Shown: positions 1 to 64,000 of the stretch, piece after piece
Numbering within the stretch: the first letter of the stretch is position 1
Layout: the number at the start of each line of letters is the position of its first letter
Assembly: GCA_036523395.1 (NCBI GenBank)
Contig: DATDEH010000122.1
Span: 28,429 to 92,428 of the forward strand
DNA: 64,000 nucleotides
Direction: 5' to 3'
Source of the DNA: Candidatus Limnocylindria bacterium
Lineage (GTDB): Bacteria; Chloroflexota; Limnocylindria; P2-11E
The notes under the pieces: model-generated
The model's database searches: none
The model's input: the letters and a program-made list of their open reading frames with translations, nothing else
Told to the model about the DNA's origin: nothing
Translations under genes and position numbers: made by a program

Positions 1-1
1 C

Positions 2-913
2 GACGGCGCCTTCTTCAAGGGGAACGATCTCGCGGTCGTCGGCGGCGGCGACAGCGCGTTCCAGGAGGGTCTCTTCCTCACGCGCTTCGCGAAGAACCTG
101 CACGTCGTGCACCGGCGCAGCGAGTTCAAGGCGCAGGCGATCCTGCAGGACCGTCTGCTCGCAAAGGATCTGGTCCACGCCGTGACTCCGGCGACGGTCA
201 AGGAGATCGGCGGCGACGGCACAGCCGTGCGGTGGATGGACGTCGAACGCGCCGGAAAGGTCGAGCGCATCCCGGTCGAAGGCGTGTTCATCTTCATCGG
301 CTTCAAGCCGGTCGGCCGCGAGCTCTTCAAGGATCACATCGACCACGACAAGAACGGCTACCTCATCACCGACCAGTACATGCAGACGAGCATTCCCGGC
401 GTGTATGCCGCGGGCGACACGCGCGCGCAGCTCGCAAAACAGATCACGACCGCGGTCGGTGACGCGACGACGGCGGTGCTCCATGCGGAGCGTTACATCG
501 AGGAGCTGAAGGACATGGAGCGCGTCTTCCCCCAGGCCCCGCGCGAGGTCGTGGCCGAGACGGCAACGCATATGCGGATCCTCACGTTCCCGCCGGGCGC
601 GGCGGTCATCCGCGAAGGAGAGCGATCGGATCGGTTTTACGTCATCGCGAAGGGCGAGGCCGTCGTCGTCCAGCGCGGTCCGGATGGTGCCGAGCGCACC
701 TTGAACACGCTGCACACCGGCGACTACTTCGGCGAGGTCGGGCTCCTGAGCGGGCACAAGCGCAACGCGACCGTTCGAGCCAAGACATCCCTTGAGGTCC
801 TCGCGCTCGAGGACGACGCCTTCCGAAAGCTCGTGGCGAGCTCGCAAGCCACGGGTGATGAGATCGCCCGCGTCGCCGGATCGCGTCGCCACGAGGACGG
901 GGCCGCCGACTAG
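2..913 (+). CDS. 5'-partial pyridine-nucleotide-disulfide (thioredoxin-reductase-like) oxidoreductase fused to a C-terminal cyclic-nucleotide-binding (Crp-type effector) domain
   Basis: The ORF is open from the window edge (frame 2), so the listed 107..913 ORF is only its ATG-delimited tail. The N-part carries AVVGGGDSA (NAD(P) site) and GVYAAGD (FAD site), as in TrxB. From ~nt 540 it carries FYVIAKGEAVVV…GDYFGEVGLL…RNATVRA, a cNMP-binding beta-barrel. The frame is continuous throughout. Confidence 0.7.
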   Translation, partial: DGAFFKGNDLAVVGGGDSAFQEGLFLTRFAKNLHVVHRRSEFKAQAILQDRLLAKDLVHAVTPATVKEIGGDGTAVRWMDVERAGKVERIPVEGVFIFIGFKPVGRELFKDHIDHDKNGYLITDQYMQTSIPGVYAAGDTRAQLAKQITTAVGDATTAVLHAERYIEELKDMERVFPQAPREVVAETATHMRILTFPPGAAVIREGERSDRFYVIAKGEAVVVQRGPDGAERTLNTLHTGDYFGEVGLLSGHKRNATVRAKTSLEVLALEDDAFRKLVASSQATGDEIARVAGSRRHEDGAAD

Positions 914-929
914 GCCGCGATCGCGCGGG

Positions 930-1346
930 CTAGGCCGCGATCGGCGGAGCGAGCGCCTTCACGCTGGCGATGAGCTCGTTCAGGTCGAAGGGCTTCTGCA
1001 GCACGTTCCGGATGCCCCGCTTGCGGAACTCGGCCCCGTTCTCCTTCGACACCGCTGTCTCGAACATGACCGGCACACTGCGGAGCCGCTCGTCCCGGTG
1101 CAGGCGGTCGTACAGCTCGAGGCCGCTCATTCCCGGAAGGCCGACGTCGAGGACGAGGAGATCCGGCTTCACCTGCTCCATCGCATGCAGTGCATCGGTG
1201 GGCCGCGTCACATGGATCGCGTGATAACCCTCTTCGTCGTTGATCACGCCCGCAAGCAACTCGCCGATCGGCCTGTCGTCCTCGACGACGATGACGATCC
1301 GCGTGCGCGCGTGACCGCTTGCAACCATGCCTTCAAGGCTGCGCAC
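930..1346 (-). CDS. single-domain response-regulator receiver (CheY-like)
   Basis: IVIVVEDD acidic pocket, phospho-acceptor Asp in LLVLDVGLPGMSG, conserved T/K. There is no output domain. It is the last gene of the minus-strand operon. Confidence 0.75.
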   Translation of the reverse strand: MRSLEGMVASGHARTRIVIVVEDDRPIGELLAGVINDEEGYHAIHVTRPTDALHAMEQVKPDLLVLDVGLPGMSGLELYDRLHRDERLRSVPVMFETAVSKENGAEFRKRGIRNVLQKPFDLNELIASVKALAPPIAA

Positions 1347-1469
1347 GGCGTGCCACGCCCTGGGATCGCTACGCCGGTAGTGCGTGGTTACTGCAACGGT
1401 CGTGTATCGGCGGACAGGGACACTTTGCGCGCGGCGATCATCTCAGCACGAAGATGGCGTGTTTTCGAG

Positions 1470-1862
1470 TTATCGGTCTTTATGCGTGCGCTTAGCGTGC
1501 GGGGGCAGATATTGATCGATCACGGCGCGGAGCTGCTCCGGGTAATACGGCTTCGCGAGGAATCCATCGCACCCCGCGGCGATCGCGCGCTCACGATCCG
1601 GTGGTGTCGCGGACGCCGAGACAGCGACCATCCGCAGGTCTTTGCCCCACGTCTCTCTGCGCACAGCGCGCGCGAACGCGTAGCCATCGAGCCGCGGAAT
1701 GTGCAAGTCGAGGAGGATCAGCTGTGGATGCGTCGCCTGCGCGACCGCGAACGCGGTCTCGCCGTCCATCGTCGTGATGGGCTCGTGGCGGGCCAGCCGC
1801 ACGATGCGGAGTGCGAGGTCCATGCTCGATGCGTCATCTTCGACGATGAGGATGCGGGCCAT
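1470..1862 (-). CDS. single-domain response-regulator receiver (CheY-like)
   Basis: MARILIVEDD…LILLDLHIPRLDG…AVSA…K, a canonical REC fold. Its ATG overlaps the stop of the upstream NYN gene (TGATG at 1860-1864). Confidence 0.75.
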   Translation of the reverse strand: MARILIVEDDASSMDLALRIVRLARHEPITTMDGETAFAVAQATHPQLILLDLHIPRLDGYAFARAVRRETWGKDLRMVAVSASATPPDRERAIAAGCDGFLAKPYYPEQLRAVIDQYLPPHAKRTHKDR

Positions 1863-3583
1863 CAGTCGGCTGCTTCCGTCCCCGTTCCCGCGGCCGTCGT
1901 CTTGTTGCGCCCGCGTCCACCGCGACGCCTTCCGCCGCGCGACCCGCGTCGCGTGCGCTTGCGTGGCAGGGCAGGCGTTCCGTTCGTAACTGGACCACTC
2001 GCCGGCGCCGCTAGCGCTGGCGCGGGCTCGCCCTCGTCCTGGTCGTCGGTCTCCGACGCGGCAGTAGTCACCGTCACGACGCGCTCGACAGCATCGCCGT
2101 TCAGGCCGCCAAATTCTCCGAGGACGGTACGCGCTTCCGGGTGGTCGCGTGTGACGACGAAGCCGGCCTTCTTGCCGTGGTCCTCGGGCTTCATGATCCC
2201 GCGCTCCACGGCGCTGCGGATGTTCGACTCGAGCGCGTCGCCCTCCACTCGCGACAGGAGCTCCGCGAACAATGCGGCATTGACCCAGTCCGCGCGGTCG
2301 CCGCGTGCACGTGTCGTGCTGACGAAGTTGAAGAGGTGCGCGATCGCAGCAGCCGGCTGACGTGCGTACATGACGAGCGGATGGTCATCGACGAGCCAGC
2401 ACATCGTGATCTCGCGCCCATCGCGCTGGACCGACTCGCTCTGGATCGCGCCGCGCTCCTCGGCGATGTTGAAGAGCGTCTCCAGCAGAACGCGACGCTG
2501 CGTCCGACCACGCGCGATACCGCCCGGCTGGTCCGCGCGCGAGAGCGGATCGAGGACGGCCTCGACGACCGGTACGCGCTTGGTGTCTTTCGTGACGGTG
2601 TTGATGCGACGGAGGAGGCGCACGAAGTGGAAGTAGGTCTCAGCGACGAGCGGGGAGCTGAAGTTCGGCGAGAGCAGCTGCTTCGCCTTTGCGCGCATGC
2701 GGCCCTCGAGCTTCGCCTCGATGTGGTGCTGTTCGATCGCCGCGTCGATCCTCTCCTCGAGGACGCTGGACGCTTCCTTCTCGGAGAGCGGCACGACCGA
2801 GCGGACGAAGTCGCCGCGGGCCATCGATGAGGCATGAGTCGCCACCAGCTGGTCGAGCAGGAGGACCGCGAGTCGCCGCTGTTCCTTATCGGATTCGGGC
2901 GCCGCGGTGGGAACGACGGCCGGCACGACCGGCGGCGTTGCTCGTATCGCGCGCCCTCCGCCACCGCGGCCGCTGCCGCCCCGCCGAGCGCGCGTACGCG
3001 CAGCGGCGGGCTCTTCGGGACGCCGCTCTTCCTTCCCGAACTGCGTGTCGTCGGCGCGCAGGCCTCCGCGAGTCCAGCGGGCCTCGGGTATCAGGTCCTC
3101 GAGCAGGAACACGTCGTCGCGAAGGTGCGGGGACTCACGGAGCTCGTTGGCGAGAGAAAGATCGCCCGCGACGAGATAGACCTTCTTGTCTTCGTCCTTG
3201 AGCGCCTTGCACAGGGCGTTGAGATCGCGGTCACCGGAAACGATGAACCAGACCTCGATGTCCGGACGATCCTTGTAGAGGAGCTTCATCGCGCGCGTGA
3301 TCAGGACCGCGTCGGACCGGCCTTTGAGGAGCCGGCCGCTCATGCGCTGCGCCACCGGGATCGGCTCCATGCCGGTGAACTCGAGCGCCATGAGCAGCGT
3401 CTCGTCCTGCATCGCGACCTCCTGTCCGAAGATCGCGAGCTTCACGCGGACGGGGCCGAATTCGGCGGCTTTCTTGAGGATCGCCTGCAGGATCGCGAGT
3501 GATGACGGCAGCGGTCCTGTGGTGTGCTGCCGCAGCGTGTAGTAGACGTTCTCCCAGTCAATGAGGAGAGCGACGTCGGGCAA
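1862..3583 (-). CDS. NYN-domain (PIN-like ribonuclease, LabA-type) protein with Arg/Gly-rich linkers and a ~300-aa C-terminal domain
   Basis: LLIDWENVYYT…VSGDRDLNAL…VAGD is the NYN/LabA signature. A TTG at 3583-3581 is preceded by GGAGA (3590-3594), giving a ~574-aa product. The listed 1154-aa ORF 1862..5326 is a high-GC run-through that would overlap tldD. The RG-rich tails (…RRGGSGRGGGGR…, …[15 protein letters not shown]…) flank a central helical region. Confidence 0.6.
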   Translation of the reverse strand: MPDVALLIDWENVYYTLRQHTTGPLPSSLAILQAILKKAAEFGPVRVKLAIFGQEVAMQDETLLMALEFTGMEPIPVAQRMSGRLLKGRSDAVLITRAMKLLYKDRPDIEVWFIVSGDRDLNALCKALKDEDKKVYLVAGDLSLANELRESPHLRDDVFLLEDLIPEARWTRGGLRADDTQFGKEERRPEEPAAARTRARRGGSGRGGGGRAIRATPPVVPAVVPTAAPESDKEQRRLAVLLLDQLVATHASSMARGDFVRSVVPLSEKEASSVLEERIDAAIEQHHIEAKLEGRMRAKAKQLLSPNFSSPLVAETYFHFVRLLRRINTVTKDTKRVPVVEAVLDPLSRADQPGGIARGRTQRRVLLETLFNIAEERGAIQSESVQRDGREITMCWLVDDHPLVMYARQPAAAIAHLFNFVSTTRARGDRADWVNAALFAELLSRVEGDALESNIRSAVERGIMKPEDHGKKAGFVVTRDHPEARTVLGEFGGLNGDAVERVVTVTTAASETDDQDEGEPAPALAAPASGPVTNGTPALPRKRTRRGSRGGRRRGGRGRNKTTAAGTGTEAAD

Positions 3584-3883
3584 AGGGGTTCTCCTATGGA
3601 GCGCACACGCCGCCCGACCCGTTCGCGGACCCCTCCCGGAGTCACGCGCTAGTTGCTCACCCTCGTCCCAAACGCTCCTTGGCTCACGAGATCCGTGATG
3701 CCGAGGCGCGGCCGGTACGCGAGCGCGTCCCTCACGAACGCATTGGTCGTCGCGCGCGCCGTTTTGTTCTGATCCGAAGTGTACCCGAGAGGACCACGGG
3801 TCCGCACTCTGTAATCGGGCAGCTCCTGCTGCCCTCATCTGTTTGGCGTGTGGCCTTCGGCCACGCCACAGTAATCTTCGCCG

Positions 3884-5320
3884 GTGCCCGAGCGCGACTC
3901 CCAGCTGTCGGATCTCGTGGAGCTCGGCGCGCGGCGGGGCGCGGCTTACGCCGACGCGCGGCACGTCGAGCGCGAATTCGAGGCCGTCTCCGTGCGCGAT
4001 GGCGAGGTCGAATCGGTCACGCGATCGGGTGATCGCGGCATCGGCTTCCGAGTCGTGCACCGGGGCGCGTGGGGCTTCGCCGCGACCGATCGCGTCGACG
4101 AGTCGTCGCTCCGCACCATCGTTGACGAGGCCTTTGCGCGTGCCGAGGCCGCGGCGAGCACACGGACGCGCCAGGTGACGCTCGCGCCGGTCGCACCGCA
4201 GCGCGGCGAGTACCGGACCACGCTCGAGCGTGATCCGTTCGCCGTCCCGGTAGCCGAGCGGATCGCGCTGCTGCGGGCCGCCGACGCCAACCTGAAAGGT
4301 CCGCATGCGGTGTCGCGCCGCGGGAGTATCGCCGCGTACCGCACGCGCAAGCATCTCGTGACCAGCGAGGGCACCGACGTGCGGCAGGAGATCGTCGAGT
4401 CCGGCGCCGGCGTGAGCGTCACGGCGGTGAAAGCCGGCGCGAAGCCGGCGCAGCGCTACGACGGCCGCCTCACGCGCCAGGCCGGGTGGGAGTTCATCGA
4501 GCACCTCGATCTCGCCGGCCGTGCCGCCCGCTATCGCGACGACGCCGAGGCGATGCTCGACGCGCCGCTTGCCGCGGAGCGCCCCACGACGCTCGTCTTC
4601 ACGCCCGAGTTCCTCGCCCTGCTCGTGCACGAGTCCTGCGGTCATCCGACCGAGGCCGACCGCGTGCTCGAGTACGAGGTCGCGTTCGCGGGCACGACCT
4701 TCATGTGGCCGAAGGATCGCGGCGCGCTCCGCTACGGTTCTGAGCACGTGTCGATGACCGCCGACGCGACGGTCCCCGGCGGCATGGGCACGTTCGGGTG
4801 GGACGACGACGGCGTCCCGGCGATGCGCACGAAGCTCATCGACCGCGGCACGTTCGTGGGCTATCTCACGTCGCGTGAAACGGCGGCCGCGCTCGGCGTG
4901 CCGGTCGCGATCGGATCCGCGCGCGCCGAGGGCTGGCAGCACTTTCCCATCGTGCGCATGGTGAACGTCAGCCTGGACCCCGGGAGGCAGAGCTACGACG
5001 CGCTCATCAAAGGGGTGGCGGAAGGCCTGCTGATGGAGTCGCCCGCCTCGTATTCGCTCGACGACAAACGCCAGAACTTCCACTTCTCGACGCAGTCCGC
5101 GCGCGTGATCCGGAACGGTGTGCTCGAGGGCTACGCGCGCGGCGTCTCGTTCCAGTCGCTGACTCCCGCGTTCTGGGGACGCTGCGACGGCGTCGCCGAC
5201 GACTGGGAGCTGCACGGCTTCCTCTCGTGTGCCAAGGGCGAGCCGCTGCAGCTCATGCGCGTCGGGCACGGCGCCGCGCACGCACGCTTTCGCGACGTGC
5301 CGATCGAGGTCCGCGGATGA
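3884..5320 (+). CDS. tldD: TldD-family metallopeptidase/modulator
   Basis: HESCGH zinc motif, GADYAD.R N-terminus and ~480-aa length. It is paired with a pmbA homolog downstream. Confidence 0.8.
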   Translation: MPERDSQLSDLVELGARRGAAYADARHVEREFEAVSVRDGEVESVTRSGDRGIGFRVVHRGAWGFAATDRVDESSLRTIVDEAFARAEAAASTRTRQVTLAPVAPQRGEYRTTLERDPFAVPVAERIALLRAADANLKGPHAVSRRGSIAAYRTRKHLVTSEGTDVRQEIVESGAGVSVTAVKAGAKPAQRYDGRLTRQAGWEFIEHLDLAGRAARYRDDAEAMLDAPLAAERPTTLVFTPEFLALLVHESCGHPTEADRVLEYEVAFAGTTFMWPKDRGALRYGSEHVSMTADATVPGGMGTFGWDDDGVPAMRTKLIDRGTFVGYLTSRETAAALGVPVAIGSARAEGWQHFPIVRMVNVSLDPGRQSYDALIKGVAEGLLMESPASYSLDDKRQNFHFSTQSARVIRNGVLEGYARGVSFQSLTPAFWGRCDGVADDWELHGFLSCAKGEPLQLMRVGHGAAHARFRDVPIEVRG

Positions 5321-6681
5321 CCGCACGCGGCCGCGACGCGATGCTCGCGCCGCTCCAGGACGCGCTGCGCGACGCGAAGGGCGACGAGGCCGAGCTGTGG
5401 GTCCATCGCCGCCGCTCGGCGATCACCCGGTACGCGAAGAACGAGATCCACCAGAACGCCGTCGCCGACGAGACGCACGCGCAGGCTCGAGTCATCGTCG
5501 GAAAGGCCATGGGGATCGCGAGCGGGAACTCGCTCGACCCCGCTGAGCTGCGGCGTCTCGTTGGCGACGCCGCCGCGGCAGCGCGCGAGAGCGCACCGAA
5601 CGCCGAGTGGCCCGGCCTCTCCGAGCCCGGCCCGGCGTCGGAGCCGAGGTCGTATGACGCCGACACCGCACGAGCGGATGCGGCGGACCAGGCCGATGCG
5701 ATCAAGCGCATCACCGCCGCGGCGAAGGCGCGTGGCTTCCGGGCCGCAGGCACGCACCAGATCGAGCTCACTGAGGATTCGCTCGCGAACACGAACGGCG
5801 TCGGGAGGTATGCGCCGAGCACGATGGCCTACCTGCGGGCGCTGGTCACGAGCGACACCGGGACGGGTTGGGCGGAGGATCTCGGCTGGAGCACACGCTC
5901 GCTCGATGCCGACGGCGTGGCAGCACGCGCGATCGAGAAGGCCGCGCTCAATCGGGACCGCACGCAGCTCCCGCCGGGCGACTACGAAGCGGTGTTCGAG
6001 GAGCTCGCGGTCGCGGAGGTCCTGCGTTTCATGTCCTTGACCGGGCTCACCGGGCTGACGCTCAAGGACGGCCGCTCGTTCATGAAGGACCGGTTCGGTG
6101 AGCAGGTGACAGGTCAGCGCTTCTCGCTGTGGGACGACGGGCTCGACGACCGAACGCTCGCGATCCCTTTCGACGTCGAGGGCACACCCAGGCAACGCGT
6201 CGCACTGGTCGAGACCGGCGTCGCGAAGGGCGTCGTCCATGACCGTCAGTCCGCGAAGTGGTTCAACACGCGTTCCACCGGGCACGCAGCGGATCCGCGG
6301 CGTTACGGAGTCGGCGGCCATGCTGGAAATCTGACGATGGCCGGCGGCGACGCGAAGCGCGAGCAGCTGATCCGCGCGGTGAAGCGCGGCGTGCTCATCA
6401 CCCGCTTCCACTACACGAACACGCCCGACCCCAAGCGTGCGACGATGACGGGGACCACACGCGACGGCACGTTCCTCATCGAAGACGGCCGCATCACGCG
6501 CGCCCTTGCGAACGTCCGGTACACCATGAGCGCGCTCGACCTGTTCGCGGGCATCGACCTGCTGGGGCCGCAGCGGCTCGCGCGCGACTGGTGGTCGTCC
6601 AACGGGATGGGCTCGATCGTGTGCCTCTGCCCGCCGATGAAGGTGTCGCGCGCGACCATCACTGGCTCGAGCCCGATCTAA
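5317..6681 (+). CDS. pmbA: PmbA/TldE-family protein
   Basis: ATG 5317 overlaps the tldD stop (ATGA). It has TldD/PmbA-fold conservation (…RFHYTNT…). The listed ORF start 5227 is upstream run-through. Confidence 0.75.
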   Translation: MTARGRDAMLAPLQDALRDAKGDEAELWVHRRRSAITRYAKNEIHQNAVADETHAQARVIVGKAMGIASGNSLDPAELRRLVGDAAAAARESAPNAEWPGLSEPGPASEPRSYDADTARADAADQADAIKRITAAAKARGFRAAGTHQIELTEDSLANTNGVGRYAPSTMAYLRALVTSDTGTGWAEDLGWSTRSLDADGVAARAIEKAALNRDRTQLPPGDYEAVFEELAVAEVLRFMSLTGLTGLTLKDGRSFMKDRFGEQVTGQRFSLWDDGLDDRTLAIPFDVEGTPRQRVALVETGVAKGVVHDRQSAKWFNTRSTGHAADPRRYGVGGHAGNLTMAGGDAKREQLIRAVKRGVLITRFHYTNTPDPKRATMTGTTRDGTFLIEDGRITRALANVRYTMSALDLFAGIDLLGPQRLARDWWSSNGMGSIVCLCPPMKVSRATITGSSPI

Positions 6682-6805
6682 CGCTCGGCCGTTACTCACT
6701 CGCCACGGCCTCGTTGCGGAAGCGCATGACTGGGCTCTAACGCGGCGAGCAGTCGGGCTCCGCGAATGCTCGTACGGCGTCGATTTCCGAGAAGAGGTGT
6801 TGACC

Positions 6806-7549
6806 ATGGACGCGATGCTTACCGCATTCCTTCTCGCACTGCCATCGATCGTCGGCGCGCTCCTGCTGCTCGTCATCGGCTGGATCGTCGCCGGCATCGT
6901 GGGCGGACTCGTCACGCGACTGCTCCGCAAGGTCGGTCTGGACACGCTCGCCACGAAGGCGGGCATCACCGCCTTCCTGCAACGCGCCAAGATGAAGCTC
7001 GACGCCGCCGGACTCGTCGGCGGCATCATCACCTGGTACGTGCGCCTCATCTTCGTGATCATGGCCGCGAACGCGGTCGGGATCACCGCGGTGAGCTCGG
7101 TGCTCAACCAGATCATCGGGTTCATTCCGAACCTGCTGGTCGCCCTGTTCATCCTCGGCGTGTTCGCGTGGCTCGCGGGCGTGACCCGCAATCTCGTCAG
7201 CGGTGCCGCTGAGAGTGCCGGCGTGCAGAACTCCGGTGCGCTCGCGATGCTCGCATACGCCACAGTGCTCGGCTTCGGCATCGTCGCGGCCGCATCGCAG
7301 ATCGGCGTCGCCGCGACGCTGATCAACATCCTGTTCACCGGCGTCGTCGCGGCCGTCGCGCTCGCGTTCGCTCTGGCTTTCGGGCTCGGAGGTCGCGATG
7401 AGGCCGCGAGGATCCTCCGTGACATGCGGGTCCAGGCGACTTCCGCCACGGAGCGGGTGGACACAGCCGCAGTGCCGGCTGGTGACGGCCACCCAGAATC
7501 GATCGCCGCGGAGCGAATGCGCCGCGACGAGCTCATGCGGAGGAGCTGA
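6806..7549 (+). CDS. multi-pass membrane protein with repeated TM-helix modules (MscS-associated 'TM_helix'-like)
   Basis: Four or five hydrophobic helices with repeated G-rich motifs. ATG 6806 sits ~9 nt after GAGAAGAGG. GTG 6797 and TTG 6800 are alternative starts. Confidence 0.5.
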   Translation: MDAMLTAFLLALPSIVGALLLLVIGWIVAGIVGGLVTRLLRKVGLDTLATKAGITAFLQRAKMKLDAAGLVGGIITWYVRLIFVIMAANAVGITAVSSVLNQIIGFIPNLLVALFILGVFAWLAGVTRNLVSGAAESAGVQNSGALAMLAYATVLGFGIVAAASQIGVAATLINILFTGVVAAVALAFALAFGLGGRDEAARILRDMRVQATSATERVDTAAVPAGDGHPESIAAERMRRDELMRRS

Positions 7550-7612
7550 TCGACACAGCGCGCGAGTGGACCGGCAGCGTTGGGCTTGCCGGTCCACTCG
7601 GCGCTAGCATCC

Positions 7613-8176
7613 ATGGCGCCCATGCGCCGCGGCGCGATCGTCCTGAGCGCGACGGTCCTCGTGAACTGCGGCGGGGCCGCGTCTATCAACAGCGAGCCAA
7701 GTCGGGTTATCGCGCTCGACATGAGCGACTTCTTCTTCTCTCCAGCGGTGGCAGAAGTGCGCCCCGGCGAGCGCATCACGTTCGCGCTGAGGAACTTCGG
7801 GCTCTACGAGCATGAATTCATGGCCGGGCGCGAAGCTGTGCCGGGGAAGGGCTACGCCGCGGACTGGCTCGCGGCGGGAAGCGCGGACGCCGCAAGCGGT
7901 CACGAGATGGGTCACCCGGGCCTCGGCGTCCGCGTCGCCCCGAATGGGACGGCGACGGTCACGGTCGTCGTGCCGGCGGATGTCGGCGAGTTCGAGTTCG
8001 GCTGCTTCATCGCGGGGCATTACGAGAGCGGCATGAAGGGGAAGCTCGTCGTGGTGTCGAATCGCGGTCCTGTTACGCCGGCGACCGGCGCGCCCTCGAA
8101 GAGCGGGGCACCCACGCCGAGCGCGACGCTCCATCCGATGGGATCGATGGGGGCTGACGACGGCGAAGGCCATTAG
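7613..8176 (+). CDS. cupredoxin (blue-copper, plastocyanin/azurin-like) lipoprotein
   Basis: Lipobox LVNCGG after MAPMRRGAIVLSATV. Type-1 copper ligands in …H…GCFIAGHYESGMKGKLVV (Cys-His-Met). Confidence 0.7.
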   Translation: MAPMRRGAIVLSATVLVNCGGAASINSEPSRVIALDMSDFFFSPAVAEVRPGERITFALRNFGLYEHEFMAGREAVPGKGYAADWLAAGSADAASGHEMGHPGLGVRVAPNGTATVTVVVPADVGEFEFGCFIAGHYESGMKGKLVVVSNRGPVTPATGAPSKSGAPTPSATLHPMGSMGADDGEGH

Positions 8177-8273
8177 CGCCGGATGCCGCGATGACTGAGC
8201 TGTCGCTCCCGTTCCTGGACGTTCGCTGAGCCGCTCGACCATCGCGGGTTTCGGAGCCGGACTGGGTCTCATC

Positions 8274-8681
8274 GTGCTTTTTGGCGGTCTCTGGCTGAGC
8301 CTGGGCTCGCCGATCACGTGGCCGAGCGCGGTGCGCTTGGCGCTACAGGAGCGGCGAGGAGAGCAGATCTACAACGCCAACTGCCTCAGCTGTCACCTCG
8401 GTCCGACCGGTGGGACCATCGAGGACGACCCGCCCCGTCATAACGCCAACGGGCATACCTGGCACCACCCGGATTGCGCGCTGAGACGGATGGTCCGCGA
8501 GGGTTCGGCCGGGATATCCGAAGTCGGCAGGCCGGCCGTGCCGATGCAGCCATTCAAAGATCGCCTGTCGTCCGAGGACATCGATGCCGTGCTCGCGTAT
8601 ATCAAGACGATGTGGCTGCCTTGGCAGCAGCAGGCCCAGGCGACTTTCACGCACGAGATGTGCTTCGAAACTGGCGCCTGA
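8274..8681 (+). CDS. class-I c-type cytochrome (membrane-anchored)
   Basis: CLSCH haem-binding motif, an N-terminal hydrophobic anchor, and a Met ligand region (PMQPFKD…). The exact start is uncertain (GTG). Confidence 0.65.
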   Translation: MLFGGLWLSLGSPITWPSAVRLALQERRGEQIYNANCLSCHLGPTGGTIEDDPPRHNANGHTWHHPDCALRRMVREGSAGISEVGRPAVPMQPFKDRLSSEDIDAVLAYIKTMWLPWQQQAQATFTHEMCFETGA

Positions 8682-8721
8682 GCGCTTCGTGCGGCATCCC
8701 GCCGCGCACGAGCAGCGAAAC

Positions 8722-9261
8722 CTAACGATCCACCGTGCCGGTCGCGAGAGCCTGCAGATAGCGGACGACCTCCCAGCGCTGCGTCTCCGATAGCGTGTCC
8801 TTCCACGCCGGCATGCCCGTGCCGGCAACTCCGTTGGTGATCCAGTAGTAGACCTCGCCGGGCGCGTGCTGCGGGACGTGCAGCTGCAAATTGACCGGCT
8901 TCGGATTCAGCACGAACGCCTGCGGACCATCGCCGAGCGCACGCGGTCCGTGGCAGATCGCACAGTTCGCCTGGAACGCCGCACGTCCTGAGTCGATCGA
9001 CTGACGAGTGTCCGGCGTGGGGTTCTGCACGAAGCGCGCGGTGAATGGGACTGCCGGAGTTGGGATGTTCGGCGCGACCGTGAACGCAAGCGCGTACGAC
9101 ACGACGACGAGCACACCCAGTACGCCGGCACTGATGGCGAAGCGCCGCCACTCTCCGCCGCGGTAGCGCATGACGAGCGCGAGCACGACGAAGACCACGG
9201 CGCCACCGATGAGGAACTGAGCGATGTCCTGCAGACCCTGACGAGAGATCGGGAAGATCAC
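8722..9261 (-). CDS. class-I c-type cytochrome, N-terminal TM anchors
   Basis: CAICH motif, two N-terminal TM helices, GTGMPAW Met-ligand region. GTG start at 9261. Confidence 0.7.
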   Translation of the reverse strand: MIFPISRQGLQDIAQFLIGGAVVFVVLALVMRYRGGEWRRFAISAGVLGVLVVVSYALAFTVAPNIPTPAVPFTARFVQNPTPDTRQSIDSGRAAFQANCAICHGPRALGDGPQAFVLNPKPVNLQLHVPQHAPGEVYYWITNGVAGTGMPAWKDTLSETQRWEVVRYLQALATGTVDR

Positions 9262-9389
9262 TTGCTCTTCTCCTTCGGCTTACGCGAGGACCACACGTAC
9301 AGGGCGATGAGAATGATGAGCGGCAGCCCGAACTCGAGGATCTCGTCGAGCCAGGTGCCGGTCGCACCGTGGGGAAGAACAGAGAGCAC
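9258..9389 (-). CDS. small (≈44–58 aa) single-TM protein translationally coupled to the cytochrome c
   Basis: The frame encodes …TWLDEILEFGLPLIILIALYVWSSRKPKEKSK*. Its stop overlaps the cytochrome GTG start (GTGA). Only GTG/TTG starts are available and there is no clear SD. Confidence 0.3.
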   Translation of the reverse strand: MLSVLPHGATGTWLDEILEFGLPLIILIALYVWSSRKPKEKSK

Positions 9390-9417
9390 GACGACGCGAT
9401 AATGCCGGACGCCGATC

Positions 9418-9766
9418 GTGGACGGACGCAAGGCATCGAACCGCGACCTCGTCGCCTACTTCCTGCGGCTTGGGACGCTCGGCTTCGACGGCCCGGTCGC
9501 GCTCGCAGGCGCCATGTACCGCGAGCTCGTGGAGCGCAGAGGCTGGATCACGCAGGACGAGTACGAGCTGTCGCTCGCTGCCGCGACGGGCGCTATCGCG
9601 GGAGCCGTCGTCCTCCTGGGGCAGCGAGCGATCGTGGATCTCGCCACAGCGACTGTCGGGATCGTCACATTCGGCGTGCTCTGGCGCTTCCGGCCACCGG
9701 ACGCTGGTCATCGTCGCGTCGGCGGCCATCGGGCTGGCTCTGGCCGTGAGAGCCCCCGTTCCTTGA
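9418..9766 (+). pseudogene. chromate transporter (ChrA-family) remnant, truncated and frameshifted
   Basis: RDLVAYFLRLGTLGFDGPVALAGAMYRELVERRGWITQDEYEL resembles a ChrA N-terminus (FLRLG.TGFGGP.A… RRW). It is only ~110 aa long, lacks the FLPGP region, and switches frame near 9700. Confidence 0.4.
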
Positions 9767-9811
9767 ATTGCGCGCATGGTATAGAAGACACCGCGCACAG
9801 GGAGGACTTCG

Positions 9812-10249
9812 ATGAAGTGGATCACCCGCGAACACCCGCGCGTGGATCGCGTCGCGTGTCCGTGGCTCATCGAACGGTTCGTCGACAAGAAGGCGGAGTT
9901 CGTCTACGTACCCGCTGACCAGGTCGCGGCGGAAGCGAAGCGGCGCGACGCCACGCCGTACGACATCAAGGACGTCGAGCTCGGGCATCATGGGGCGGAG
10001 TGCAGCTTCGACGCCTTCGTGCACAAGTACGCTCTCGACAAGGATCCCGCGATGATCTACATGGCCAGGGTCATACGCGGCGCCGACACCGCCGACAAGA
10101 CCATCACGCCGGAGTCACAAGGGGTCGAGGCCTTGCTCGACGGGGTGCGTCGTCTCCATTACTCCGACGACCAGAAGCAGCGGGAGGCTTCACGACCGCT
10201 CCTCGACGCGCTCTACGCGTACTGCAGGGAGAAGGCCGGGAAGAAGTGA
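9812..10249 (+). CDS. ChrB-type 'chromate resistance' C-terminal-domain protein
   Basis: WITREHPRVDRVACPWLIERFVD…EFVYVP matches the Chrome_Resist (ChrB C-terminal) domain pattern. It lies directly 3' of the chrA remnant. Confidence 0.5.
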   Translation: MKWITREHPRVDRVACPWLIERFVDKKAEFVYVPADQVAAEAKRRDATPYDIKDVELGHHGAECSFDAFVHKYALDKDPAMIYMARVIRGADTADKTITPESQGVEALLDGVRRLHYSDDQKQREASRPLLDALYAYCREKAGKK

Positions 10250-11158
10250 CGCTGCGTCGCCTCGCCTTCGTCGAGGTGCCGCGGGGCGCGAAGCCCGGCT
10301 TCGATCACGCGGACGTTCTCGTCGCGCCCGCGGGAAGCCGCATGTACGTCGCGCACACCGGTGACGACCGGGTCGACGTCTTTGACTGCGGCGAAATGCG
10401 TACCTCCGCGCTCTTGCGGGACACCCAGGCGTGGCTGGGTGCTGGTCGACGCGGAGCGCGATCTGCTGCTGACGACGGATCGGGGCTGCGCGCGACTGTC
10501 GATCTGCCGGGCCTCCGACGAGAAACTACTAGGTCAGGTCCCCGTCGGAGAGCGGCCGAACGGTGTCGCGTTCGATTTCCAGCAGAGCCACGCGTACACG
10601 TTCGATCTCGGCGACCTGCCCGGCGTCGGATGCACGTCCACGATCGTCGATATCGCAACGCGCACCGTCATCGGCCGCGTTGCCCTTCCCGGACGGCCGC
10701 GGTGGGCGCTGTACGACCCGGTGTCACTCGCGGTCTACGCGAACATCAGCGACCCGCCGTGCATCGTCGTGATCGAGACCAATGAGCGGAAGATCGGCCG
10801 GGTGATCGACGTCCCGTCTGCCGGACCGCATGGTCTCGCACTCGTCGACCACTCGCTGTTCTGCGCGACCGACGCCGGCGAGCTGATCGTCGTCGCCCGC
10901 GACGGCCGCCTTCGCGCACGGCTGAAGCTCGCCGCCGCGCCCGACGTCGTGATGTTCGATCGTGGCCTGAGGCGGCTTTACGTCGCGACCGGCTCTCCGG
11001 GCCTGGTGCAGTCGTTCGACACCACAGACCTTCGGCTGATCGAGACGATCGAGACCGAGGAGGGAGCGCACACGATCGGCTGGGATCCAGACCTGCGCCG
11101 CCTCCGGGTGTTCGCGCCTACGTCGTGCGGAGCATTCGTCTATGAGGACGCGGCATGA
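10246..11158 (+). CDS. YVTN-type beta-propeller repeat protein; apparent +1 frameshift near 10425-10440 (possible pseudogene or sequencing error)
   Basis: GTG 10246 overlaps the upstream stop (GTGA). Frame 1 encodes …RMYVAHTGDDRVDVFD… up to ~10430. Frame 2 continues with propeller blades (…PNGVAFD…, …RLYVATGSPGLVQSFD…) to 11158. Both halves are repeat-like. Confidence 0.5.
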
Positions 11159-11164
11159 CGTGGA

Positions 11165-13072
11165 TCAGCGGCTCACTTCGAGGTCGTACACCCCGCTGCC
11201 GGCGTCGCTCACGCTCAGCGTGATCTTCCACGAGCCGGCGTCCAGGCCGGGTACCGTGAACCGGTAACGGCCCGGGCCGAGCTCTGCGCCGTTCTCGACG
11301 CCGTCCAGTGGCGCCTGCGTGCCGGGCCCGCTGAATGTCGCGTGCACTTTCCTCCCGGTCACCGGATCGCCTTTCGAGTCAGTCACGACGACATTGAGAG
11401 TGAGGGGTGCGCCGGCCTGCGGCTGGAACGGCTCCGAGAACACGATGAGCTGGTAGGGCGGGATCGCGACGATCTTCGTCGTCGCACCCTGGCCCTCGGG
11501 CTGGGATACCGGCACCGTGAACAGCGTGTGGATGTCGGCGCGGCCGGACAGACGCACGATCGTCTCGACCTTCCACGTGCCGAGCATCGCTGTCGGGCTG
11601 CCTTCGGCGACGTACTCGCCAGGAGCGCGCTCGGTCGCGACGAGCTCCTGCTCGCCCATGTCGTGCTCGACCATCGTGAAGCGCAGCGTGACCTTCTCCG
11701 CACCACTGATCGGCGTGAGTCCCTGCTGCACCCTGACCGCGAAGCGGTTGCGCCCCGGCAGCGTCGTCGATGTCAGGAGCTCGATGCGGATGCCGCTGAC
11801 GTGCTTGGTCTCGTCGAACGCGGCGCCGTTCGCCCGCGCCGGCGGTGCGAAGGCGGTGAGGAATGAAGCGGCCACGAGCACGCCGGCGAAGAGCGCGGAT
11901 TCGGAGACGACGCCGCGCCGGAACTGCGCGCTTGCTGCGAGGCCGCGCCGCATACGCGGTCCCCACACCAGCAGGTTGAGCGCGCCGAGACCGACGAGGC
12001 CGACGAGGAGCACGATCTTCGCGAGCAGCGCGATGCCGTAGGGCGTCTCGATGAGATCCTCGAGGAGGACGAGACGGTCGAGCGACTGCAGCGTGCCCGT
12101 CGTGATGATGACCGCGACGGCCACGAGTGCGGTTAGTGAGAACCGCCAGATCGTCCGGCCGAGCGCGTGCGGGTCGTCGGATCGCGCTGACGGCATCGCG
12201 ACGTACGCGAACGCCACGACACCGCCGAGCCAGATCGAGATCGCGATGATGTGGAGATAGTCGAGCGCGACGTAGCGGAGGTCGCCGCTCGCCGCAGCAT
12301 GCGAGACCAGCGTCGCGGTGAGTCCCGCCGCAAGCCCGAAGAACGCGGTCGCCTCGCGGCGAGCGTCGGCGGGTAGCAGACGCAGCGGCACGGCCAGCGA
12401 CGCGACGGCTGCGACGCCGGCGAGCGCGCGCAATACCAGGAGCAGGAGGAGACGCTGCGGAATGGTCGTGCCTAGATTCAAGAAGAGCAGGGCGCTGCCG
12501 ATGACGAGAGCCGCGCCGCCGACGGTCACGAGGCGCAGCTCGCGCCGCATCTCGGCCCCACCCGTCGGGACGCGGATGAACATCGTGAAGAACGCGAGAC
12601 CCGTGAGCAGCGCCGTCCCCGCGTAGGACAACACGCGTCCAGCGATCTCGAGAGCGGTCGGAGGCGGGGCGGACGGCGCGAAGTCCTTCGTGAACTGCGG
12701 AAGCGGAGCGTTGACCGCGAACGCGAACGCTCCCTTCGTCTCGTGGCCGTCGACAGCCGAGACCGCCGTCCACGAAACGAGGTAGCCGCCGTCACCGATG
12801 GTGCCGAGCGACACGCGCAGCGTGTTCGCTTCGTCGGTCACCAGCGTGACGTCGCGGTTGTCGAGGCGCTTGCCACTGGTGTCGAGCACCGCGACGTCAC
12901 TGCCGCGCGCGTCCGGCGTTTCGCTGAACGTGACGCGCACCTCTGCCGGCGGCTTGGTGAGCCGCGCATCGGACGCGGGGTTCGACTTCACGTAATTCGC
13001 GTGCGCTGCCGCCGCGCCGCCCATCAGGATGAGGATGGACGCGGCGACGAGCGCCGCGAGGAGACCGCGCAC
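11165..13072 (-). CDS. copCD: CopC–CopD fusion copper-resistance/uptake protein (YcnJ-like) with C-terminal YtkA/FixH-like domain
   Basis: N-terminal signal plus CopC fold (HANYVKSNPA…H…), an eight-TM His-rich CopD core, and a C-terminal beta-domain. GTG start overlaps the upstream stop (TAGTG). Confidence 0.8.
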   Translation of the reverse strand: MRGLLAALVAASILILMGGAAAAHANYVKSNPASDARLTKPPAEVRVTFSETPDARGSDVAVLDTSGKRLDNRDVTLVTDEANTLRVSLGTIGDGGYLVSWTAVSAVDGHETKGAFAFAVNAPLPQFTKDFAPSAPPPTALEIAGRVLSYAGTALLTGLAFFTMFIRVPTGGAEMRRELRLVTVGGAALVIGSALLFLNLGTTIPQRLLLLLVLRALAGVAAVASLAVPLRLLPADARREATAFFGLAAGLTATLVSHAAASGDLRYVALDYLHIIAISIWLGGVVAFAYVAMPSARSDDPHALGRTIWRFSLTALVAVAVIITTGTLQSLDRLVLLEDLIETPYGIALLAKIVLLVGLVGLGALNLLVWGPRMRRGLAASAQFRRGVVSESALFAGVLVAASFLTAFAPPARANGAAFDETKHVSGIRIELLTSTTLPGRNRFAVRVQQGLTPISGAEKVTLRFTMVEHDMGEQELVATERAPGEYVAEGSPTAMLGTWKVETIVRLSGRADIHTLFTVPVSQPEGQGATTKIVAIPPYQLIVFSEPFQPQAGAPLTLNVVVTDSKGDPVTGRKVHATFSGPGTQAPLDGVENGAELGPGRYRFTVPGLDAGSWKITLSVSDAGSGVYDLEVSR

Positions 13073-13674
13073 TAGGCGCGGCGCCGTGACATCGCGAAGG
13101 AGGCGCCGAGAGCGACGATCCCGACGACGACGGCTACCGCCGATAGCAGCCGTGTCTGGTCGATGCCGCTCTGCAGATCGCCCAGGCGCCTGGTGAGATC
13201 GTCCGCCGCGGGAACGTTGTTCGGGTATTGGAGGGCCGTCGTCGACTCGATGTCGCCGAACCGGCCCGGCCCGGACTCGAACTTCTCGTTGACGTCCTGC
13301 GACTCGATCTTCCCCTTGATCGTGAATGTGTACGTGCCGGTCGCGGTCGGCATCACGTATCCGTTGTATGCGCCCGGCGTCCCGAAGCGGGCAGTGATCG
13401 TGAGCGGAAGCGACGCGAGGCCACCGGTCTGCAGGTCGACCGTGATCGTCTTCTCGAGACCCTCGACGGCTTTTGCGGGATTGACACGCGTGTCGCTCAC
13501 GCGCAGGTCGAGACTGTTCACGAGACCGACGTAGGCGGGCTCGTTCAGCCAGCCCACGACGAATTGGTAAGGCCCCACCATCCGGCGCTCGTGTGCCGAC
13601 GCGGTGCCGCCGTAGATCGCGAAGCTCGAAACGACGACGAGCGTCGCCGTCGCGAGCGAGATGAGCCGCGTCAT
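13072..13674 (-). CDS. YcnI-like (DUF1775) membrane-tethered copper-binding protein
   Basis: Signal peptide, mature N-terminal H (…ASAHERRMVGPYQF…) and a C-terminal TM anchor. The YcnI/YcnJ pairing is as in the Bacillus ycnKJI locus. Only the last 200 codons of the listed 524-aa ORF are real. Confidence 0.65.
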   Translation of the reverse strand: MTRLISLATATLVVVSSFAIYGGTASAHERRMVGPYQFVVGWLNEPAYVGLVNSLDLRVSDTRVNPAKAVEGLEKTITVDLQTGGLASLPLTITARFGTPGAYNGYVMPTATGTYTFTIKGKIESQDVNEKFESGPGRFGDIESTTALQYPNNVPAADDLTRRLGDLQSGIDQTRLLSAVAVVVGIVALGASFAMSRRRA

Positions 13675-13732
13675 GTGACCCTCCAAGGTCTTTCGTGCCC
13701 GGCGTTCCCCAGGCCGCTCGGTCGCGGGAGGG

Positions 13733-14098
13733 TCAGGCGCGCGGCGGTCCAAGGACAAGCACAGGTCGCCACTGCGCGCCGGCGATGTGCACGGGCGAGA
13801 GCTCTGCGACCGGACGTAGTGCAGGTCGCGGCAGTCGCGGCCATGCGAAGACCAGCAGTGCCAGCACGAATGAGTACGTCGCGACGTCGACGAGATGCTC
13901 GCTGAGCACGCCCTGCCGCGGGTCGAAGCGCGCCTGCATGTTGGCGAGGAAGATCGGCAGGCGGTACGCCGCGAGGACGTGGTCGTGATACTTCGGCGTC
14001 CCCGGCGGGTCGACGTGTGGCGCGACGACGAGCCCGGAGCCAGCGAGGGTGGCGCCGGTGACGGCGAGCGCGAAGACACAGGTCGCGAGGAGGCGCAT
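13733..14098 (-). CDS. small two-TM membrane protein with His/Pro-rich loop
   Basis: MRLLATCVFALAV…HVDPPGTPKYHDHV…VATYSFVLALLVFAW. Its ATG abuts the Fur stop (TAGATG). It is the first gene downstream of the regulator in the copper operon. Confidence 0.4.
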   Translation of the reverse strand: MRLLATCVFALAVTGATLAGSGLVVAPHVDPPGTPKYHDHVLAAYRLPIFLANMQARFDPRQGVLSEHLVDVATYSFVLALLVFAWPRLPRPALRPVAELSPVHIAGAQWRPVLVLGPPRA

Positions 14099-14539
14099 CT
14101 AGACAGAGGATACGTTCGAGCAGGCCTTGCAGATACCGACGATCGCCGAGTGCGCCAGGTCGGCGCGGAAACCGTGTTCGTCCCGTAGCCGGCGCGCGAG
14201 AGGCTCGAGCAGGCCGATGGGAAGCTCCTGCTCGGCCCCACAGCTCCGGCAGACGAGGTGGCCGTGGCGCTGGGCGTCGGCGCGGTGCCAGCGCGTGACG
14301 CGGTCGTCGAAGTGGGTGTGGGTGACGTAGCCGAGCGCCTCGAGCGCTTCGAGGTTCCGGTACACCGTCGACGGGTCGATCTGCGGGTGGCGCGCCCGGA
14401 TGCGCGTCGCGATGTCCTCCGCGGTGACATGGTGGCGCGCGCGCTGGAGCGCCTCCAAGACCAGGCGGCGCTGGACGGTGATGCGCATCCCACTCGCGCG
14501 CAGTCGCTCGTCGATCTCCATCGCGCAAGCGTCGCGCAA
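14099..14539 (-). CDS. Fur-family metalloregulator
   Basis: Winged-helix N-terminus with the HHxxC…C / C..C metal-site arrangement (HGHLVCRSCG…CKAC). It heads the YcnI–CopCD operon and is divergent from a NicO transporter. Confidence 0.75.
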   Translation of the reverse strand: MRDACAMEIDERLRASGMRITVQRRLVLEALQRARHHVTAEDIATRIRARHPQIDPSTVYRNLEALEALGYVTHTHFDDRVTRWHRADAQRHGHLVCRSCGAEQELPIGLLEPLARRLRDEHGFRADLAHSAIVGICKACSNVSSV

Positions 14540-14611
14540 ACGCGAGCATGTTGCAACAGACCACTATTGCGGTTGTTTGCGATAAGCCAGGTCGCTCGGT
14601 AGGCTGCGGCG

Positions 14612-15529
14612 GTGGATCTCAGCGTCGTCGTACTCCTTCTCGGCATGGTCGCGCTCGGCTTCCGCCACGGCTTTGATTGGGATCACATCGCCGCGATCAC
14701 GGACATCACCAGCACGACGACATCAGGGCACGCCGAGGTCGACGTGCCGGCCGCGTCGCCGGTGACGCCGCACGGCCACGACGCGGGCGAGATGCGCGCT
14801 CATGTGCACAAGCACGCGGCGAGCGGACCGAGCGCGGCGCACGCGTTCGGCGAGTCGCGCTTCGCGCACGAGCAGCGCCACGCGATCGGGCTCGCGTCGC
14901 TCTACGCGCTGGGCCACGCGTCGGTCGTCCTGGTCCTCGGCGTTCTCGCCCTGACGCTCGGGGCGGTCCTACCGGGCTGGGTCGATCCGATCCTGGAGAA
15001 GGTCGTCGGCGTGACGCTCGTTCTGCTCGGTGCGTGGGTGATCTATTCGGTGGTGCAGTACGTGCGCGGCAAAGGTGAGTTCCGGATGCGCAGTCGCTGG
15101 ATGCTCGTCTTCGATCTCGCACGCAACGGCTGGGACGCGCTCCAGGCGCGCATCCACGGACACGAGCACCGCCCGTCGGCGCACTCGACGCAGTACGGTC
15201 CACGCACCGCGTTCGGGGTCGGGATGATCCACGGCGTCGGCGCGGAGACGGGCTCGCAGGCCCTGCTTCTCGCGGGGATCGCCGGCGTCACCGGGACGAC
15301 CGGCATAGTGATCCTCCTCGCGTTCGTCGTGGGCCTGCTCCTGTCGAACACGCTCGTCGCGGTCGTGAGCGCGAGCGGCTTCATCGGAGCTCAGCGCATG
15401 CGGACTGTTTACGTGATCGTGGGCGCCTTCGCGGGCGTGGCGAGCCTCGTCATCGGCGCGCTGTTCATCTTCGGTCTCGGTACGGCGCTGCCCGATCTGC
15501 AGCAGCTCCTCTTCGGTGGCGAGAGCTAG
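14612..15529 (+). CDS. NicO/RcnA-family nickel/cobalt transporter
   Basis: HGFDWDHIAAI motif (NicO H.xD.DH), a His-rich cytoplasmic loop (HGHDAGEMRAHVHKH), six TM segments. Confidence 0.65.
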   Translation: MDLSVVVLLLGMVALGFRHGFDWDHIAAITDITSTTTSGHAEVDVPAASPVTPHGHDAGEMRAHVHKHAASGPSAAHAFGESRFAHEQRHAIGLASLYALGHASVVLVLGVLALTLGAVLPGWVDPILEKVVGVTLVLLGAWVIYSVVQYVRGKGEFRMRSRWMLVFDLARNGWDALQARIHGHEHRPSAHSTQYGPRTAFGVGMIHGVGAETGSQALLLAGIAGVTGTTGIVILLAFVVGLLLSNTLVAVVSASGFIGAQRMRTVYVIVGAFAGVASLVIGALFIFGLGTALPDLQQLLFGGES

Positions 15530-15553
15530 ACAAACTGATACTCTGTCTCAGTT

Positions 15554-15982
15554 GTGGTCGCTACCGCCAGCGCGATCCTCACGCAGCTTGGTCATTCGGG
15601 CCGCCGCCGCACGTCGCCGCGGCGCGAGGTCATCGCGGCAGCGCTGCGACGTCGTGAACCCTTCGCGGCTCGGCAGCTCATCGGTGAGTTAGCACGCCGG
15701 GGTGTCGGCCGGGCTACCGTCTTCCGCACCTTGGATCTCCTTGTCTCCCTCGGCGCGCTGTCGCGCCTCCACGGGGTCGAAGGTGGGGTGCGGTGCGTGC
15801 GCTATACGCCGTGCGCACCGTCCCATCACCACCACCTCGTCTGTCAGGCGTGCGGTCGGGTCGAGGAACTCGCGCCGAAGGTCCTGGACCAGCGGATCAC
15901 CGCGATGGCCCGGTCGCGCGGCTTCGAACCGCTCGGACACACCGTCGAGATCGTTGGGCTTTGTCCCGAGTGCCGAGCATGA
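15554..15982 (+). CDS. Fur-family regulator (Zur-like)
   Basis: HHHLVCQACG…CPEC metal sites. Its stop overlaps the start of a ZIP zinc transporter (ATGA), the classic Zur–transporter pairing. Confidence 0.7.
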   Translation: MVATASAILTQLGHSGRRRTSPRREVIAAALRRREPFAARQLIGELARRGVGRATVFRTLDLLVSLGALSRLHGVEGGVRCVRYTPCAPSHHHHLVCQACGRVEELAPKVLDQRITAMARSRGFEPLGHTVEIVGLCPECRA

Positions 15983-16719
15983 CGCCGTTCGTCTTACTCC
16001 TCGGCTTCGCAGCGGCCCTCGGGGACCTCATCGGCGGCGCGATCGTCGCCACGCCCCGACACATCTCCGATCGAACGCTGACGCTGTTGATGGCGCTCGG
16101 CGCCGGCAACCTTCTCGGCGTGTCGGTCATCGAGCTCATCCCCGAGTCAATCAAGGAAGTCGGTGAGTCCGCGCCCCTCTACATCCTCGGCGGCTACCTC
16201 CTCATCCATTTCTTCGAGCATGTTTTCGCGCCGCATTTGCACTTCGGGGAAGAGACGCACGCGGACAGCGTCATCGACACGCACGTCTCCAGCACGGCGA
16301 TCCTTGGCCTTGCCCTGCACGCCTTCATGGACGGCGTGGCGATCGGGTCGGCGTTCATAGCCAGCCCGGCCCTCGGGGTGATCGTGTTCGCAGCGATCAT
16401 GCTGCACAAGCTCCCCGAGGGGTTCACGATCGCGTCGGTCATGAAGGCGACCGGGGCCGGTCGTCGCGGAACGCTGGCGGCGGCCGGACTTCTGTCGATC
16501 GCGACCTTCGGTGGCGTCCTCGCGACAGGACTGCTCAGCAATTTCGCTGGCCCTGCGCTAGCGGTCGCCACTGGTTCGGTCCTGTACGTCGGTGCGACCG
16601 ACCTGATGGCCGAGGCCAACAAAGAGTTCGGCATTCTGAATCCGATCATGGTGTTCATCGGGATCGGCATGTTCTTCGCGCTCATTGGTGCGGCGCGCCT
16701 GGCGGGCGTCGAGGTCTGA
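15979..16719 (+). CDS. zupT: ZIP-family zinc transporter (ZupT-like)
   Basis: HKLPEG and H..DG.A ZIP signatures and eight TM segments. ATG 15979. The listed ORF start 15793 is run-through. Confidence 0.8.
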   Translation: MTPFVLLLGFAAALGDLIGGAIVATPRHISDRTLTLLMALGAGNLLGVSVIELIPESIKEVGESAPLYILGGYLLIHFFEHVFAPHLHFGEETHADSVIDTHVSSTAILGLALHAFMDGVAIGSAFIASPALGVIVFAAIMLHKLPEGFTIASVMKATGAGRRGTLAAAGLLSIATFGGVLATGLLSNFAGPALAVATGSVLYVGATDLMAEANKEFGILNPIMVFIGIGMFFALIGAARLAGVEV

Positions 16720-16766
16720 TCCTGCGAGTCTCGCTCGCAGCAGCGATCCTTGCGAGTCTCGCACTG

Positions 16767-17204
16767 GTGGCATGCTCGACGCGACCCCTCGCAGTTGATC
16801 GGATCGCGACGCCGGGAATCATCGTCGTGCCCACCGAACTGCCGAACGGCCGTGTCGAGATCGCGATGCGACCGAGCTACGTGCTCGGAGCAGGGATGCA
16901 GGTGAGCGTCACGATCGTCGCGACGAAAGGAACGATCGCGGGCCCGACCGACGCGCGCGTGATGGCGAGCGGCATCAACGAGGGTGGCTCGCCGGCGGAG
17001 GTGCTCGTTCGTCGTCTCGACGCGAAGGTGCAAACGGTCCGGGCGGGTGGGCGGGCGACCGCGACTCTGACGTGGAACGGCGAGGACGAGTTCGGTGTGC
17101 GCGTGCCCGCGGATGCGTATGTGCTGCTGGTCGAGTTCGAGGCGGACGACGGCACGCGCACGCAGACGATCCGTGCAGCGGCGACGCTGCAGATGAACGA
17201 CTAA
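16767..17204 (+). CDS. hypothetical (probable lipoprotein; true start likely upstream, non-canonical)
   Basis: The in-frame sequence 16716-16766 encodes a textbook lipoprotein signal (LILRVSLAAAILASLALVAC). It contains no ATG/GTG/TTG before GTG 16767. Confidence 0.4.
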   Translation: MACSTRPLAVDRIATPGIIVVPTELPNGRVEIAMRPSYVLGAGMQVSVTIVATKGTIAGPTDARVMASGINEGGSPAEVLVRRLDAKVQTVRAGGRATATLTWNGEDEFGVRVPADAYVLLVEFEADDGTRTQTIRAAATLQMND

Positions 17205-17214
17205 CATCGAATGC

Positions 17215-17382
17215 GTGCCCGTCGATAAGCAGCTCCTCGACATCCTTGTGTGTCCCGCGGACCACGGTCCGCTCAGCGAGGAAGGCGACCGCCTTGTCTG
17301 CGGCCGCTGCCGCCGCCGGTATCCGGTCCGCGATGGCATCCCCGTGATGCTCATCGAAGAGGCCGAGCAGCCCGCGTCCTAG
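17215..17382 (+). CDS. Trm112/YcaR-like small zinc-ribbon protein
   Basis: VPVDKQLLDILVCP…LVCGRC…YPVRDGIPVML.EEA matches the Trm112p-like family. GTG start. Confidence 0.6.
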   Translation: MPVDKQLLDILVCPADHGPLSEEGDRLVCGRCRRRYPVRDGIPVMLIEEAEQPAS

Positions 17383-17423
17383 GACGGAAGGAGTCCCCTC
17401 TGGCCACTCAGATCACACCGAAC

Positions 17424-18443
17424 ATGACCATCGCCTCGGTCGTCGACCGTTGGCCCGACTCGGCGCGCATCTTCGCGCGCTACACCCTCGGCTGTGCGTC
17501 ATGTGCGATCAGCAAGAGCGAGACGATCGCGCAGGCTGCGGCCGGCCACGGCGCTGGCCGAGTGAAGCTCGACGACCTCATCAGCGAGCTCAACGTATTC
17601 GCCGACACGGGCAAGCTGCCCGAAGGTGCGCCGCCCGCGCCGTCACTCGCCGCGAAGGGCGTGCCGCGCGGCATGGCGGAGCAGAAGGGCATCAAGCACG
17701 TCATCGCGGTCATGTCCGGCAAGGGCGGAGTGGGGAAGTCGCTCGTCGCCGGTCTGCTCGCCGTCGGCCTGAAGCGACGCGGATTCAGCGTCGGCGTCCT
17801 GGACGGCGATATCACCGGTCCCTCCATCCCGCGGATGTTCGGCGTCCACGAGAAGCCGATGTCGGCGGATGGCAAGACGCTCGTGCCGCCGAAGTCGCGC
17901 GGCGGCATCCCGATCATGTCGATGAATCTCATCCTGCCGAGCGAAGAGGAAGCGGTCATCTGGCGCGGCCCGATGGTGTCGGGCGCGATCCGCCAGTTCT
18001 TCAGCGACGTGCAGTGGGGCGAGCTCGACTACCTCATCGTCGATCTCCCGCCTGGCACGAGCGACGCGCCGCTCACGGTCATGCAGGCGCTGCCCGTCGA
18101 CGGCGTCGTACTCGTGACCACACCGCAGGCGCTCGCGACCATGGTGGTCACCAAGGCCGTGAAGCTAGTCAAGCAGCTCGGCGGCGACATCATCGGCGTC
18201 GTCGAGAACATGGCCTACGTGACGCTTCCCGACGGCGGCCGCCTCGAGGTGTTCGGCCCGTCGCAGGGCCTCAAGCTCGTCATCGCGTCGAACGCGCCGC
18301 TCATGGGAAAGCTGCCGATCGATCCCGCGATCGCGCGCGACGCCGACAACGGCGACATCGAGAACTACACCTCGCCTGAGGCGGACGAACTCGTCGAGAA
18401 CTTCATGCTCGTCGCGCCGCTCAAGGAGCCGGTCCGGGCCTAG
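17424..18443 (+). CDS. mrp: Mrp/ApbC/NBP35-family Fe-S cluster carrier ATPase with N-terminal DUF1858-like domain
   Basis: P-loop SGKGGVGKS, the DLPPGTSD switch and C-terminal Cys. An in-frame CTG at 17400 lies 7 nt after GGAAGGAG and could be the real start. Confidence 0.8.
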   Translation: MTIASVVDRWPDSARIFARYTLGCASCAISKSETIAQAAAGHGAGRVKLDDLISELNVFADTGKLPEGAPPAPSLAAKGVPRGMAEQKGIKHVIAVMSGKGGVGKSLVAGLLAVGLKRRGFSVGVLDGDITGPSIPRMFGVHEKPMSADGKTLVPPKSRGGIPIMSMNLILPSEEEAVIWRGPMVSGAIRQFFSDVQWGELDYLIVDLPPGTSDAPLTVMQALPVDGVVLVTTPQALATMVVTKAVKLVKQLGGDIIGVVENMAYVTLPDGGRLEVFGPSQGLKLVIASNAPLMGKLPIDPAIARDADNGDIENYTSPEADELVENFMLVAPLKEPVRA

Positions 18444-18460
18444 GTCGCTAACCTTCGCGG

Positions 18461-19705
18461 ATGCTCGCACGCGCGCGGGAACATTCCGGCGGCCTCTATC
18501 TGTTCGTCGCGTCGTCCGTCGCGAACGTCCTCGGCTTCGGCTACCAGATCGTCATGGCGCGGCTCCTCCGACCCGAGGAGTACGCCGTGCTCACCGCGCT
18601 GTTCGGCATCCTGATCCTCGAGTCGATCTCGAGCCAGGTGATCCAGTCGGCGACCGCCAAGCTCGCCGCGCAGTACCGCGCCCGCGACGAGGAGGCCGCC
18701 CTTCACGCGTTCGTGCGCCGCTGGGCCGTGCGCGTCGGTGGCGGCGCCGCCGCCGTCGGGCTGCTTGTCGCGGCGCTCTCTGGCGTGATCGCGGGGGCGC
18801 TCGCGCTGCCCGCGCTATCCGTCGCGCTCCTCGGCCTGACGCTGTTCCTCGCGCTCGTCTTCACCTTCGGCCTCGGACTGCTCCAGGGTCTCGCGCGTTT
18901 CGTGTGGATGGGGTCTGCGCTTATCGCGCAGGCCGGCGGCCGTCTCGCTGTGGGCGTCGCCCTCGTTCTCGCGGGCCTCGGTGTAGATGGAGCGTTCACG
19001 GGCGCGACCGCGGCGATCGCGATCAGCCTCGTGGTCGTGGCGGTGCCGCTCGTCCCGCTGTTCCGCGCCGCCCGTGGGAGCACCGCGATACACGAGCTCG
19101 GGCCGGCGGAGACGCGCTTCTTCGCGCTTTCGGCGGTCGTGTTGCTCGCGTACGCGGCGCTCACGAACATCGACGCGGTCCTGGCGCGTTCGCTGCTGCG
19201 GCCGGAGGACGCCGGCGCCTACGCCGGCGCCATCACGATGGGGAAGATCGTCCTCTTCGCGCCGATCGCGATCGGCTTCCTGCTCCTCGAACGCACCGCG
19301 CGCACGCACGCGCGCGGCGAGGACACGGACCGTGCCCTGTATCTCGCGCTCGCGTTCGTGCTCGCCACGAGCGGCTTCGTCGCCGTTGCGTACATCCTTG
19401 TGCCGGAGTTGCTCGTGCCGCTCGTCGTGGGCACGCAGTACCCAGAGACCGCGAAGATCGTCGGCACATATGGGGTCGCCGCGCTCGCGAACGCCCTGCT
19501 CAACCTGTGGATCTCGTACTTCATCGGGCGCGGTGAGATGCGGGTCGGACTGCTGCTGGCCGCCGCGGTCGTCGCGGAGCTCGTGCTGTTGCTGACGAAC
19601 GCGACCGATCCGCTCGCTATGGCGCGCATCGTTCTCGTCGTCGCGCTCGCGACACAGGCCGCTGCGGTGGCGACGTTCGTCGTGAGGAAGGCGCGCGCGG
19701 GCTAG
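18461..19705 (+). CDS. polysaccharide/oligosaccharide flippase-like transporter (MOP superfamily, Wzx-like)
   Basis: ~12 predicted TM helices, a polysaccharide-biosynthesis-protein-like N-terminus, 414 aa. Confidence 0.5.
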   Translation: MLARAREHSGGLYLFVASSVANVLGFGYQIVMARLLRPEEYAVLTALFGILILESISSQVIQSATAKLAAQYRARDEEAALHAFVRRWAVRVGGGAAAVGLLVAALSGVIAGALALPALSVALLGLTLFLALVFTFGLGLLQGLARFVWMGSALIAQAGGRLAVGVALVLAGLGVDGAFTGATAAIAISLVVVAVPLVPLFRAARGSTAIHELGPAETRFFALSAVVLLAYAALTNIDAVLARSLLRPEDAGAYAGAITMGKIVLFAPIAIGFLLLERTARTHARGEDTDRALYLALAFVLATSGFVAVAYILVPELLVPLVVGTQYPETAKIVGTYGVAALANALLNLWISYFIGRGEMRVGLLLAAAVVAELVLLLTNATDPLAMARIVLVVALATQAAAVATFVVRKARAG

Positions 19706-20397
19706 AGTGCGGTCGCGTCCACCAAGCCGTTGCGCACGGCGTAGATCGCGGCCTGCGTGCGGTCCGAGACGTTCAGCTTTTCGAGGATCGCCGCGACGTG
19801 GCTCTTCACCGTTTCCGGTGAGAGCACGAGCTTGTCCGCGATCTCGCGGTTGGAAAGACCTTCGGCCACGAGTCCGAGGATCTCGCGCTCGCGCTTCGTG
19901 AGATTCTTCGCCGCGGAAGGCACGGGGCCCGCAGGCTTCATCTCGCTCAGCATGCCGCGAAGCAGCTTGGACTCGATGAACGCGCCGCCGGTGGAGACCT
20001 GACGGATCGCGTCGACGAGCTCTTCCTTTGAAACGTCCTTCAGGAGGTAGCCGGCAGCGCCGGCGCGCACGGCGTCACGAAGGTAGGAGGGGTTGTCGTG
20101 CATGGTGACCATGATCACCGCGGTGCGCGGTCGCTCCTCTTTGATGCGCTTGGTGGCCTCGAGGCCGTCCATGTCCGGCATGCGAACGTCCATGAGGACG
20201 ACGTCGGGCAGATCCCGGCGCGTGGCCTCGACGGCCTCGCGGCCGGTGCGCGCTTCACCGACGACCTCGATACCGTCGGCGTTGAGGAGCATTGCCGCGA
20301 CGCCCTGTCGGACCAGCTCGTGGTCGTCGACCAGCAGTACACGTGTGGCCACGGGCTGATTGTACGGTCCTCGGACGATGGAGCTCACCGCCGACAC
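19702..20397 (-). CDS. NarL/FixJ-family response regulator (REC + LuxR HTH)
   Basis: VLLVDDH…VLMDVRMPDMDG…K receiver, and a C-terminal LuxR-type HTH (LTKREREIL…SPETVKSHV). Confidence 0.8.
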   Translation of the reverse strand: MSAVSSIVRGPYNQPVATRVLLVDDHELVRQGVAAMLLNADGIEVVGEARTGREAVEATRRDLPDVVLMDVRMPDMDGLEATKRIKEERPRTAVIMVTMHDNPSYLRDAVRAGAAGYLLKDVSKEELVDAIRQVSTGGAFIESKLLRGMLSEMKPAGPVPSAAKNLTKREREILGLVAEGLSNREIADKLVLSPETVKSHVAAILEKLNVSDRTQAAIYAVRNGLVDATAL

Positions 20398-20407
20398 TCG
20401 ATGGTGG

Positions 20408-20854
20408 TCAATACAGCGCGAGCCAGATGAGATAGATCACGAGCAGGATCCCCGCGAGCCCGAACAGAACCACAACGACAGTACCGAGCGTGCCGAGCGC
20501 TAACTGCGAGTTGGGGCTGCCCACAACGCCGTCGATCATCTTCGCGAACTCCGCCGCGGTCGCGTCCTTGCGCAGCCATCCGCGCCCCTCGGGTAGCCGT
20601 CGCAGAAGTGCGCGGCCGTCGGACTCCGTACCCGACAACACCAGGGTCGGTGTGCCGAGGTGGATGTTGGCGCGTCCCGTCAACAGCGTGCCGTCGATGA
20701 GCGCGACGTTGGGACGCCAGTCGCGGATCGCGGCAGCCTCGGCAGCGCTCGCGACACGCCGCACGTCATAACGCTGCTCGAGTCGCAGCAGGGTTTCGAT
20801 GCCCGATCCGATGACGGGGTGAGCGACGACCAGAAGAACCCGTGTTTGGGCCAA
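20408..20854 (-). CDS. atypical receiver-like domain protein with C-terminal TM anchor
   Basis: VLLVVAHP…NVALIDGTLL has a REC-like topology but degenerate acidic-pocket residues. It ends in a hydrophobic helix (VVVVLFGLAGILLVIYLIWLALY). It sits 10 nt upstream of the LuxR RR. Confidence 0.4.
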   Translation of the reverse strand: MAQTRVLLVVAHPVIGSGIETLLRLEQRYDVRRVASAAEAAAIRDWRPNVALIDGTLLTGRANIHLGTPTLVLSGTESDGRALLRRLPEGRGWLRKDATAAEFAKMIDGVVGSPNSQLALGTLGTVVVVLFGLAGILLVIYLIWLALY

Positions 20855-21002
20855 CGACGCTATTCAACGGCACGGCGGCAGCCCCTGGCGCGGTTTAAGT
20901 AGGAGCATCCCCCGAGCGAGCGACTGAGCTGTCGGTGCTCTGTCGACCTTGTCGCGGATCGCGACAGAGCTCTCCTACCTTTCTCACACCAGCGACCGAT
21001 AG

Positions 21003-26438
<5,436 letters not shown>

Positions 26439-26485
26439 GTGGCGAAGCACCGCGACTCGCGGCGGACCCGCTAGCCTTTCACGCG

Positions 26486-26875
26486 ATGCGTAGCCGCGGC
26501 CCGCTCGTAGCGCGGATCCTGGCGGTCTTGCTCCTCGTCGCCGCGACGTTCCTCTTCGTTCGCTGGTGGGACTTCACGCTGCCGTCGTTCGGCGCGCGCT
26601 ATCAGGCGGTCTTTCTCGCGAATGGTCAGACGTACTTCGGCCACTACCTCGACCGTCTCGGTCCGTATGTAAAGGTCGAAAACGCGTTCTACATCACGCA
26701 GGAGCCGACCGTCGAGGAAGGCCAGACGCCGGAGTCCCGCATCATCCGCCGTGGCAGCGAGCTCCATCAGCCGCTGCCGTTCGTGCTGATCCCGAAGTCG
26801 GCGATCCTCTTCGTCGAGGATCTGCGAGCGGACTCGCAGGTCGGCCTGTTCATGGATCGAGAGCTCGGCAAGTGA
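26486..26875 (+). CDS. small N-terminally anchored membrane protein, paralog A (conserved GSELHQP motif)
   Basis: ATG 26486. TM helix LVARILAVLLLVAATFLFV followed by a ~100-aa domain (…AVFLANGQTYFGHYLD…RRGSELHQPLPFVLIP…). Confidence 0.5.
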   Translation: MRSRGPLVARILAVLLLVAATFLFVRWWDFTLPSFGARYQAVFLANGQTYFGHYLDRLGPYVKVENAFYITQEPTVEEGQTPESRIIRRGSELHQPLPFVLIPKSAILFVEDLRADSQVGLFMDRELGK

Positions 26876-27264
26876 CGCTGGTTCGCGCGCTCATCGTAGC
26901 GGGCGCGATCGCGGGTGGCGTGTTCCTTGGCGCGGGGCTCGACGTGCAAGCCCTGCCCTTTGTCGGATCGGAGCGTCTCTCGGCTGTGTTCCTCCTCGAT
27001 GGCCAGGCCTACTTCGGTCACCTCGAGGACACACCCTGGTCGGGGACGATCGTCCTTCGCGACGTCTATTACATCAACGACGCGTCGAAGGTCACGACTG
27101 ACCTGCCAGTCGGACTGCTGAAGCGCGGGAGCGAGCTGCATCAGCCAGTCGACGTGATGTACATCCGCCGCGACAAGGTGCTCGCGATCGAGCGGGTAAC
27201 GCCGGCATCTCCGGTCGGACTGGCGATCGCGAGCCAGCGCGCACTGGATCGGGGCGCGAAATGA
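26872..27264 (+). CDS. small N-terminally anchored membrane protein, paralog B
   Basis: GTG overlaps the paralog A stop (GTGA). …AVFLLDGQAYFGHLED…KRGSELHQPVDVMYI… is clearly paralogous to the upstream gene. Confidence 0.5.
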   Translation: MTLVRALIVAGAIAGGVFLGAGLDVQALPFVGSERLSAVFLLDGQAYFGHLEDTPWSGTIVLRDVYYINDASKVTTDLPVGLLKRGSELHQPVDVMYIRRDKVLAIERVTPASPVGLAIASQRALDRGAK

Positions 27265-27881
27265 CGCAGCGGGGGACCGTCGACGTGGGGGTCCGCATCT
27301 CGGGCCGCACCATGCGAATCGGCGCTGCCGTCGGCGCGGCGCTGCTCGCGCTCGTCGTGATCGTCGGCATCGCGGCGGCTGCGCGCGCCAACGAGCCGGT
27401 GACCGTCGCGAGCGCGGCAGAGCTGAAGATCCAACAGGGCGCTGTCGAACGCGACGTCGAGCGTTCGTACGAGCAGGCCGTGCAGCAGGTCACCAAAGTG
27501 CGCGCCCTCAACCTCGCCATCACCGCGGCGCAGGCGGACCAGATCGCGGCCAAAGCATTGACCGACCTGCGCGCCCTTCGGCACAGCGCCTTCGTCTCGC
27601 TGGCCCAGATCATGAACATGTCCGCCGCCGACGCGGAGGCCTACAGCACGGCGGCGGAGACGCGCTTCGATTCGGCACCCGTGAGCAAACAGACCGCTTC
27701 GCCCTCGCCGGTCCTGCTCGCGCCGCGTTACTACACCGTCGTGACACGCATGAGCGAGCTCTCGACCCTTATCGCGGATCAGGCGACCACGCAGCTCACC
27801 GCGCCGCCGCCATCGGCCGCACCATCGGCGGCACCGTCGCCGACCGCGCGGCCGTCGGCCTCCCCGTCGCCGACGCGGTGA
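27261..27881 (+). CDS. membrane-anchored protein with Pro/Ala/Ser-rich C-terminal tail
   Basis: ATG overlaps the upstream stop (ATGA). One TM helix (AAVGAALLALVVIVGIAAAA) and a coiled-coil-like middle region. The tail is …PPPSAAPSAAPSPTARPSASPSPTR. Confidence 0.45.
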   Translation: MTQRGTVDVGVRISGRTMRIGAAVGAALLALVVIVGIAAAARANEPVTVASAAELKIQQGAVERDVERSYEQAVQQVTKVRALNLAITAAQADQIAAKALTDLRALRHSAFVSLAQIMNMSAADAEAYSTAAETRFDSAPVSKQTASPSPVLLAPRYYTVVTRMSELSTLIADQATTQLTAPPPSAAPSAAPSPTARPSASPSPTR

Positions 27882-27888
27882 CCTACTG

Positions 27889-28503
27889 ATGACTCCCCCG
27901 AAAGTCCGACTGCGCGCGCTATTTGCTCGGCTACCATCCGGCGAGGAAATGGGAAGGCTCGCGCGCGGTCTGTCGAGCGTGCTGCTCTCGTTACTGCTCG
28001 TCGGCTGTGGGCTCGGCACCAGCGGGGCCACGCCTGCCCCGGGCTCGACCGGGAGTGATGCGCTAAGCCAGGGCCTTGCGGCCCACACCGCGGGCAAGCT
28101 CGACGAAGCGATCCCCCTCTACTTCCAGGCCCTCTCGAAGGATCCGTCGAACAAGTTCGCCCTCTTCAACCTCGGGCAGATCGAGCACACGAAGAATCAC
28201 CTCGTCTCAGCCGAAGCGTGGTACCGCCTCGCGCTTCAGAGCGACAACGCGATGCCGTCGGCGCTCTACAACCTCGCTCTCGTCCGTCAGGCCGTCGGTG
28301 ACTCGATCGAATCGGCGAGTCTGTTGCGTAGCCTCATCCGGATCGATCCGAACAACGCCCTGGCGCATTACAACCTGGGTATCTCACTCCGCTCGCTCGG
28401 CCAGAACGCCGACGCGACGACCGAGTTCGCGACGGCGCAGCGCCTAGACGCGCGCCTTGTCACTCCGACCGGATCGCCGGCGCGGCCCTCTCCCACACGC
28501 TGA
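27889..28503 (+). CDS. TPR-repeat lipoprotein
   Basis: Lipobox LLLVGC, three or four TPR units (AIPLYFQALSKDPSN…AEAWYRLALQ…YNLALV…HYNLGISL). A second ATG at 27949 gives a cleaner signal peptide (MGRLARG…LVGC). Confidence 0.6.
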   Translation: MTPPKVRLRALFARLPSGEEMGRLARGLSSVLLSLLLVGCGLGTSGATPAPGSTGSDALSQGLAAHTAGKLDEAIPLYFQALSKDPSNKFALFNLGQIEHTKNHLVSAEAWYRLALQSDNAMPSALYNLALVRQAVGDSIESASLLRSLIRIDPNNALAHYNLGISLRSLGQNADATTEFATAQRLDARLVTPTGSPARPSPTR

Positions 28504-30647
28504 CACTCTCGCGCCTTCGCGGCTTAGACCCGCAGCGGTACCTCCTCCTCGCGATCGTCCTCGCCGTCGTCCTCTTCGACGCGATCACGCTCTTTCCAGA
28601 GGTCGTCGTACCTGTGCCGAGCAACAACGACGACGCGTTCCACTTCCTCTTCGTCCAGCGCGCGTCCGACGCGCTCGCGCGCGGCGCGAACCCGCTCGAT
28701 TTCTGGACACCGCAGCTCGAGCTGGGCTTCGCGAGCTTCGTGCACTACCAGAACCTCGCACACCTCGCCGTTGTCGCGCTCCATCGCGCGCTGTTCGGCC
28801 TGGTCGACATCTTCACGCTCTTCAACCTGATCCGGTATCTGCTGCTGGTGCTCTTCCCGCTCACCGTGCTGTGGTCGCTGCTCCGCATGGGCTTCACGTT
28901 CGCTCAGGCAGCGCTCGGCGCTGCCGCGTCGTCGCTTCTCGCGACACCGTTCCTGTACGGCCTCGACTACGCCTCGTACATCTGGCGCGGGTTCGGGACG
29001 TACACGCAGCTCTGGGCGATGCACCTATCGTTCATCAGCCTCGCTGCGGCGCACACCGTGATCACGCGCGGCCGGGGTCATGTTCTGGCGATCGTCGCCC
29101 TCGCGGCTTTGGTGCTCGTGCACCTGCTCTACGCGTACATGCTCGCGATCAGCGTCGGCGTGCTGTTCGTGGTGTCGCTTCGCCGCGCGTCCTGGCGCAG
29201 CCAGGTGCTCGGCATGGGCGCCGTCGGGCTCCTTGCGCTCGTGATCACCTCGTACATGTGGCTGCCGTACCTGCAGACCGCCGCGTACCTGAACGTGAGC
29301 CCCTATCTGCAGCCGGAGAAGTACGACGGCCTCGGCGCCGGTCAGGTCCTGCGTTACCTCGTGACCGGAGAGCTGTTCGACGGCGGGCGGCTGCCGATCC
29401 TGTCGCTCTTCGTTGGCCTGGGCATCGTGAGCGTCGCGTTCCAGCGGACACGGCTCGCCATCACGGCACTCGTGCTCTTCGCGGTCTGGCTCGTCCTGTA
29501 CTTCGGCCGGCCGACGCTCGGCGGCCTCATCGATCTCCTTCCGCTGCACCAGACCCTCTTCATCCATCGCTTCAGCGGCGCGGTCCACCTCGCGGGCATC
29601 CTGCTGATCGGCCTGGGCGCCGGGTGGCTCTGGGATCTGGCGGCCAGACGATCCCGGCGACCGTGGTTGCCACTCGCACTCGTCGCGGTCGCCTTCCTCG
29701 CGCTCGTGCCGGCGATGCGGGAGCGCTACGCCTTCTACGTGCAGAACCTCGACTGGATGCAGCAGACCCGAATCGCCATCGGCTCGGACGGCGACGCGAG
29801 GTCGATCGTCGATCAGCTGCGTACGCTTCCGGCGGGCCGCGTCTTCGCGGGTCTGCGCACCGACTACGGACCCGCGATGAACTTCGCGATCCCGTTCAAT
29901 TCCGTGCGCTTCAGCGATGTGCTCACGTTCAGCGCGATCGATACGGTCTCGCCGCCGTACAACTCACTGTCACTCTCGAGCGACATGCTCTGGGACTTCG
30001 ACTACCGACGCGCTGAGGATTACGACCTCTTTAACGTGCGGTACGTCGTCGCACCGGCGACGCTGCCCGCACCGTCCTTTCTCTCGGTACTGAGAAGGAC
30101 CGCGCGATACACGCTGTATCAGGCGCCCACGAGCGGCTACGGCGAGTACGTCATGGTCACGCGCCGGCAGGCCGTCGCAACATCGGGCGACCTCGTGCGC
30201 GCGAACCGACCGTGGCTGCTCGACGCCGCTCGCTCACAGCGCGACTTCACGGAGTGGGATTACCCAGCGGTGACGACACAGGGCGACCTCCCCGTATCAG
30301 GTTGCACGGGGAGCGAAGTGTCTGAGGTCCACGTTGCCGCGGAGCGGCTCGACCTCGCTACTTCGTGTGACAGCTCAGGCACCCTGCTCATCAAGGTCAC
30401 GTACGACCCGGGCTGGCGCGTGACGGTGGACGGGTCGTCAGTCGCGACGTTCATGTTGTCGCCGGCCTACCTCGGTGCCGCGATCCCCGCCGGGACGCAC
30501 AACGTCACGGCGCAGTACATCGGCACTCCGGCCAAGATGCCGCTCTTCGTCATCGGACTCGTGGTGCTCGTGGGACTCGCGCTGGTGCCGCGTCGGAATT
30601 GGTGGGCAGCGCGATTGACGCGCACGGCGGCTCCCCCGGTCGGGTGA
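28500..30647 (+). CDS. large polytopic membrane protein, YfhO-like (putative lipid-linked-glycan transferase family) with C-terminal extracytoplasmic domain
   Basis: ≥11 TM helices in the N-terminal 400 aa and a ~250-aa soluble C-terminal domain. Total size ~700 aa. The best start is CTG 28500, which overlaps the TPR stop (CTGA). GTG 28614 is the first canonical start but would truncate the first TM helix (LLLAIVLAVVLF). Confidence 0.5.
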   Translation: MTLSRLRGLDPQRYLLLAIVLAVVLFDAITLFPEVVVPVPSNNDDAFHFLFVQRASDALARGANPLDFWTPQLELGFASFVHYQNLAHLAVVALHRALFGLVDIFTLFNLIRYLLLVLFPLTVLWSLLRMGFTFAQAALGAAASSLLATPFLYGLDYASYIWRGFGTYTQLWAMHLSFISLAAAHTVITRGRGHVLAIVALAALVLVHLLYAYMLAISVGVLFVVSLRRASWRSQVLGMGAVGLLALVITSYMWLPYLQTAAYLNVSPYLQPEKYDGLGAGQVLRYLVTGELFDGGRLPILSLFVGLGIVSVAFQRTRLAITALVLFAVWLVLYFGRPTLGGLIDLLPLHQTLFIHRFSGAVHLAGILLIGLGAGWLWDLAARRSRRPWLPLALVAVAFLALVPAMRERYAFYVQNLDWMQQTRIAIGSDGDARSIVDQLRTLPAGRVFAGLRTDYGPAMNFAIPFNSVRFSDVLTFSAIDTVSPPYNSLSLSSDMLWDFDYRRAEDYDLFNVRYVVAPATLPAPSFLSVLRRTARYTLYQAPTSGYGEYVMVTRRQAVATSGDLVRANRPWLLDAARSQRDFTEWDYPAVTTQGDLPVSGCTGSEVSEVHVAAERLDLATSCDSSGTLLIKVTYDPGWRVTVDGSSVATFMLSPAYLGAAIPAGTHNVTAQYIGTPAKMPLFVIGLVVLVGLALVPRRNWWAARLTRTAAPPVG

Positions 30648-30757
30648 GGAAGCCTGGCGGACCCTGCAGGCGCAGTGGTCCCAACAACGCGCCCGCCGGG
30701 ACTAGGTTGCCCCTCGTTCGGTCACATTCACCGACCTAGATTTGCTGCAAGCCAAGA

Positions 30758-30864
30758 CCGAGAGGTCCTGGTGACCCGAGCGAAACGGCAAACCCGTCGC
30801 GAGGCGGGGACGCAAAGCCTCCGGACTCACAGAGTTAGCGGGGTTACCGAAACGAGGATGAGCG
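30758..30864 (+). promoter_or_regulatory. conserved ~105-nt 5' leader, copy 1 (candidate cis-regulatory RNA, possibly ydaO/c-di-AMP-type riboswitch)
   Basis: cccgagcgaaacggcaaacccgtcgcgaggcggggacgcaaagcctccggactcacagagttagcggggttaccgaaacgaggatgagcgATG. It is ~80 % identical to the leader at 32151-32257. Differences cluster as would be expected for compensatory stem changes. Confidence 0.45.
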
Positions 30865-32034
30865 ATGAAGAGCCTTCTGAAGATCGCGGGCGTGGGCGCC
30901 CTCGCACTGCTGGCACTGATGTTCGTCTTCCGTGTTCAGGCCAGCGCGAACGACGGCCCCTCTTGCGCCCCGACGGCCGGTTTCGTCCCCATGTTCTGCG
31001 TCAACGTGCCGGTGGGCACGAGCGTGCGTCACGAGACCACCGTCCCTCTGTCGACGGTCCTCACGACCCGCGCCGACGTCCGCGTCGAGTCGGGTATCCC
31101 GGCTCCCGAGGTCGTGCGCCTCGCCTCCAGTGTCGACATCGCCATCAGCCGCATCGATCAGGTCTTCGATCGCTCGTTCACGGCCAAGCCGCGGATCCTC
31201 GTCTTCGCGACGCGCGTGAGCTTCGCACGTGGCACGCAGGACCTCTTCGGCTACTCGCCCGAGACAGCGGCGAACGTCGCGGCTTCATACGGTGGCGTGT
31301 TCGACCCGCAGACGCTCACCATCGCACTGAGCTGGCAGTCGACGGCGGGCTCGAATCTCCCACGTCTTCTCACTCATGAGCTGACGCACCTCGCGACGCG
31401 CGAGCTCGTCGGCACCGACGCCGTGCTGCCGGCGTGGTTCGAAGAAGGCCTCGCCGCGGAGATCGAGGCGGGCGATGCCGGCATCGACAAAGACGCGCAG
31501 CTCGCGGCGCGCTCGCTTCTCGCCAACGCTCCACGCACGCTCGACACGGTCGGCACGCTTGCCGACTGGCACCGCGAGTATGCGAAGCTCGGGACCGCCC
31601 TCTACGCCGTCTCCGCCGAGCTCGTCGGAGCGATGGAAGCGCAGATCGGTCGCGGCACGATGTTCGCCCTCCTCGCCGATGTCGGACACGGGGTGCGTTT
31701 CGAGGATGCCTACCGCGCACGAGCGGGTGAAGACCTCGCTGCGCTCCTGGCCCGCTTCACCGCCGGTGCCGCGTTCCAGCCCACGGTCACGGTGGGGACC
31801 GTCCCGGACAGCAACGGCAACCTCCGATGGACACTCACTGGATTCGCCCCCAACAGCGAAGTGCGGATCACGATCTCGGGCACGAGCTACGACCTGGGTT
31901 ACTCGCTCCACACCGACGGGATCGGGATGCACCGCGGCACCTTCGGATCGACTGCGGCACCCGGGTCTTACACCCTGACGGCGAGGAGCACGAGCTTGTA
32001 CGCGACGGGCACGATCGACACGATGTCGCGCTAG
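30865..32034 (+). CDS. secreted HExxH-motif protein (putative zinc metallopeptidase)
   Basis: Signal peptide MKSLLKIAGVGALALLALMFV. THELTHL (HExxH) with a downstream EEGLAAE. ~390 aa. Confidence 0.55.
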   Translation: MKSLLKIAGVGALALLALMFVFRVQASANDGPSCAPTAGFVPMFCVNVPVGTSVRHETTVPLSTVLTTRADVRVESGIPAPEVVRLASSVDIAISRIDQVFDRSFTAKPRILVFATRVSFARGTQDLFGYSPETAANVAASYGGVFDPQTLTIALSWQSTAGSNLPRLLTHELTHLATRELVGTDAVLPAWFEEGLAAEIEAGDAGIDKDAQLAARSLLANAPRTLDTVGTLADWHREYAKLGTALYAVSAELVGAMEAQIGRGTMFALLADVGHGVRFEDAYRARAGEDLAALLARFTAGAAFQPTVTVGTVPDSNGNLRWTLTGFAPNSEVRITISGTSYDLGYSLHTDGIGMHRGTFGSTAAPGSYTLTARSTSLYATGTIDTMSR

Positions 32035-32150
32035 CGAGCGAGCGAGCGGAGTCCCCTTCTCTCATACCTATGGGGTAGTCCCATCGGCAGCCATTCCTGG
32101 GACCTCCTCGACCCTCGCGCCGGACCTTCGCGCACCTACGATTGCATGGC

Positions 32151-32257
32151 CAGAGAACGAAGTCTGGCCCGAGCGAAATGGCAAATCCGCCGCGAGGCGG
32201 TGACGCAAAGCCACCGGACTCTTCGGGTCAGCGGGGCTCCCGAAACGAGGATGAGTA
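32151..32257 (+). promoter_or_regulatory. conserved 5' leader, copy 2 (candidate riboswitch)
   Basis: cccgagcgaaatggcaaatccgccgcgaggcggtgacgcaaagccaccggactcttcgggtcagcggggctcccgaaacgaggatgagtaATG. Confidence 0.45.
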
Positions 32258-32977
32258 ATGAGATCTGTTCTTACGGCCGCTGGCGCCGGGATGCTGATGC
32301 TCTTCAGTCTGGTCTTCGTCTCGGCCGATCAGGCCAGTGCGAATGACGGTCCCCTCTGCACCACGACCGTCGGCTTCCTACCGACGCTCTGCGTGAGCAT
32401 CCCGCTCCCCGCAATCGTGCGGCGAGATGACGCGATCCCCACGACCGTCGCGAAGGATCGGACCGTTACGGCGCCGCAGGCTGACATCGCTCCGCGAACT
32501 GTCGAGATCGAACCAGGTGCGTCCGATATCCAGAGCGAGCCTGAGCGGGCGCAACCCGAGGCCCGAGCGCTCGAACCTGTATTCGACCTCGATGACCTTC
32601 GCGCTTACGCGCGCGACGCAGCCATCAGGCAGGGAATCGACCCCGTCCTCTTCGTGCGTCAGATCGATGCGGAGTCGGCGTTCGACCCGAACGCGGTCTC
32701 GAAGGCGGGCGCCGTCGGTATCGCGCAGCTCATGCCGGCACTGCATCCCGCAGTTGACCCCACCGATCCGTACGCGTCGCTGGATTACGCCGCGCGGCTC
32801 ATGCACGTGTACATCGCGCATTTCGGGAACTGGCGTCTTGCGCTCATCGCCTACAACGCCGGCCCGGGCCGCCTCATGCCTGGGAATCCCGCGTACCTGC
32901 CGACCTCGACGCTCCTCTCGAACTCGTTCGGCGGCGGTGAGACGAAGCGCTACGTCGCGAGGGTCCTCGGCCGTTAG
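32258..32977 (+). CDS. secreted lytic transglycosylase (SLT domain)
   Basis: Signal peptide. SLT catalytic block ESAFDPNAVSKAGAVGIAQLMP…YNAGPG. Its N-terminal 50 aa are homologous to the N-terminus of 30865..32034. Confidence 0.7.
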   Translation: MRSVLTAAGAGMLMLFSLVFVSADQASANDGPLCTTTVGFLPTLCVSIPLPAIVRRDDAIPTTVAKDRTVTAPQADIAPRTVEIEPGASDIQSEPERAQPEARALEPVFDLDDLRAYARDAAIRQGIDPVLFVRQIDAESAFDPNAVSKAGAVGIAQLMPALHPAVDPTDPYASLDYAARLMHVYIAHFGNWRLALIAYNAGPGRLMPGNPAYLPTSTLLSNSFGGGETKRYVARVLGR

Positions 32978-32986
32978 CGCGAGCTG

Positions 32987-33667
32987 CTAGCGGGCGGAGT
33001 CCTTCTCGAGCATGCCGCGGTTGTGCACGAACAGCGCGGCCTGCGTCCGATCCGTGAGCTCGAGCTTGCTGAAGATGTTGGAGATGTGCGTCTTCACGGT
33101 GCGCTCGCTGATGCCGAGCTGCGCGCCGATCTCCTTGTTCGCCCGACCGCTGGCGACGAGTCGCAGCACCTCACGCTCTCGCGGCGTGAGATCCGAGTAC
33201 ACATCGGTCTCTGACGACGGTGTTCCGCTGCGCAGCTGTCCGAACTCGTCTAAGACGCGGCGCGCGACCGACGGGTAGATGAGCGAGAAGCCGTCGGCCA
33301 CGGTGCGGATCGAGTTCGTGAGCTGCGTTGCGGTGACTTCCTTTAATAGGTAACCCGACGCACCGGCCCGGATCGACGAGAACACGAGATCGTCCTCGTC
33401 GTAGTTCGTCAGCACGATGACACGGGCCGACGGGACGTAATTGCGCACCCGCCGCGTCGCGGTGACGCCGTCCCAGTCGCCCATGTTGATGTCCATCAGC
33501 ACGACGTCCGGCAGCAGCTCTTGCGCGAGCTCGAGCGCGGCGTGGCCGTCGCCCGCCTCGCCGACCACTTCGATGTCCGGCTCGGTCTCGAGGATCGTGC
33601 GGAGACCGCTCCGGACGACGGCGTGGTCGTCGACGATGAGGATCCTGATGCGGCGCTTCTCGTTCAT
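32987..33667 (-). CDS. NarL/LuxR-family response regulator
   Basis: RILIVDDH…VLMDINMGDWDG…, LuxR HTH (LTPREREVL…SERTVKTHI). The ATG overlaps the upstream kinase stop (ATGA). Confidence 0.8.
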   Translation of the reverse strand: MNEKRRIRILIVDDHAVVRSGLRTILETEPDIEVVGEAGDGHAALELAQELLPDVVLMDINMGDWDGVTATRRVRNYVPSARVIVLTNYDEDDLVFSSIRAGASGYLLKEVTATQLTNSIRTVADGFSLIYPSVARRVLDEFGQLRSGTPSSETDVYSDLTPREREVLRLVASGRANKEIGAQLGISERTVKTHISNIFSKLELTDRTQAALFVHNRGMLEKDSAR

Positions 33668-35331
33668 CGACCGAGGAGCCTCGCGAAGAATCCGACCCGC
33701 TCCTTCGACTCTTCGACGGCCTCGGTGGGCTCGACGTGGTCGCCCGCCCGACGACCGTAGTTCTGGATCCGCACCGATTCGGTGGCGTACGGGATGCTCG
33801 CGCGGACGATGCTGCCCTTGCCGGGCTCGCTGCGGACCACGAGGTGCCCGCTCGCTGCCTCGGCGCGCTCGCGCATGCCGACGACGCCGAAGTGGCCGCG
33901 GTCCTCGGCGCCGCGGAACGTCTCCTCGACGTCGAAGCCCTTCCCGTCGTCCTCGACGGTGACGACGACCCCATCCTGGTCGTAGAGGAGAGCGACCTTT
34001 GCGGTCGTCGCGCCCGCGTGCTGCGCGACATTGCGGAGCGCCTCGCCGACGATGCGGATGACCGCACGCTCCACGACCGTGTCAAGCTCGCGTGGCTGCC
34101 CGCTCTCCTCCATCTGCACCTGTAGACCGGTCTGCCGCCGCAGGTCGTCAACGAGGCGGCCGAGGGTGACGGGGAGATTGAGCCCGCCCGTCACGCTCTG
34201 GCGCAGCGCGGTCATGTACTGGCGCACGTCCATGAGCGTCGCGCGCGCGTCGCGCGATGCCTTCGCGAGCTGCGGTCCGAGGAGCGCGGGGTCCTTGTCC
34301 AGCGCGCGCTGACAACCTTCGAGCGCGAGCACCACACCGGTGAGCTCCTGCGCGAGACCGTCGTGCAGCTCCTGCGCGATCTTTCGCCGCTCGGCCGACA
34401 CGCCTTGATCGACGACATCGGTCGACGTCGATCGCTGCAGCAGACCGACGAGATACTCACCGACGCTCACGCTGAAGTCGGCGTCGTCCTCCGAGTACTT
34501 CGCGTCCGCGCGTGCGGTCACGAGGACGCCGAGGGCGCCGATCGGTGTCACGAGGAAGTTCGCGCCTTCTGGCGGGGCCCACGCGGGCATCGTTTTGAGC
34601 TCGCCGAAGGTGCCACGCGCCGCGCGCTTCTCGCGGAGCACCGTCGCGAGCACGGTGTCCGATTCATCGACGGGCACCTCGGACGTCGCCTTGTCGTAGC
34701 CGGTGCCCGCACGAAAGCGCAGTCGATGCTCGGCGAGGGCCCAGATGCCGACCGCGTCGTGACCGAGAGCGCCGGCGAGCATCATCGCCGCGCCCTCGAG
34801 ATCGCTTTGGACGTCGGTGCCGAGCGTCGCGAGCCGCGAGAGCTCGAACAGCACCATCGCCTGCTTCCGGTCGTCCTCGGCCTGATGCAGGCGTGCTTCG
34901 ATCTCCTGCGTCTGTTTGCTCGAGCGCCACATCGCGTTCGCCTCAGCGAGCTCGAGGCCCGCGAGCTCCGCGAGTCGCGTGAGCGTCGGGATGTCGGCGT
35001 CGCCGATCTCGCGCCCGGCCACGAAGGCTGCGAGCGCGCCTGCGATCTGGTCGCGCCACACGATCGGCGCGGCGAGCAGCGTCTCGGCGTCGCGCCCGTC
35101 GCCGAGGTGCAGGGCACCGTTCTGTAGCTGCTCGGTCGATCCGGTCTGTACGACGCGCAGGAGCGCTTCGCCTGCGGCGCCCTCCCACGCGGTCTGCGGG
35201 ATGTTGTGCGCCGCGTAGGTGGAGAGACCGGACTGGCCTGGGAGAACGATGGCGATCCCGTCGAGCCTGCCGAGCGCCGCGAGGTGGGCGAGGCGCGCCG
35301 ACCAGAAGTCAGCGCTGTTCCTGCTGCTCAA
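33664..35331 (-). CDS. cytoplasmic sensor histidine kinase, GAF–GAF–HisKA_3–HATPase (NarL-partner type)
   Basis: H-box ERRKIAQELHDGLAQ, ATP-lid GHFGVVGMRERA, two N-terminal GAF-like blocks, no TM segment. Confidence 0.75.
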   Translation of the reverse strand: MSSRNSADFWSARLAHLAALGRLDGIAIVLPGQSGLSTYAAHNIPQTAWEGAAGEALLRVVQTGSTEQLQNGALHLGDGRDAETLLAAPIVWRDQIAGALAAFVAGREIGDADIPTLTRLAELAGLELAEANAMWRSSKQTQEIEARLHQAEDDRKQAMVLFELSRLATLGTDVQSDLEGAAMMLAGALGHDAVGIWALAEHRLRFRAGTGYDKATSEVPVDESDTVLATVLREKRAARGTFGELKTMPAWAPPEGANFLVTPIGALGVLVTARADAKYSEDDADFSVSVGEYLVGLLQRSTSTDVVDQGVSAERRKIAQELHDGLAQELTGVVLALEGCQRALDKDPALLGPQLAKASRDARATLMDVRQYMTALRQSVTGGLNLPVTLGRLVDDLRRQTGLQVQMEESGQPRELDTVVERAVIRIVGEALRNVAQHAGATTAKVALLYDQDGVVVTVEDDGKGFDVEETFRGAEDRGHFGVVGMRERAEAASGHLVVRSEPGKGSIVRASIPYATESVRIQNYGRRAGDHVEPTEAVEESKERVGFFARLLGR

Positions 35332-35347
35332 CCTTCCCCCTTCGCGC

Positions 35348-37657
35348 TCAGGCGATGGACGCTTCGCCCTCGATCCGGAACTCCAGTACGTTGCGGGTGC
35401 CGGACACGAGACGCAGCTGCGGCTCGGCGATCACGCGCAGCCCGCTGGCGAACTCCTCCGTCGTCATAGGAGAACGCAGCGCCACTGTCAGTGTCGCTAT
35501 GCCGCCGCGGAAGTCTCGGACGTACAGAGACCGTACGGTTGGTAGCGACTGGATACGACGCTCGACCTCCACCAGACGGGCGAACGAACGGACCGGCGAG
35601 AGCACCAGCTGAAGGTCGGTCGTCGGTGCGCCGGCCTCCACTCTCGCTGGGGGCACTTCGCGACCCTCGAGGGCTCGAAGCGGTGGCGGGACCGGCTGCT
35701 GGGCAGCGGCAGCGCGCGCTGCGGCGGCGCGACGCTCGCGCTCGGCCTGAAGCTCGGCGGCGACCTGTTCGGCTGCGGCCTGTTCTGCCATCGCGCGCTC
35801 GGCGGCGGCCCGCTCCGCGGCCGCGCGTTCCGTAGCCGCGGCGTGTTCGGCGGCTGCGCGTTCCGCCGCCGCGCGCTCCGCGGCCGCGCGTTCGGCGGCG
35901 CGCTGCGCGGCGGCGCTCTCAGCGAGCGCGCGCTCCGCCTCCGCACGTCGCTGCGCCGCGGCACGCTCGGCCTCGGCGCGCTCGTGCGCCGCGCGCTCAG
36001 CGGCGGCGTGCTCCGCGGCCGCGCGGAGCTCCTCCTGCGCGCGTCGCTCCTCGGCCGCGCGACGCTCCTCGATCGCGCGGTCCATCGCGGCGCGCTCTGC
36101 GACCGCTCGCCGTTCTTCTTCCGCCCTCCGCTCCGCCGAAGCGCGGCGTTCTACCTCGGCGCGTAGCTCGTCCGCGACGCGGCGTTCTTCGGCGGCGCGT
36201 TCTTCTTCGAGGCGTCGCTCTGTCGCTGCCTGCTCGGCTGCGGCGCGTTCCGCCGCCGCGTGCTCGGCTGCGGCTCGCTCCTCGTTCGCGCGCTGCTCCT
36301 CGTGAGCGCGTCGCTCCTCGGCGGCGATCCGCTCCTGTATCGCGCGCTCCATCGCGGCTGTCTCGGCCGCGGCGCGCTGCTCTTCTTCGGCACGACGCTC
36401 TTGCGCGAGCCGTCGCTCTTCCGCGGCGCGCTCCGTCGCCGCGCGATCCTCGGCGGCGTGCCGCTCCTCGATCTCGCGCGCTTCGGCCGCGGCGCGACGG
36501 TCTGCCGCAGCTCGTTCGGCGGCCGCGCGCTCTTCAGCGGCGCGGGCCTCTTCTGCTTCACGCTCGATGGCCGCGCGCTCCGCTGCCGCGCGCTCTTCCG
36601 AAGCACGGCGCTCTTCTTCCACGCGTCGCGCTTCTGCGGCGCGACGATCTTCAGCGGCGCGCTCTTCAGCGGCGCGCAGCTCTGTAGCGACACGCTCATC
36701 TTCGGCGCGACGCGCCTCGTCGGCTACGCGCCGCTCCTCCGCGGCACGCATCTCTGCGGCCTGCCGCGCTTCTTCGACCTGCCGCGCTTCTTCGACCTGC
36801 CGCGCTTCTTCGGCGAGTCGTTCTTCTTCGGCGCGCTCCTGCGCGGCACGCTGCTCTTCCTCGATGCGTCGCAGCTCGGCCGCAGCGAGCCGCTCTTCTT
36901 CGACGCGCCGGCCTTCCGCAGCGGCTCGTTCCTCTTCCTCGACGCGCCGAGCCTCGGCGGCTTCGTCGATAGCCGGGAAGACCTCTTCGTCCTCGAGTGT
37001 CGCGAAGACCTCGTGATCTTCGACGCGGTGCGCCTCCGCGGCAGGCCGCACGTCGTCCTCGAATGGCTGCTCGGCGATCGTCTCCGGGGCGACGACGATC
37101 TCTGGTCGAGCGACGGTCTCTGGTGCGGCGGCGACCGGCTCGTCGACCGTCGGCCAGGATTCTTCGATGCGCGGCGCGGCCGGCCGCGCGACGGGGGGAG
37201 TGGCGCGCTCGAGCGGTGGGGTCGGCGCGCGGCGGTACTCGTCGATCAGCTCTTCGAACAGACCGCGCAGCGCCTCCGATGCAGCGACGCGCATGTCGGA
37301 CGGACTGGCGTCGGCGGCGACTGGCCGACCGACAGGCGCGATCGCGCCGCGGCGCTGCTGCGCGATGTCGTCCTGGAGCTGGTCGTGCTCTTCGCGAAGC
37401 CGCTCGATCTCCTTCAGGAGCATCCGGCGTTCTTCGCGGGCCTGCTCGAGGATCTGCGAAGCCGTGGTCTCCGCCCGCTCGCGGATCTCGTACGCGGCGC
37501 GCAGGGCGCTCGCAAGCGCTTCCTGGGCGGTGGCGTCGTACTCCTCGTAAATGGCCGCTCGGCGCTGGGCGACCTCAAGATCGGCCTGGAGCTGCGTGAC
37601 GCGCTTGGCGAGCTCCGCCACCCGTGCGGACAGGGCAGCGACGATGTCGTTAGAGCT
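35348..37657 (-). CDS. DivIVA-like coiled-coil protein with ~500-aa Ala/Glu/Arg low-complexity coiled-coil and distinct C-terminal domain
   Basis: The N-terminus (VAALSARVAELAKRVTQLQADLEVAQRR…ILEQAREE) resembles a DivIVA coiled coil. Long (AAERAAAER)n-type repeats follow. The C-terminal ~100 aa are non-repetitive. GTG 37657 follows AAGG. It lies 16 nt upstream of the kinase gene. Confidence 0.5.
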   Translation of the reverse strand, partial: SSNDIVAALSARVAELAKRVTQLQADLEVAQRRAAIYEEYDATAQEALASALRAAYEIRERAETTASQILEQAREERRMLLKEIERLREEHDQLQDDIAQQRRGAIAPVGRPVAADASPSDMRVAASEALRGLFEELIDEYRRAPTPPLERATPPVARPAAPRIEESWPTVDEPVAAAPETVARPEIVVAPETIAEQPFEDDVRPAAEAHRVEDHEVFATLEDEEVFPAIDEAAEARRVEEEERAAAEGRRVEEERLAAAELRRIEEEQRAAQERAEEERLAEEARQVEEARQVEEARQAAEMRAAEERRVADEARRAEDERVATELRAAEERAAEDRRAAEARRVEEERRASEERAAAERAAIEREAEEARAAEERAAAERAAADRRAAAEAREIEERHAAEDRAATERAAEERRLAQERRAEEEQRAAAETAAMERAIQERIAAEERRAHEEQRANEERAAAEHAAAERAAAEQAATERRLEEERAAEERRVADELRAEVERRASAERRAEEERRAVAERAAMDRAIEERRAAEERRAQEELRAAAEHAAAERAAHERAEAERAAAQRRAEAERALAESAAAQRAAERAAAERAAAERAAAEHAAATERAAAERAAAERAMAEQAAAEQVAAELQAERERRAAAARAAAAQQPVPPPLRALEGREVPPARVEAGAPTTDLQLVLSPVRSFARLVEVERRIQSLPTVRSLYVRDFRGGIATLTVALRSPMTTEEFASGLRVIAEPQLRLVSGTRNVLEFRIEGEASIA

Positions 37658-37739
37658 ATTCACGCGGCCTTCGGCCAACGTGGACCGCCTTTCTTCCTCG
37701 CCTCTCCCCGCGCGAGGCCCCAGCGTACACAATTCAGCC

Positions 37740-38345
37740 GTGGCGAAGAAGGACAAGAAGGGCAAGAAGGACCCGGAGGCTCCCGTCGACCTGGCTGCGC
37801 GGATCGGCGCTCGTCCCGAGCCGCCGCCGACGGCGATCCCCGCGCAGCCTCCAAAGAAGGCAGAGCCCCCGCAGCCAGCGCGGCTCGATGCTCCGTTACC
37901 ACCGCGCCGCACCGAAGAGCGGCCGCGTGAGGAGCGTGCGCGCACGACGCCACCGGCTGCGACGCCGCCGGCGCAGGACCCAGGCTCGATGGAGTGGCCG
38001 TCGCCGATCCCGCCGCTCGACGCTCGCGTCGAGCCTGCGATCCCATCAACGCGAACGCCACCCGGACCGGGCGAGACTGATCTCGTTGTGACACCTCTCC
38101 CCACCCCTGACGACTGGCATCGGTTCGAGCTCGCGCTGCGCCGCGTTCGCGGTGTGGGGCAGCTGAAGACCGAGTACTACCGACACTCGGTGTTGAAAGT
38201 GCGCGTCAGCTACAGCGGTGCGGATCGTCTCGCGCACCTGCTTCGCGCCGGCATTCCCGGGTACCGCGTGCGCGTGATCGGCGAAGATCGAAAAACGCTC
38301 CAGATCCTCGTCGCATCGGAGTCGGACGAACGCCGACCCGGCTGA
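37740..38345 (+). CDS. hypothetical protein: Lys-rich N-terminus, Pro-rich linker, C-terminal ~80-aa domain
   Basis: GTG 37740 (VAKKDKKGKKD…). The C-terminal block LVVTPLPTPDDWHRFELALRRVRGVGQLKTEYYRHSVLKVRV… resembles the C-terminus of the divergent coiled-coil protein. Confidence 0.4.
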   Translation: MAKKDKKGKKDPEAPVDLAARIGARPEPPPTAIPAQPPKKAEPPQPARLDAPLPPRRTEERPREERARTTPPAATPPAQDPGSMEWPSPIPPLDARVEPAIPSTRTPPGPGETDLVVTPLPTPDDWHRFELALRRVRGVGQLKTEYYRHSVLKVRVSYSGADRLAHLLRAGIPGYRVRVIGEDRKTLQILVASESDERRPG

Positions 38346-38385
38346 GTCGGGCCTGCCGGCCCTGGACAGCCCCTAGACTCGGTCG

Positions 38386-39669
38386 ATGAGCTCAGACCTC
38401 GAACGCCGCGCGAAGCGCGTGCTCTCACCACTTCCCGGCCGCTACACCTGGCTGCCGCTCGACCGCGGCGAAGGCAGCTGGCTCATCACCAAGGACGGCC
38501 GCCGCGTGCTGGATCTCACCTGCGGCATCGCCGTCACGAATGTCGGCCACGCGCATCCGAAGGTCGTGAAGGCGATCAGCGAGCAGGCCGCGAAGCTCAT
38601 GCACATATCGACCGGCGTCGCGACGTACGAGTCGAACATCGCGCTCGCCGAGGCGCTCGGCACCGTGACGCCGCGCGGCCTCGACACGGTGTTCTTCGGG
38701 AACTCGGGCGCTGAGGCCGTCGAGGCGTCGATCAAGCTCGCGCGCCAGTTCACGAAGCGCCAGGCGATCATCGCGTTCCGCGGCAGCTTCCATGGCCGCA
38801 CCGCCGGTGCTCTCACCGTGACGACCTCGAAGTCGTCGTATCGCCTCGGCTACGGTGCGATGCTGCCCGAGGTCTACATCGCGCCCTACCCATACGCCTC
38901 GACCTGTCCGATCAAGCCGGCGCACGACGCGGCGACGTGCGCGGAGCACTGCCTCGCCGAGCTCGAGACGATGCTCGAGCACGAGGTCCCGCCGGAGCAC
39001 GTCGCTGCGATCCTCATCGAGCCGGTCCTCGGCGAGGGCGGCTACGTCGCGCCACCCAGCTCGTTCCTCGTTGCGCTACGCGAGCTCGCGACGCGCATCG
39101 GCGCATTGCTCGTGATGGATGAGGTCCAGACCGGCTTTGGCCGCACCGGCGCGTGGTTCGCGACGCAGAAGCACGGCGTCGATCCCGACATCCTCGTCCT
39201 CGCGAAGGCGCTCGGCGGCGGACTGCCGCTCGGCGCGATCGTGACGTCGCGCGAGATGCAGGAGAAGTGGATCTCCGGCACGCACGGCTCGACATTCGGC
39301 GGCAATCCCGTGTCGTGCGCGGCGGGTCTCGCATCGTTCGAGATCATTCGCGACGAGGGCCTCGTCGCGCGCGCGGAGCGACTGGGCGAGCTCATGGTGA
39401 AGGAGCTGGCGCCGCTGCGATCCGATCCACGCGTGCGGGAGATCAGGCGATTCGGCGCGATGGTCGCGATGGAGTTCGATACCAAGGCCACCGCGAAGGC
39501 CGCGATCGCCGGCGCGCTCGAGCGCGACGTGCTGCTGATCACGTGCGGCGCGCACGACCAGGCCGTCCGCTTCATCCCCGCGCTCAACATCGCGGAGGAC
39601 GACCTGCGCCTCGGCGTGCGTGCGCTCGTCGCGGCCGCGACCACCTCCAGGACACCGACACCGGCCTGA
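38386..39669 (+). CDS. class-III PLP-dependent aminotransferase (GabT/ArgD/LysJ-like)
   Basis: GNSGAEAVE…, DEVQTGFGRTG, and a PLP-Lys in the LAKALGGG region. 427 aa. Confidence 0.8.
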   Translation: MSSDLERRAKRVLSPLPGRYTWLPLDRGEGSWLITKDGRRVLDLTCGIAVTNVGHAHPKVVKAISEQAAKLMHISTGVATYESNIALAEALGTVTPRGLDTVFFGNSGAEAVEASIKLARQFTKRQAIIAFRGSFHGRTAGALTVTTSKSSYRLGYGAMLPEVYIAPYPYASTCPIKPAHDAATCAEHCLAELETMLEHEVPPEHVAAILIEPVLGEGGYVAPPSSFLVALRELATRIGALLVMDEVQTGFGRTGAWFATQKHGVDPDILVLAKALGGGLPLGAIVTSREMQEKWISGTHGSTFGGNPVSCAAGLASFEIIRDEGLVARAERLGELMVKELAPLRSDPRVREIRRFGAMVAMEFDTKATAKAAIAGALERDVLLITCGAHDQAVRFIPALNIAEDDLRLGVRALVAAATTSRTPTPA

Positions 39670-39788
39670 CACCGGGCTGATCCAGCCCGAAGGTCACCTC
39701 GTGCTCGGCATTCGGTCCTGATTCAGTCCTGGTTAAGCGTCGTCCTCCGCGTCGCCACGTTGTAAACGTCGAGACGGGGAGGTAGGCG

Positions 39789-40493
39789 ATGCAGACACCC
39801 AGCACTGCGTTGCTCGTCGAGGACGATCCCCAGGTCGCGGCGACGCTGCGACGTCATCTGGCGCGCGCGGGCTTTGTCGTGTACGACGCGAGCAATGAGC
39901 GAGAGGCCGTTCATCGCGTCGAAGAGATCGCGCCCGATGTCGTCATCCTCGATATCGCGCTCGACAGCGGTGGTGCGGACGCGTGCCGCCGCATCCGCGA
40001 GCTTGCGTCCGGTGGCGACGTCCCGATGCTCGTGCTCTCGGCCGCGCAGGACGTGACCACGAAGCTCGCGGCGTTCGAGCTCGGCGCGGACGACTTTGTC
40101 ATCAACACCTGCGACCCATCAGAGCTGCTGGCCCGCGTGCGCGCGATCCAGCGTCGTGGCGCTGATCGCCGCACGGTGCGGCGCATCGGTCCGCTCCGCA
40201 TCGCGCTCGCGACCGGCGACGCGTGGCTTGCCGATCATCAGCTCGATCTCACGAACGGAGAGCGCGCCGTGCTGGTCGAGCTCGCTCGCGCGTATCCCGG
40301 TCTCACCGCACGCACGGCGCTCGACCGCCGGCCCGACCAGGAGCACGAAGTGAGCTCGAACGTGACCGAAGTACTGGTCGCCCGCCTGCGTCGAAAGATC
40401 GCGGCCGCGGGCGGCGGCGTGGAGATCAACGCGGTCCGGCGGTCCGGTTATGTGCTGCGACCGATGGCGACCACCGCAGACATCCCCGTCTAG
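39789..40493 (+). CDS. OmpR-family response regulator
   Basis: ALLVEDD…VILDIALDSGG…, C-terminal winged helix (…RSGYVLRP). GGGGAGG SD. Confidence 0.75.
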   Translation: MQTPSTALLVEDDPQVAATLRRHLARAGFVVYDASNEREAVHRVEEIAPDVVILDIALDSGGADACRRIRELASGGDVPMLVLSAAQDVTTKLAAFELGADDFVINTCDPSELLARVRAIQRRGADRRTVRRIGPLRIALATGDAWLADHQLDLTNGERAVLVELARAYPGLTARTALDRRPDQEHEVSSNVTEVLVARLRRKIAAAGGGVEINAVRRSGYVLRPMATTADIPV

Positions 40494-40573
40494 GAGCCAT
40501 TCGGGCCAGCACGTTCGTACGGGGGGCCGGTCAGGTCCCGTTCAGGAACCCCGCCTACGGTTCGAACCTGCGC

Positions 40574-41173
40574 ATGGGCGAGTTTTTCGGGGGCCTCGCA
40601 AGTGGCGAGCGTTGCGAACGTGGTCAGGCGATCGTCGAGGTCGCTCTGATCCTGCCGCTGCTCGTATTCCTCATCGTCGGGACCATCGAGTTCTCGCTGC
40701 TGTTGAACGCACGCAACACCGTGAGCTTCGCCAGCCGCGACGGCTCGATGCTCGCGGCCGAGGGCGGTAGCCGCGCGGGCACCGACTGCGTCGTTCTCCA
40801 GGCGGTCGAGCGCGATCTCGTCGCGCCGGCGAGCGCGATCAAGGTCACTCAGATCAAGGTCTATTGGTCCGATCAGAACGGCGACGAGATCGGCAGCAAC
40901 CACAACCTCTACACGCGCGGTGGCTCGACGACGTGCGATTACGGCGATGGGACCTCGATCACGGTCCCGTACTCACTCACGACCGCGAGCTACATCGAGG
41001 ACATCCGCTGCGACGTGCTCGCCGGCTGCGGTGGCTCGCACACTTCGCTCGACACCGTCGGCGTCGAGATCACCTACGTCCACCTCTGGCTGACGTCGTT
41101 CGGTCGCATCACGGGCGGCACGGGTCTCACCTTCAACGTGGCGAACACCACGCGGATCGAGCCGCAACTGTGA
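40574..41173 (+). CDS. TadE-like pilus-assembly/pseudopilin protein
   Basis: N-terminal TadE motif RGQAIVEVALILPLLVFLIVGTIEFS. Confidence 0.65.
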   Translation: MGEFFGGLASGERCERGQAIVEVALILPLLVFLIVGTIEFSLLLNARNTVSFASRDGSMLAAEGGSRAGTDCVVLQAVERDLVAPASAIKVTQIKVYWSDQNGDEIGSNHNLYTRGGSTTCDYGDGTSITVPYSLTTASYIEDIRCDVLAGCGGSHTSLDTVGVEITYVHLWLTSFGRITGGTGLTFNVANTTRIEPQL

Positions 41174-41775
41174 GCCTCTTCCGGCGCGACGAGCGCGGCC
41201 AGGCGGTGCTCGAGTTCGCGCTCCTGCTGCCGCCGCTGATCCTCATCCTCGTCTTCGGCATGATCGAGATCGGCTCGGCCTTCAGCCACAACATGTCGAT
41301 CGCGTCGGCGACGCGCGAGGGCGCGCGGATGGGCAGCAACCTCGCCAACGGCGGCGGTCCGCTGGGGTGTGGGGTGGGGCAGTCGCCGAACGCCGCCAGC
41401 GTCGATCCCCGGATCATCGCCGCGGTCGAGAAGATCCTCACCGGCACCGGCACGCTGGTTTCGCTCGCTGATGTGACCGAGATACGGATCTTCAACGCCA
41501 CGGCCACCGGGGCGGAGAACCCGGGCTTCGTCAACAGCTGGGTCTATACGCCCGGGGCCGGCCCTGTGATCGACGGCGATCCCCTCGACTTCTCGCCGTC
41601 CGGCGGGACCGGCTGGGCCGCCTGCGCGCGCAACAACGCCCTTCCGGCGGACAGCCTCGGTGTGACCGTGAGATACACCTACCGAGCGCGCACGCCGCTG
41701 CGGAGCTTCATTCCGTTCCTGAACACGATCCCGATGGTCGACAAGACCGTGATGACGCTCAATGCGACGCGGTAA
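41172..41775 (+). CDS. TadE-like protein (second copy)
   Basis: ERGQAVLEFALLLPPLILILVFGMIEIGSAF. GTG overlaps the upstream stop (GTGA). Confidence 0.65.
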
Positions 41776-43381
41776 GCCGGTCGCCATCACCGCGGACCGT
41801 CTGCGCGAGGCATGGCGTGAGGAGCGTGGTCAGAGCTTCGTCATCGTCGCGGTGATGCTCACGGTGCTGCTCGGGTTCATGGGCATCGTGATCGATATCG
41901 GCTGGTATGAGGTCAACCTCATCCGCGTGCAGCGCGCAGCGGACGCCGCCGCGCTTGCCGGCGTCGTCTACCTGCCGGGACAACCTGCGACCGCGACGAC
42001 CGCCGCCCGCAACGAGGCCACGAAGAACGGCTACACGCATCTCACAGGTGGCGTGGTCGTGACGGCCACGCAGGATCCGATCAACAACCGGATCATGCTC
42101 ACGACGGTCAGCGCCCCGGTGCAGACCTTCTTCGCGAGACTCTTCGGCATCACCTCGCTGACCGCGATGCGCAACGCGCGCGCCGAGTTCATCCTGCCGG
42201 TGCCAATGGGGAGCCCGCAGGATTACTACGGCATCTACCAGCTCTGCCAGAGCGGCGGGACGTGCGCCGCGGTGCATGCGGCGCCCGACAGCGGCAGCGG
42301 TCCCATCCTTTCTTCCCAGGGCTTCTGGGGCGCGGTCATCACCAAGGGCGGTCAGCGCTCGAACGGCGACGCGTACTCGCCGGCGTTCAACGGCGGCACG
42401 AGCCCCAACGCTAGCTACGACCCCAACGGATACAGCTACAGCGTCGAGTTCGGGCCGTCCACGGCGAACGGCGAGGTCTGGCTCTTCGATCCCACGTTCT
42501 GCGCGGTCGGTCACGGCACGAGCGGCTCGTATCTCGGCACCGGTGATCACTGGATCGGTAGCGGCGGCGTGCCCGTCACGACCGACTACCGGCTCTGGGA
42601 CACGAACGGCACTCCGTATGCGACCTCGGACGACACCCTGCTCGCGAGTCAGTCGTTCTCGTCCGAGAACCAGGTCGACAAGGGTTCGACTTACCGAGGC
42701 GACCAGAGGTACTCCGATGGGGGCTACAACGGCTCGGGCTCGAGCAACTGCCAGGGCGATCCGTATCACAACAACTGGTTCCGCCTGGGAACCGGTCTCG
42801 GCGCGGGTCTCTTTCGCTTGCAGGTCACCACCAGCAGCTCCAGCAACGACAGCACCAGCGCCGAGAACATGTTCGGTATCCAGGTAAAGTCGAACGGCCC
42901 GGTCGGAGGCCGGGTGTACGGGCAAAGCCGCATGGCCGCGTACGCGAACGTGAACGCAGGCGCGTCCCTCTTCTACCTCGCGCAGGTGGATGCCGTGCAC
43001 GCCGGAAAGACGCTCGAGATCCGACTCTTCGACCCGGGCGACGTCGGCGGTACCGCGACGCTTCGCATCAAGAAGCCAACGCCGACGGGGTACGTGAACG
43101 CCACCTTCAACTACACGGCGAACGGCGGCGCCGGCTCACAGAGCGGCACGAACGTGTCGTCGCTCCTCACCGCGAACAGCGGCGCGTCGCAGTACCAGAA
43201 CGCGTGGGTCACGATCACGATCCCGCTGCCCGCGAACTACGGCGTCGGTGGACTGACGCCGCCGGGGGAGACCGAACCAGGCTGGTGGAAGATCGAATAC
43301 ACGATCACAGCGGCCGGCAACGACACGACGACGTGGGAAGTGAATATCCGCGGCAACCCCGTGCATCTCGTCATCCCTTAG
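41762..43381 (+). CDS. TadG-like pilus-assembly protein (Tad N-terminal domain + large Gly/Ser/Thr-rich extracellular region)
   Basis: ERGQSFVIVAVMLTVLLGFMGIVIDIGWYEVNLIRVQRAADAAALAG resembles the Tad N-terminal domain of putative Flp-pilus proteins. Confidence 0.6.
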   Translation: MRRGKPVAITADRLREAWREERGQSFVIVAVMLTVLLGFMGIVIDIGWYEVNLIRVQRAADAAALAGVVYLPGQPATATTAARNEATKNGYTHLTGGVVVTATQDPINNRIMLTTVSAPVQTFFARLFGITSLTAMRNARAEFILPVPMGSPQDYYGIYQLCQSGGTCAAVHAAPDSGSGPILSSQGFWGAVITKGGQRSNGDAYSPAFNGGTSPNASYDPNGYSYSVEFGPSTANGEVWLFDPTFCAVGHGTSGSYLGTGDHWIGSGGVPVTTDYRLWDTNGTPYATSDDTLLASQSFSSENQVDKGSTYRGDQRYSDGGYNGSGSSNCQGDPYHNNWFRLGTGLGAGLFRLQVTTSSSSNDSTSAENMFGIQVKSNGPVGGRVYGQSRMAAYANVNAGASLFYLAQVDAVHAGKTLEIRLFDPGDVGGTATLRIKKPTPTGYVNATFNYTANGGAGSQSGTNVSSLLTANSGASQYQNAWVTITIPLPANYGVGGLTPPGETEPGWWKIEYTITAAGNDTTTWEVNIRGNPVHLVIP

Positions 43382-43489
43382 CGCCGCAGAGTCAACTCGA
43401 GCGCGACGACTTTCGGTATCGCCTCGTCGCTTGGCTGGATGACGGCTCGCCAGCCGCCTGGGCCAACAGCACTTGTCCGACTTTTGTTC

Positions 43490-43583
43490 TTGACAGCCCT
43501 GCGATGCCGAGTAGTGTTCGCAGCCTGCGCTGGTTACCAGATGTTGTATCTGCCGGGGCGGCGGGGGCGACATCTAGTACGCA
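43490..43583 (+). promoter_or_regulatory. putative nrdJ promoter (TTGACA-16-TAGTGT) followed by two palindrome-like boxes 31 nt apart (NrdR-box-like arrangement)
   Basis: TTGACA 43490-95, TAGTGT 43512-17. cAGATgttgtATCTg at 43538-52 and ACATCTAGTAC at 43570-80. Confidence 0.35.
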
Positions 43584-43742
43584 AGGGCACTGAGGATGAA
43601 GGAGAGGGTCAGGATGAGCTTCCGTCTGCGCACCTTTACAGCGTCCAAGGCGATCGGGGACCCACTCCTTCTTCTACGTGGCGCCAAGCGTGGCGCCAAA
43701 CGAGCCGTCTCGGTCGCCGCAGCTCACTAGGGGAGTCCAGAC

Positions 43743-46574
43743 ATGGCAATCGCAGAGATACCGCAACAGACCGTCCCCGGCGTGGCGTCGGTCGCTCCCG
43801 CACCCAAGAAGGGCGTGCGCCTCGAGCGCTATTTCACGCAGGAAGGCGTCCACCCCTATGACGAGGTCGAGTGGGAGCTGCGCGACGCTGTCATCCCCGG
43901 CGAGGGCGGGAACGTCTTCGAGCAGCGGGGCGTCGAAGTGCCGAAGTTCTGGTCCGCGACGGCCACGAACGTCGTCGCCTCGAAGTATTTCCGCGGCAAG
44001 CTGACCTCGCCGGAGCGCGAGTGGAGCGTGAAGCAGATGGTCGACCGCGTCGTCGACCGCATCACCCGGTGGGGGACCGAGGGCGGCTATTTCCTGAGTG
44101 AGGCCGACGCCCAGGTCTTCAACCACGAGCTGAAGTACCTCATGGTCCACCAGCACGCGTCGTTCAACTCGCCGGTGTGGTTCAACATCGGCGTCGAGGG
44201 CGTGCCCCAGCAGGCTTCGGCCTGCTTCATCCTGTCGGTCGACGACGACATGCACTCGATCCTCGACTGGTTCAAGAACGAGGGTGTGATCTTCAAGGGC
44301 GGCTCGGGTTCCGGGATCAACGTGTCCCGCATCCGCTCGAGCAAAGAGCAGCTCTCCGGCGGCGGCTACGCCTCCGGACCCGTGTCGTTCATGCGCGGCG
44401 CCGACTCGGTCGCGGGGTCAATCAAGTCCGGTGGCACGACGCGGCGGGCGGCGAAGATGGTCGTGCTCGACAGCGACCACCCCGACATCCACGACTTCAT
44501 CTGGTGCAAGGCGAAGGAAGAGAAGAAGGCCTGGGCCCTGGGCGAGATGGGCTACGACATGAGCCTCAACGGCGAGGCGTGGCAGTCCATCCAGTTCCAG
44601 AACGCCAACAACTCCGTGCGCGCGACCGATGACTTCATGGAGAGCGCCGTTGCCGGCGAGGCGTGGAACCTCACGGCCCGCACGGACGGGCAGGTGCTCG
44701 AGACCGTGCCCGGCCGCGACCTGCTCCGCGAGATCGCGGAAGCCACATGGCAATGCGGCGATCCCGGGATGCAGTTCGACACCACCATCAACGATTGGCA
44801 CACGACGCCGGTGTCGGGTCGCATCAACGGCTCGAACCCATGCAGCGAGTACATGAGCATCGACGACTCGGCCTGCAACCTCGCCTCACTGAACCTCATG
44901 CGCTTCCTGCACGCCGACGGCGAGTTCGATGTGGCGCGCTTCGCGCGCGCCGTCGATGTCGTCTTCACCGCGCAGGAGATCCTCGTCGGCTTCTCCGACT
45001 ACCCGACGCCTGCGATCACCGTGAACGCGAAGAGCCACCGCCAGCTCGGCATCGGCTACGCGAACCTCGGCGCGCTGCTCATGCAGCGTGGTCTTGCGTA
45101 CGACTCGAACGAGGGTCGCGCATATGCGGCGTCGATCACTGCGCTCATGACCGGCGAGGCCTACGCGCAGTCGGCGCGGATGGCCGGCGCGGTCGGACCG
45201 TACGAGGCATACCCGAAGAACAAGAGCGGTCACGACCGCGTCATGGACAAGCACCGGGCCGCGGCGTACCGGATCATCGCCGACCTCGTACCGCCGACGT
45301 TGCTGTCGGCGGCGCGTCAGTCATGGGATGACGCGGTGAGCCTTGGCAAGATCCACGGGTATCGCAACGCACAGGCCTCGGTGCTGGCACCGACCGGCAC
45401 GATCAGTTTCATGATGGACTGCGATACGACCGGTGTTGAGCCGGACATCGCCCTCGTGAAGTACAAGCGCCTGGTCGGCGGCGGGATGCTGAAGCTCGTC
45501 AACGGCACCGTTCCCGCCGCGCTGCGACGCCTCGGCTACACCGAGACCGCCGGCTCCGCGATCACCACGTACATCGAACAGCAGGGCACGATCGAAGGAG
45601 CGCCGGGTCTTCGTGACGAGCACCTCGCGGTGTTCGACTGCGCATTCAAGCCACAGAACGGCGAGCGATCGATCAGCCACATGGGTCACATCAAGATGAT
45701 GGGCGCGGTCCAGCCCTTCATCTCCGGCGCGATCAGCAAGACGGTGAACCTCCCCGAGACAGCGAGCGTCGAGGACGTCGCCGAGGCGTACCTCGAGGCC
45801 TGGAAGCACGGCGTGAAGGCGATCGCGATCTATCGCGACGGCAGCAAGAAGGTCCAGCCGCTCTCTGTGAATGCCGACGCGAGCAACACCAAGACCGCCG
45901 CGGCCCCGGCGGTGGTGACGATCGAGAAGATCGTCGAGGTCAACCGGCCGCAGCGGCGCCGGCTCGCCGACACGCGCGACTCGGTCACACACAAGTTCTC
46001 CATCGAGGGCCATGAGGGCTACATCACCGTCGGCAAGTTCGAGGACGGCACGCCCGGCGAGCTGTTCGTGACGATGGCGAAAGAGGGCTCGACGCTCTCC
46101 GGGATGATGGACGCCTTCGCGACGAGCGTGTCGCTGCTCTTCCAGTACGGCGTTCCGCTCTCGCACCTCGTCGAGAAGTTCGGCTACATGCGCTTCGAAC
46201 CGTCAGGCTGGACGGGGAACCCCGAGATCGGGATGGCCAAGTCGATCGTGGACTACGTGTTCCGCTGGCTCGGTCACCGCTTCCTCTCGGCCGACGAGAA
46301 GAGCTACATGGGCCTGACACGCACGACGGAGATCGTGGCCGACCCAGCGGCGGAACAGCAGCGTCTCGAGCACGCCGTCTCGATCACGCCGCCGCCGATC
46401 ACCGAGAACTTCACTATCGCGAGTCCGTCCCCCGTGCACGCGTCACCCGTCCAGGGGATGCGACTCAACTCGACACCCGATGCGCCGCCGTGCCTTCGCT
46501 GTGGCTGGCTCACCGTGCGCAACGGCACCTGCCACAAATGCGAGAACTGCGGGGAAACGACCGGGTGCTCATAA
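43743..46574 (+). CDS. nrdJ: class II (adenosylcobalamin-dependent) ribonucleotide reductase
   Basis: 943 aa. RNR active-site and effector regions (…NPCSEY…, …SNLASLNL…). A C-terminal Cys-rich zinc-ribbon tail is typical of monomeric NrdJ. AGGGGAG SD. Confidence 0.85.
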   Translation: MAIAEIPQQTVPGVASVAPAPKKGVRLERYFTQEGVHPYDEVEWELRDAVIPGEGGNVFEQRGVEVPKFWSATATNVVASKYFRGKLTSPEREWSVKQMVDRVVDRITRWGTEGGYFLSEADAQVFNHELKYLMVHQHASFNSPVWFNIGVEGVPQQASACFILSVDDDMHSILDWFKNEGVIFKGGSGSGINVSRIRSSKEQLSGGGYASGPVSFMRGADSVAGSIKSGGTTRRAAKMVVLDSDHPDIHDFIWCKAKEEKKAWALGEMGYDMSLNGEAWQSIQFQNANNSVRATDDFMESAVAGEAWNLTARTDGQVLETVPGRDLLREIAEATWQCGDPGMQFDTTINDWHTTPVSGRINGSNPCSEYMSIDDSACNLASLNLMRFLHADGEFDVARFARAVDVVFTAQEILVGFSDYPTPAITVNAKSHRQLGIGYANLGALLMQRGLAYDSNEGRAYAASITALMTGEAYAQSARMAGAVGPYEAYPKNKSGHDRVMDKHRAAAYRIIADLVPPTLLSAARQSWDDAVSLGKIHGYRNAQASVLAPTGTISFMMDCDTTGVEPDIALVKYKRLVGGGMLKLVNGTVPAALRRLGYTETAGSAITTYIEQQGTIEGAPGLRDEHLAVFDCAFKPQNGERSISHMGHIKMMGAVQPFISGAISKTVNLPETASVEDVAEAYLEAWKHGVKAIAIYRDGSKKVQPLSVNADASNTKTAAAPAVVTIEKIVEVNRPQRRRLADTRDSVTHKFSIEGHEGYITVGKFEDGTPGELFVTMAKEGSTLSGMMDAFATSVSLLFQYGVPLSHLVEKFGYMRFEPSGWTGNPEIGMAKSIVDYVFRWLGHRFLSADEKSYMGLTRTTEIVADPAAEQQRLEHAVSITPPPITENFTIASPSPVHASPVQGMRLNSTPDAPPCLRCGWLTVRNGTCHKCENCGETTGCS

Positions 46575-46624
46575 CTCCCTAGACAGGCTCTGGCCGGCCC
46601 GCCCGCTGGCCAGTCCGCCTCGAT

Positions 46625-46668
46625 GGCCCGGCACTCCCTGCTCCCCTGGGGTGCCGGGCCTTCTTTTT
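46625..46668 (+). terminator. rho-independent terminator of nrdJ
   Basis: GGCCCGGCAC-16nt-GTGCCGGGCC followed by TTCTTTTT. Confidence 0.7.
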
Positions 46669-46819
46669 GCGTATTTGTCACGCAACTGTCATCTGGACCA
46701 CAAATTGCGTACGAGTTCTTGGTTACAAATCTGACGCGGATTGAAAGGAACGATGGGACGCTTTCGTTCGTCTCAGATGCAGTGCTCAGAATGATTGGCG
46801 CGGTGCAGGTGGGCACCCG

Positions 46820-48655
46820 ATGGGGAGGCCGTTCCGCATGGCAGTAGCGACCCGGGAAGGCGAGCGCGGCGAACGACGCAGCCGGGGTCTCTCCCTGAAG
46901 TTCGTTGTCTTCCCTCTTACCGTCATCGCCGCCGCGGTGGCGATCATGTTCGCGGCGCCGCTCATCTACGCCGAACGCGCGCTGCCCGGTGTGGCGATCG
47001 CGGGCGTACAGGTCGGCTCGCTCGATAGCGCAGCGATCGAGGAGCGCCTCGACCGCGAGCTCACGCAGCCGTGGTCCGCGCGAGCCGTCGTTGCTGTGTA
47101 TGACGGGCAGACCTGGCGTACGACGAACGGTGACCTCGCCGTCTCGCCCGACGTCGACACTGCCGTCGCGGCTGCCCTCGCGTATGGCAAGGACGGGACG
47201 CCGCTCGAGCGCGCCAGCGCCTGGATCGACGCCATCCGTGGACAGGCCCAGATACCGCTCACGCTGCGCGCCCAGGGAAGCGCTCTCGACGGCTGGGTCG
47301 CGAGCCTGGGGACCGCGATCGACCGGCGCGCTGTCTCCGGAGAGATCGCGCTATCGGCGAAGGGCCTGACCCTGACCGAGCCGGTCCTCGGCCGCGAGCT
47401 CGACCGTGTCTCGGCCACCGCGTCGGTGCTGGCCGCGCCAACGCTCGACGACCGCGAGATCGACCTGCACGTTCGCGCGATCTACCCGGCGGTGGACGAG
47501 TCCGGCTATCGCGACGCGGTTACCCGCGCGACCGCGGTCATCACGCCTCTCGAGGTGACGGTCGAGGATCGACGCATCGCCGAGGACACCGTCGCTCTCA
47601 CGACGCTGCTCTCGATCGACCGCGTCGCCGCGCGACCCAACGAGCTGCCCGCGCTCCCCGTCGACGCGATCGCTCCCGCGACGCGCTACCGCTACGTCGT
47701 GTCCCTGAAGCAGGATCGGCTGACGGATTGGGTGACCGCCGTCGCGGCGAAGCTCGATCGCCCAGCGGTCAGCGCGAAGTTCGCCGTGAACCCCGACGGC
47801 ATCCCGTCGATCGTCGCCGGCGCGACCGGGATCCGCGTCGCGCAGGACAAGCTCATCGCGCAGCTCAGTACCGACCTGCTGCGGCCGGCCGTCGGGCCGC
47901 GCAACGTCGCGGCGCCCGCGGCGGTCGAGACGCCGCCGTTCTCGACGGAGCAGGCGAATGCGTGGCTGCCGAAGATCTCGCGCACATCGGAGTTCACGAC
48001 CTACTACCCGCCGAGCGCGGCCCGCCACGCGAACATCTCGACCGGATCGTCGCAGTTCGACGGCGTGGTCGTCCTGCCGGGCCAGACCTTCTCGTTCTGG
48101 GAGCTGCTCGGCCCGGTCACCGTTGAGCGCGGCTACGCGTTCGCCGGCGCGATCATCAACAACCGCTCCGACGAGAACGTCATCGGTGGCGGCCTCTGCC
48201 AGGTCTCGACGACGATGTTCAACGCCGTCTCGAGGCTGGGCTACGAGATCGTCGAGCGGCACGCCCACGGTTATTACATCGATCGGTATCCGATCGGCCT
48301 CGACGCGGCGGTGTTCGAGCCGGGCGTCGACTTCAAGTGGAAGAACGACACCGACGCGCCGGTCTTCCTGTGGTCGTGGAACGACGCGACGAGCCTCACG
48401 TTCGACGTGTGGAGCGTGCCGACGGGTCGAACGGTGACCTTCAGCGCCGCGGCGCAGAGTCGATTCGTCGATGTTCCCGCGGACCAACCCGCTGATCCCG
48501 CATTCATCCCGGGCTCGAAGGTCATGGGCCGCGACGTCCTTCGCACGCGCACGGTGATCGCGGACGGCAAGGTCCTGCATCAGGACACGTTCTTCAGTCG
48601 CTACGTACCGGTGTGGGGTGGACCCGCGCTCGCGCCAGCAACGCCCGCACCCTAA
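46820..48655 (+). CDS. VanW-family protein with N-terminal TM anchor
   Basis: VanW domain block (GQTFSFWELLGPVTVERGYAFAGAII…GGGLCQVSTTMFNA) and an N-terminal hydrophobic helix. Confidence 0.7.
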   Translation: MGRPFRMAVATREGERGERRSRGLSLKFVVFPLTVIAAAVAIMFAAPLIYAERALPGVAIAGVQVGSLDSAAIEERLDRELTQPWSARAVVAVYDGQTWRTTNGDLAVSPDVDTAVAAALAYGKDGTPLERASAWIDAIRGQAQIPLTLRAQGSALDGWVASLGTAIDRRAVSGEIALSAKGLTLTEPVLGRELDRVSATASVLAAPTLDDREIDLHVRAIYPAVDESGYRDAVTRATAVITPLEVTVEDRRIAEDTVALTTLLSIDRVAARPNELPALPVDAIAPATRYRYVVSLKQDRLTDWVTAVAAKLDRPAVSAKFAVNPDGIPSIVAGATGIRVAQDKLIAQLSTDLLRPAVGPRNVAAPAAVETPPFSTEQANAWLPKISRTSEFTTYYPPSAARHANISTGSSQFDGVVVLPGQTFSFWELLGPVTVERGYAFAGAIINNRSDENVIGGGLCQVSTTMFNAVSRLGYEIVERHAHGYYIDRYPIGLDAAVFEPGVDFKWKNDTDAPVFLWSWNDATSLTFDVWSVPTGRTVTFSAAAQSRFVDVPADQPADPAFIPGSKVMGRDVLRTRTVIADGKVLHQDTFFSRYVPVWGGPALAPATPAP

Positions 48656-48765
48656 TCCGGACGCGCATCTCTTAGCCGGTATCACTTGGACCGCGGTGCC
48701 CTAGACGTCACCCGCGCGGGTGAGCACCCGAGATAACGGGCTGTCAGGCAAGCCGTTAGACGACC

Positions 48766-49743
48766 ATGGTGAGAGCAGGCGGCCCGGAGACGTTGGATCG
48801 CCTCATCGAGAGCGTCGCACGTGGGGAGCGCGGACTGGCATCGATCCGTGACGCGAAACTTCGGGAGGCCGTGCGCGTTGCGCTTCGTATGCACAAGTAC
48901 GCCCCGAACGGTCTCGATGCGCTTGCGCGTGAGCGCATGCGGGACCGCGTGCTGGGTTCGGTGCGACCGCGCCGACCGACGCTCGCCGATCGCGCTGCCA
49001 TCGCGTTCGTGATGCTCGCGAAACCCGCTCCATATGCGGTGCGCGCCATCGCCGTCGGCGCGATCTGCGTCGCGACTGTCGCGGGCGCGACCGTCGCGGG
49101 TGCGGACACGCTTCCGAACGACGCGCTCTACTCGCTGAAGCTTGCGGGTGAAGATCTGCGTCTCACACTCGCCGTGAGTGCGGGCGATCGCGCCGCGGTA
49201 CAGCTTTCCATCGCGGAACACCGCCTCGCAGAAGCCGAGGCGCTCGCGGCGAGCGGCAGGGACGAGGATGCGCTCGTCGCATCGAGTGCGTACTCACAGC
49301 AGATCGCGCAGTCCGCCGCCGAGCTCGCCGAGCTCGAGGAGCTGCAACCTGAAGTGGTAGCGCTCGTGGCCCAGCTTGACGACCGTTTCAACGAGCAGCG
49401 CTCCCGCGTACAGCTGCTCGCGACCAAGCTGTCCGCGGACCCGAGCACCCAGCGGGCGTCCGAGATCATGGCCGTCGTGGCCGCCCCCACGCTGGCGCCG
49501 GGCCTCGTGGGGGTGCAGCGGATCGCCGAGACAGCCGCTGGCGTGGCGGAGGACCTGGCGTCCCAGACGGCCCTTCCAGCCGCTCCGCGGGCAAGCCCGC
49601 TGCCCAGGGCGTCGCGAGCGGCGGAAGTCGTGCGCCGCAACGCCGACGCCGCGCGCGCCGCGGCTGACCGCGCCAAGGCGAAGGGCGGTAAGAACAAGAA
49701 CGCCGGCGACAGGCGCTACGACGACTACGGGGAGCGCGACTAG
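48766..49743 (+). CDS. hypothetical membrane-anchored Ala-rich protein with Lys-rich C-terminus
   Basis: A central TM helix (AIAVGAICVATVAGATVAGA), a helical Ala-rich periplasmic part, and a KAKGGKNKNAGDRRYDDYGERD tail. It has the architecture of the DUF5667-like proteins that accompany ECF systems. Confidence 0.35.
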   Translation: MVRAGGPETLDRLIESVARGERGLASIRDAKLREAVRVALRMHKYAPNGLDALARERMRDRVLGSVRPRRPTLADRAAIAFVMLAKPAPYAVRAIAVGAICVATVAGATVAGADTLPNDALYSLKLAGEDLRLTLAVSAGDRAAVQLSIAEHRLAEAEALAASGRDEDALVASSAYSQQIAQSAAELAELEELQPEVVALVAQLDDRFNEQRSRVQLLATKLSADPSTQRASEIMAVVAAPTLAPGLVGVQRIAETAAGVAEDLASQTALPAAPRASPLPRASRAAEVVRRNADAARAAADRAKAKGGKNKNAGDRRYDDYGERD

Positions 49744-49946
49744 AGCTCGGCCAGGAGCGGTGAGGCGTCCGGTCAGCGGCCGCACACCTCTCGCTCGCAG
49801 CTGGCTACGCCGGCCCGCTGTTCACCTGGCGCGCGCCGGTCGGGCCGGCTGGGCGCAGATGCTCGCTCGAGGAGTGCGTCCGCCGTCCGGACGCCTGGGC
49901 TGCTGTCAGCTCGCGCGCCGTCGCTCGCTCCTGCCGCCGCTCTTGT

Positions 49947-51128
49947 TCATTCTTGATTCAGGGAACGGCGGAGCAGGTCGAGCGCGCTGAGCAGCGCGCG
50001 GCGGCGTCCTTCTACGGACGAGCCGAATCGGATCGTCGCCGTGCGCGGGCGGTCGGGTGTCCAGATCTTGAGCTCCGCGCTTTGCTCGCCGTACGGGACG
50101 ACCAGACGCACCTCAGGTGGGGGACTGAGTTCATCGAGCAGGTGCGTGAGCTCTTCCGCATCGGCCATCGGCCGGACGACTCCGCTCGCATACCAGGACG
50201 CAGACCCGGGCGCGTCAGCGAGGATGCGCGCGACATCACCACCTGAGAGCGACTCGGCTGTCGCGAGCCGCCAGCCACGCGCCTCCAGGCCGCGACCGAT
50301 GACCGAGCCGAGCGTGTCATCGTCGGTGCCCCACACGTATTGACCGAGTCGTTCGCGGACGATGGCCTCCATACGCGCGATGCGCACGTCCATCCTCGCG
50401 GCGTCAGAGTCCTTGTCGGTGATGCGCACGTGCACGCCGTCGTTCTTCGCTTTCGTCACGACCGTCGGCGCGGTCGACCGCACGAGTTCTGCGAGTGCCT
50501 CCTCCGCCATCGATTCGCCGACGCCGAGCATCTTCAGCGTGCGCGAGCGGAGCACGGCGCCGGCGACGAGCGTCGGCTCGACGTGGTGTTCCCACATATA
50601 GGTCATCTCGCGCGGCACGCCCGGCATCGCGACGATCCGCTTTCCGCCCCTCCGCACATCCCAACCCGGTGCGGTGCCGTTCGGGTTCGGAAGCGCAAGC
50701 GCCGATGGGATGAGCCACGCCTGCTTGCGATTCCTCTCCGGCATGGGACTACCTCGCGCGGCGAACCACTCGCGCAGCTCTCGCTCAAGGGTGGGATCGA
50801 TGACCGGCTCCTCGCCCAGAACGGCGGCGATCGTCTCACGCGTCAGGTCGTCCTCGGTCGGCCCCAGACCACCGGTCGTTATGACGAGGTCCGAACGACC
50901 GAGCGCACGGTCCAGAGTCTCGCGGCACCGTGCCGGGTTGTCCCCGACGGTCGAGATGTAGAGGCAGTCGATGCCGAGATCCGCCAGGCGCGCGGCGAGG
51001 TACTGCGCGTTCGTGTCGACGATCTGGCCGAGGAGCAGCTCGGTCCCGATGGAGAGGATCTCGGCGCGCACTGGCTGACCTCCTCGCTGCCTGGCTGGCA
51101 CGCCACTTGCACTCGCCACCATCGACAA
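49947..51128 (-). CDS. cinA: CinA (competence/damage-inducible protein; MoCF-like + CinA C-terminal domains)
   Basis: VRAEILSIGTELLLGQIVDTNAQYLA…TTGGLGPTEDDLT in the N-terminal domain and a CinA_C block …RLATAESLSGGDV…. Confidence 0.8.
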   Translation of the reverse strand: MSMVASASGVPARQRGGQPVRAEILSIGTELLLGQIVDTNAQYLAARLADLGIDCLYISTVGDNPARCRETLDRALGRSDLVITTGGLGPTEDDLTRETIAAVLGEEPVIDPTLERELREWFAARGSPMPERNRKQAWLIPSALALPNPNGTAPGWDVRRGGKRIVAMPGVPREMTYMWEHHVEPTLVAGAVLRSRTLKMLGVGESMAEEALAELVRSTAPTVVTKAKNDGVHVRITDKDSDAARMDVRIARMEAIVRERLGQYVWGTDDDTLGSVIGRGLEARGWRLATAESLSGGDVARILADAPGSASWYASGVVRPMADAEELTHLLDELSPPPEVRLVVPYGEQSAELKIWTPDRPRTATIRFGSSVEGRRRALLSALDLLRRSLNQE

Positions 51129-51164
51129 AAAGAAATCCCAACCCTTCCCTTCCTCACCACGAGA

Positions 51165-51187
51165 CCCCGCCGAAAGGCGGGGTTTTG
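51165..51187 (+). terminator. terminator-like hairpin (CCCCGCC-gaaa-GGCGGGG + TTTTG) in a divergent intergenic region
   Basis: Direct reading. It is oriented for a plus-strand transcript although no plus-strand gene ends there. Confidence 0.4.
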
Positions 51188-51253
51188 TGGCTCTAGGGGG
51201 TCGGGAGGCCTAGGGTACGATGCCCGGGTCCGAGACCGGCGTGGAGGTGAGTC

Positions 51254-51397
51254 GTGGCGAACGGCTATTGCGTCAAGTGCAAGGCCTCGCGCGAGATCAA
51301 GGACGCGAAGGCGATCACCATGAAGAACGGGAGGCCCGCCACCCAGGGGTCCTGCCCGGTCTGCGGCACCAAGATCTTCAAGATCGGCGCGGCGTAG
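51254..51397 (+). CDS. small (47 aa) zinc-ribbon protein
   Basis: GTG 51254 lies 3 nt after GGAGGTGA. CxxC…CxxC (YCVKCK…CPVCG). Confidence 0.45.
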   Translation: MANGYCVKCKASREIKDAKAITMKNGRPATQGSCPVCGTKIFKIGAA

Positions 51398-51435
51398 TTC
51401 CTGCTGCCGACCTAGGGGTCGGAGGTGCAAGCGCA

Positions 51436-51879
51436 ATGAAGGTCAAGGATCTGATGACACCAGGCCCAACGGTCTGCCGGCCGGAGGACACCGCATCCCA
51501 GGTCGCAACGCTGATGAAGCAGAAGGACTGCGGAGCGATCCCCGTCGTCAAGGACGGCGGAAAGCTCGTCGGCATCATCACGGACCGCGACATCGTCGTC
51601 CGTGTGGTGGCCGCCGGAAAGGACCCCCGCACCACGCCTGTATCGGCGGTGATGAGCGCCGACCCGGCCACGCTCGCGCCCGACGCGGACGCGGATGCGG
51701 CGGAGAAGCTCATGGCCGACCGCCAGGTCCGGCGGTTGCCGGTCGTCGATGACGGACATCTCGTCGGCATCCTCGTGACCGCGCAGCTGGCGCGGCGCGG
51801 CAATGCGAAAGAGGTCGGCGAGACGATCAAGGGGATCAGCGAAGCAAAGAGCGGACGAGGTTCGCACGCGCGCGGCTGA
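51436..51879 (+). CDS. CBS-domain pair protein
   Basis: Two CBS motifs (…GAIPVVKDGGKLVGIITDRDIVVR…, …RRLPVVDDGHLVGILV…). GGAGGTG SD. Confidence 0.75.
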   Translation: MKVKDLMTPGPTVCRPEDTASQVATLMKQKDCGAIPVVKDGGKLVGIITDRDIVVRVVAAGKDPRTTPVSAVMSADPATLAPDADADAAEKLMADRQVRRLPVVDDGHLVGILVTAQLARRGNAKEVGETIKGISEAKSGRGSHARG

Positions 51880-51964
51880 TCTATCGCGAAGTTCTCCACA
51901 TATCCACATCGCGAGCAACATTTCCTCGTTGGTCACGAGGGCTGCTGGTCATTAACATTCGAGT

Positions 51965-52039
51965 GGGCCAGTAGCTCAGCGGTAGAGCAGGGGACTCTTA
52001 ATCCCTTGGTCGTGGGTTCGAATCCCTCCTGGCTCACCA
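51965..52039 (+). tRNA. tRNA-Lys (anticodon CUU)
   Basis: Hand-folded cloverleaf: acceptor GGGCCAG/CTGGCTC (one G·U), D-arm GCTC-AGCGGTA-GAGC, anticodon arm GGGGA-CTCTTAA-TCCCT, variable TGGTC, T-arm GTGGG-TTCGAAT-CCCTC (one U·U), encoded CCA. Confidence 0.8.
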
Positions 52040-52051
52040 GAGGAGTTGGGG

Positions 52052-53080
52052 ATGCGGATAAGCGGTCTCGTGCGGTCCGCCCTCAGGCCCCTGCTTCGGC
52101 GCCCAGCCTTTCTTCTCGCCGAGCCTTGGAAGATCCCGCAGAGCCCTGCGACGGGGGAGGACATCTTCTTTTGCTTCCGTCTCTTGCTCGGGCGGCCGCC
52201 GAACCAAGAGGAGTGGGGCGGGCACTTCGCGCAGGCCGGCGGTGACCTTGACGCTCTCGTCCGCTCGTACATGACCTCCTTCGAGTTCTCGAAGCGCGCC
52301 GACACGTTGCTCCGGCATGGAACGGACGGCCGCGTGTCTCTCGCGACGTCGAACCGGTTCTCCATCTACGTGCAGGAGGCCGACGCCCAGGTCAGCGAGC
52401 ATGTGAAACGCGACGCGTACGAGCCCAACGTGACCGCGGTCTTCCTCGAACGTTTGCGACCGGGCATGCATGTTCTCGACATCGGGGCGAACATCGGCTG
52501 GTACACGATGCTTTCCGCATCGCTCGTCGGGTCGTCAGGCAGCGTGACGGCGATCGAACCGAACCCGGACAGCGCGAAGCTGCTGGAGGCGAGCCGGCGT
52601 GCCAACGCGTTCGACAACGTGACCGTGCTTCAGGTCGCGGCCGGTCGCGAGCCCGGACTCCTCGTCCTGCACGGCTCGTACGGCGACGCGATGACGCTGG
52701 CGACACCCGACGACGCGGCTGCGCTGACGAGCGCGACGACCGTGCCGAGCTTCAAGGTGGACGACCTCATCCCGCGCGACATGAAGATCGATCTCGTGAA
52801 GATCGACGTCCAGGGCGCGGAATACAACGCCCTGCTCGGAGCGTCGGAGCTCATCAAGCGCTGTCACCCGACGATCGTGAGCGAATTCAGCCCCAACATG
52901 ATGCCCGGCATCTCAGGCGTCGACGGTCGCGAGTACTTACGTTTCCTGCTTGGCTTTGGGTACAAGATCGCGGTCATCGAAGGCGACGGCACGCTCAGAG
53001 ACTGCGGGACCGACGCCGAGCGCGTGATGGCCGCCTATCTCGCTGGCGGCGTCGATCACATCGACATCCTTCTGGACTGA
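52052..53080 (+). CDS. FkbM-family SAM-dependent methyltransferase
   Basis: VLDIGANIGWYT glycine-rich SAM loop and FkbM-type length. Confidence 0.7.
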   Translation: MRISGLVRSALRPLLRRPAFLLAEPWKIPQSPATGEDIFFCFRLLLGRPPNQEEWGGHFAQAGGDLDALVRSYMTSFEFSKRADTLLRHGTDGRVSLATSNRFSIYVQEADAQVSEHVKRDAYEPNVTAVFLERLRPGMHVLDIGANIGWYTMLSASLVGSSGSVTAIEPNPDSAKLLEASRRANAFDNVTVLQVAAGREPGLLVLHGSYGDAMTLATPDDAAALTSATTVPSFKVDDLIPRDMKIDLVKIDVQGAEYNALLGASELIKRCHPTIVSEFSPNMMPGISGVDGREYLRFLLGFGYKIAVIEGDGTLRDCGTDAERVMAAYLAGGVDHIDILLD

Positions 53081-53092
53081 AAGGAGCAATTC

Positions 53093-53473
53093 ATGTTCAA
53101 GGACGCCAAGGCCTTCTCCGGTTTCTCTGTCAACGATCTCGACGCAGCCAAGGCCTTCTACGGCGGGAAGCTCGGGCTCGACGTGCGTTCGGGCCCGATG
53201 GGAAGCCTCGAGCTCCACCTCGGCACCGGCACGACGGTGTTCGTCTACGCAAAGAAGGACCATGTCCCCGCGACGTACACGATGCTCAACTTTCCCGTCG
53301 CCGACGTCGAGGCCGCGGTGGACCAGCTCGCGAAGGCCGGGATCAAGATGGAGCGCTATCCGAACATGGGTCAGGACGCGAAGGGCATCCTGCGTGGCAA
53401 CGGCCCCGACATGGCGTGGTTCAAGGATCCGTCGGGCAATGTCCTCTCGGTGCTCAAGACCGGCGGACGCTAG
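53093..53473 (+). CDS. VOC-family (glyoxalase/bleomycin-resistance fold) protein
   Basis: 126 aa with the βαβββ VOC pattern. AAGGAG SD. Confidence 0.7.
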   Translation: MFKDAKAFSGFSVNDLDAAKAFYGGKLGLDVRSGPMGSLELHLGTGTTVFVYAKKDHVPATYTMLNFPVADVEAAVDQLAKAGIKMERYPNMGQDAKGILRGNGPDMAWFKDPSGNVLSVLKTGGR

Positions 53474-53510
53474 CGAGCAGGGCTGCGATGGCCTACACCC
53501 ATCGCGCCTG

Positions 53511-53596
53511 GTGAACGGGGCGTGAACGCGATCGCCTACGTGAATGCGGTCCCGACCGAAACGTGACGCGGCTGGTCTCGCCCGTACGGGTGAACC
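53511..53596 (+). repeat. five direct GTGAAYG-like repeats (GTGAACG, GTGAACG, GTGAATG, GTGACGC, GTGAACC) upstream of the GGDEF gene
   Basis: Positions 53511, 53522, 53540, 53563 and 53590. Confidence 0.4.
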
Positions 53597-53693
53597 GGGT
53601 ATTAGACGGGCCTCATTTGGCCCAGCAGAGGTAGTACGCGCGGCTCGTACGGCGGCATACAGGGTGGGAGATGCGGGCCTATGAGCGCCTCTT

Positions 53694-55721
53694 TTGATGA
53701 CTAGCCTCTCATCTGTGAGCGATCTCAGTCCTCTCGGTCGGGCTCTGGCACTCCGGTCGTGGCGTGCGGCCCTCCTCGCCATCGCCGGCGCGTTCCTGGT
53801 CTTCGGACTCGAACAGCTCGCGCCGACGGGTTGGCCACGCGGCGCGCTCGCGTCGGGCGCATGGCTCGCATTCGGTCTGGGCGCGATGGTCGCCGCGGCG
53901 CGCGCGGCGGAGACCACACCGGGCCGCGACCGGCTGCCGTGGGTCTTCGTCGCGATAGCCGTCGGCGCGTGGACGGTCGGCATGATCGTGCGCAGCGCGT
54001 TCCTCGTCGCCGATGTCGCGATCCCGACGCCCGGCCTCGACGATGCCACGCACCTCGGCGCGGCCTCCCTGCTGATCCTCGGGTTCGTCGCGATGGTGCG
54101 CGGCCGGCGCCTCGCGGTCTACGCGCTGGTGCTCGACTCCGGGGCGGTGGTGCTGCTTCTTCTCGCCGCGCTCGCGCTCCTCCTCTCGAGCGCGCTCGCG
54201 AGCGAGATGAAGCAGGAACCGGTCGCCACGACGGTGATCCTTCTGTACGCGGTGTTGTGGTCCGGCGCGACGGGCGCTGCACTCTCGGCCCTCTGGGGTT
54301 CGCCGATCGAGCAGCCGCGTCGTGCCTACGCGATCCTCGCGCTCGGCATTGCGCTCAACGCGCTCGCGTTCACGCTCAGCCTGCCGACGTTCCTCTTCGG
54401 TCGATTCCAAGCCGGGACGGGCCTCGACCTGTTGTGGATGCTCGGCATGATCGCGATCGGCGCCGCGGCGGGCACCTGGATCGAGGACCGCAGGGCCGAG
54501 CCGAGGCGGCTGTTCTCTCGCGACGTGATCGAGCTCTCGCGCCTCGTTCTTCCGGCACTGACCGCCGTCCTCGCCGCCGGACTCGTTGTGGTCGCGAACC
54601 TCATCGACTCGGACGTCGAGCTGTTCATCGACTCCGCCGTCGCCGCGACCATGGTCATCCTCGCGCTGCGCGCCGGCCTGGCCCTGTTCGCGAACTGGCG
54701 CCTCAGCGAAACGGAGCGGCGCCGCGCGGTGCAGTTCGAGGCCCTCTACGAGGTCGGACTCGCGGCCGCCGGCGAGCGTTCGCTCGAGGAGCTCGCGAAG
54801 CTCGTCGTCGAGCAGGCCACGCAGCTGTCCCGCACCGACGGCGCCATGTTCGCGCTCGCGGAGCCCGGCAACGGCCTCATCATTCGCGCGCTGCGGCCGA
54901 ACCCCCAGCTCGGCCTTCGCGACTCGGTCGGGGAGCCGCTCGCCGGCATCTCGCTCGCGACGATCGCGACGCGCGACATGGTGGTCGCGCCGAAGTACGC
55001 CGAGCACCCCTCGAGCACGAAGCCACTTCACGCGACGATCGCTTCCGCCATCGCGGTCCCGCTGATCGCTCATGGCGAGCTCGTCGGCACCCTCGCGATG
55101 TACTCGGCGACGCCGCGCGAGTTCTCGAGCGACACGCAGCGCCTCGTTCGCCTGTACGCAGCACAGGCCGCTATCGCCATCGCCAACGCGCGCCTGCTGG
55201 CCGAGACACGCCGGCTCGCCCGCGACGACGACCTCACCGGCGTCATGAACCGCCGTAGCCTGATGGAGCGCCTCGACGGTGAGATGGCCGAAGCCGCTCG
55301 GCACGGCGACATCTTCGCGGTCGTGCTCTGTGACGTGGACGGCCTGAAGGCCGTGAACGACACCGCGGGTCACCTTGCCGGCAACGAGGTCCTGACAAAG
55401 GTCGCGCACCTCATGCGCGAGACGATCCGCGCCGAGGACGTCGTGGCGCGCTTCGGGGGTGACGAGTTCGTGCTGCTCCTGCCGCGCACCGGACTGCTGC
55501 CCGCGCAGGCGCTGGTGGGTCGGATCGAATCGCGCCTCCGCGAGGAGACCTATCACTGGGCCGGCCGCGATCATCCGCTGCCCAGCGTCTCGTTCGGCAT
55601 CGCGTGGTTCCCCGAGGACGGGCGCACCGACGACGCGCTGCTCGCCTGTGCCGACGAGCGCATGTACGAGGACAAGGTGCGGTCGCGAGCGCCGCGCGCT
55701 GGTGCGTCCGAGGCCGATTAG
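53694..55721 (+). CDS. membrane sensor diguanylate cyclase (multi-TM sensor – GAF – GGDEF)
   Basis: Seven or eight N-terminal TM helices, a GAF-like block, and RFGGDEF with an I-site-like RxxD (RNRRSLMERLD region). Confidence 0.8.
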   Translation: MMTSLSSVSDLSPLGRALALRSWRAALLAIAGAFLVFGLEQLAPTGWPRGALASGAWLAFGLGAMVAAARAAETTPGRDRLPWVFVAIAVGAWTVGMIVRSAFLVADVAIPTPGLDDATHLGAASLLILGFVAMVRGRRLAVYALVLDSGAVVLLLLAALALLLSSALASEMKQEPVATTVILLYAVLWSGATGAALSALWGSPIEQPRRAYAILALGIALNALAFTLSLPTFLFGRFQAGTGLDLLWMLGMIAIGAAAGTWIEDRRAEPRRLFSRDVIELSRLVLPALTAVLAAGLVVVANLIDSDVELFIDSAVAATMVILALRAGLALFANWRLSETERRRAVQFEALYEVGLAAAGERSLEELAKLVVEQATQLSRTDGAMFALAEPGNGLIIRALRPNPQLGLRDSVGEPLAGISLATIATRDMVVAPKYAEHPSSTKPLHATIASAIAVPLIAHGELVGTLAMYSATPREFSSDTQRLVRLYAAQAAIAIANARLLAETRRLARDDDLTGVMNRRSLMERLDGEMAEAARHGDIFAVVLCDVDGLKAVNDTAGHLAGNEVLTKVAHLMRETIRAEDVVARFGGDEFVLLLPRTGLLPAQALVGRIESRLREETYHWAGRDHPLPSVSFGIAWFPEDGRTDDALLACADERMYEDKVRSRAPRAGASEAD

Positions 55722-55761
55722 CGTTTAGGCTGCTCCTGCCATATCAGGCGGGAGGGGATCC

Positions 55762-55926
55762 GTGGCCAAGTGTCCCGAGTGCGACGGCGAGGTGACCGTC
55801 GGCGGCGATGCCGTGAAGGGCGAGATCGTTTCGTGCCCCGACTGCGGCGCGGAGCTCGAGGTGACCGAGACAAAGCCACTCGCGCTCGCGCTCGCTCCGG
55901 AGGCCGAAGAAGACTGGGGTGAATAG
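55762..55926 (+). CDS. lysW: LysW amino-group carrier protein (alpha-aminoadipate pathway)
   Basis: CPECDG…[10 protein letters not shown]…[10 protein letters not shown], a zinc ribbon with the conserved C-terminal EDWGE. GTG lies 5 nt after GGAGGGG. Confidence 0.75.
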
Positions 55927-56770
55927 CCCCACCGTCGGCGTGCTCCTCTCACGCGTTCGTGTGGAGGAGAAGCTCCTCCTCGAGGAGCTCGAATCGCGGC
56001 ACGTTCCGACGAAGGTCATCGACGACCGCGAGGTGATCTTCGTGCTCGAACAGAAGCCGGATATCGGCGTGGACGTCGTGCTCGAGCGCTGCATCCAGCA
56101 CAGCCGCGCGCTGTACGCGCTGTGGGTCTTCGGCATCTGGGGCATCCCGACGGTCAACACCTTCGAGGTCGCCGACATCTGCGGGAACAAGCTGCTCACG
56201 ACGATGCGGCTCATCCGCGACGGGGTGCCGTCGCCGCGCACGCGCATCGCGTTCACGCCCGAGTCCGCGCTCGTGGCCGCCGAGGAGCTCGGCTACCCCG
56301 TGGTGATGAAGCCGCTCGTCGGCAGCTGGGGCCGCCTCATCTCGAAGGTCAACGATCGCGAGGCAGCCGAGGCGATCCTCGAGCACAAGGACGTGCTCGG
56401 GACCTACATGCACTCCATCTATTACGTGCAGGAGTACGTGCCCAAGCCGGGACGCGACATCCGCGCGTTCGTCGTCGGCGACGAGACGATCGCGGCGATC
56501 TACCGCTACTCCGACCACTGGATCACGAACACCGCGCGCGGCGGCAAGGCGACGAAATGCGTAGTGACGCCCGAGCTGAACGACGTCTGTGTGCGGGCGG
56601 CCCGCGCGGTCGGCGGCGGCGTCGTCGCCATCGACGTGCTCGAAGGCGCCGAGGGGCTTCTCGTGAACGAGGTCAACTACACGATGGAGTTCCGCAATTC
56701 GATCGACACGACCGGCGTGAACATCCCGGCGAAGATGATCGACTACGTGCTCGCCGCGGCCGCGCGGTGA
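55919..56770 (+). CDS. lysX: LysX (RimK-type ATP-grasp ligase, alpha-aminoadipate–LysW ligase)
   Basis: The ATP-grasp blocks ([12 protein letters not shown]…, YVQEYV.KPGRDIR.FVVG…, [11 protein letters not shown]) are close to Thermus LysX. Confidence 0.75.
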
Positions 56771-57801
56771 AGGCCGGCATCGTCGGCGCCGGCGGCTACG
56801 CCGGTGGTGAGCTCCTGCGCCTTCTCCTCGGCCACCCGGAGATCAGTGAGGTCGTCGCCGGCAGCGAGTCGCTCGCGGGCAAGCCGGTCACGGCCGCGCA
56901 CCCGAATCTCCGAAAGCGCACCGACCTGCAGTTCGTGAGATACGAGGACGTGTCGGCCTGCGATGTGCTCTTCCTCAGCCTGCCGAACGGCACGCACCGC
57001 GCCGATGAATTCGAGGGGCGCGCCGATCTGATCATCGATCTGTCGAGCGACCACCGGCTGAGCGATCCCGCCGACTACCAGCGCTGGTACGGCGAGCCGC
57101 ATCCGCATCCGAACGCGATCGGCCGCTGGGTCTACGGGATCCCCGAGCTGCATCGCGATCGCATCAGAGGTGCGAAGCGCGTGACCGGGGCGGGCTGCAA
57201 CGCGACCGCCGCGATCCTGGCACTGCTACCGCTATTCGCCGCCGACGTCGTCGATCGCACGCGTCCGGTGGTCGTGGAATGCAAGGTCGGCTCGAGCGAG
57301 GGCGGCCGCGAGCCGTCCGAGGACTCGCACCATCCGGAGCGCGTCGGCGTCGTGCGGTCGTTCCGGCCGGTGGGGCACCGGCACACCGCGGAGATCGAGC
57401 AAGAGCTGACGCTCGGCGGCGATCGGCCGCGTGTCGATCTCTCGGTGACGGCGGTCGAGCTCGTGCGCGGCGTGCTCGCCACCGCGCACGTCTACGTGAA
57501 GACCGCGCTCGAGGACAAGGACCTGTGGAAGATCTACCGGCAGCGCTACGGCGCGGAGCCGTTCGTTCGCATCGTCAAGGAGCGCGCCGGCATCTTCCGT
57601 TACCCCGAACCGAAGCTCCTCGCCGGGACGAACTTCGCCGACGTCGGATTCGCTGCGGATCCGCGCGGCGAGCGGGTCGTCGCGATCTGCGCGATCGACA
57701 ACCTCGTGAAGGGCGCGGCAGGGAACGGCGTGCAGGCGATGAACGTCGCCCGCGGGTTCGACGAACAGGCGGGTCTGGGCTTCTCCGGCCTACATCCCTA
57801 G
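56767..57801 (+). CDS. lysY: LysY/ArgC-family [LysW]-aminoadipyl-phosphate reductase
   Basis: GTG overlaps the lysX stop (GTGA). [16 protein letters not shown] Rossmann motif and catalytic GAGCNAT Cys. The listed 56122 start is run-through. Confidence 0.75.
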
Positions 57802-58565
57802 CTCGTCGTTACCGCCAGCGAGCCGAACGCCATCGACACGTCGATCGTCAGCAGCGGGCGCTTGCCTTCGAGCGCCGGCAGCGTGTAGCTGGTGTCGCCC
57901 TTTTCGATGAAGCCGGTCGTGCGCTTCGCGGCCGCGAACGCCTTCGTCCGCACCGCAGCGGCGGTCGTCGATGGGACGGCAATGTCAATTGAACCGAGTC
58001 CCGAGTCGATGCGCGCGTTCGCGTCGCTGCGGAGCTCTCCCGAGAAGTCGAGGGCGCAGGCCGCGATGCCGCCGCTCATCTGGAGCGTCGTGAAGGCGGC
58101 GTTGGTGAGGTGCTTCGCCGTGAAGGCACCGGCTCCGGTGGCGAGTTCCATGAACGACATGGCGACCGGGTTGGGCCGCGAGAAATCGACATCGAACCGG
58201 CCCGCGCCGGCCTTGATCGCGAGCCGCTCCAGGGGCAGGCCTCCGAGATCGAAGGCCGTCTCGCTCGCACCGGCGTTGATCTCCAGCTGGAATGGGCGCG
58301 TCCGTCCGATCGCGAGCTCCAGATGGGGCAGCTCGGCACGACTCCATGCCGGAAGGTCGAAGCGCTGCGCGATATAGGTCGTCTCTCCGGCTCGCACTTC
58401 GATGGGTAGCGCTCCGGTCGGATCTTCATACGTGCCGGTGATCCACATCGGTCCGTCCGATGGTGTGAAGTGCATGTGGCACGGGCCAAGGCGCAACAGG
58501 AGCGACACCTTCGCAGTGTCCGGGTAGGCGATCTCGATCTTCGTCTGCAAAGCGGTCGCGGTCAC
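57798..58565 (-). CDS. hypothetical beta-rich protein (opposite strand inside lys cluster)
   Basis: A 255-aa ORF with real codon bias and no recognisable catalytic motifs. Confidence 0.35.
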   Translation of the reverse strand: MTATALQTKIEIAYPDTAKVSLLLRLGPCHMHFTPSDGPMWITGTYEDPTGALPIEVRAGETTYIAQRFDLPAWSRAELPHLELAIGRTRPFQLEINAGASETAFDLGGLPLERLAIKAGAGRFDVDFSRPNPVAMSFMELATGAGAFTAKHLTNAAFTTLQMSGGIAACALDFSGELRSDANARIDSGLGSIDIAVPSTTAAAVRTKAFAAAKRTTGFIEKGDTSYTLPALEGKRPLLTIDVSMAFGSLAVTTS

Positions 58566-58653
58566 GGCTCGTCTCCTTTAGATCTGTCTCCGCGAGTGTG
58601 GGTGCCTTCCCGGTCGGGGCGCAGGCGGGAGACGGTCAGTTCCACGTGCGGCC

Positions 58654-59466
58654 GTGCCCCACAGCGGGGCTTTGTCTAGGCTGACGCAGATGCTCCGGGC
58701 AGTGATCAAGGCAGGTGGCTCAAGCGGCGTGGACCGCGACGCGGTCGCAACGCTCGTCGCGGAGGTCGCGCGGCTCGACGAGATCGTCCTGGTCCACGGC
58801 GCATCGGCGGAGACCGACCGCATCGCCAGCGCCCTCGGCGTGCCGCAGGAGACGATCACCTCGCCGTCGGGCCACACCAGCCGCCGCACCGATCGCCGCA
58901 CGCTCGAGGTGTTCGCGATGGCCGCGCTCGGGGTCGAGAACTTCCTCTACGTCGAGAAGCTCCAGCAGCGCGGCGTCGACGCCGTTGGACTCTCTGGCAT
59001 CTCTGGCCGCCTGCTCATCGCGAAGCGGAAGGACGTGCGCGCGGTGAAGGACGGGAAGACGATCCTGCTCCGCGATGACTACACGGGGACCGTCGAGGCC
59101 GTGAACCTTCCGCTCCTCACGCAGTTCATCGGACCCGGCCGCGTCCCCGTCGTCGCTCCGCTGGCGCTCTCGACCGACAACGAGGCGCTCAACGTGGACG
59201 GCGACCGCGTCGCGGCGCGCATCGCGGTCGCGATCGATGCCGACGCGCTGTTGATCCTCACCAACGTGCCTGGCTTGCTACGGGACCCGAGCGACCCGGC
59301 GTCCCTGGTCGCCGAGACCACGCTCGATGAGGCCGAGGCGCTCGCGCAGGGCCGCATGAAGAAGAAGGTGCTCGCGGCGCGTGAGGCGATCGAGGGCGGC
59401 GTCGACGAGGTCGTCATCCGGAGCGCGTCGGGCGATCCACAGGTCCGCACCGTGATCCGCGGATGA
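58654..59466 (+). CDS. lysZ: LysZ/ArgB-family amino-acid kinase ([LysW]-aminoadipate kinase)
   Basis: AAK fold (VIKAGGS…, LVHGA…, …ILTNVPGL…). ATG 58690 ([11 protein letters not shown]) is an alternative start. Confidence 0.7.
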
Positions 59467-59569
59467 CGGTGCCGGCATAGAACCCGACATCGAGCTGGTC
59501 CGCGGGCTCGTCGCGATCCCGAGTACCAGCCGGCGCGAAGGAGAAGCGGTCGCGTGGCTCGTCGCGCGA

Positions 59570-60541
59570 ATGGCCGAGCGTGGCTTCCGCGCGACGGTCG
59601 ACGACGCCGGCAACGCGGTCGGCGAGATCGGTGACGGACCAGTGCACGTCGTGCTGCTCGGCCACATCGACACGGTCCCCGGAGCGATCGACGTGCGCAT
59701 CGAGGCGGGGGAGCTCGTCGGGCGTGGCGCGGTAGACGCGAAGGGTCCGCTCGCGGCGTTCGTCGCGGCGGCGACGAAGCGCGTCACCGGCCTGCGCGTC
59801 ACGGTCGTCGGCGCGGTCGAAGAGGAATCGCCCACGAGCGCGGGCGCGCGATATCGCGCCACGCTCGCGTCGCCCGACTGGTGCGTCATCGGCGAGCCGT
59901 CGGGTTGGGACGCCGTGACGATCGCGTACAAGGGACGACTCGCGCTGCGCGTCTCGCTGTCACGCCCGGCACGGCACGGTGCCGCCCCGGGCATGACGTG
60001 CAGTGAGGAAGCGCTCGCGCTGTGGTCGACCGTGCGTGCCGCTGCGGATCGGCGCACGCGAGGGACCGATGGATTCGCGAGGCTCGACTGCCGGCTCGAG
60101 GGAATGAGCGGCGGACCCGACGACGGCCTCGTCGAGCGGGCGGAGCTGCGCGTCGGCTATCGCGTCCCGCCCGGGATCACGACCGCGGAGCTCGAACATG
60201 AGATCCGCGCTCTCGCGACGGAGCACGTGGGAGAAGCGAGCGTTGAGATCGAGCGGATCGGGGCCGAGGAGCCGGCGCGGACCGCGCGCACGACACCACT
60301 CGCACGCGCCTTCGTCGGCGCGATCGCCGACGCGGGCGGCAAGGTGACCTTCAAGGTGAAGAGCGGAACGAGCGACATGAACGTTCTCGCACCGGCGTGG
60401 GGCTGCCCGATGGTGGCATACGGTCCGGGCGACTCCCGCTACGACCACACGCCGATGGAACGTCTGAATCTGTCCGATTACGAACGGTCCATCCGTGTCC
60501 TGGAAAGCGTGCTCGCACGCGCCGGCCACCCCATAATCTGA
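59570..60541 (+). CDS. lysK: LysK/ArgE-family M20 deacylase ([LysW]-lysine hydrolase); N-terminus probably extends upstream via a non-canonical start
   Basis: M20 metal ligands (HIDTV, …DAKG…, EEES). The in-frame upstream stretch …[28 protein letters not shown] is M20-like but contains no ATG/GTG/TTG. Confidence 0.65.
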
Positions 60542-60581
60542 CCGCGACCCGCCGCGGCGGGCTGGAGAGGGGCGTGGAAGG

Positions 60582-62561
60582 GTGTTTTCGAAGCGCCAGA
60601 GGCGTCAGCGCGCCGTCGTCGCCGGGCTTGCGGCGCTCGCGGTGCTGTTCGGCGCTTTCGCGCTCCTGACGGAGGCCTTCGACACCACGCTCCAGACCGC
60701 CGTCTACGACAAGGCGATCGAGATCTCGCCCGCCCAGGTGAAGAACCAGATGACGATCGTCGCGGTCGACGACCTCACCATCGCGAAGTACGACGTCTAC
60801 CCGCTGCCACGTCGTGCGTACGCCGATCTCATCCGTGCCCTTCGAGCGCAGAACCCGACGGTGATCGCGATGGACGTCAGCTTCTACGACCGCTCGCCGA
60901 GCCCCGAGGACGACGCGCTTCTCGCGTCGGCGATCAAGGACGCCGGCAACGTGATCCTCGCGATGCAGGGCGCAGGCGATGGCGTCCTCACCGATCACTC
61001 GACGAAGTTCGCGCTCGTGCAGCTCCCGATCGCGCAGCTGAGCGCGGCGGCAGCCGGGCTCGGCTCGGTGAACGTCACAGCCGATCCTGACGGACACGTT
61101 CGCGACGCGCAGATGCGCATCGAGGGGCCTGACGGAAAGACGTACTACGCCCTGCCGCTCGTCGCCGCGGCTCGCCAGGTGCGCGCGGACCTCAGCAAGG
61201 CAAAGCTCTCCGGTGACCGGCTCGTCGTGCCCGCTCCGCTCGGCGAACGGGTGCTTCCGCTCAACGAGCGCGGCGGGATGGCCGTGTACTACGCCGCGAA
61301 GCCCGCGACGTCCACCAGCGAGCAGCAGTCGCTGGGCTTCTGCAAGACGTCGGGCGAGTTCTGCGTCGTGTCGATGAAGGACGTCATCGCGGGCGCGGTC
61401 CCGCGCGAGCTGATCCTCGGCCGCACGGTGTTCGTGGGCTTCCACTCCGTGTCGGCTGTGCCGGACGACTATCCGGTCCCGAACAGCGTCGGGCGCAAGA
61501 TGTTCGGCGTCGAGATCTGGGCGAACACAGCGCAGTCGATCTTCACCAACCGGTATCCCGTACTGAAGCAGGGCTTCTTCACGACGCTCGCGCAGCTCCT
61601 CATCCTGACCCTGGTCGGCATGCTCCTCGTGGTGCGCTGGCGCCTGTGGGGCTTCCTTACGGCGCTGGGCGTGCTCCTCGCGTACATCGCCGGCGCCTAC
61701 GTGCTGTTCACGCTCCAGACGCAGGGCGACATCGGCAACGGGCCGGTCGAAGTCCCGTCGATGGGCTACGTCATCCCGGCCGCGTTCTGGTGGGTCATCG
61801 CCCTGGGTTACCTGCTCTTTGAGGAGCAACTCGCCCTGTCGCGAACGCAGAACACATTCGGGCGGTTCGTCACGCCAGCGGTCGCGCGAACGATCATGGA
61901 CCGCGAAGAGACCGGCCAGCTCGCCCTGGGTGGGGAGGATCGGCGCGTGACGGTGCTCTTCGGCGACATCCGCGGCTTCACTGCGATCTCGGAGGGAATG
62001 ACCCCGGGGATCCTTCTGGGCCACCTCAACCGCTACTTCGACGGTATGGTGAACATCGTGAACCGCTATGAGGGGACCGTGAACAAGTACAACGGTGACA
62101 ACATCATGGTCATCTGGGGCGCCCCGATCGAGGTCGCCGACGAGGCGCGCAAGGCGGTCGAGTGCGCGCTCGAGATGCAGAAGTGGATCCAAGCGGAGCG
62201 TGCGAAGGGCGGGCCTGACGTGTCATTCGGCTTCGGCATCAACACCGGGCACGTCGTCGCAGGGTTTCTCGGCGCGATGGGCCGAATGGAGTACACGGTC
62301 ATCGGCGACACCGCGAACGTCGCATCGCGCCTCACCTCGGCGGACATCGCCCGCCGCGATCAGGTCGCATGCAGCGCCGAGACGCTCAGCGAGCTCGGGA
62401 GCGATGTCGATTACGTCGACCTCGGCGCGATCCTGGTGAAAGGTCGCGCGGAGCCGGTCGCGTGCTACCAGATCGACCGCATCGGTGCGCTCGCGAACCC
62501 CAACGCTGCACCTGCGCCGCAGATCAGGGTCGGCGCCGCGGCCGTGGCCGGATTCCATTGA
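60582..62561 (+). CDS. CHASE2-sensor class III adenylate/guanylate cyclase
   Basis: N-terminal TM plus a periplasmic CHASE2-like region, three TM helices, and a cyclase catalytic block (VTVLFGDIRGFT…YNGDNIMVIWGAP…GINTGHVVAG). Confidence 0.75.
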   Translation: MFSKRQRRQRAVVAGLAALAVLFGAFALLTEAFDTTLQTAVYDKAIEISPAQVKNQMTIVAVDDLTIAKYDVYPLPRRAYADLIRALRAQNPTVIAMDVSFYDRSPSPEDDALLASAIKDAGNVILAMQGAGDGVLTDHSTKFALVQLPIAQLSAAAAGLGSVNVTADPDGHVRDAQMRIEGPDGKTYYALPLVAAARQVRADLSKAKLSGDRLVVPAPLGERVLPLNERGGMAVYYAAKPATSTSEQQSLGFCKTSGEFCVVSMKDVIAGAVPRELILGRTVFVGFHSVSAVPDDYPVPNSVGRKMFGVEIWANTAQSIFTNRYPVLKQGFFTTLAQLLILTLVGMLLVVRWRLWGFLTALGVLLAYIAGAYVLFTLQTQGDIGNGPVEVPSMGYVIPAAFWWVIALGYLLFEEQLALSRTQNTFGRFVTPAVARTIMDREETGQLALGGEDRRVTVLFGDIRGFTAISEGMTPGILLGHLNRYFDGMVNIVNRYEGTVNKYNGDNIMVIWGAPIEVADEARKAVECALEMQKWIQAERAKGGPDVSFGFGINTGHVVAGFLGAMGRMEYTVIGDTANVASRLTSADIARRDQVACSAETLSELGSDVDYVDLGAILVKGRAEPVACYQIDRIGALANPNAAPAPQIRVGAAAVAGFH

Positions 62562-62566
62562 TCGAC

Positions 62567-63058
62567 ATGCTGGACGACAAGGTCGCGCTCATCCTCGTGA
62601 AGCTTGGACACCTGTCCGTGCAGCGGGACCGCGAGGCGTACCTGCGCGGCCTCGTCGAGCTGTGCTCGCAGGCGGTCGATGCCGAGCGCTGCACCTTCTA
62701 CGTCGTCGACCAGCAGAAGAAGGAGATCTGGGCGCGGGTCGCGCAGCGCACCACGACGGAGATCCGCATGCCGCTCGGTCAGGGCCTCGCCGGGCAATCC
62801 GCTCTCAGCGGCGAGACGATCAACGTGCCCGACGCATACGGCGATTCGCGCTTCGACCGCAAGGTCGACATGCGCACGGGATTCCGCACGCTCAATGTGC
62901 TCGTCGTCCCGGTGTGGGGGAGCAAGGGAAAGCCCGTCGCCGTCATTCAGGTCCTCAACAAGCGGACCGGGACCTTCGAGCGTCGCGATCAGATGCTCCT
63001 CGAGCAGATCGCCGAGACGATCGCGCCGGTAGCCGAGCGGATCACCTCGGCGGAATGA
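62567..63058 (+). CDS. stand-alone GAF-domain protein
   Basis: A GAF fold (…CTFYVVD…IWARVAQ…IRMPLGQGLAG…VVPVW…). An in-frame TTG at 62558 overlaps the cyclase stop (TTGA). Confidence 0.6.
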   Translation: MLDDKVALILVKLGHLSVQRDREAYLRGLVELCSQAVDAERCTFYVVDQQKKEIWARVAQRTTTEIRMPLGQGLAGQSALSGETINVPDAYGDSRFDRKVDMRTGFRTLNVLVVPVWGSKGKPVAVIQVLNKRTGTFERRDQMLLEQIAETIAPVAERITSAE

Positions 63059-64000
63059 GCGGCGCGCCGGCCGAGCGCCGGGCCGGGGAGCGCCGGCGGA
63101 ACGCCGGGCACCGGCTCGAGGTCATCCTGGATGTGACCCGTCGTCTTATGTCAGTGACGGATCTCACCTCGTTGCTGCAGCTGATGGCCGAGGCGACGCG
63201 CGAGCTCCTGGCGTCCGACCGAGCGACGATCTTCATCGTCGATCCCGATCGCGGCGAGCTCTGGTCGCGCATCGCGCTCGGCACGAGCGAGATCCGCATC
63301 CCGATCGGAACCGGCATCGCCGGCACCGTCGCGCAGACGGGCGAGGTCATCAACATCCCCGACGCCTACGCGGATCCCCGCTTCAATCCCGAGCCCGACC
63401 AGCAGAGCGGCTACCAGACCAAGAGTCTCCTGACGTTCCCCATGACCGGCCAGGAAGGGCGCGTGATCGGCGTGTTCCAGGCGGTGAACAAGAACGGCGG
63501 CGGCGCCTTCACCAGCGCCGACGAGGACACGCTCGCGTCGCTCGCGGCATCCGCGGCCGTCGCGGTCGAGAACGCGCAGCTCGTGGCAGAGCAGAAGCAG
63601 CTGTGGCAGACGCTCATCGAGACGCTCGCTATGACCATCGACGCGCGCGACCAGCAGACGGCCGGGCACAGCCAGCGGGTCACGCGCTACGCGGACGTCA
63701 TCGGGCGCGCGATGGGCCTCAAGGGGAAGGATCTCGAGAAGCTCCGCGCGGCGGCGCTGCTCCACGACTACGGGAAGATCGCGGTCCGCGACAAGTTCCT
63801 GCAGAAGCCCGGAAAGCTCGACGAGGCCGAATTCGCCTACATGAAGGCGCACGCGGAGAAGACGTTCGAGTTCCTGGCGCACCTCGAGTTCCCGCGCGAC
63901 ATGCGCGAGGTGCCGGTGATCGCGTCGCAGCACCACGAGCGCATGGACGGCAAGGGCTATCCGAGAGGACTCGCGGCAGACTCGATCGTGCTCGGCGCGC
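63055..64000 (+). CDS. GAF–HD-GYP protein (putative c-di-GMP phosphodiesterase), 3'-partial
   Basis: ATG overlaps the upstream stop (ATGA). GAF block followed by HD-GYP signatures (LLHDYGKI, HHERMDGKGYP). The ORF runs off the window end, so it is absent from the supplied track. Confidence 0.7.
   Translation, partial: MSGAPAERRAGERRRNAGHRLEVILDVTRRLMSVTDLTSLLQLMAEATRELLASDRATIFIVDPDRGELWSRIALGTSEIRIPIGTGIAGTVAQTGEVINIPDAYADPRFNPEPDQQSGYQTKSLLTFPMTGQEGRVIGVFQAVNKNGGGAFTSADEDTLASLAASAAVAVENAQLVAEQKQLWQTLIETLAMTIDARDQQTAGHSQRVTRYADVIGRAMGLKGKDLEKLRAAALLHDYGKIAVRDKFLQKPGKLDEAEFAYMKAHAEKTFEFLAHLEFPRDMREVPVIASQHHERMDGKGYPRGLAADSIVLGA

Follow-up and report, generated by a model that had tools for sequence, protein, structure and literature searches.

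The gene on the minus strand at positions 1862..3583 of the 64-kb stretch of DNA analysed here (the window) encodes a nuclease-type protein of 573 aa, in which an N-terminal NYN domain is combined with three predicted winged-helix domains and two boxes rich in arginine and glycine, and it is preceded by a structured 5' leader RNA that is newly described here. We hypothesize, with moderate confidence, that the product is a lineage-specific endoribonuclease of the Limnocylindria that is expressed under the control of its own leader, possibly through feedback. The features that a sequence-only reading of this DNA had described are all present, on the minus strand. That reading had also recognized that the product is shorter than the 1154 aa of the raw ORF (1862..5326), the 5' part of which overlaps a plus-strand TldD/PmbA gene (3884..5320) identified with Pfam; its figure of 574 aa, however, includes the stop codon (TGA, 1864..1862). 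Relatives of the protein (n=303; 488–591 aa among the 120 listed) are 555–590 aa long in the comparison that set the start, and those aligned all begin at M/L-PDVALLIDWEN; the true start is therefore TTG 3583. This TTG is kept in relatives, and AGGAG lies 7 nt upstream of it.

The NYN domain (LabA-like, PF01936; aa 1–165, 3089..3583, minus strand) was assigned from Pfam, Foldseek and the family alignment. The PF01936 match scores 49.3 bits against a cut-off of 24.2 and spans aa 4–150 over profile positions 2–136 of 145, and the AlphaFold model (pLDDT ~70–87 in this domain) predicts a PIN-like alpha/beta/alpha fold in which no helical insert follows beta2. Only two structures matched with E<=0.001 in Foldseek, 2QIP (E 2e-4, target TM 0.68), the best match, and the NYN domain of MARF1, 5YAA (E 4e-4, target TM 0.74). 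The Pfam score and these two matches bear out the NYN/PIN-like nuclease fold that had been proposed from the sequence. No NCBIfam model matches the protein. Sequence searches of the PDB were uninformative: a profile of the whole NYN family gave nothing at E<=1, and the single-sequence search gave 2QIP at E=0.026 only, with the alignment not displayed, alongside alphaRep repeat matches on an L.KALKDED stretch that were discarded as spurious. The catalytic residues were therefore mapped through secondary structure and the MARF1 paper. The putative active site comprises D9, N12, E55, D91, S116, D118 and D120, which fall, as in MARF1, where beta1, beta2 and beta4 end and where a helix begins; the first six match MARF1 D178, N181, D215, D246, S270 and D272, a correspondence set by secondary-structure position and not by superposition, in which the acidic residue of beta2 is Glu, not Asp. 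These six are invariant in an alignment of 30 sequences, and D120 is likewise counted invariant. The sequence-only reading had made its nuclease assignment depend on the catalytic aspartates, and the alignment finds the catalytic positions intact. In MARF1, each of four aspartates is required for RNA cleavage. The domain is also the most conserved part of the protein (80–99% identity across the family; 53–79% in the winged-helix region), and we infer that the protein is a nuclease and that RNA is its substrate.

The region that follows had been described as a helical domain of ~300 aa. The region is real, but in the models it is not purely helical; it is predicted to form three alpha/beta winged-helix domains on the minus strand (aa ~232–306, 2666..2890; aa ~311–397, 2393..2653; aa ~412–487, 2123..2350). 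Outside the NYN domain, full-length modelling with AlphaFold gave poor results (mean pLDDT 53), whereas cropping to aa 226–498 and adding sister-clade sequences gave a predicted H-b-H-H-b-b pattern with pLDDT 92 and pTM 0.91. Foldseek returned weak matches to multi-winged-helix proteins, and the fold matches include the DNA-binding MarR and PadR as well as the multi-winged-helix scaffolds RPC62, ESCRT-II, MAGE and ScpB. The suggestion of an OST-HTH/LOTUS domain was thus right as to the winged-helix fold class but not as to detectable membership, as PF12872 did not match the full protein (E<=0.1), the C-terminal regions of 31 members had no Pfam match at all (E<=5), and no LOTUS structure was recognized among the 50 Foldseek matches listed. 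A search of 1.84 billion representative proteins with the ~265-aa C-terminal region found 29 matches, all of them fragments of the same family, so that at the level of sequence the predicted winged-helix module is without detectable relatives outside the family. Winged-helix domains bind DNA or proteins more often than RNA.

Both RG-rich stretches that had been pointed out, one after the NYN domain and one at the C terminus, are conserved. Box 1 (ARTRARRGGSGRGGGGRAIR; aa 195–214, 2942..3001, minus strand) lies within a disordered linker (pLDDT <50) and has R198, R201, G202 and G203 invariant; a Pro/Val-rich motif (PPVVPAVVPT...; aa 217–231, 2891..2935, minus strand; mean majority-residue frequency 0.85; P217, P218, P221 and P225 invariant) stands directly ahead of the winged-helix array. 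Box 2 (aa 539–560, 1904..1969, minus strand), with 15 invariant positions between R541 and G558, is followed by a conserved C terminus ending in EAAD, and the sister clade also has it, as TRRGSRGGRGRR. Arginine and glycine make up 70% of box 1, 73% of box 2 and 18% of the whole protein. Across 207 family members the mean majority-residue frequency is 0.77 in box 2 against 0.21 and 0.27 in the flanking linkers, the former value being that of a hypervariable acidic linker (aa 496–538, 1970..2098, minus strand) whose length differs among relatives. Because box 2 is conserved while the linkers are variable, the boxes are no artefact of GC composition, and sequence conservation supports both as selected features. 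Arg/Gly boxes typically bind RNA. Literature searches on bacterial RGG ribonucleases, and on Limnocylindria together with ribonuclease, found nothing relevant.

Relatives of the NYN protein were found in species-representative genomes in 88 cases, nearly all in Limnocylindria or Chloroflexota. Throughout the main clade (~70 species) the position of the gene is fixed, with divergent TldD/PmbA genes on one side and a convergent TrxR-cNMP gene on the other. The family is restricted to the Limnocylindria, and its inheritance is vertical and housekeeping-like.

The leader (3584..3767, minus strand) occupies the ~185 nt directly upstream of the NYN gene, or 171 alignment positions, and its structure was deduced from covariation in alignments A4 and A6. 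A long-range helix P1, a helix P2, a variable inner domain and a hairpin P4 are followed by the Shine-Dalgarno sequence GGAG, which the conserved structure leaves unsequestered. The covariation shows a conserved RNA structure, modelled with 27 pairs; the paired cells amount to 96.6%, and compensatory change is seen at 13 pairs; none of 500 shuffles attained the observed values, slid partners were 31–52% paired, and a plain MAFFT alignment gave the same covariation result. G:U pairs place the leader on the sense strand of the NYN gene. RNAalifold on the MAFFT alignment gave P1 and a four-pair helix only, and P2 and P4 came from clade comparison followed by pair counting; an alternative pairing from an exploratory helix scan, CGCGCU(44–49):AGCGCG(126–131), was dropped because it clashes with the P4 extension and crosses P2. 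The fold energy of the single sequence is unremarkable (z = -1.27). The unpaired stretches GGGUGAGCA, GAACGGGUC and AAAACGG are highly conserved, and a possible alternative or pseudoknot pairing, GCUC:GAGU, has 99% of cells paired.

In the 944 kb searched, which is ~0.94 Mb mostly near NYN loci, the covariance model of the leader scored 90–161 bits only directly upstream of NYN genes, and the next best score was at most 19.4 bits. A metagenome scan with a two-block pattern of the leader gave no true leader among the 80 loci listed (best 20 bits), a result that says nothing of copies elsewhere. Rfam 15, RNase E 5' UTR and riboswitches included, had no match at E<=10 on either strand of 3540..3900; at gathering score, the only Rfam matches within the window are one tRNA and two c-di-GMP-I riboswitches. 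A -10-like hexamer, TACACT (3778..3783, minus strand), lies immediately before the leader, and TACACT/TAGACT-like hexamers occur at that alignment position in many relatives. A consensus scan found no full sigma-70 promoter; the hexamer is the likely promoter of the NYN transcript.

Two stand-alone receivers, RR1 (130 aa; 1470..1862) and RR2 (132 aa; 930..1328), lie downstream on the minus strand. As had been noticed from the sequence, the stop of the NYN gene overlaps the ATG of RR1 in TGATG (shared base 1862). A second receiver had been placed 120 nt further on; it is present, but the alignment sets its start at the conserved ATG 1328, not at GTG 1346, and the gap is 141 nt. The view that neither has an output domain also holds, PF00072 being the sole significant Pfam domain in RR1 (71 bits; its other match is sub-threshold only, 15.7 bits vs 23.6) and in RR2 (75 bits), and no NCBIfam model reaches its cut-off for the receivers. 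Residues E8, D9, D10, D52, S82 and K104 of RR1 are invariant in 61 homologues (some sources name RR1 homologues DivK or CheY-like), and E16, D17, D61, T91 and K112 of RR2 are invariant in 55 orthologues of 46–84% identity, in which position 18 is D or E.

Gene-neighbourhood conservation, which the sequence-only reading had proposed as a check, does not hold for the receivers. RR1 directly follows the NYN gene in 11 of 69 evaluable species-level loci, plus L086/L087; all 11 belong to the window's shallow clade and share 87% or more NYN-protein identity with the window, and within this clade the two genes are coupled at offsets of 3–24 nt. A homologue of RR1, 67% identical, sits in a kinase cluster elsewhere in a genome whose NYN gene has no receiver neighbour. 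An RR2 orthologue is found downstream of the NYN gene on the same strand in 55 of the 69 loci, directly adjacent in 28, after RR1 in 11 and behind an insert of ~1.4 kb in 16 (in L001, a 403-aa MFS transporter), and it is absent from 14. At evaluable loci the flanking genes, TldD and TrxR-cNMP, are present more often than RR2, a pattern that fits inherited gene order; RR2 is ancestral. The sister clade has a NYN protein of the same architecture and neither receiver gene. The suggested search for a cognate kinase likewise gave no histidine kinase in the 64 kb, where no H-box or G2-box motif was found, and phmmer searches of the window with two proteins of kinase type and a hybrid receiver-HATPase_c protein from locus L084 hit receiver domains only.

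It had been said that receivers belonging to a separate transcription unit would speak against joint control, and for RR2 a conserved promoter-like motif of its own points to such a unit. A sigma-54-type -24/-12 motif, TGGCACGCCGTGCGCA (1340..1355, minus strand), places its -12 GC ~12 nt ahead of the ATG of RR2. Of 55 species loci, 51 have GGCAY-N7-GC upstream of RR2, vs 0.057 expected per 170 nt; this element agrees with the sigma-54 pattern (TGGCAC-N5-TTGC-like) in the 10-nt spacing of GG and GC and in its fixed, short distance from the gene, and it is kept whatever gene is upstream. A second non-coding block upstream of RR2, CCGATACACGACCGTTGCAGTAAC (1387..1410, minus strand), is conserved in the RR1–RR2 spacer of 12 loci, the rest of which is variable, and related GATGA...GTAACGG blocks are found in other clades; the block is possibly a regulator-binding site. 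No RpoN-box was found in the partial genome sequence searched. The only GAFTGA ORF in the window (18461..19702), considered as a sigma-54 activator, has no Pfam match and was rejected as a sign of sigma-54 machinery.

These results bear directly on the proposal of phosphorylation-controlled RNA processing, in which one or both receivers, phosphorylated by an unlinked kinase, would bind the NYN protein and control RNA degradation. Both receivers retain every phospho-acceptor residue, RR1 is translationally coupled to the nuclease in the window's clade, and RR2 is its same-strand neighbour in most loci; single-domain receivers (CheY, DivK, CpdR) act through protein–protein contacts. However, RR1 occurs at the NYN stop only among close relatives and has a homologue in a kinase cluster of a genome with a receiver-free NYN locus, RR2 is missing or distant in many loci, carries its own motif and shows a pattern of absence that fits inherited gene order, the sister clade does without either, and the window has yielded no kinase. 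The coupling of RR1 thus stands, while the receivers as a conserved part do not, and we consider a phospho-switched nuclease unlikely. Since the receivers are patchy, RR2 has its own motif and no kinase was found, phospho-control is possible only for RR1 in the window's clade. Whatever part they may play, the receivers look like optional neighbours and not like part of the NYN machine. Two further readings concern the protein itself. PIN-like nucleases are common in toxin–antitoxin and defence systems, but scans of plasmids (tblastn), PADLOC and viral contigs gave no match for the NYN protein, and a mobile toxin or anti-phage defence nuclease of this type was therefore rejected; the fixed chromosomal position in ~70 species, the lack of an antitoxin-like partner and the strong purifying selection on the sequence also make it exceedingly improbable. 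A nucleic-acid-binding regulator or scaffold that does not cleave, whether a winged-helix regulator binding DNA or an output-pathway factor of the LabA kind, would agree with the fold matches to MarR, PadR, RPC62, ESCRT-II, MAGE and ScpB and with the LabA-type proteins: nuclease activity is unproven for these, including LabA, the bacterial founding member of PF01936, and a survey of the PIN superfamily from 2017 listed the function of the LabA-type group as unknown. Against this, the residues at the catalytic positions are all invariant in what is the most conserved part of the protein, and Arg/Gly boxes are typical RNA binders, so that we think such a regulator very unlikely.

A small-molecule riboswitch or another trans-acting factor would explain the leader equally as well as feedback does. 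Were the leader to act as a riboswitch, or to be recognized by some other regulator (a protein or sRNA), production of the nuclease would follow a metabolite or stress signal and not the nuclease's own level. The long multi-helix fold, conserved unpaired stretches such as occur in ligand pockets and the GCUC:GAGU pairing are consistent with this, and the two c-di-GMP riboswitches in the window indicate that this organism makes use of RNA-based control. As a rule, a riboswitch class serves several genes, whereas the motif precedes only the NYN gene in the sequence searched; there is no Rfam match, and no terminator or Shine-Dalgarno-sequestering expression platform is evident. We regard control by such a signal as doubtful, if possible. 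Our current working hypothesis is that the NYN domain is the metal-dependent catalytic module, that the compact array of three winged-helix domains would serve as a platform binding substrate or partner, and that the two Arg/Gly boxes on flexible linkers may add non-specific RNA affinity, the mode of working resembling that of MARF1, in which NYN cleavage needs the winged-helix LOTUS domain, and of bacterial LabA-type NYN proteins. The NYN mRNA would carry the ~185-nt leader, ending a few bases before the Shine-Dalgarno sequence, and a weak TTG start codon; the structured leader and the conservation of this weak start suggest that expression is therefore controlled in cis. The likeliest form of such control would be feedback of the protein on its own leader, which we infer by analogy with RNase E, RNase III and PNPase. 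In the shallow clade RR1 would be co-translated with the nuclease and could modulate it, and RR2 would be a neighbour gene transcribed separately. A bolder version, in which the protein is the central RNA-decay endoribonuclease and scaffold of the Limnocylindria, a functional analogue of RNase E/Y on a NYN core that senses its own level by binding or cutting the leader, recruits RNA and partners through the Arg/Gly boxes and winged-helix platform, and is tuned by RR1 through a phosphorelay in the window's clade, seems to us quite unlikely.

There is, as far as we are aware, next to no experimental knowledge of bacterial PF01936 NYN proteins, and the Limnocylindria protein offers a clean test case, with an intact active site under very strong selection, a well-modelled predicted triple winged-helix module without sequence relatives and two conserved Arg/Gly boxes. 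The gene-specific leader, with its strong covariation, is a testable candidate substrate or ligand. If feedback is true, it would mean that RNA metabolism is under NYN-based control in soil and freshwater bacteria of an abundant, uncultured class, and a new family of cis-regulatory RNA would be added. The receivers call for caution, in that a stop/start overlap in one genome hinted at an integrated signalling module, while comparison of ~70 species shows the association to be recent and optional.

Bacterial NYN proteins fused to OST-HTH exist. Among known systems, the MARF1/DNE1-type NYN endoribonucleases are similar in having NYN with the same Asp/Asn/Ser positions followed by modules of winged-helix fold, and cleavage by MARF1 depends on its RNA-binding winged-helix LOTUS domain. 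Unlike these eukaryotic proteins, the Limnocylindria protein is bacterial and limited to one class, has no OST-HTH Pfam match and no LOTUS recognized among the fold matches listed, and is predicted to carry three winged-helix domains in a compact array, with two Arg/Gly boxes and no RRMs. It shares its Pfam family with the bacterial LabA-like NYN proteins (PF01936/COG1432), one of which, VPA0982 (2QIP), is the best structural match, yet VPA0982 is a single-domain chain of 165 residues and the Limnocylindria protein has 573 aa with a ~265-aa C-terminal region. RR1 and RR2 resemble stand-alone CheY/DivK-type receivers in having a single PF00072 domain with a complete phospho-acceptor pocket, but no chemotaxis, DivL/PleC or phosphorelay partners are near them. 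The E. coli rne 5' UTR and the rnc and pnp leaders belong to autoregulated ribonucleases, and the present leader is likewise a long, conserved, structured and gene-specific 5' UTR before a predicted ribonuclease gene; it differs from them in having no match in Rfam, rne5 included, and feedback in the Limnocylindria is a presumed one. Finally, the Arg/Gly boxes are short, conserved and strongly basic runs in disordered linkers, resembling eukaryotic RGG boxes and the Arg-rich segments of RNase E and of DEAD-box helicase tails, but here these putative RNA-binding elements are attached to a NYN nuclease-type domain.

The NYN gene (3583..1862) and the genes for the two stand-alone receivers 3' of it, RR1 and RR2, all lie on the minus strand of the window. 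The raw ORF (1862..5326) would encode 1154 aa; this long frame is an artefact caused by the high GC content, and upstream it runs across a TldD/PmbA gene of the plus strand (3884..5320) that carries three Pfam domains. Because the relatives are 555–590 aa long and all aligned ones begin M/L-PDVALLIDWEN, the start was assigned to TTG 3583, with AGGAG 7 nt upstream, giving a product of 573 aa; the sequence-only reading was thus right to make the protein far shorter than the raw ORF. This TTG (3581–3583, minus strand) is kept in nearly all of about 70 species, a few having GTG or ATG, and GGAG always precedes it. The conservation of so rare a start codon suggests that translation initiation is deliberately limited. 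RR1 (1862..1470, minus strand) is a 130-aa receiver whose ATG does overlap the NYN stop codon, as TGATG. A second receiver, the 132-aa RR2, follows as described earlier, although at 141 nt rather than about 120 nt, since its start, judged from 12 aligned loci, is the conserved ATG 1328 (minus strand) and not GTG 1346. Downstream of the receivers lies a convergent gene (107..913) for a thioredoxin-reductase-like protein that has a cNMP-binding domain, and two divergent TldD/PmbA genes (Pfam) lie upstream of the NYN gene.

Residues 4–150 of the protein match the NYN family (PF01936) in Pfam with 49.3 bits against a cut-off of 24.2; beyond this domain no Pfam family matched the protein, nor did any NCBIfam model. 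The full-length AlphaFold model is good in the NYN domain only, and Foldseek gave two PDB matches with E≤0.001, namely 2QIP (a Vibrio LabA-like protein) and the NYN domain of MARF1. RNA cleavage by MARF1 requires each of D178, D215, D246 and D272, with N181 and S270 also conserved, and these residues sit at the ends of β1, β2 and β4 and at a helix start. Mapped by secondary structure, without superposition, they correspond to D9, N12, E55, D91, S116 and D118 here, with one Asp-to-Glu exchange. These positions are invariant across the family, in keeping with the catalytic site that the initial NYN assignment had presupposed.

The middle of the protein had been taken for a helical domain of about 300 aa. 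When aa 226–498 were modelled separately from a more diverse alignment, three consecutive winged-helix domains forming one compact body were obtained instead (pLDDT 92, pTM 0.91). Against the PDB, Foldseek found weak matches to this array (query TM below 0.3), all to other multi-winged-helix proteins (RPC62/Rpc82, Dcc1, ESCRT-II, MAGE, ScpB and MarR/PadR regulators). The suggestion that an OST-HTH/LOTUS domain might be found here gained no support from these searches: no LOTUS entry was recognized among the listed PDB matches, and the winged-helix regions of 31 members stayed without a Pfam match at a cut-off as loose as E≤5. When 1.84 billion representative proteins were searched exhaustively with phmmer, 29 matches were obtained, every one a piece of the same family. 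The Arg/Gly-rich stretches are real features, both by composition (70 and 73% R+G, against 18% for the protein overall) and by conservation between linkers that vary in length and sequence; within the C-terminal box, PRKRTRRGSRGGRxRRGGRGR, 15 positions are invariant, and a sister clade with the same protein architecture retains TRRGSRGGRGRR in its place. Two database searches each returned about 300 clusters, all of full-length-type relatives and annotated no further than "LabA/DUF88" or "NYN domain-containing protein [Candidatus Limnocylindria]". Nearly all of the 88 relatives in a species-representative genome collection come from Limnocylindria or Chloroflexota MAGs, and the few oddly labelled ones look like binning errors. 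Identity across the family is 80–99% in the NYN domain and 53–79% in the winged-helix region. Plasmid, viral and defence-family searches with the NYN protein gave no matches.

The phospho-acceptor pocket is complete and invariant in both RR1 and RR2, which are only 23% identical to each other. Of the 69 species-level loci whose downstream sequence is long enough, 11 have RR1 at the NYN stop itself and RR2 after it; the NYN proteins of all 11 share at least 87% identity with that of the window. An RR2 orthologue alone follows the NYN gene by about 100–530 nt in 28 loci, RR2 stands behind an insert of about 1.3–1.8 kb in 16, and no receiver follows in the remaining 14; RR1 without RR2 occurs in one related lineage. 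The insert in locus L001 is a 403-aa MFS transporter gene (9788–10999), which is found between the NYN gene and RR2 there and in 16 other loci (e.g. L018, L020 and L041). In L001 it starts only 18 nt past the NYN stop, so lying close to the NYN gene is no sign of a common function. The RR2 orthologues are 46–84% identical to that of the window, which, together with fixed flanking genes, fits inherited gene order. The sister clade has no receivers at the NYN gene, whose neighbours there, by ORF reading, are a Fur-like regulator and metal-uptake (Znu-like) genes. Both receivers are facultative neighbours of the NYN gene, and RR1 may be a modulator that the clade of the window recruited recently. 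The earlier proposal of phosphorylation-controlled RNA processing by a receiver operon keeps the overlap of the RR1 start with the NYN stop in its favour; against it stand the presence of RR1 at only 11 of 69 loci and a promoter-like motif belonging to RR2 itself.

Nor was a cognate kinase found near the receivers: searches by kinase motifs and phmmer detected no histidine kinase in the whole 64-kb window. Further receiver-domain ORFs (stop-to-stop; phmmer) lie at 19705–20436 (minus), 32990–34081 (minus) and 39786–40490 (plus). The genome GCA_035651155.1, whose NYN gene (locus L028) has no receiver, carries an RR1 homologue of 67% identity on L084/L085 (6001–12390), adjoining a HATPase_c protein, a dCache-HAMP-GAF-HisKA-HATPase kinase and a hybrid receiver-HATPase_c protein. 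RR1 strongly resembles the first receiver of this hybrid (phmmer, E=4e-37), and the cluster offers a lead to a kinase family that may act on RR1.

The RR1–RR2 spacer, aligned for 12 loci, varies except for two blocks. One is a −24/−12 (sigma-54-type) motif, TGGCACGCCGTGCGCA (1355..1340, minus strand), with its GC about 12 nt ahead of the RR2 ATG. In the 150 nt upstream of RR2, 51 of 55 loci carry GGCAY-N7-GC (0.057 expected) and two further loci a GGTAY variant, and the motif is present whether RR2 is preceded by RR1, by the NYN gene or by the MFS transporter gene. Because it is there whatever gene lies upstream, RR2 is most likely a separate transcription unit and, on this sequence evidence, an independent gene; the inclusion of the receivers in the NYN transcription unit is accordingly unlikely for RR2, and for RR2 only. 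The other block, CCGATACACGACCGTTGCAGTAAC (1387–1410, minus strand), lies 30–60 nt upstream of the motif, and its equivalent in other clades (loci L044–L077) reads GATGATTGCACG...GTAACGG...GTSAC. It is partly palindromic and may bind an activator or a repressor. At 51097–51112 (plus strand) the sigma-54 consensus is matched perfectly (TGGCACG-N4-TTGCA), about 330 nt ahead of the gene for a CBS-pair protein (51430–51876). With the RR2 motif, this site suggests that −24/−12 promoters are in use in this organism. Sigma-54-like matches opposite the ORF at 21036–26435 are chance products of its GGC-ACC-GGT codon repeats. That plus-strand ORF encodes 1800 aa with an N-terminal receiver, MshEN (c-di-GMP-binding), FecR and long collagen triple-helix repeats. 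Two c-di-GMP-I riboswitch aptamers also occur on the plus strand, at 30777–30851 (65.5 bits), just upstream of a Peptidase_MA_2 protein gene (30865–32031), and at 32170–32244 (60.9 bits), just upstream of an SLT lytic transglycosylase gene (32258–32974).

From about position 3767 to the NYN start, conserved blocks alternate across the family with variable hairpins. RNAalifold predicted a long-range helix with compensatory changes, and clade comparison added helix P2 and hairpin P4. Pairs were tested in a MAFFT alignment (55 sequences, 31 pairs) and a covariance-model alignment (68 sequences, 27 pairs), in which 95.9 and 96.6% of cells, respectively, hold standard pairs, falling to 33–47 and 31–52% when partners were slid by 1–3 columns. 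Changes on both sides affect 9 and 13 pairs, and 96 and 122 cells against shuffled means of 27 and 31. None of 500 shuffles matched the observed cell count and covariation score in either alignment; with MAFFT, 69 of 500 shuffles attained the number of doubly changed pairs and none attained any of the other four measures. The frequent G:U pairs show the RNA to be in the NYN sense. Scored with a covariance model of 171 positions, the stretch immediately upstream of the NYN gene reaches 90–161 bits in the main clade and 26–39 bits in a few divergent lineages; elsewhere in the 944 kb of sequence searched, no hit exceeds 19.4 bits. The loci listed by a metagenome scan included no true leader. Hits directly upstream of sister-clade NYN genes are weak (L072 826–900, 13.5 bits; L073 5904–5980, 16.3 bits), and some blocks there, e.g. 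GCGGCGCGUG, are shared with the main-clade leader, which may predate the main clade and be much diverged in the sister clade. The 3' strand of the closing helix stops a few bases short of the Shine–Dalgarno sequence. GCUC and GAGU/GGGU (leader alignment A4, columns 47–50 with 175–178; window about 3723–3726 with 3616–3619, minus strand) are complementary in 99% of cells and would pair across P2 as a pseudoknot or an alternative leader conformer; their changes are one-sided only, hence covariation is neutral on this pairing.

The most economical reading is that the protein is a lineage-specific, leader-controlled NYN endoribonuclease. Our working hypothesis is that its synthesis would be controlled by a structured leader of its own together with a weak start codon. 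As to what acts on the leader, we favour feedback by the NYN protein itself, RNase E, RNase III and PNPase being analogous cases of autoregulation through an enzyme's own leader. That the leader is a riboswitch or the target of another regulator is a serious alternative. The leader had no match in Rfam, even at E≤10. Whether by feedback or otherwise, a leader-controlled NYN endoribonuclease would resemble MARF1 in its NYN domain, with matching acidic, Asn and Ser positions, and differ in having E55 where MARF1 has Asp; RNA or partners would be bound by its winged-helix array and Arg/Gly boxes, a task that falls to the LOTUS domain in MARF1.

Follow-up and report, generated by a model that had tools for sequence, protein, structure and literature searches.

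Duplicated leaders ahead of a secreted peptidase gene and a lytic transglycosylase gene in Limnocylindria: probable class I c-di-GMP riboswitches

Two similar leaders in a 64,000-nucleotide stretch of DNA (the window) from a Candidatus Limnocylindria metagenome-assembled genome (Chloroflexota), an uncultured soil bacterium, are, judged from their sequence, very likely class I c-di-GMP riboswitches (c-di-GMP-I, GEMM-I). The explanation that best covers the whole locus, to which we assign a probability of about 80%, is a pair of c-di-GMP-I aptamers in which the 3' strand of P1 runs into the Shine-Dalgarno sequence (SD), acting as translational OFF switches and belonging to a duplicated unit. The first-pass annotation had proposed ydaO-type c-di-AMP riboswitches. 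It recognised the kind of element, i.e., cyclic-dinucleotide aptamers within the 5' UTRs of the genes for two secreted enzymes of cell-wall type, but not the class: both copies match RF01051 and neither matches RF00379. The features are:

30775..30782, + strand: copy 1, P1 5' strand; CG core 30781-30782, proposed extension CCCG 30775-30778
30777..30851, + strand: copy 1 (type A), probable c-di-GMP-I aptamer; RF01051, 65.5 bits, E=1.4e-10
30793-30808, + strand: copy 1, P2 with GCGA tetraloop
30816-30845, + strand: copy 1, P3, from the family-consensus alignment
30848..30858, + strand: copy 1, P1 3' strand and SD; CG 30848-30849, AAA, then CGAGGA with the SD GAGGA at 30854-30858
30865..32034, + strand: gene 1, secreted HExxH zinc peptidase, 389 aa; Pfam Peptidase_MA_2, 37.4 bits
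32170..32244, + strand: copy 2 (type B), probable c-di-GMP-I aptamer; RF01051, 60.9 bits, E=1.9e-09; U.U at the base of P2 (32186/32201)
32241..32251, + strand: copy 2, P1 3' strand and SD; GAGGA 32247-32251, ATG 32258
32258..32977, + strand: gene 2, secreted SLT lytic transglycosylase, 239 aa; Pfam SLT, 65.2 bits

The presence of two similar leaders is borne out by direct comparison. Aligned without gaps at an offset of 1393 (30773-30864 versus 32166-32257), they are identical at 77/92 positions (83.7%), and the Rfam aptamer portions at 63/75 (84%). A blastn search within the window returns copy 2 as the only significant match to copy 1 (88 nt, 86.4%, E=7e-18). Every one of the conserved cores reported earlier, CCCGAGCGAAA, GACGCAAAGCC, CCGGACTC, GCGGGG and CCGAAACGAGGATGAG, was found. 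The similarity had been described as about 105 nt long and ending at the SD/ATG. The repeat itself stands, but it does not stop at the ATG and instead runs into the signal peptide and an ANDGPxC...GFxPxxCV motif. Residues 1-50 of the two proteins are 54% identical (tblastn E=2e-15), and the DNA of codons 25-50 is 72% identical.

Contrary to the statement that the leaders are unrelated further upstream, both copies carry an inverted repeat, GTCCC(A)...(T)GGGAC, and a -10-like box, TAGATT or TACGAT, at equal spacing:

30678..30702, + strand: copy 1, inverted repeat, GTCCC 30678-30682 ... GGGAC 30698-30702; operator-like, putative function
30737..30742, + strand: copy 1, putative -10-like box TAGATT; ccTAgATT in A-type loci
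32078..32103, + strand: copy 2, inverted repeat, GTCCCA 32078-32083 ... TGGGAC 32098-32103
32137..32142, + strand: copy 2, putative -10-like box TACGAT; cT-ACcATT in B-type loci, spaced from the inverted repeat as in copy 1

The inverted repeat of copy 1 reaches 90% conservation or more across 35 A-type upstream regions and is kept in orthologues without the riboswitch, and that of copy 2 is conserved in 15 B-type upstream regions. Scanning with a strict sigma-70 consensus gave no full promoter, so the -10-like boxes are recognised solely by their conservation; a putative transcription start of copy 1 lies near 30749. The duplicated unit is larger than the reported leader. Besides the riboswitch it includes the inverted repeat and the -10-like box upstream of it, as well as the signal peptide and a two-cysteine motif at the N-terminus.

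Both aptamers match the RF01051 model over its full length (1-87) and exceed its gathering score of 35 bits by 26-30 bits. Positions are numbered below after Vc2 of Vibrio cholerae, the structural reference of RF01051, using what we take to be the Vc2 sequence. In the family-consensus alignment, the equivalent of G20 is a G at 30787 and 32180 (G in 44/44 relatives), that of A47 an A at 30814 and 32207 (46/46), and that of C92 a C at 30847 and 32240 (45/46). The partners of the interhelical pair, C44 in the GAC junction (30811/32204) and G83 in the AG bulge of P3 (30838/32231), are invariant in 46/46, as read at the sequence level only. The ligand-contact roles of G20, A47 and C92 and the C44-G83 pair have been described (PMC4744006). 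The proposed structure has standard pairs in 97.1% of cells, compared with 27-42% when the partners are slid. The RF01051 scores, the three contacts, the interhelical partners and the pairing fit together support the class.

Each aptamer is 75 nt long, with two hairpins and a P1 core of CG/CG. The two-hairpin organisation, the core GGCAAAC...GACGCAAAGCCUCCGG...AGCGGGGUUACCGA, the three contacts and the interhelical pair are shared with Vc2. However, P3 is truncated to 12 pairs closed by a 3-nt loop; a stretch of 16-18 nt in the family model is reduced to 4-6 nt here. The tetraloop on P2 is GCGA (GNRA), not GAAA, and the usual tetraloop-receptor region is absent from the short P3; docking of a P2 tetraloop into a P3 receptor is seen in many GEMM-I members, and members without the receptor exist. 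Further differences from Vc2 are a junction before G20 that is shorter by one nucleotide, the position of the SD directly behind P1, and the Chloroflexota host.

Folding energies are -9.8 to -11.3 kcal/mol for P2 and -11.4 to -14.2 kcal/mol for P3, and the contribution of P1 with its extension is only some -1 to -3 kcal/mol. Unconstrained minimum free energy folds of the leaders are no better than shuffles (z = 0.01 and -0.67) and give non-aptamer structures. The alternative helices in these folds, e.g., GGUGACCC with GGGUUACC in copy 1, were set aside because relatives do not conserve them. The substitutions between the copies had been read as paired, as in maintained helices, and this does not hold, as there are no compensatory double changes. 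Going from copy 1 to copy 2, one U->A change falls in a bulge, two U->C changes convert G.U to G-C, and the C-G pair at the base of P2 becomes U.U. The family members are too similar for a test of covariation to be informative: only one double change is seen in 26 pairs, and the shuffle control is not exceeded. More distant SLT loci add extra variants, and their P1 and SD sequences are identical.

The comparison set consists of 46 distinct related leaders, in which the aptamer and the SD tail are nearly invariant and two fixed lineages, A (peptidase) and B (SLT), can be distinguished. The strong conservation extends over a clade of Limnocylindria. Type B comprises 12 distinct sequences, in which its diagnostic positions are fixed. 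Its basal P2 pair is a U.U mismatch, and in P3 two G.U pairs are replaced by G-C. In L090, L092 and L095, SLT leaders that form a related clade, the G20 contact is a C.

The class assignment has to be weighed against three other readings. To a pair of ydaO-type c-di-AMP riboswitches we give almost no credence. Elements of the ydaO type precede cell-wall hydrolases such as rpfA and NlpC/P60 enzymes in Actinobacteria, and their fold is larger, pseudo-symmetric and multi-helix. The gene context here is analogous, and the ACCCGUC and CGCAAAG strings cited as ydaO features are present, but within GEMM-I they correspond to the P2 stem and the GACGCAAAG junction. The host is a member of the Chloroflexota, not a high-GC Gram-positive. 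Covariance-model searches with Rfam under permissive filters returned nothing for RF00379 (ydaO-yuaA) in 30600-32400 or 30740-30880, even at E<=10, and the whole window has no RF00379 match that reaches the gathering score. RF01051 was matched instead, the 75-nt two-hairpin element fitting it end to end. The likeness to ydaO-yuaA is one of function only, a cyclic-dinucleotide switch before secreted cell-wall hydrolases; sequence and structure are unmatched, and ligand, size and fold differ.

A GEMM-I specificity variant with another ligand, either the GGC variant RF03167 (c-di-GMP-I-GGC) or the 3'3'-cGAMP-sensing GEMM-Ib, is very improbable. Under looser filters copy 1 was assigned to RF03167, at 59.0 bits, exactly the gathering score of that family (59), and the U.U mismatch of copy 2 adjoins the junction; the family reported for copy 2 is RF01051. 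RF03167 is indeed very close in sequence and shares the P1 topology of a CG pair, an A-rich internal loop and a further pair. However, the sole position that marks its consensus (GACGC-G-AA, within GACGCGAA) is a G at the A47 position, where both copies and 46/46 relatives have A; the copies read GACGCAAAG and the match line is blank there. They are therefore not members of RF03167, and its score is explained by the shared G+C-rich stems. GEMM-Ib needs A at position 20, which is G in both copies (for the role of G20 in GEMM-I see PMC6140456 and PMC4744006). There is equally little chance that the leaders are a duplicated promoter or leader fragment, or a decaying relic without present sensing. 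Promoter-like sequence is included in the duplication, relatives show clean losses of the whole leader or of the aptamer alone, one relative has a degenerate copy (L036:143-245), and C. difficile is reported to have class I copies that do not function (PMC6366702). Against this, both copies score far above the RF01051 threshold, and the aptamer core is nearly invariant in the 46 distinct sequences of both lineages, while the adjacent peptidases are 69-90% identical and the flanking leader columns vary freely.

Given class I c-di-GMP aptamers, the expression platform is probably translational, as the SD abuts P1 and no terminator-like site separates the aptamer from the ATG in either copy. In each, the SD starts 4 nt past the end of P1 and of the aptamer, and the aptamer ends 14 nt before the ATG. 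The SD was correctly placed inside the conserved 3' tail in both copies by the first-pass annotation. Among the 46 leaders, CCGAAACGAGG and CCGAGCGAAA are nearly invariant and the flanking columns vary; in alignment A5, columns 12-18 are nearly invariant and columns 1-11 variable. The extension of P1 pairs as C-G at 13-101 (44/45), as G-C at 14-100 (44/45) and as C-G or U-G at 12-103 (45/45), while column 11 pairs with G104 in just 27/45 sequences. The putative extension is compatible with these data.

With a slight preference, we infer that c-di-GMP switches the leaders OFF, the SD being drawn into an extension of P1. P2 and P3 would be stable by themselves, and binding of c-di-GMP would close the marginal P1 (CG/CG). 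Past an internal loop of purines, the closed P1 could then be prolonged by G-C, C-G and Y-G pairs that involve the CGAGG of the SD. Such pairing would lower ribosome access, and at high c-di-GMP both peptidase and transglycosylase would have their translation switched OFF. In the predictions, the SD pairs with the 5' extension solely in the aptamer-enforced state, and enforcing the aptamer reduces SD accessibility in 40/48 leaders, although the effect is small (means 0.42->0.33 and 0.35->0.30).

The same aptamers could instead work as translational ON switches, with the SD held in the absence of ligand by CCUC of the P3 5' strand, or by CUUCU in codons 4-5, and freed upon binding. This appears unlikely. 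CCUCC is found in the P3 5' strand of 43/46 leaders, the SD is often paired with early coding sequence in unconstrained ensembles, and class I ON switches are known, e.g., Bc2 of B. thuringiensis (cited in PMC6366702). However, CCUC-GAGG pairing must open P3, at a cost of about 9-13 kcal/mol compared with P2 and P3, and three leaders, including copy 2 of the window, have CCACC without a compensating change in the SD. Anti-SD pairing by the P3 5' strand was therefore rejected as energetically unfavourable and uncompensated. The coding-region partners of the SD differ between types A and B and lie in protein-constrained codons, and the enforced aptamer lowers predicted accessibility where an ON switch would raise it. 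For the preferred OFF direction there is a parallel in Clostridioides difficile, where a class I riboswitch likewise precedes the gene of a secreted zinc metalloprotease, zmpI (PPEP-1), which is repressed by c-di-GMP (PMC6366702). That OFF switch acts by transcription termination, in contrast to the probably translational control at the leaders described here, and its peptidase and that of gene 1 belong to unrelated families.

Gene 1 begins with a signal peptide and an ANDGPSC...FCV motif (codons 1-50, 30865-31014), followed by a gluzincin-like catalytic domain, with HELTH at residue 171 and EEG 24 residues further on; a beta-sandwich makes up the C-terminal part. Its AlphaFold model (pLDDT 77.7) matches M1 aminopeptidases, LTA4 hydrolase and M9 collagenase in Foldseek. 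A PDB sequence search with the peptidase was empty, and NCBIfam gave only a far sub-threshold match to flagellinolysin. Gene 2, which adjoins the gene of a NarL-type regulator (32987-33667), starts with the same signal peptide and two-cysteine module (32258-32407), and alignment with fused relatives shows that its linker is homologous to the linker of fused peptidase-SLT proteins. The SLT domains of fused and standalone proteins form separate clades. The relatives with fused genes, the locus architectures, the fused-type linker and the separate clades point to an old tandem duplication of the whole unit, from the operator-like repeat and the -10 box through the riboswitch, signal peptide and two-cysteine motif to the enzyme, followed by domain loss. 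This would explain why both genes share a regulatory and export front end.

It can be speculated, with considerable doubt, that the duplicated unit is a self-contained regulated-secretion cassette reused for different catalytic domains, that the A and B aptamers perhaps have different c-di-GMP thresholds, and that the clade with C at position 20 is possibly an undescribed specificity or affinity variant. If the thresholds differ, the peptidase and the transglycosylase would switch at different ligand levels.

For the riboswitch class itself the leaders are an ordinary further example of a known regulator, and knowledge of the class is unchanged. What changes is the ligand assignment, from c-di-AMP to c-di-GMP, which would place a secreted zinc peptidase and a lytic transglycosylase of abundant uncultured soil Chloroflexota (Limnocylindria) under RNA-level c-di-GMP control. 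For Chloroflexota or Limnocylindria, our literature search turned up no paper that deals with c-di-GMP riboswitches. The leaders also offer a natural GEMM-I that is compact and whose platform is unusually simple, the SD lying directly behind P1. In addition, the A and B lineages, the clean riboswitch losses and the fused and split enzyme genes are material on the duplication and decay of riboswitch-gene units.

The window also encodes a plausible source of the ligand:

53694..55721, + strand: GAF-GGDEF diguanylate cyclase (predicted), intact GGDEF motif and RxxD I-site; Pfam GGDEF, 133 bits

In the MshEN-like region of a neighbouring giant protein, a regular-expression search did not find the published c-di-GMP-binding motif. 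The riboswitch-gene pair adjoins a conserved two-component system.

The Rfam scan of the entire window at gathering thresholds gave three matches in all:

30777-30851, c-di-GMP-I riboswitch (RF01051), 65.5 bits, gathering score 35
32170-32244, c-di-GMP-I riboswitch (RF01051), 60.9 bits, gathering score 35
51965-52036, plus strand, tRNA gene, 70.1 bits

Copy 1, before gene 1 (30865-32034), and copy 2, before gene 2 (32258-32977), both align to the RF01051 model from end to end. The first-pass annotation had read this pair as ydaO-type riboswitches sensing c-di-AMP. It was correct about the kind of element and wrong about class and ligand: ydaO-yuaA gave no match in a permissive scan (E<=10) of 30600-32400 or in a scan of 30740-30880 alone, and the ydaO class is therefore refuted. 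With permissive filters, copy 1 is also assigned to the variant family c-di-GMP-I-GGC (RF03167) at 59.0 bits, exactly the gathering score. The consensus sequences of RF03167 and RF01051 are one junction position apart (GACGCGAA versus GACGCAAA). As both copies carry GACGCAAAG at this diagnostic junction, membership in RF03167 was rejected despite the score of copy 1, and the pair falls into canonical c-di-GMP-I.

Alignment to the consensus places the ligand-contact positions at G 30787/32180, A 30814/32207 and C 30847/32240, and the partners of the interhelical pair at C 30811/32204 and G 30838/32231. The Vc2 numbering used here is consistent with where C44, A47 and G83 fall. What G20, A47 and C92 do has been described, as has the interhelical pair, which is universally conserved (PMC4744006). 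Because of the Rfam scores and these signature nucleotides, with covariation being neutral, the pair is, judged by sequence, one of genuine canonical c-di-GMP-I riboswitches, picked up by Rfam's standard model without lowering its default threshold. This is a known riboswitch class and a new instance in a little-studied phylum; it is mildly notable that the duplication is modular, that the A and B lineages are fixed, that the platform, with the Shine-Dalgarno sequence (SD) in P1, is simple, and that a related clade carries C at the G20 contact.

Two similar leaders are present where the first-pass annotation had placed them, and the sequence reads as it described. When 30680-31060 is aligned pairwise to 32073-32453, the high identity forms a single block from about 30772/32165 up to the start codons. 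Ungapped, at an offset of 1393, the identities are:

5' flank, aptamer and SD: 77/92 identical (83.7%)
Rfam aptamer: 63/75 identical (84%)
codons 1-24: 51%
codons 25-50: 72%
past codon 50: 33%

Copy 2 is the sole significant blastn match of copy 1 in the 64-kb window (88 nt, 86.4%, E=7e-18). The repeat is real, and chance is ruled out. Its extent had, however, been drawn too short, as the homology runs into both proteins (tblastn E=2e-15), whose N-termini consist of a signal peptide followed by the motif QASANDGPxCxxTxGFxPxxCVxxP.

Gene 1 encodes a secreted HExxH...E peptidase (Pfam Peptidase_MA_2) and gene 2 an SLT lytic transglycosylase. In the structure model of gene 1 the catalytic domain is gluzincin-like and a beta-sandwich forms the C-terminal part; the nearest structural matches are to M1 aminopeptidases, LTA4 hydrolase and an M9 collagenase. 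The common N-terminal module (30865-31014 and 32258-32407), a signal peptide ending in ASA and then NDGPxC-x10-C, contains two invariant cysteines and is predicted to be disordered (pLDDT <50, residues 1-59). It is also found in 47-50% identical peptidase paralogues without the riboswitch (L041-L052, L074-L077).

The aptamer is compact. A GCGA tetraloop closes P2, which has six pairs in copy 1 and, in copy 2, five plus a U.U mismatch. P3 consists of 12 pairs, a one-nucleotide bulge, an AG bulge and a 3-nt loop; in one stretch it has 4-6 nt against 16-18 in the RF01051 family model. In the CG/CG core of P1, 30781-30782 are paired with 30848-30849. The SD, GAGGA, begins 4 nt past P1, and the ATG lies 6 nt past the SD. 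No terminator-like site was found between aptamer and ATG, and no promoter by a strict sigma-70 scan.

We favour a translational OFF switch, with a probability of roughly 0.55. P2 and P3 are each stable alone (-9.8 to -14.2 kcal/mol), while the P1 core plus extension contributes just -1 to -3 kcal/mol or so, in keeping with a helix that closes only with ligand. The proposed extension (G30778-C30853, C30777-G30854 and C30776-G30856) would form across an AG/AAA internal loop, and its pairs are kept in 44/45, 44/45 and, as C-G or U-G, 45/45 sequences, the next pair in only 27/45. The P1 annotated in the RF03167 model has this layout too: a CG pair, then an A-rich internal loop, then another pair. 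In folding predictions, pairing between the SD and the 5' extension is confined to the state in which the aptamer is forced closed, and predicted SD accessibility then goes down in 40 of 48 leaders, although the effect is small. A translational ON switch, with the SD held in the ligand-free state, is unlikely: the obvious anti-SD, CCUC in the 5' strand of P3, needs P3 to be opened at a cost of ~9-13 kcal/mol, and it is broken without compensation in three leaders, copy 2 included. A repressing class I riboswitch is known from zmpI of C. difficile, which encodes a secreted zinc metalloprotease (PMC6366702). That switch works by transcription termination (PMC6366702), while the leaders in the window have no terminator and their SD abuts P1.

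A covariance model (R1), trained on copy 1, copy 2 and one relative, recovered 59 leaders (46 distinct) from 90 sources. The related loci come from soil metagenomes and Chloroflexota/Limnocylindria MAGs, and a 'Candidatus Limnocylindria bacterium' MAG encodes a protein with 100% identity to the gene 1 peptidase. Columns 13-104 (CCGAGCGAAA through CCGAAACGAGG) are almost invariant, with free variation in the 11 columns preceding and the 9 following this block. The adjacent peptidases are only 69-90% identical, so the invariance of the aptamer block argues for purifying selection on the leader RNA. There are two fixed leader lineages, type A before the peptidase and type B, marked by U22, U29, C33, U44, C91, C93 and a UUC loop, before the SLT gene; the duplication is thus old and not a recent copy. 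The proposed structure has standard pairs in 97.1% of cells, versus 27-42% with slid partners. With only one double change among 26 pairs, covariation speaks neither for nor against it.

The related loci have the following architectures:

split, type A with a 389-aa peptidase, then type B with an about 254-aa SLT protein: the window and at least 13 loci
fused, type A with a 548-aa peptidase-SLT protein: L001:6001-7647 and L028:941-2587 (fused genes)
fused, plus separate type B and SLT: L033:1332-2978 (fused gene)
fused, plus SLT without aptamer: L093:698-2344 (fused gene) and L094
reversed order, first element degenerate: L036
SLT alone: L091

Peptidase-SLT fusions of 537-554 aa occur in many relatives (proteins P0036, P0037, P0084 and others), and L033 and L093 each have, besides the fusion, an SLT gene of its own. 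The standalone SLT protein retains the signal peptide, the two-cysteine module and a linker homologous to that of the fused protein, and the SLT domains of fused and standalone proteins form separate clades. The simplest reading is a tandem duplication of the entire unit of riboswitch and fused gene, after which copy two would have shed its peptidase domain and, in the lineage of the window, copy one its SLT domain.

Several relatives carry altered leaders:

L090:2376-2456, L092:1792-1871 and L095:174-276, leaders of a more distant group of SLT paralogues (271-281 aa, about 53% identical)
L036:143-245, degenerate leader derivative before an SLT gene, itself upstream of a peptidase

The three paralogue leaders keep the GEMM-I fold; of those scanned against Rfam, L090 (51.9 bits) and L092 (48.3 bits) pass RF01051, and L095 comes from the R1 search alone. 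At the G20 ligand contact all three read C, not G (AAAAC-GC-AAAC), and their loop is GCCA where others have GCGA. To our knowledge, no C20 variant has been described. A tmRNA gene (L090:3415-3711, minus strand) adjoins the SLT gene in L090. In the L036 derivative the G20 position is absent and U stands in place of C92; no Rfam family matches it at E<=0.01. The whole leader is cleanly lost in L022, L027, L030 and L031 (upstream of position 3001), where the upstream conserved block is still present; the ATG lies ~10 nt past a -10-like box, which suggests a near-leaderless mRNA. Only the aptamer is lost in L093:2330-2510, L097:270-430 and L098:330-460, again cleanly, with CCGAGCGAGG left behind, the product that a deletion between the direct CGA repeats on its two sides would give.

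Two elements precede both leaders:

30678-30702 and 32078-32103, conserved inverted repeat GTCCC(A)-N14-16-(T)GGGAC
30737-30742 and 32137-32142, -10-like boxes, ~35 nt downstream of the inverted repeat

The inverted repeat may serve as the operator of a dimeric regulator, one candidate being the NarL-type response regulator encoded next to it (32987-33667, minus strand). It is retained in orthologues without the riboswitch. Right after the stop codon (30647) of the YfhO-like gene lies a conserved strong hairpin, GGACC-CUGC-AGGC-GCAG-U-GGUCC (30655-30682), terminator-like without a U tail; the inverted repeat and this hairpin overlap at the left arm of the repeat. From the peptidase stop codon onward (32032-32050) there is a short run of (GCGA)n, TAGCGAGCGAGCGAGCGG, which is conserved as AGCGAGCAAGCGAGCGGA upstream of type B leaders.

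Upstream of the pair are genes for a YfhO-like membrane protein, a TPR protein and an 1800-aa REC/FecR/collagen-repeat protein; downstream, on the opposite strand, are the NarL-type response regulator and a GAF-HisKA_3 kinase. The gene order around the pair is conserved in L001 and L091. The 918-aa ORF beside the histidine kinase (35348-38104, minus strand) has no Pfam or NCBIfam match, and in L001 a 760-aa gene without a recorded Pfam hit lies at the equivalent position. Three genes of the window have the following make-up:

21036-26438, plus strand, 1800-aa protein with a receiver domain, MshEN/T2SSE_N-like region, FecR and long collagen triple-helix repeats
53694-55721, plus strand, GAF-GGDEF diguanylate cyclase with intact GGDEF motif and RxxD I-site
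60582-62561, plus strand, CHASE2-adenylate/guanylate cyclase

A simple pattern search of the MshEN-like region in the 1800-aa protein did not find the published c-di-GMP-binding motif; L001 has a giant protein with no Pfam hit on record at the matching upstream position. Since the GGDEF motif is intact, c-di-GMP is plausibly made by the predicted cyclase at 53694-55721. This gene and the one at 60582-62561 place two nucleotide second-messenger enzymes in one window.

Follow-up and report, generated by a model that had tools for sequence, protein, structure and literature searches.

The window, a stretch of 64,000 nucleotides from the genome of a soil Chloroflexota bacterium, contains a gene for a protein with two conserved end domains and a highly variable middle, which is followed directly by the genes of a histidine kinase and a response regulator (Table 1). 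We infer that this protein is best read as an oligomer that tethers two-component proteins or serves them as an adaptor; that it is cytoplasmic, built of three parts and works with the very two-component system encoded after it is held tentatively, as a possibility somewhat short of probable. The tether reading draws its support from the conserved end domains, the variable spacer, the tight linkage to the kinase, a natural fusion of the C-terminal domain (C-domain) to a receiver domain, and a C-domain in the neighbouring gene. The organisms that carry such genes are known solely as MAGs, and the role is read from sequence, structural models and gene context; a literature search found no paper on the family.

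Table 1. Features of the candidate tether locus, in window coordinates
Feature	Position	Strand	Description and basis
Tether protein gene (candidate)	35348..37678	(-)	776 aa; TTG start 37678, TGA stop 35348-35350
N-domain, residues 1-115	37334..37678	(-)	Heptad coiled coil, weak kinship to DivIVA stalk
Second conserved helix, residues 127-150 (SDMRVAASEALRGLFEELIDEYRR)	37229..37300	(-)	Block 'ASEALRGLF.E'; homologue alignment and distant loci
Pro/Glu/Val-rich linker, residues 151-240	36959..37228	(-)	Probably disordered
A/E/R block, residues 241-665	35684..36958	(-)	Ala/Glu/Arg repeats without Lys; probably a single alpha-helix spacer
C-domain, residues 679-776 (98 aa)	35351..35644	(-)	Conserved beta-alpha-beta-beta-alpha-beta-beta domain
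Histidine kinase GAF-GAF-HisKA_3-HATPase_c	33664..35331	(-)	555 aa, TTG start; Pfam, model, Foldseek
NarL/LuxR-type response regulator (REC + GerE)	32987..33667	(-)	226 aa; Pfam, NCBIfam
Conserved upstream element of tether gene	37704..37732	(-)	By-eye comparison of upstream regions
Divergent neighbour gene	37740..38345	(+)	About 201 aa from GTG 37740, start uncertain; Lys/Pro-rich N-terminus and C-domain paralogue

The gene and the parts of its product

The ORF call and translation gave an uninterrupted minus-strand frame that terminates at 35348. The original prediction had placed a gene for a product of about 770 aa at 35348-37657; the frame is real and the product size agrees well, but the start lies 21 nt further upstream, so that 37657 is internal to the gene. 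The TTG at 37678 is taken as the start because of the N-termini of homologues (MAEGRVNSS, MEGRVHGG) and their conservation, and a purine-rich Shine-Dalgarno sequence, GAGGAAGAAAGGCGG, stands upstream of it. Intact orthologues are present at 36 loci. The gene is intact, at 691-872 aa, in six close relatives that come from independent MAGs, indicating that it did not arise by misassembly. Inside it the plus strand has six ORFs of 100 aa or more (the largest 556 aa); four had been counted and called spurious, and the codon composition (GCN/GAR/CGN) accounts for these frames. A sequence check found no transmembrane segment in the protein.

Further upstream is an element consisting of TTGTGTACGCT (with a -10-like TACGCT), a gap of about 10 nt and C(A/G)CGCGGGGAG, which by eye is kept in loci of several clades despite otherwise diverged flanks. 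A consensus sigma-70 scan of the locus found no promoter, and the terminator-like matches that a consensus scan gave inside the repeats are likely artefacts of composition.

Heptad periodicity is confined to the first ~115 aa, where the Fourier power of the hydrophobic residues peaks at 1.54 for a period of 3.55 residues; the identity of this N-domain across 36 full-length relatives is 50-96%. The N-terminal heptad coiled coil, about 150 aa long, appears weakly and distantly related to the DivIVA stalk. The Pfam DivIVA profile (PF05103) matches the isolated N-terminus with 23.7 bits (E 4.9e-5), which does not reach the Pfam gathering threshold of 28 bits, and the match is limited to profile positions 26-123, meaning that it covers the stalk region and leaves out the lipid-binding head (positions 1-25). 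The head motif F..[FR]RGYD..EVD.FL is absent from the protein, the conserved N-terminus in the homologue alignment being GRVN..DI..LS.RV. The full-length protein had no Pfam match at E<=0.1 and none in NCBIfam. Precomputed PF05103 matches are present on most homologues, some members carry the NCBI or JGI name 'DivIVA-domain', and one distant member, P0141, combines the canonical head 'F..RFRGYDPELVD' with a C-domain (hhalign of the N-domain against P0141: E 1.3e-4, probability 54%). Against the PDB, the N-domain profile found no DivIVA structure and gave weak matches to coiled coils, crescentin (E 0.015) among them; sequence searches of the PDB that started from the N-terminus, the C-domain, this profile or P0141 likewise returned no DivIVA or other informative structure. 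Of the 'DivIVA-like head' predicted originally, a sub-threshold resemblance to the stalk is thus what is left, the membrane-binding head itself being absent.

The linker that follows is acidic (P 13%, E 17% and net charge -18 over the approximate stretch) and its sequence is not conserved between clades. The A/E/R block, predicted as ~500 aa of near-pure Ala/Glu/Arg, is indeed present, at a length of 425 aa, with A 35%, E 26%, R 21%, no Lys, 7.5% LIVMFYW and 48.5% charged residues. The 'heptad-like' repeats ascribed to it could not be found: its tandem DNA repeats span 15-78 nt with periods mostly of 15, 18, 30-39, 48 and 63 nt, and the residue periodicity peaks near 5.5. There is no amphipathic periodicity and no hydrophobic seam; neither the hydrophobic residues nor Ala show a period of 3.5 (heptad) or 3.67 (hendecad), the Fourier power at 3.5 residues being 0.06 and 0.04, respectively, compared with the N-domain peak given above. 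Arg(i)-to-Glu(i+4) pairs number 75 against 24 ± 3.8 in shuffles, and opposite-charge i+3/i+4 pairs reach 0.37 per residue against 0.23 ± 0.018. The block thus shows all three sequence features by which single alpha-helices are recognised in published work, namely richness in E/R/K, lack of a hydrophobic seam and many i±3/4 pairs (PMC5347031).

Since large hydrophobic residues are so few, a 3.5 periodicity is lacking and i/i+3-4 Arg-Glu pairing is strong, the A/E/R block is more likely a salt-bridged single alpha-helix spacer than a coiled coil; of the two possibilities first put forward, 'single long α-helix or coiled coil', the sequence statistics fit the former, and the periodicity of the latter is missing from the block. 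Single alpha-helices are known to serve as spacers or springs (PMC4183817). The block resembles ER/K single alpha-helices and (EAAAK)n linkers in its high Glu/Arg content, absent seam and enriched ion pairs, and parts of it, such as ERAAAERAAAERAAA, look like Ala-based helices held by salt bridges. It differs from ER/K helices in having Arg only and 35% Ala, and in exceeding the lengths of the single alpha-helices characterised in the cited papers, for example the 98-residue designs of PMC5347031. Because Arg-only designed E/R sequences aggregated in vitro at low salt in that study, the block may self-associate rather than remain a monomeric rod.

Between the conserved ends, the spacer of the 36 full-length relatives is 92-629 aa long, with close relatives spanning 448-629 aa, and is A/E/R-rich or Pro-rich, flipping between the two types within clades; some relatives have a different acidic sequence. 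Its net charge is -3 to -49 in 34 of the 36, and the linkers of a paralogous group (group C) contain repeated 'VDEYVEELRRPE'-like motifs. If fully helical, the block would be about 64 nm long here, and the spacers 14-94 nm across relatives. Ends that stay conserved around a hypervariable middle are what a spacer would show, rather than a specific rod.

The globular C-terminus that had been predicted is borne out by the confident AlphaFold2 model of the C-domain (pLDDT 90.8, pTM 0.82). By sequence comparison this is the most conserved and most informative part of the protein, with 51-97% identity across the 36 full-length relatives, and it defines a previously undescribed, unannotated family. 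It had no Pfam match at E<=10 and no PDB match by sequence, and a Foldseek search with the model returned nothing significant (best PDB E 0.047, best viral-library E 0.002). Many of the best 50 Foldseek PDB matches, all of them weak (E 0.05-0.3, TM 0.4-0.5), are ACT-type chains, which are listed at E 0.08-0.3. As modelled, the fold is of the same general alpha/beta-sandwich type as ACT, RRM, S6 and SPOR; the domain was assigned to none of these four, since no Foldseek match was significant. The C-domain is carried by 113 representative proteins and is C-terminal in the single-copy forms. In P0139 a NarL-type REC domain is fused to a C-domain that replaces the DNA-binding domain, which ties the C-domain to phospho-signalling. 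It is also present in predicted extracytoplasmic proteins, including an LpoB-like lipoprotein and others in which 4-6 copies in tandem follow a hydrophobic segment at the N-terminus, meaning that the C-domain is not inherently a REC-specific binder.

The divergent neighbour gene, which had no Pfam match, encodes a paralogue of the C-domain at about 38058-38321. Its C-terminal 98 aa are 75-98% conserved at 32 loci, and a local profile-profile hhalign against the C-domain family gave a probability of 95.9% (E 5.3e-9, 87 columns); the single-sequence hhalign of this C-terminus was not significant (E 0.095). Further C-domain-like genes adjoin the tether genes of two relatives (L058 and L061). This paralogue and the extra copies suggest that the C-domains of the candidate tether and its neighbour may pair. 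Both the C-domain family and the neighbour's paralogue had been overlooked in the original prediction.

The two-component genes and their conserved context

The kinase TTG lies 16 nt past the tether stop and is preceded by AAGGGGGAAGG; the kinase stop is in turn overlapped by the regulator start by 4 nt (ATGA). Pfam detects HisKA_3 and HATPase_c in the kinase (E 9e-15 and 7.6e-12), the H-box 'ELHDGLAQ' is present, and no part of it resembles a transmembrane segment (the highest Kyte-Doolittle mean over 19 residues is 1.41). Pfam sees one GAF only (GAF-A). The AlphaFold model of residues 1-312 (pLDDT 81.8) contains two GAF-like domains linked by a long helix, and Foldseek matches this pair to tandem-GAF/GAF-PHY structures (Cph2 1e-12, PDE2A 1e-11, CyaB2 1e-10). 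The cytoplasmic double-GAF kinase predicted at this spacing, and its overlap with the LuxR partner, have thus held up. The regulator is a clear Pfam match to REC and GerE (E 4.9e-28 and 4.8e-23) and is 94-98% identical in close relatives.

In a PDB sequence search the kinase core matches DesK, VraS, DevS and DosT. The combination of a soluble GAF-GAF-HisKA_3-HATPase kinase with a NarL-type regulator, and the matching ATPase domain, recall DosS/DosT-DosR (DevS-DevR) of Mycobacterium; a haem-sensing DosS/DosT-like kinase was considered and dropped, since only the ATPase domains of DevS/DosT are matched and not their haem-binding GAFs.

The coupling to a dedicated two-component system, noticed originally at this one locus, is strongly conserved. 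In every one of the 46 Limnocylindria-type loci with DNA downstream, the kinase gene begins 5-33 nt past the tether stop, with the regulator next. Over 100 tether/kinase/regulator triplets were gathered altogether. Dehalococcoidia-type relatives have the order tether, multi-GAF kinase, NarL regulator and REC-MshEN(-GT2), with a 4-nt overlap of tether and kinase in L055-L057. All four genes are consecutive in L026 and L027. In group C (about 40 loci) the tether gene precedes, by ~190 nt, a REC-MshEN-GT2 protein of 1550-1630 aa, and the tether protein is retained with no kinase adjacent. Limnocylindria have at least two tether paralogues with different signalling neighbours. By gene order the family is usually placed directly before two-component signalling genes. 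The link is not universal, since group-B members stand alone with no signalling neighbours and no two-component gene adjoins that of P0141.

MshEN acts as a receptor for c-di-GMP and can occur in fusion with glycosyltransferases (PMC5013675, PMC8669469). The REC-MshEN-GT2 giants preceded by paralogous tether genes resemble MshEN-containing, c-di-GMP-controlled glycosyltransferases such as E. coli NfrB; the REC-MshEN protein in the window, encoded at 21036-26438, differs in lying ~9 kb from the tether gene and in being fused to FecR and collagen-like repeats, not to GT2. TadE/TadG are encoded near the tether locus and a prepilin peptidase gene follows P0099; a tie to Tad or type IV pilus genes is an unproven lead.

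Alternative roles

That the gene is a spurious or mis-assembled low-complexity ORF is a practically negligible prospect: low-complexity DNA does disrupt most short-read assemblies, and the homologues from protein database searches are all cut off at contig ends, but both end domains are conserved as protein across Chloroflexota classes, the C-domain has a confidently predicted fold, and the six relatives are intact. A filament former of the Scy/FilP/crescentin type, that is, a coiled-coil rod that organises growth with a merely co-regulated two-component system, is very unlikely. Such proteins are likewise long, helix-prone and charged proteins of high-GC bacteria, and the true heptad coiled coil of the N-domain, its weak crescentin match and the 'DivIVA-domain' names would fit. 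However, a hydrophobic seam of heptad or hendecad type runs without a break through such proteins (Scy reportedly has a 51-residue repeat, according to Walshaw et al. 2010), and the A/E/R block has neither this seam nor its periodicity and is dispensable in relatives. In orthologous operons, the same end domains flank Pro-rich, non-helical spacers that can be as small as 92 aa, a swap that a rod would not tolerate; the block is a lineage-specific, replaceable spacer, and the Scy/FilP-like long rod suggested at first is not upheld. An orthodox DivIVA orthologue in division or polar growth, its expression regulated by the two-component system with no physical partnership, is decidedly improbable. 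DivIVA domains, as in B. subtilis DivIVA and actinobacterial Wag31, combine an N-terminal lipid-binding head with a coiled-coil stalk (domain roles as reported by Oliva et al. 2010). The stalk signature A..A..I...A..eA..il..A is shared at a weak profile level, the architecture of both is of the scaffold type, and P0141 keeps the canonical head beside a C-domain. Against this, the head is missing here, the score is under the Pfam cut-off, the family profile finds no DivIVA structure, and the paralogues in Limnocylindria have differing signalling neighbours; the protein further differs from DivIVA by its 530-aa spacer, its new C-terminal domain and its operon with a two-component system.

Two other roles keep the protein within signalling. 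As an accessory sensor of the kinase, its ACT-like C-domain would bind a ligand or sense a state and switch the GAF kinase, the coiled coil serving only to oligomerise; we consider this rather unlikely. Some known HisKA_3 systems consist of three genes, one of them for an accessory protein (LiaFSR, NreABC); NreA and LiaF are unrelated to the protein found here. The analogy with NreA-NreB or LiaF-LiaS, the translationally tight kinase linkage and the many, all weak, ACT-type Foldseek matches speak for it. However, no ACT match is significant by sequence or structure, group C keeps the protein without an adjacent kinase, and a simple allosteric partner needs no long spacer. Alternatively, Arg/Glu helices and acidic linkers could form a self-associating hub or condensate, a matrix at the pole or at mid-cell in which signalling proteins become concentrated, for which PopZ and the acidic repeats of HubP are models. 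The Lys-free block, considered with the aggregation of Arg-only designs, the strongly acidic spacers and the repeated motifs in group-C linkers point that way, but the Pro-rich spacers of sister clades do not have the E/R pattern, and this role is quite improbable.

A putative tether for signalling proteins

In the preferred reading, that of a tether or adaptor, the N-domain would oligomerise the protein and perhaps anchor it at a cellular site; since the membrane-binding head of DivIVA is absent, anchoring at a membrane or pole is conjectural. The spacer would keep the C-domains tens of nanometres off, and each C-domain would serve as a protein-protein module for a REC-domain or kinase partner and/or the paralogous C-domain of the neighbour. 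As an outcome, phosphotransfer signalling would be placed or regulated, with envelope or exopolymer genes as its probable target. A comparable arrangement is found in INCENP, in which the module for anchoring and the one associated with the kinase are connected by a long helix, the 'dog leash' of Aurora B (PMC4571873); here the anchoring is putative and the kinase is a separate polypeptide. In Streptomyces, the pseudokinase PsmA interacts with DivIVA and co-localises with it (PMC12963549). This pair shares with the present system a coiled-coil or disordered scaffold beside histidine-kinase-type proteins, as do the polar scaffolds of Caulobacter; there is no homology, and here the operon is tight, the globular domain is novel and the system is known from genes alone. 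PodJ-PleC, SpmX-DivJ and PopZ of Caulobacter are polar scaffolds that position histidine kinases.

We may go further and propose, as an unlikely but conceivable extension, an unrecognised Chloroflexota-wide class of DivIVA-derived tethers, defined by the C-domain and accompanied by a small C-domain partner, that would physically couple cytoplasmic GAF kinases, regulators of the NarL type and c-di-GMP effectors of the REC-MshEN type to localised envelope-polymer synthesis, their spacers, either single helices or polyproline stretches of about 14-94 nm, evolving freely and serving as molecular rulers.

If the tether reading holds, a new small domain, found fused to REC, DivIVA-like coiled coils and LpoB-like lipoproteins, would join the two-component repertoire. 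The repeat region accounts for the near-constant truncation of tether genes in short-read assemblies and for their mis-annotation. The A/E/R block, if it is what it appears to be, would be among the longest natural salt-bridged single helices, bacterial and Arg-only, and the orthologue series with spacers of 92-629 aa is a natural experiment on how tether length and stiffness relate to signalling. If the tether reading is true, the locus would represent a genetically hard-wired partnership between a scaffold and a kinase, in a phylum about whose cell biology hardly anything is known.

A proposed tether gene and the two-component genes beside it

The minus-strand frame of the tether gene, which encodes a 776-residue protein, is open and ends at 35348. 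The names carried by homologues and loci place the source among the soil-dwelling Candidatus Limnocylindria (phylum Chloroflexota). The original prediction had the frame right and the upper coordinate, 37657, slightly inside the gene; the onset of conservation and the N-termini of homologues (MAEGRVNSS, MEGRVHGG, MADGRVNAS) set the true start at a TTG codon at 37678, with GAGGAAGAAAGGCGG directly ahead. The kinase gene also starts with TTG, 16 nt past the tether stop and preceded by AAGGGGGAAGG, and its stop codon overlaps the regulator ATG (ATGA). The start codons of the tether gene and the divergent neighbour gene are only 61 nt apart. Ahead of the Shine-Dalgarno sequence, an element kept across clades consists of TTGTGTACGCT (−10-like TACGCT), about 10 nt and C(A/G)CGCGGGGAG, and may combine a promoter with a leader or regulator site. 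The large antisense ORF (GC1/2/3 of 0.76/0.55/0.83) looks gene-like only because the sense codon positions are mirrored, and could mislead gene callers.

Features of the window and of the proposed tether protein
Feature	Position	Strand	Remark
Second NarL/LuxR-type response regulator	19702-20397	−	Divergent from the REC-MshEN-collagen gene and immediately upstream of it
REC-MshEN-collagen ORF	21036-26438	+	1800 aa; REC, MshEN (c-di-GMP receptor), FecR, long collagen triple-helix (G-X-Y) repeats
Envelope-/surface-related neighbourhood	28614-32977 and 38386-43381		Part syntenic in relatives
Regulator gene	32987-33667	−	
Kinase gene	33664-35331	−	
Tether gene	35348-37678	−	
Antisense ORF	36260-37930	+	556 aa
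Conserved upstream element	37704-37732	−	
Divergent neighbour gene	37740-38345	+	Probable GTG start at 37740 (start codon uncertain)
(KKD/KKG)x3 repeat of neighbour	37746-37772	+	
N-domain	residues 1-115		3.55-residue periodicity of hydrophobic residues
Second conserved helix	residues 127-150		Conservation
Pro/Glu-rich linker	residues 151-240		
A/E/R block	residues 241-665		35% Ala, 26% Glu, 21% Arg, Lys absent
C-domain	residues 679-776		Conserved

The kinase carries HisKA_3 and HATPase_c domains with the H-box ELHDGLAQ, its core being similar to DesK, VraS, DevS and DosT, and the regulator has the usual REC-GerE layout. Pfam finds one GAF in the kinase; the model of residues 1-312 (pLDDT 81.8) has two GAF-like domains with a 60-residue helix between them and matches tandem-GAF and GAF-PHY structures (E 1e-12 to 1e-10). 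No transmembrane-like segment was seen in the tether, kinase or regulator proteins, and the expected soluble double-GAF kinase was borne out. A DosS/DosT-like, haem-sensing reading was set aside, since the kinase GAFs do not resemble in sequence the GAFs that bind haem in DosS and DosT.

Searching species-representative genomes with a profile of the C-domain gave 47 loci (full gene in 36), all from Limnocylindria or Chloroflexota MAGs except for a few bins that carry other phylum labels. A multi-GAF HisKA_3 kinase begins 5-33 nt past the tether stop in 46/46 Limnocylindria-type loci that have DNA downstream, and a NarL-type regulator comes next wherever the sequence reaches, so the proposed coupling to a dedicated two-component system holds. 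The kinases have 701-728 residues in most relatives and 554-558 in the window's clade, which has lost an N-terminal module of about 160 residues, probably a third GAF, seen at L015-L048 (for example L041:8328-10478). Dehalococcoidia-type relatives (P0128, MEE8174515.1; P0119) have, in this order, the tether, the kinase, the NarL regulator and a REC-MshEN or REC-MshEN-GT2 gene, the tether and kinase genes overlapping by 4 nt at L055-L057.

A metagenome scan gave 72 further loci. One class has the tether followed by the kinase, and often another, paralogous kinase as well; two paralogous multi-GAF kinases stand in tandem after the tether gene at L064, L070, L075, L076 and L082, and at L064, L075 and L082 the NarL-type regulator is encoded upstream, on the other strand. 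In a paralogous, kinase-less group of about 40 metagenomic loci, also present in Limnocylindria (HEV8536929.1, 'DivIVA domain-containing protein'), a tether with a Pro/Glu-rich linker precedes a 1550-1630-residue REC-MshEN-GT2 protein by about 190 nt. Two loci (L026, L027) have all four genes in succession; one subgroup (P0122, TMD61743.1) stands alone, and no signalling gene lies beside the distant relative P0141. What the linked contexts share, also with P0139, a fusion of NarL-type REC, linker and C-domain, is a REC-domain or two-component partner.

MshEN is a high-affinity c-di-GMP receptor with possible glycosyltransferase fusions (PMC5013675), and E. coli NfrB uses it to control an exopolysaccharide synthase (PMC8669469). 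Given these roles and the REC-MshEN-GT2 linkage, the output of the module plausibly concerns envelope polymers. In the window, the REC-MshEN part of the collagen-repeat ORF shares 44% identity with the REC-MshEN-GT2 giants found after paralogous tether genes elsewhere. The neighbourhood has a YfhO-like membrane protein, an MA-family peptidase and an SLT lytic transglycosylase on one flank, and a class-III aminotransferase, an OmpR-type regulator and TadE/TadG pilus genes on the opposite flank.

Conserved ends and a variable spacer

The C-domain matches no Pfam family, even with the limit set at E≤10, and by sequence nothing in the PDB. Its AlphaFold2 model (14-sequence alignment, pLDDT 90.8, pTM 0.82) predicts a beta-alpha-beta-beta-alpha-beta-beta fold, for which Foldseek found nothing significant in the PDB (best E 0.047, weak S6/ACT/RRM-type sandwiches, TM 0.4-0.5) or in a viral library (best E 0.002, to uncharacterised proteins). 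Among 1.84 billion representative proteins the profile found 113 carriers, with the domain at the C-terminus in single-copy ones; complete carriers mostly combine the common N-domain, a variable linker and the C-domain. Others, besides P0139, are an LpoB-like lipoprotein from a Holophagaceae MAG (P0144), proteins with a hydrophobic N-terminal segment and 4-6 tandem copies (P0060, P0132) and a multi-pass membrane protein (P0138).

The divergent gene upstream is kept in the relatives. Its product, with a Lys/Pro-rich N-terminus and a Pro-rich middle, has no Pfam family, and its C-terminal ~90 residues are 75-98% conserved across Limnocylindria. Comparison of this C-terminus with the C-domain was not significant with single sequences; local profile-profile hhalign aligned 87 columns (probability 95.9%, E 5.3e-9), marking it as a paralogue by sequence. 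Together with extra C-domain-like genes flanking L058, L061 and L085, this suggests that C-domains may pair with each other.

Identity to the window is 50-96% in the N-domain and 51-97% in the C-domain (all 47 loci), and the spacer between them ranges from 92 to 629 residues, still 448 to 629 in the nearest relatives, whose N-domain identity is 90% or more. A/E/R-rich spacers differ by clade in their repeat unit (AAERA-type, RAAEAARAAQEA-type, EPRREERRE-type), spacers elsewhere are short and rich in Pro/Ala, and the spacer is net acidic in 34/36. Such turnover of length and composition between conserved ends points to a physical spacer and not a specific rod. Most database homologues are broken off at contig ends within the repeats; the behaviour of the spacer among relatives shows that this gene did not arise by misassembly. 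Linkers of the kinase-less group (P0062, P0075, P0085; L049, L051) repeat short motifs of the (I/V)VDE(Y/F)VEELRRPE type, which could serve as short linear binding motifs or be what the E/R-rich repeats expanded from.

Models for the proposed tether protein

Coiled-coil filaments of the Scy/FilP type, in line with the scaffold proteins originally named for comparison, are the rival least compatible with the composition and spacer turnover; the protein falls outside the Scy/FilP group in both periodicity and conservation. LIVMFYW residues make up 7.5% of the A/E/R block, and neither hydrophobic residues nor Ala give a signal at 3.5 or 3.6 residues; the main period of about 5.5 residues comes from 5- and 6-residue units (AERAA, EEARQV), consistent with DNA repeat periods of 15, 18, 30-39, 48 and 63 nt. 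At i+3/i+4 the block has 0.37 opposite-charge pairs per residue, where shuffled sequences have 0.23±0.018, and its R(i)→E(i+4) pairs number 75, where shuffling gives 24±3.8. Single alpha-helices, often mistaken for coiled coils, are E/R/K-rich, lack a hydrophobic seam and have many i±3/4 pairs (PMC5347031). On these grounds the block is probably a single alpha-helix, of about 64 nm if fully helical (425 residues × 0.15 nm); such helices can serve as spacers and as constant-force springs (PMC4183817). The block may instead self-associate, as in the rival model of a self-associating hub, since designed Arg-only sequences formed aggregates in vitro (PMC5347031).

The 'DivIVA-like' label fits the stalk weakly: the isolated N-terminus matches Pfam DivIVA below the cut-off (E 4.9e-5, 23.7 bits against 28), at profile positions 26-123, the coiled-coil stalk without the lipid-binding head. 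An orthodox DivIVA is disfavoured by both head and score; the family motif GRVN..DI..LS.RV.EL differs from the DivIVA head motif, and the N-domain profile retrieved nothing but generic coiled coils from the PDB. P0141, named DivIVA by JGI, begins with a canonical DivIVA head (VKSFGLRFRGYDPELVD) and ends in the same C-domain, and hhalign links its stalk to the N-domain (E 1.3e-4); the family therefore probably derives from DivIVA.

The tether protein could also be an accessory sensor of the kinase. The architecture, conservation and synteny were observed directly, and we tentatively favour, at slightly less than even confidence for the whole mechanism, a tether or adaptor serving the cytoplasmic GAF-kinase pathway. 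We infer every binding and localisation step: the N-terminal coiled coil would oligomerise the protein and might anchor it, though the DivIVA head is absent; the spacer would project the C-domains; and these would bind the two-component partner and/or the neighbour's C-domain. In its working it would be closest to polar or DivIVA-type scaffolds that place kinase-type proteins, among them Caulobacter PodJ-PleC and, in Streptomyces, DivIVA with the pseudokinase PsmA (PMC12963549); as a single-helix tether, it would resemble INCENP, in which a kinase is leashed by such a helix (PMC4571873).

All these functional claims are computational and the hosts uncultured; no description of the family was found in the literature searched. 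Taken together, the tether protein offers a new domain family, a conserved module in a phylum about which little is known, and a natural single-helix candidate of an unusual kind.
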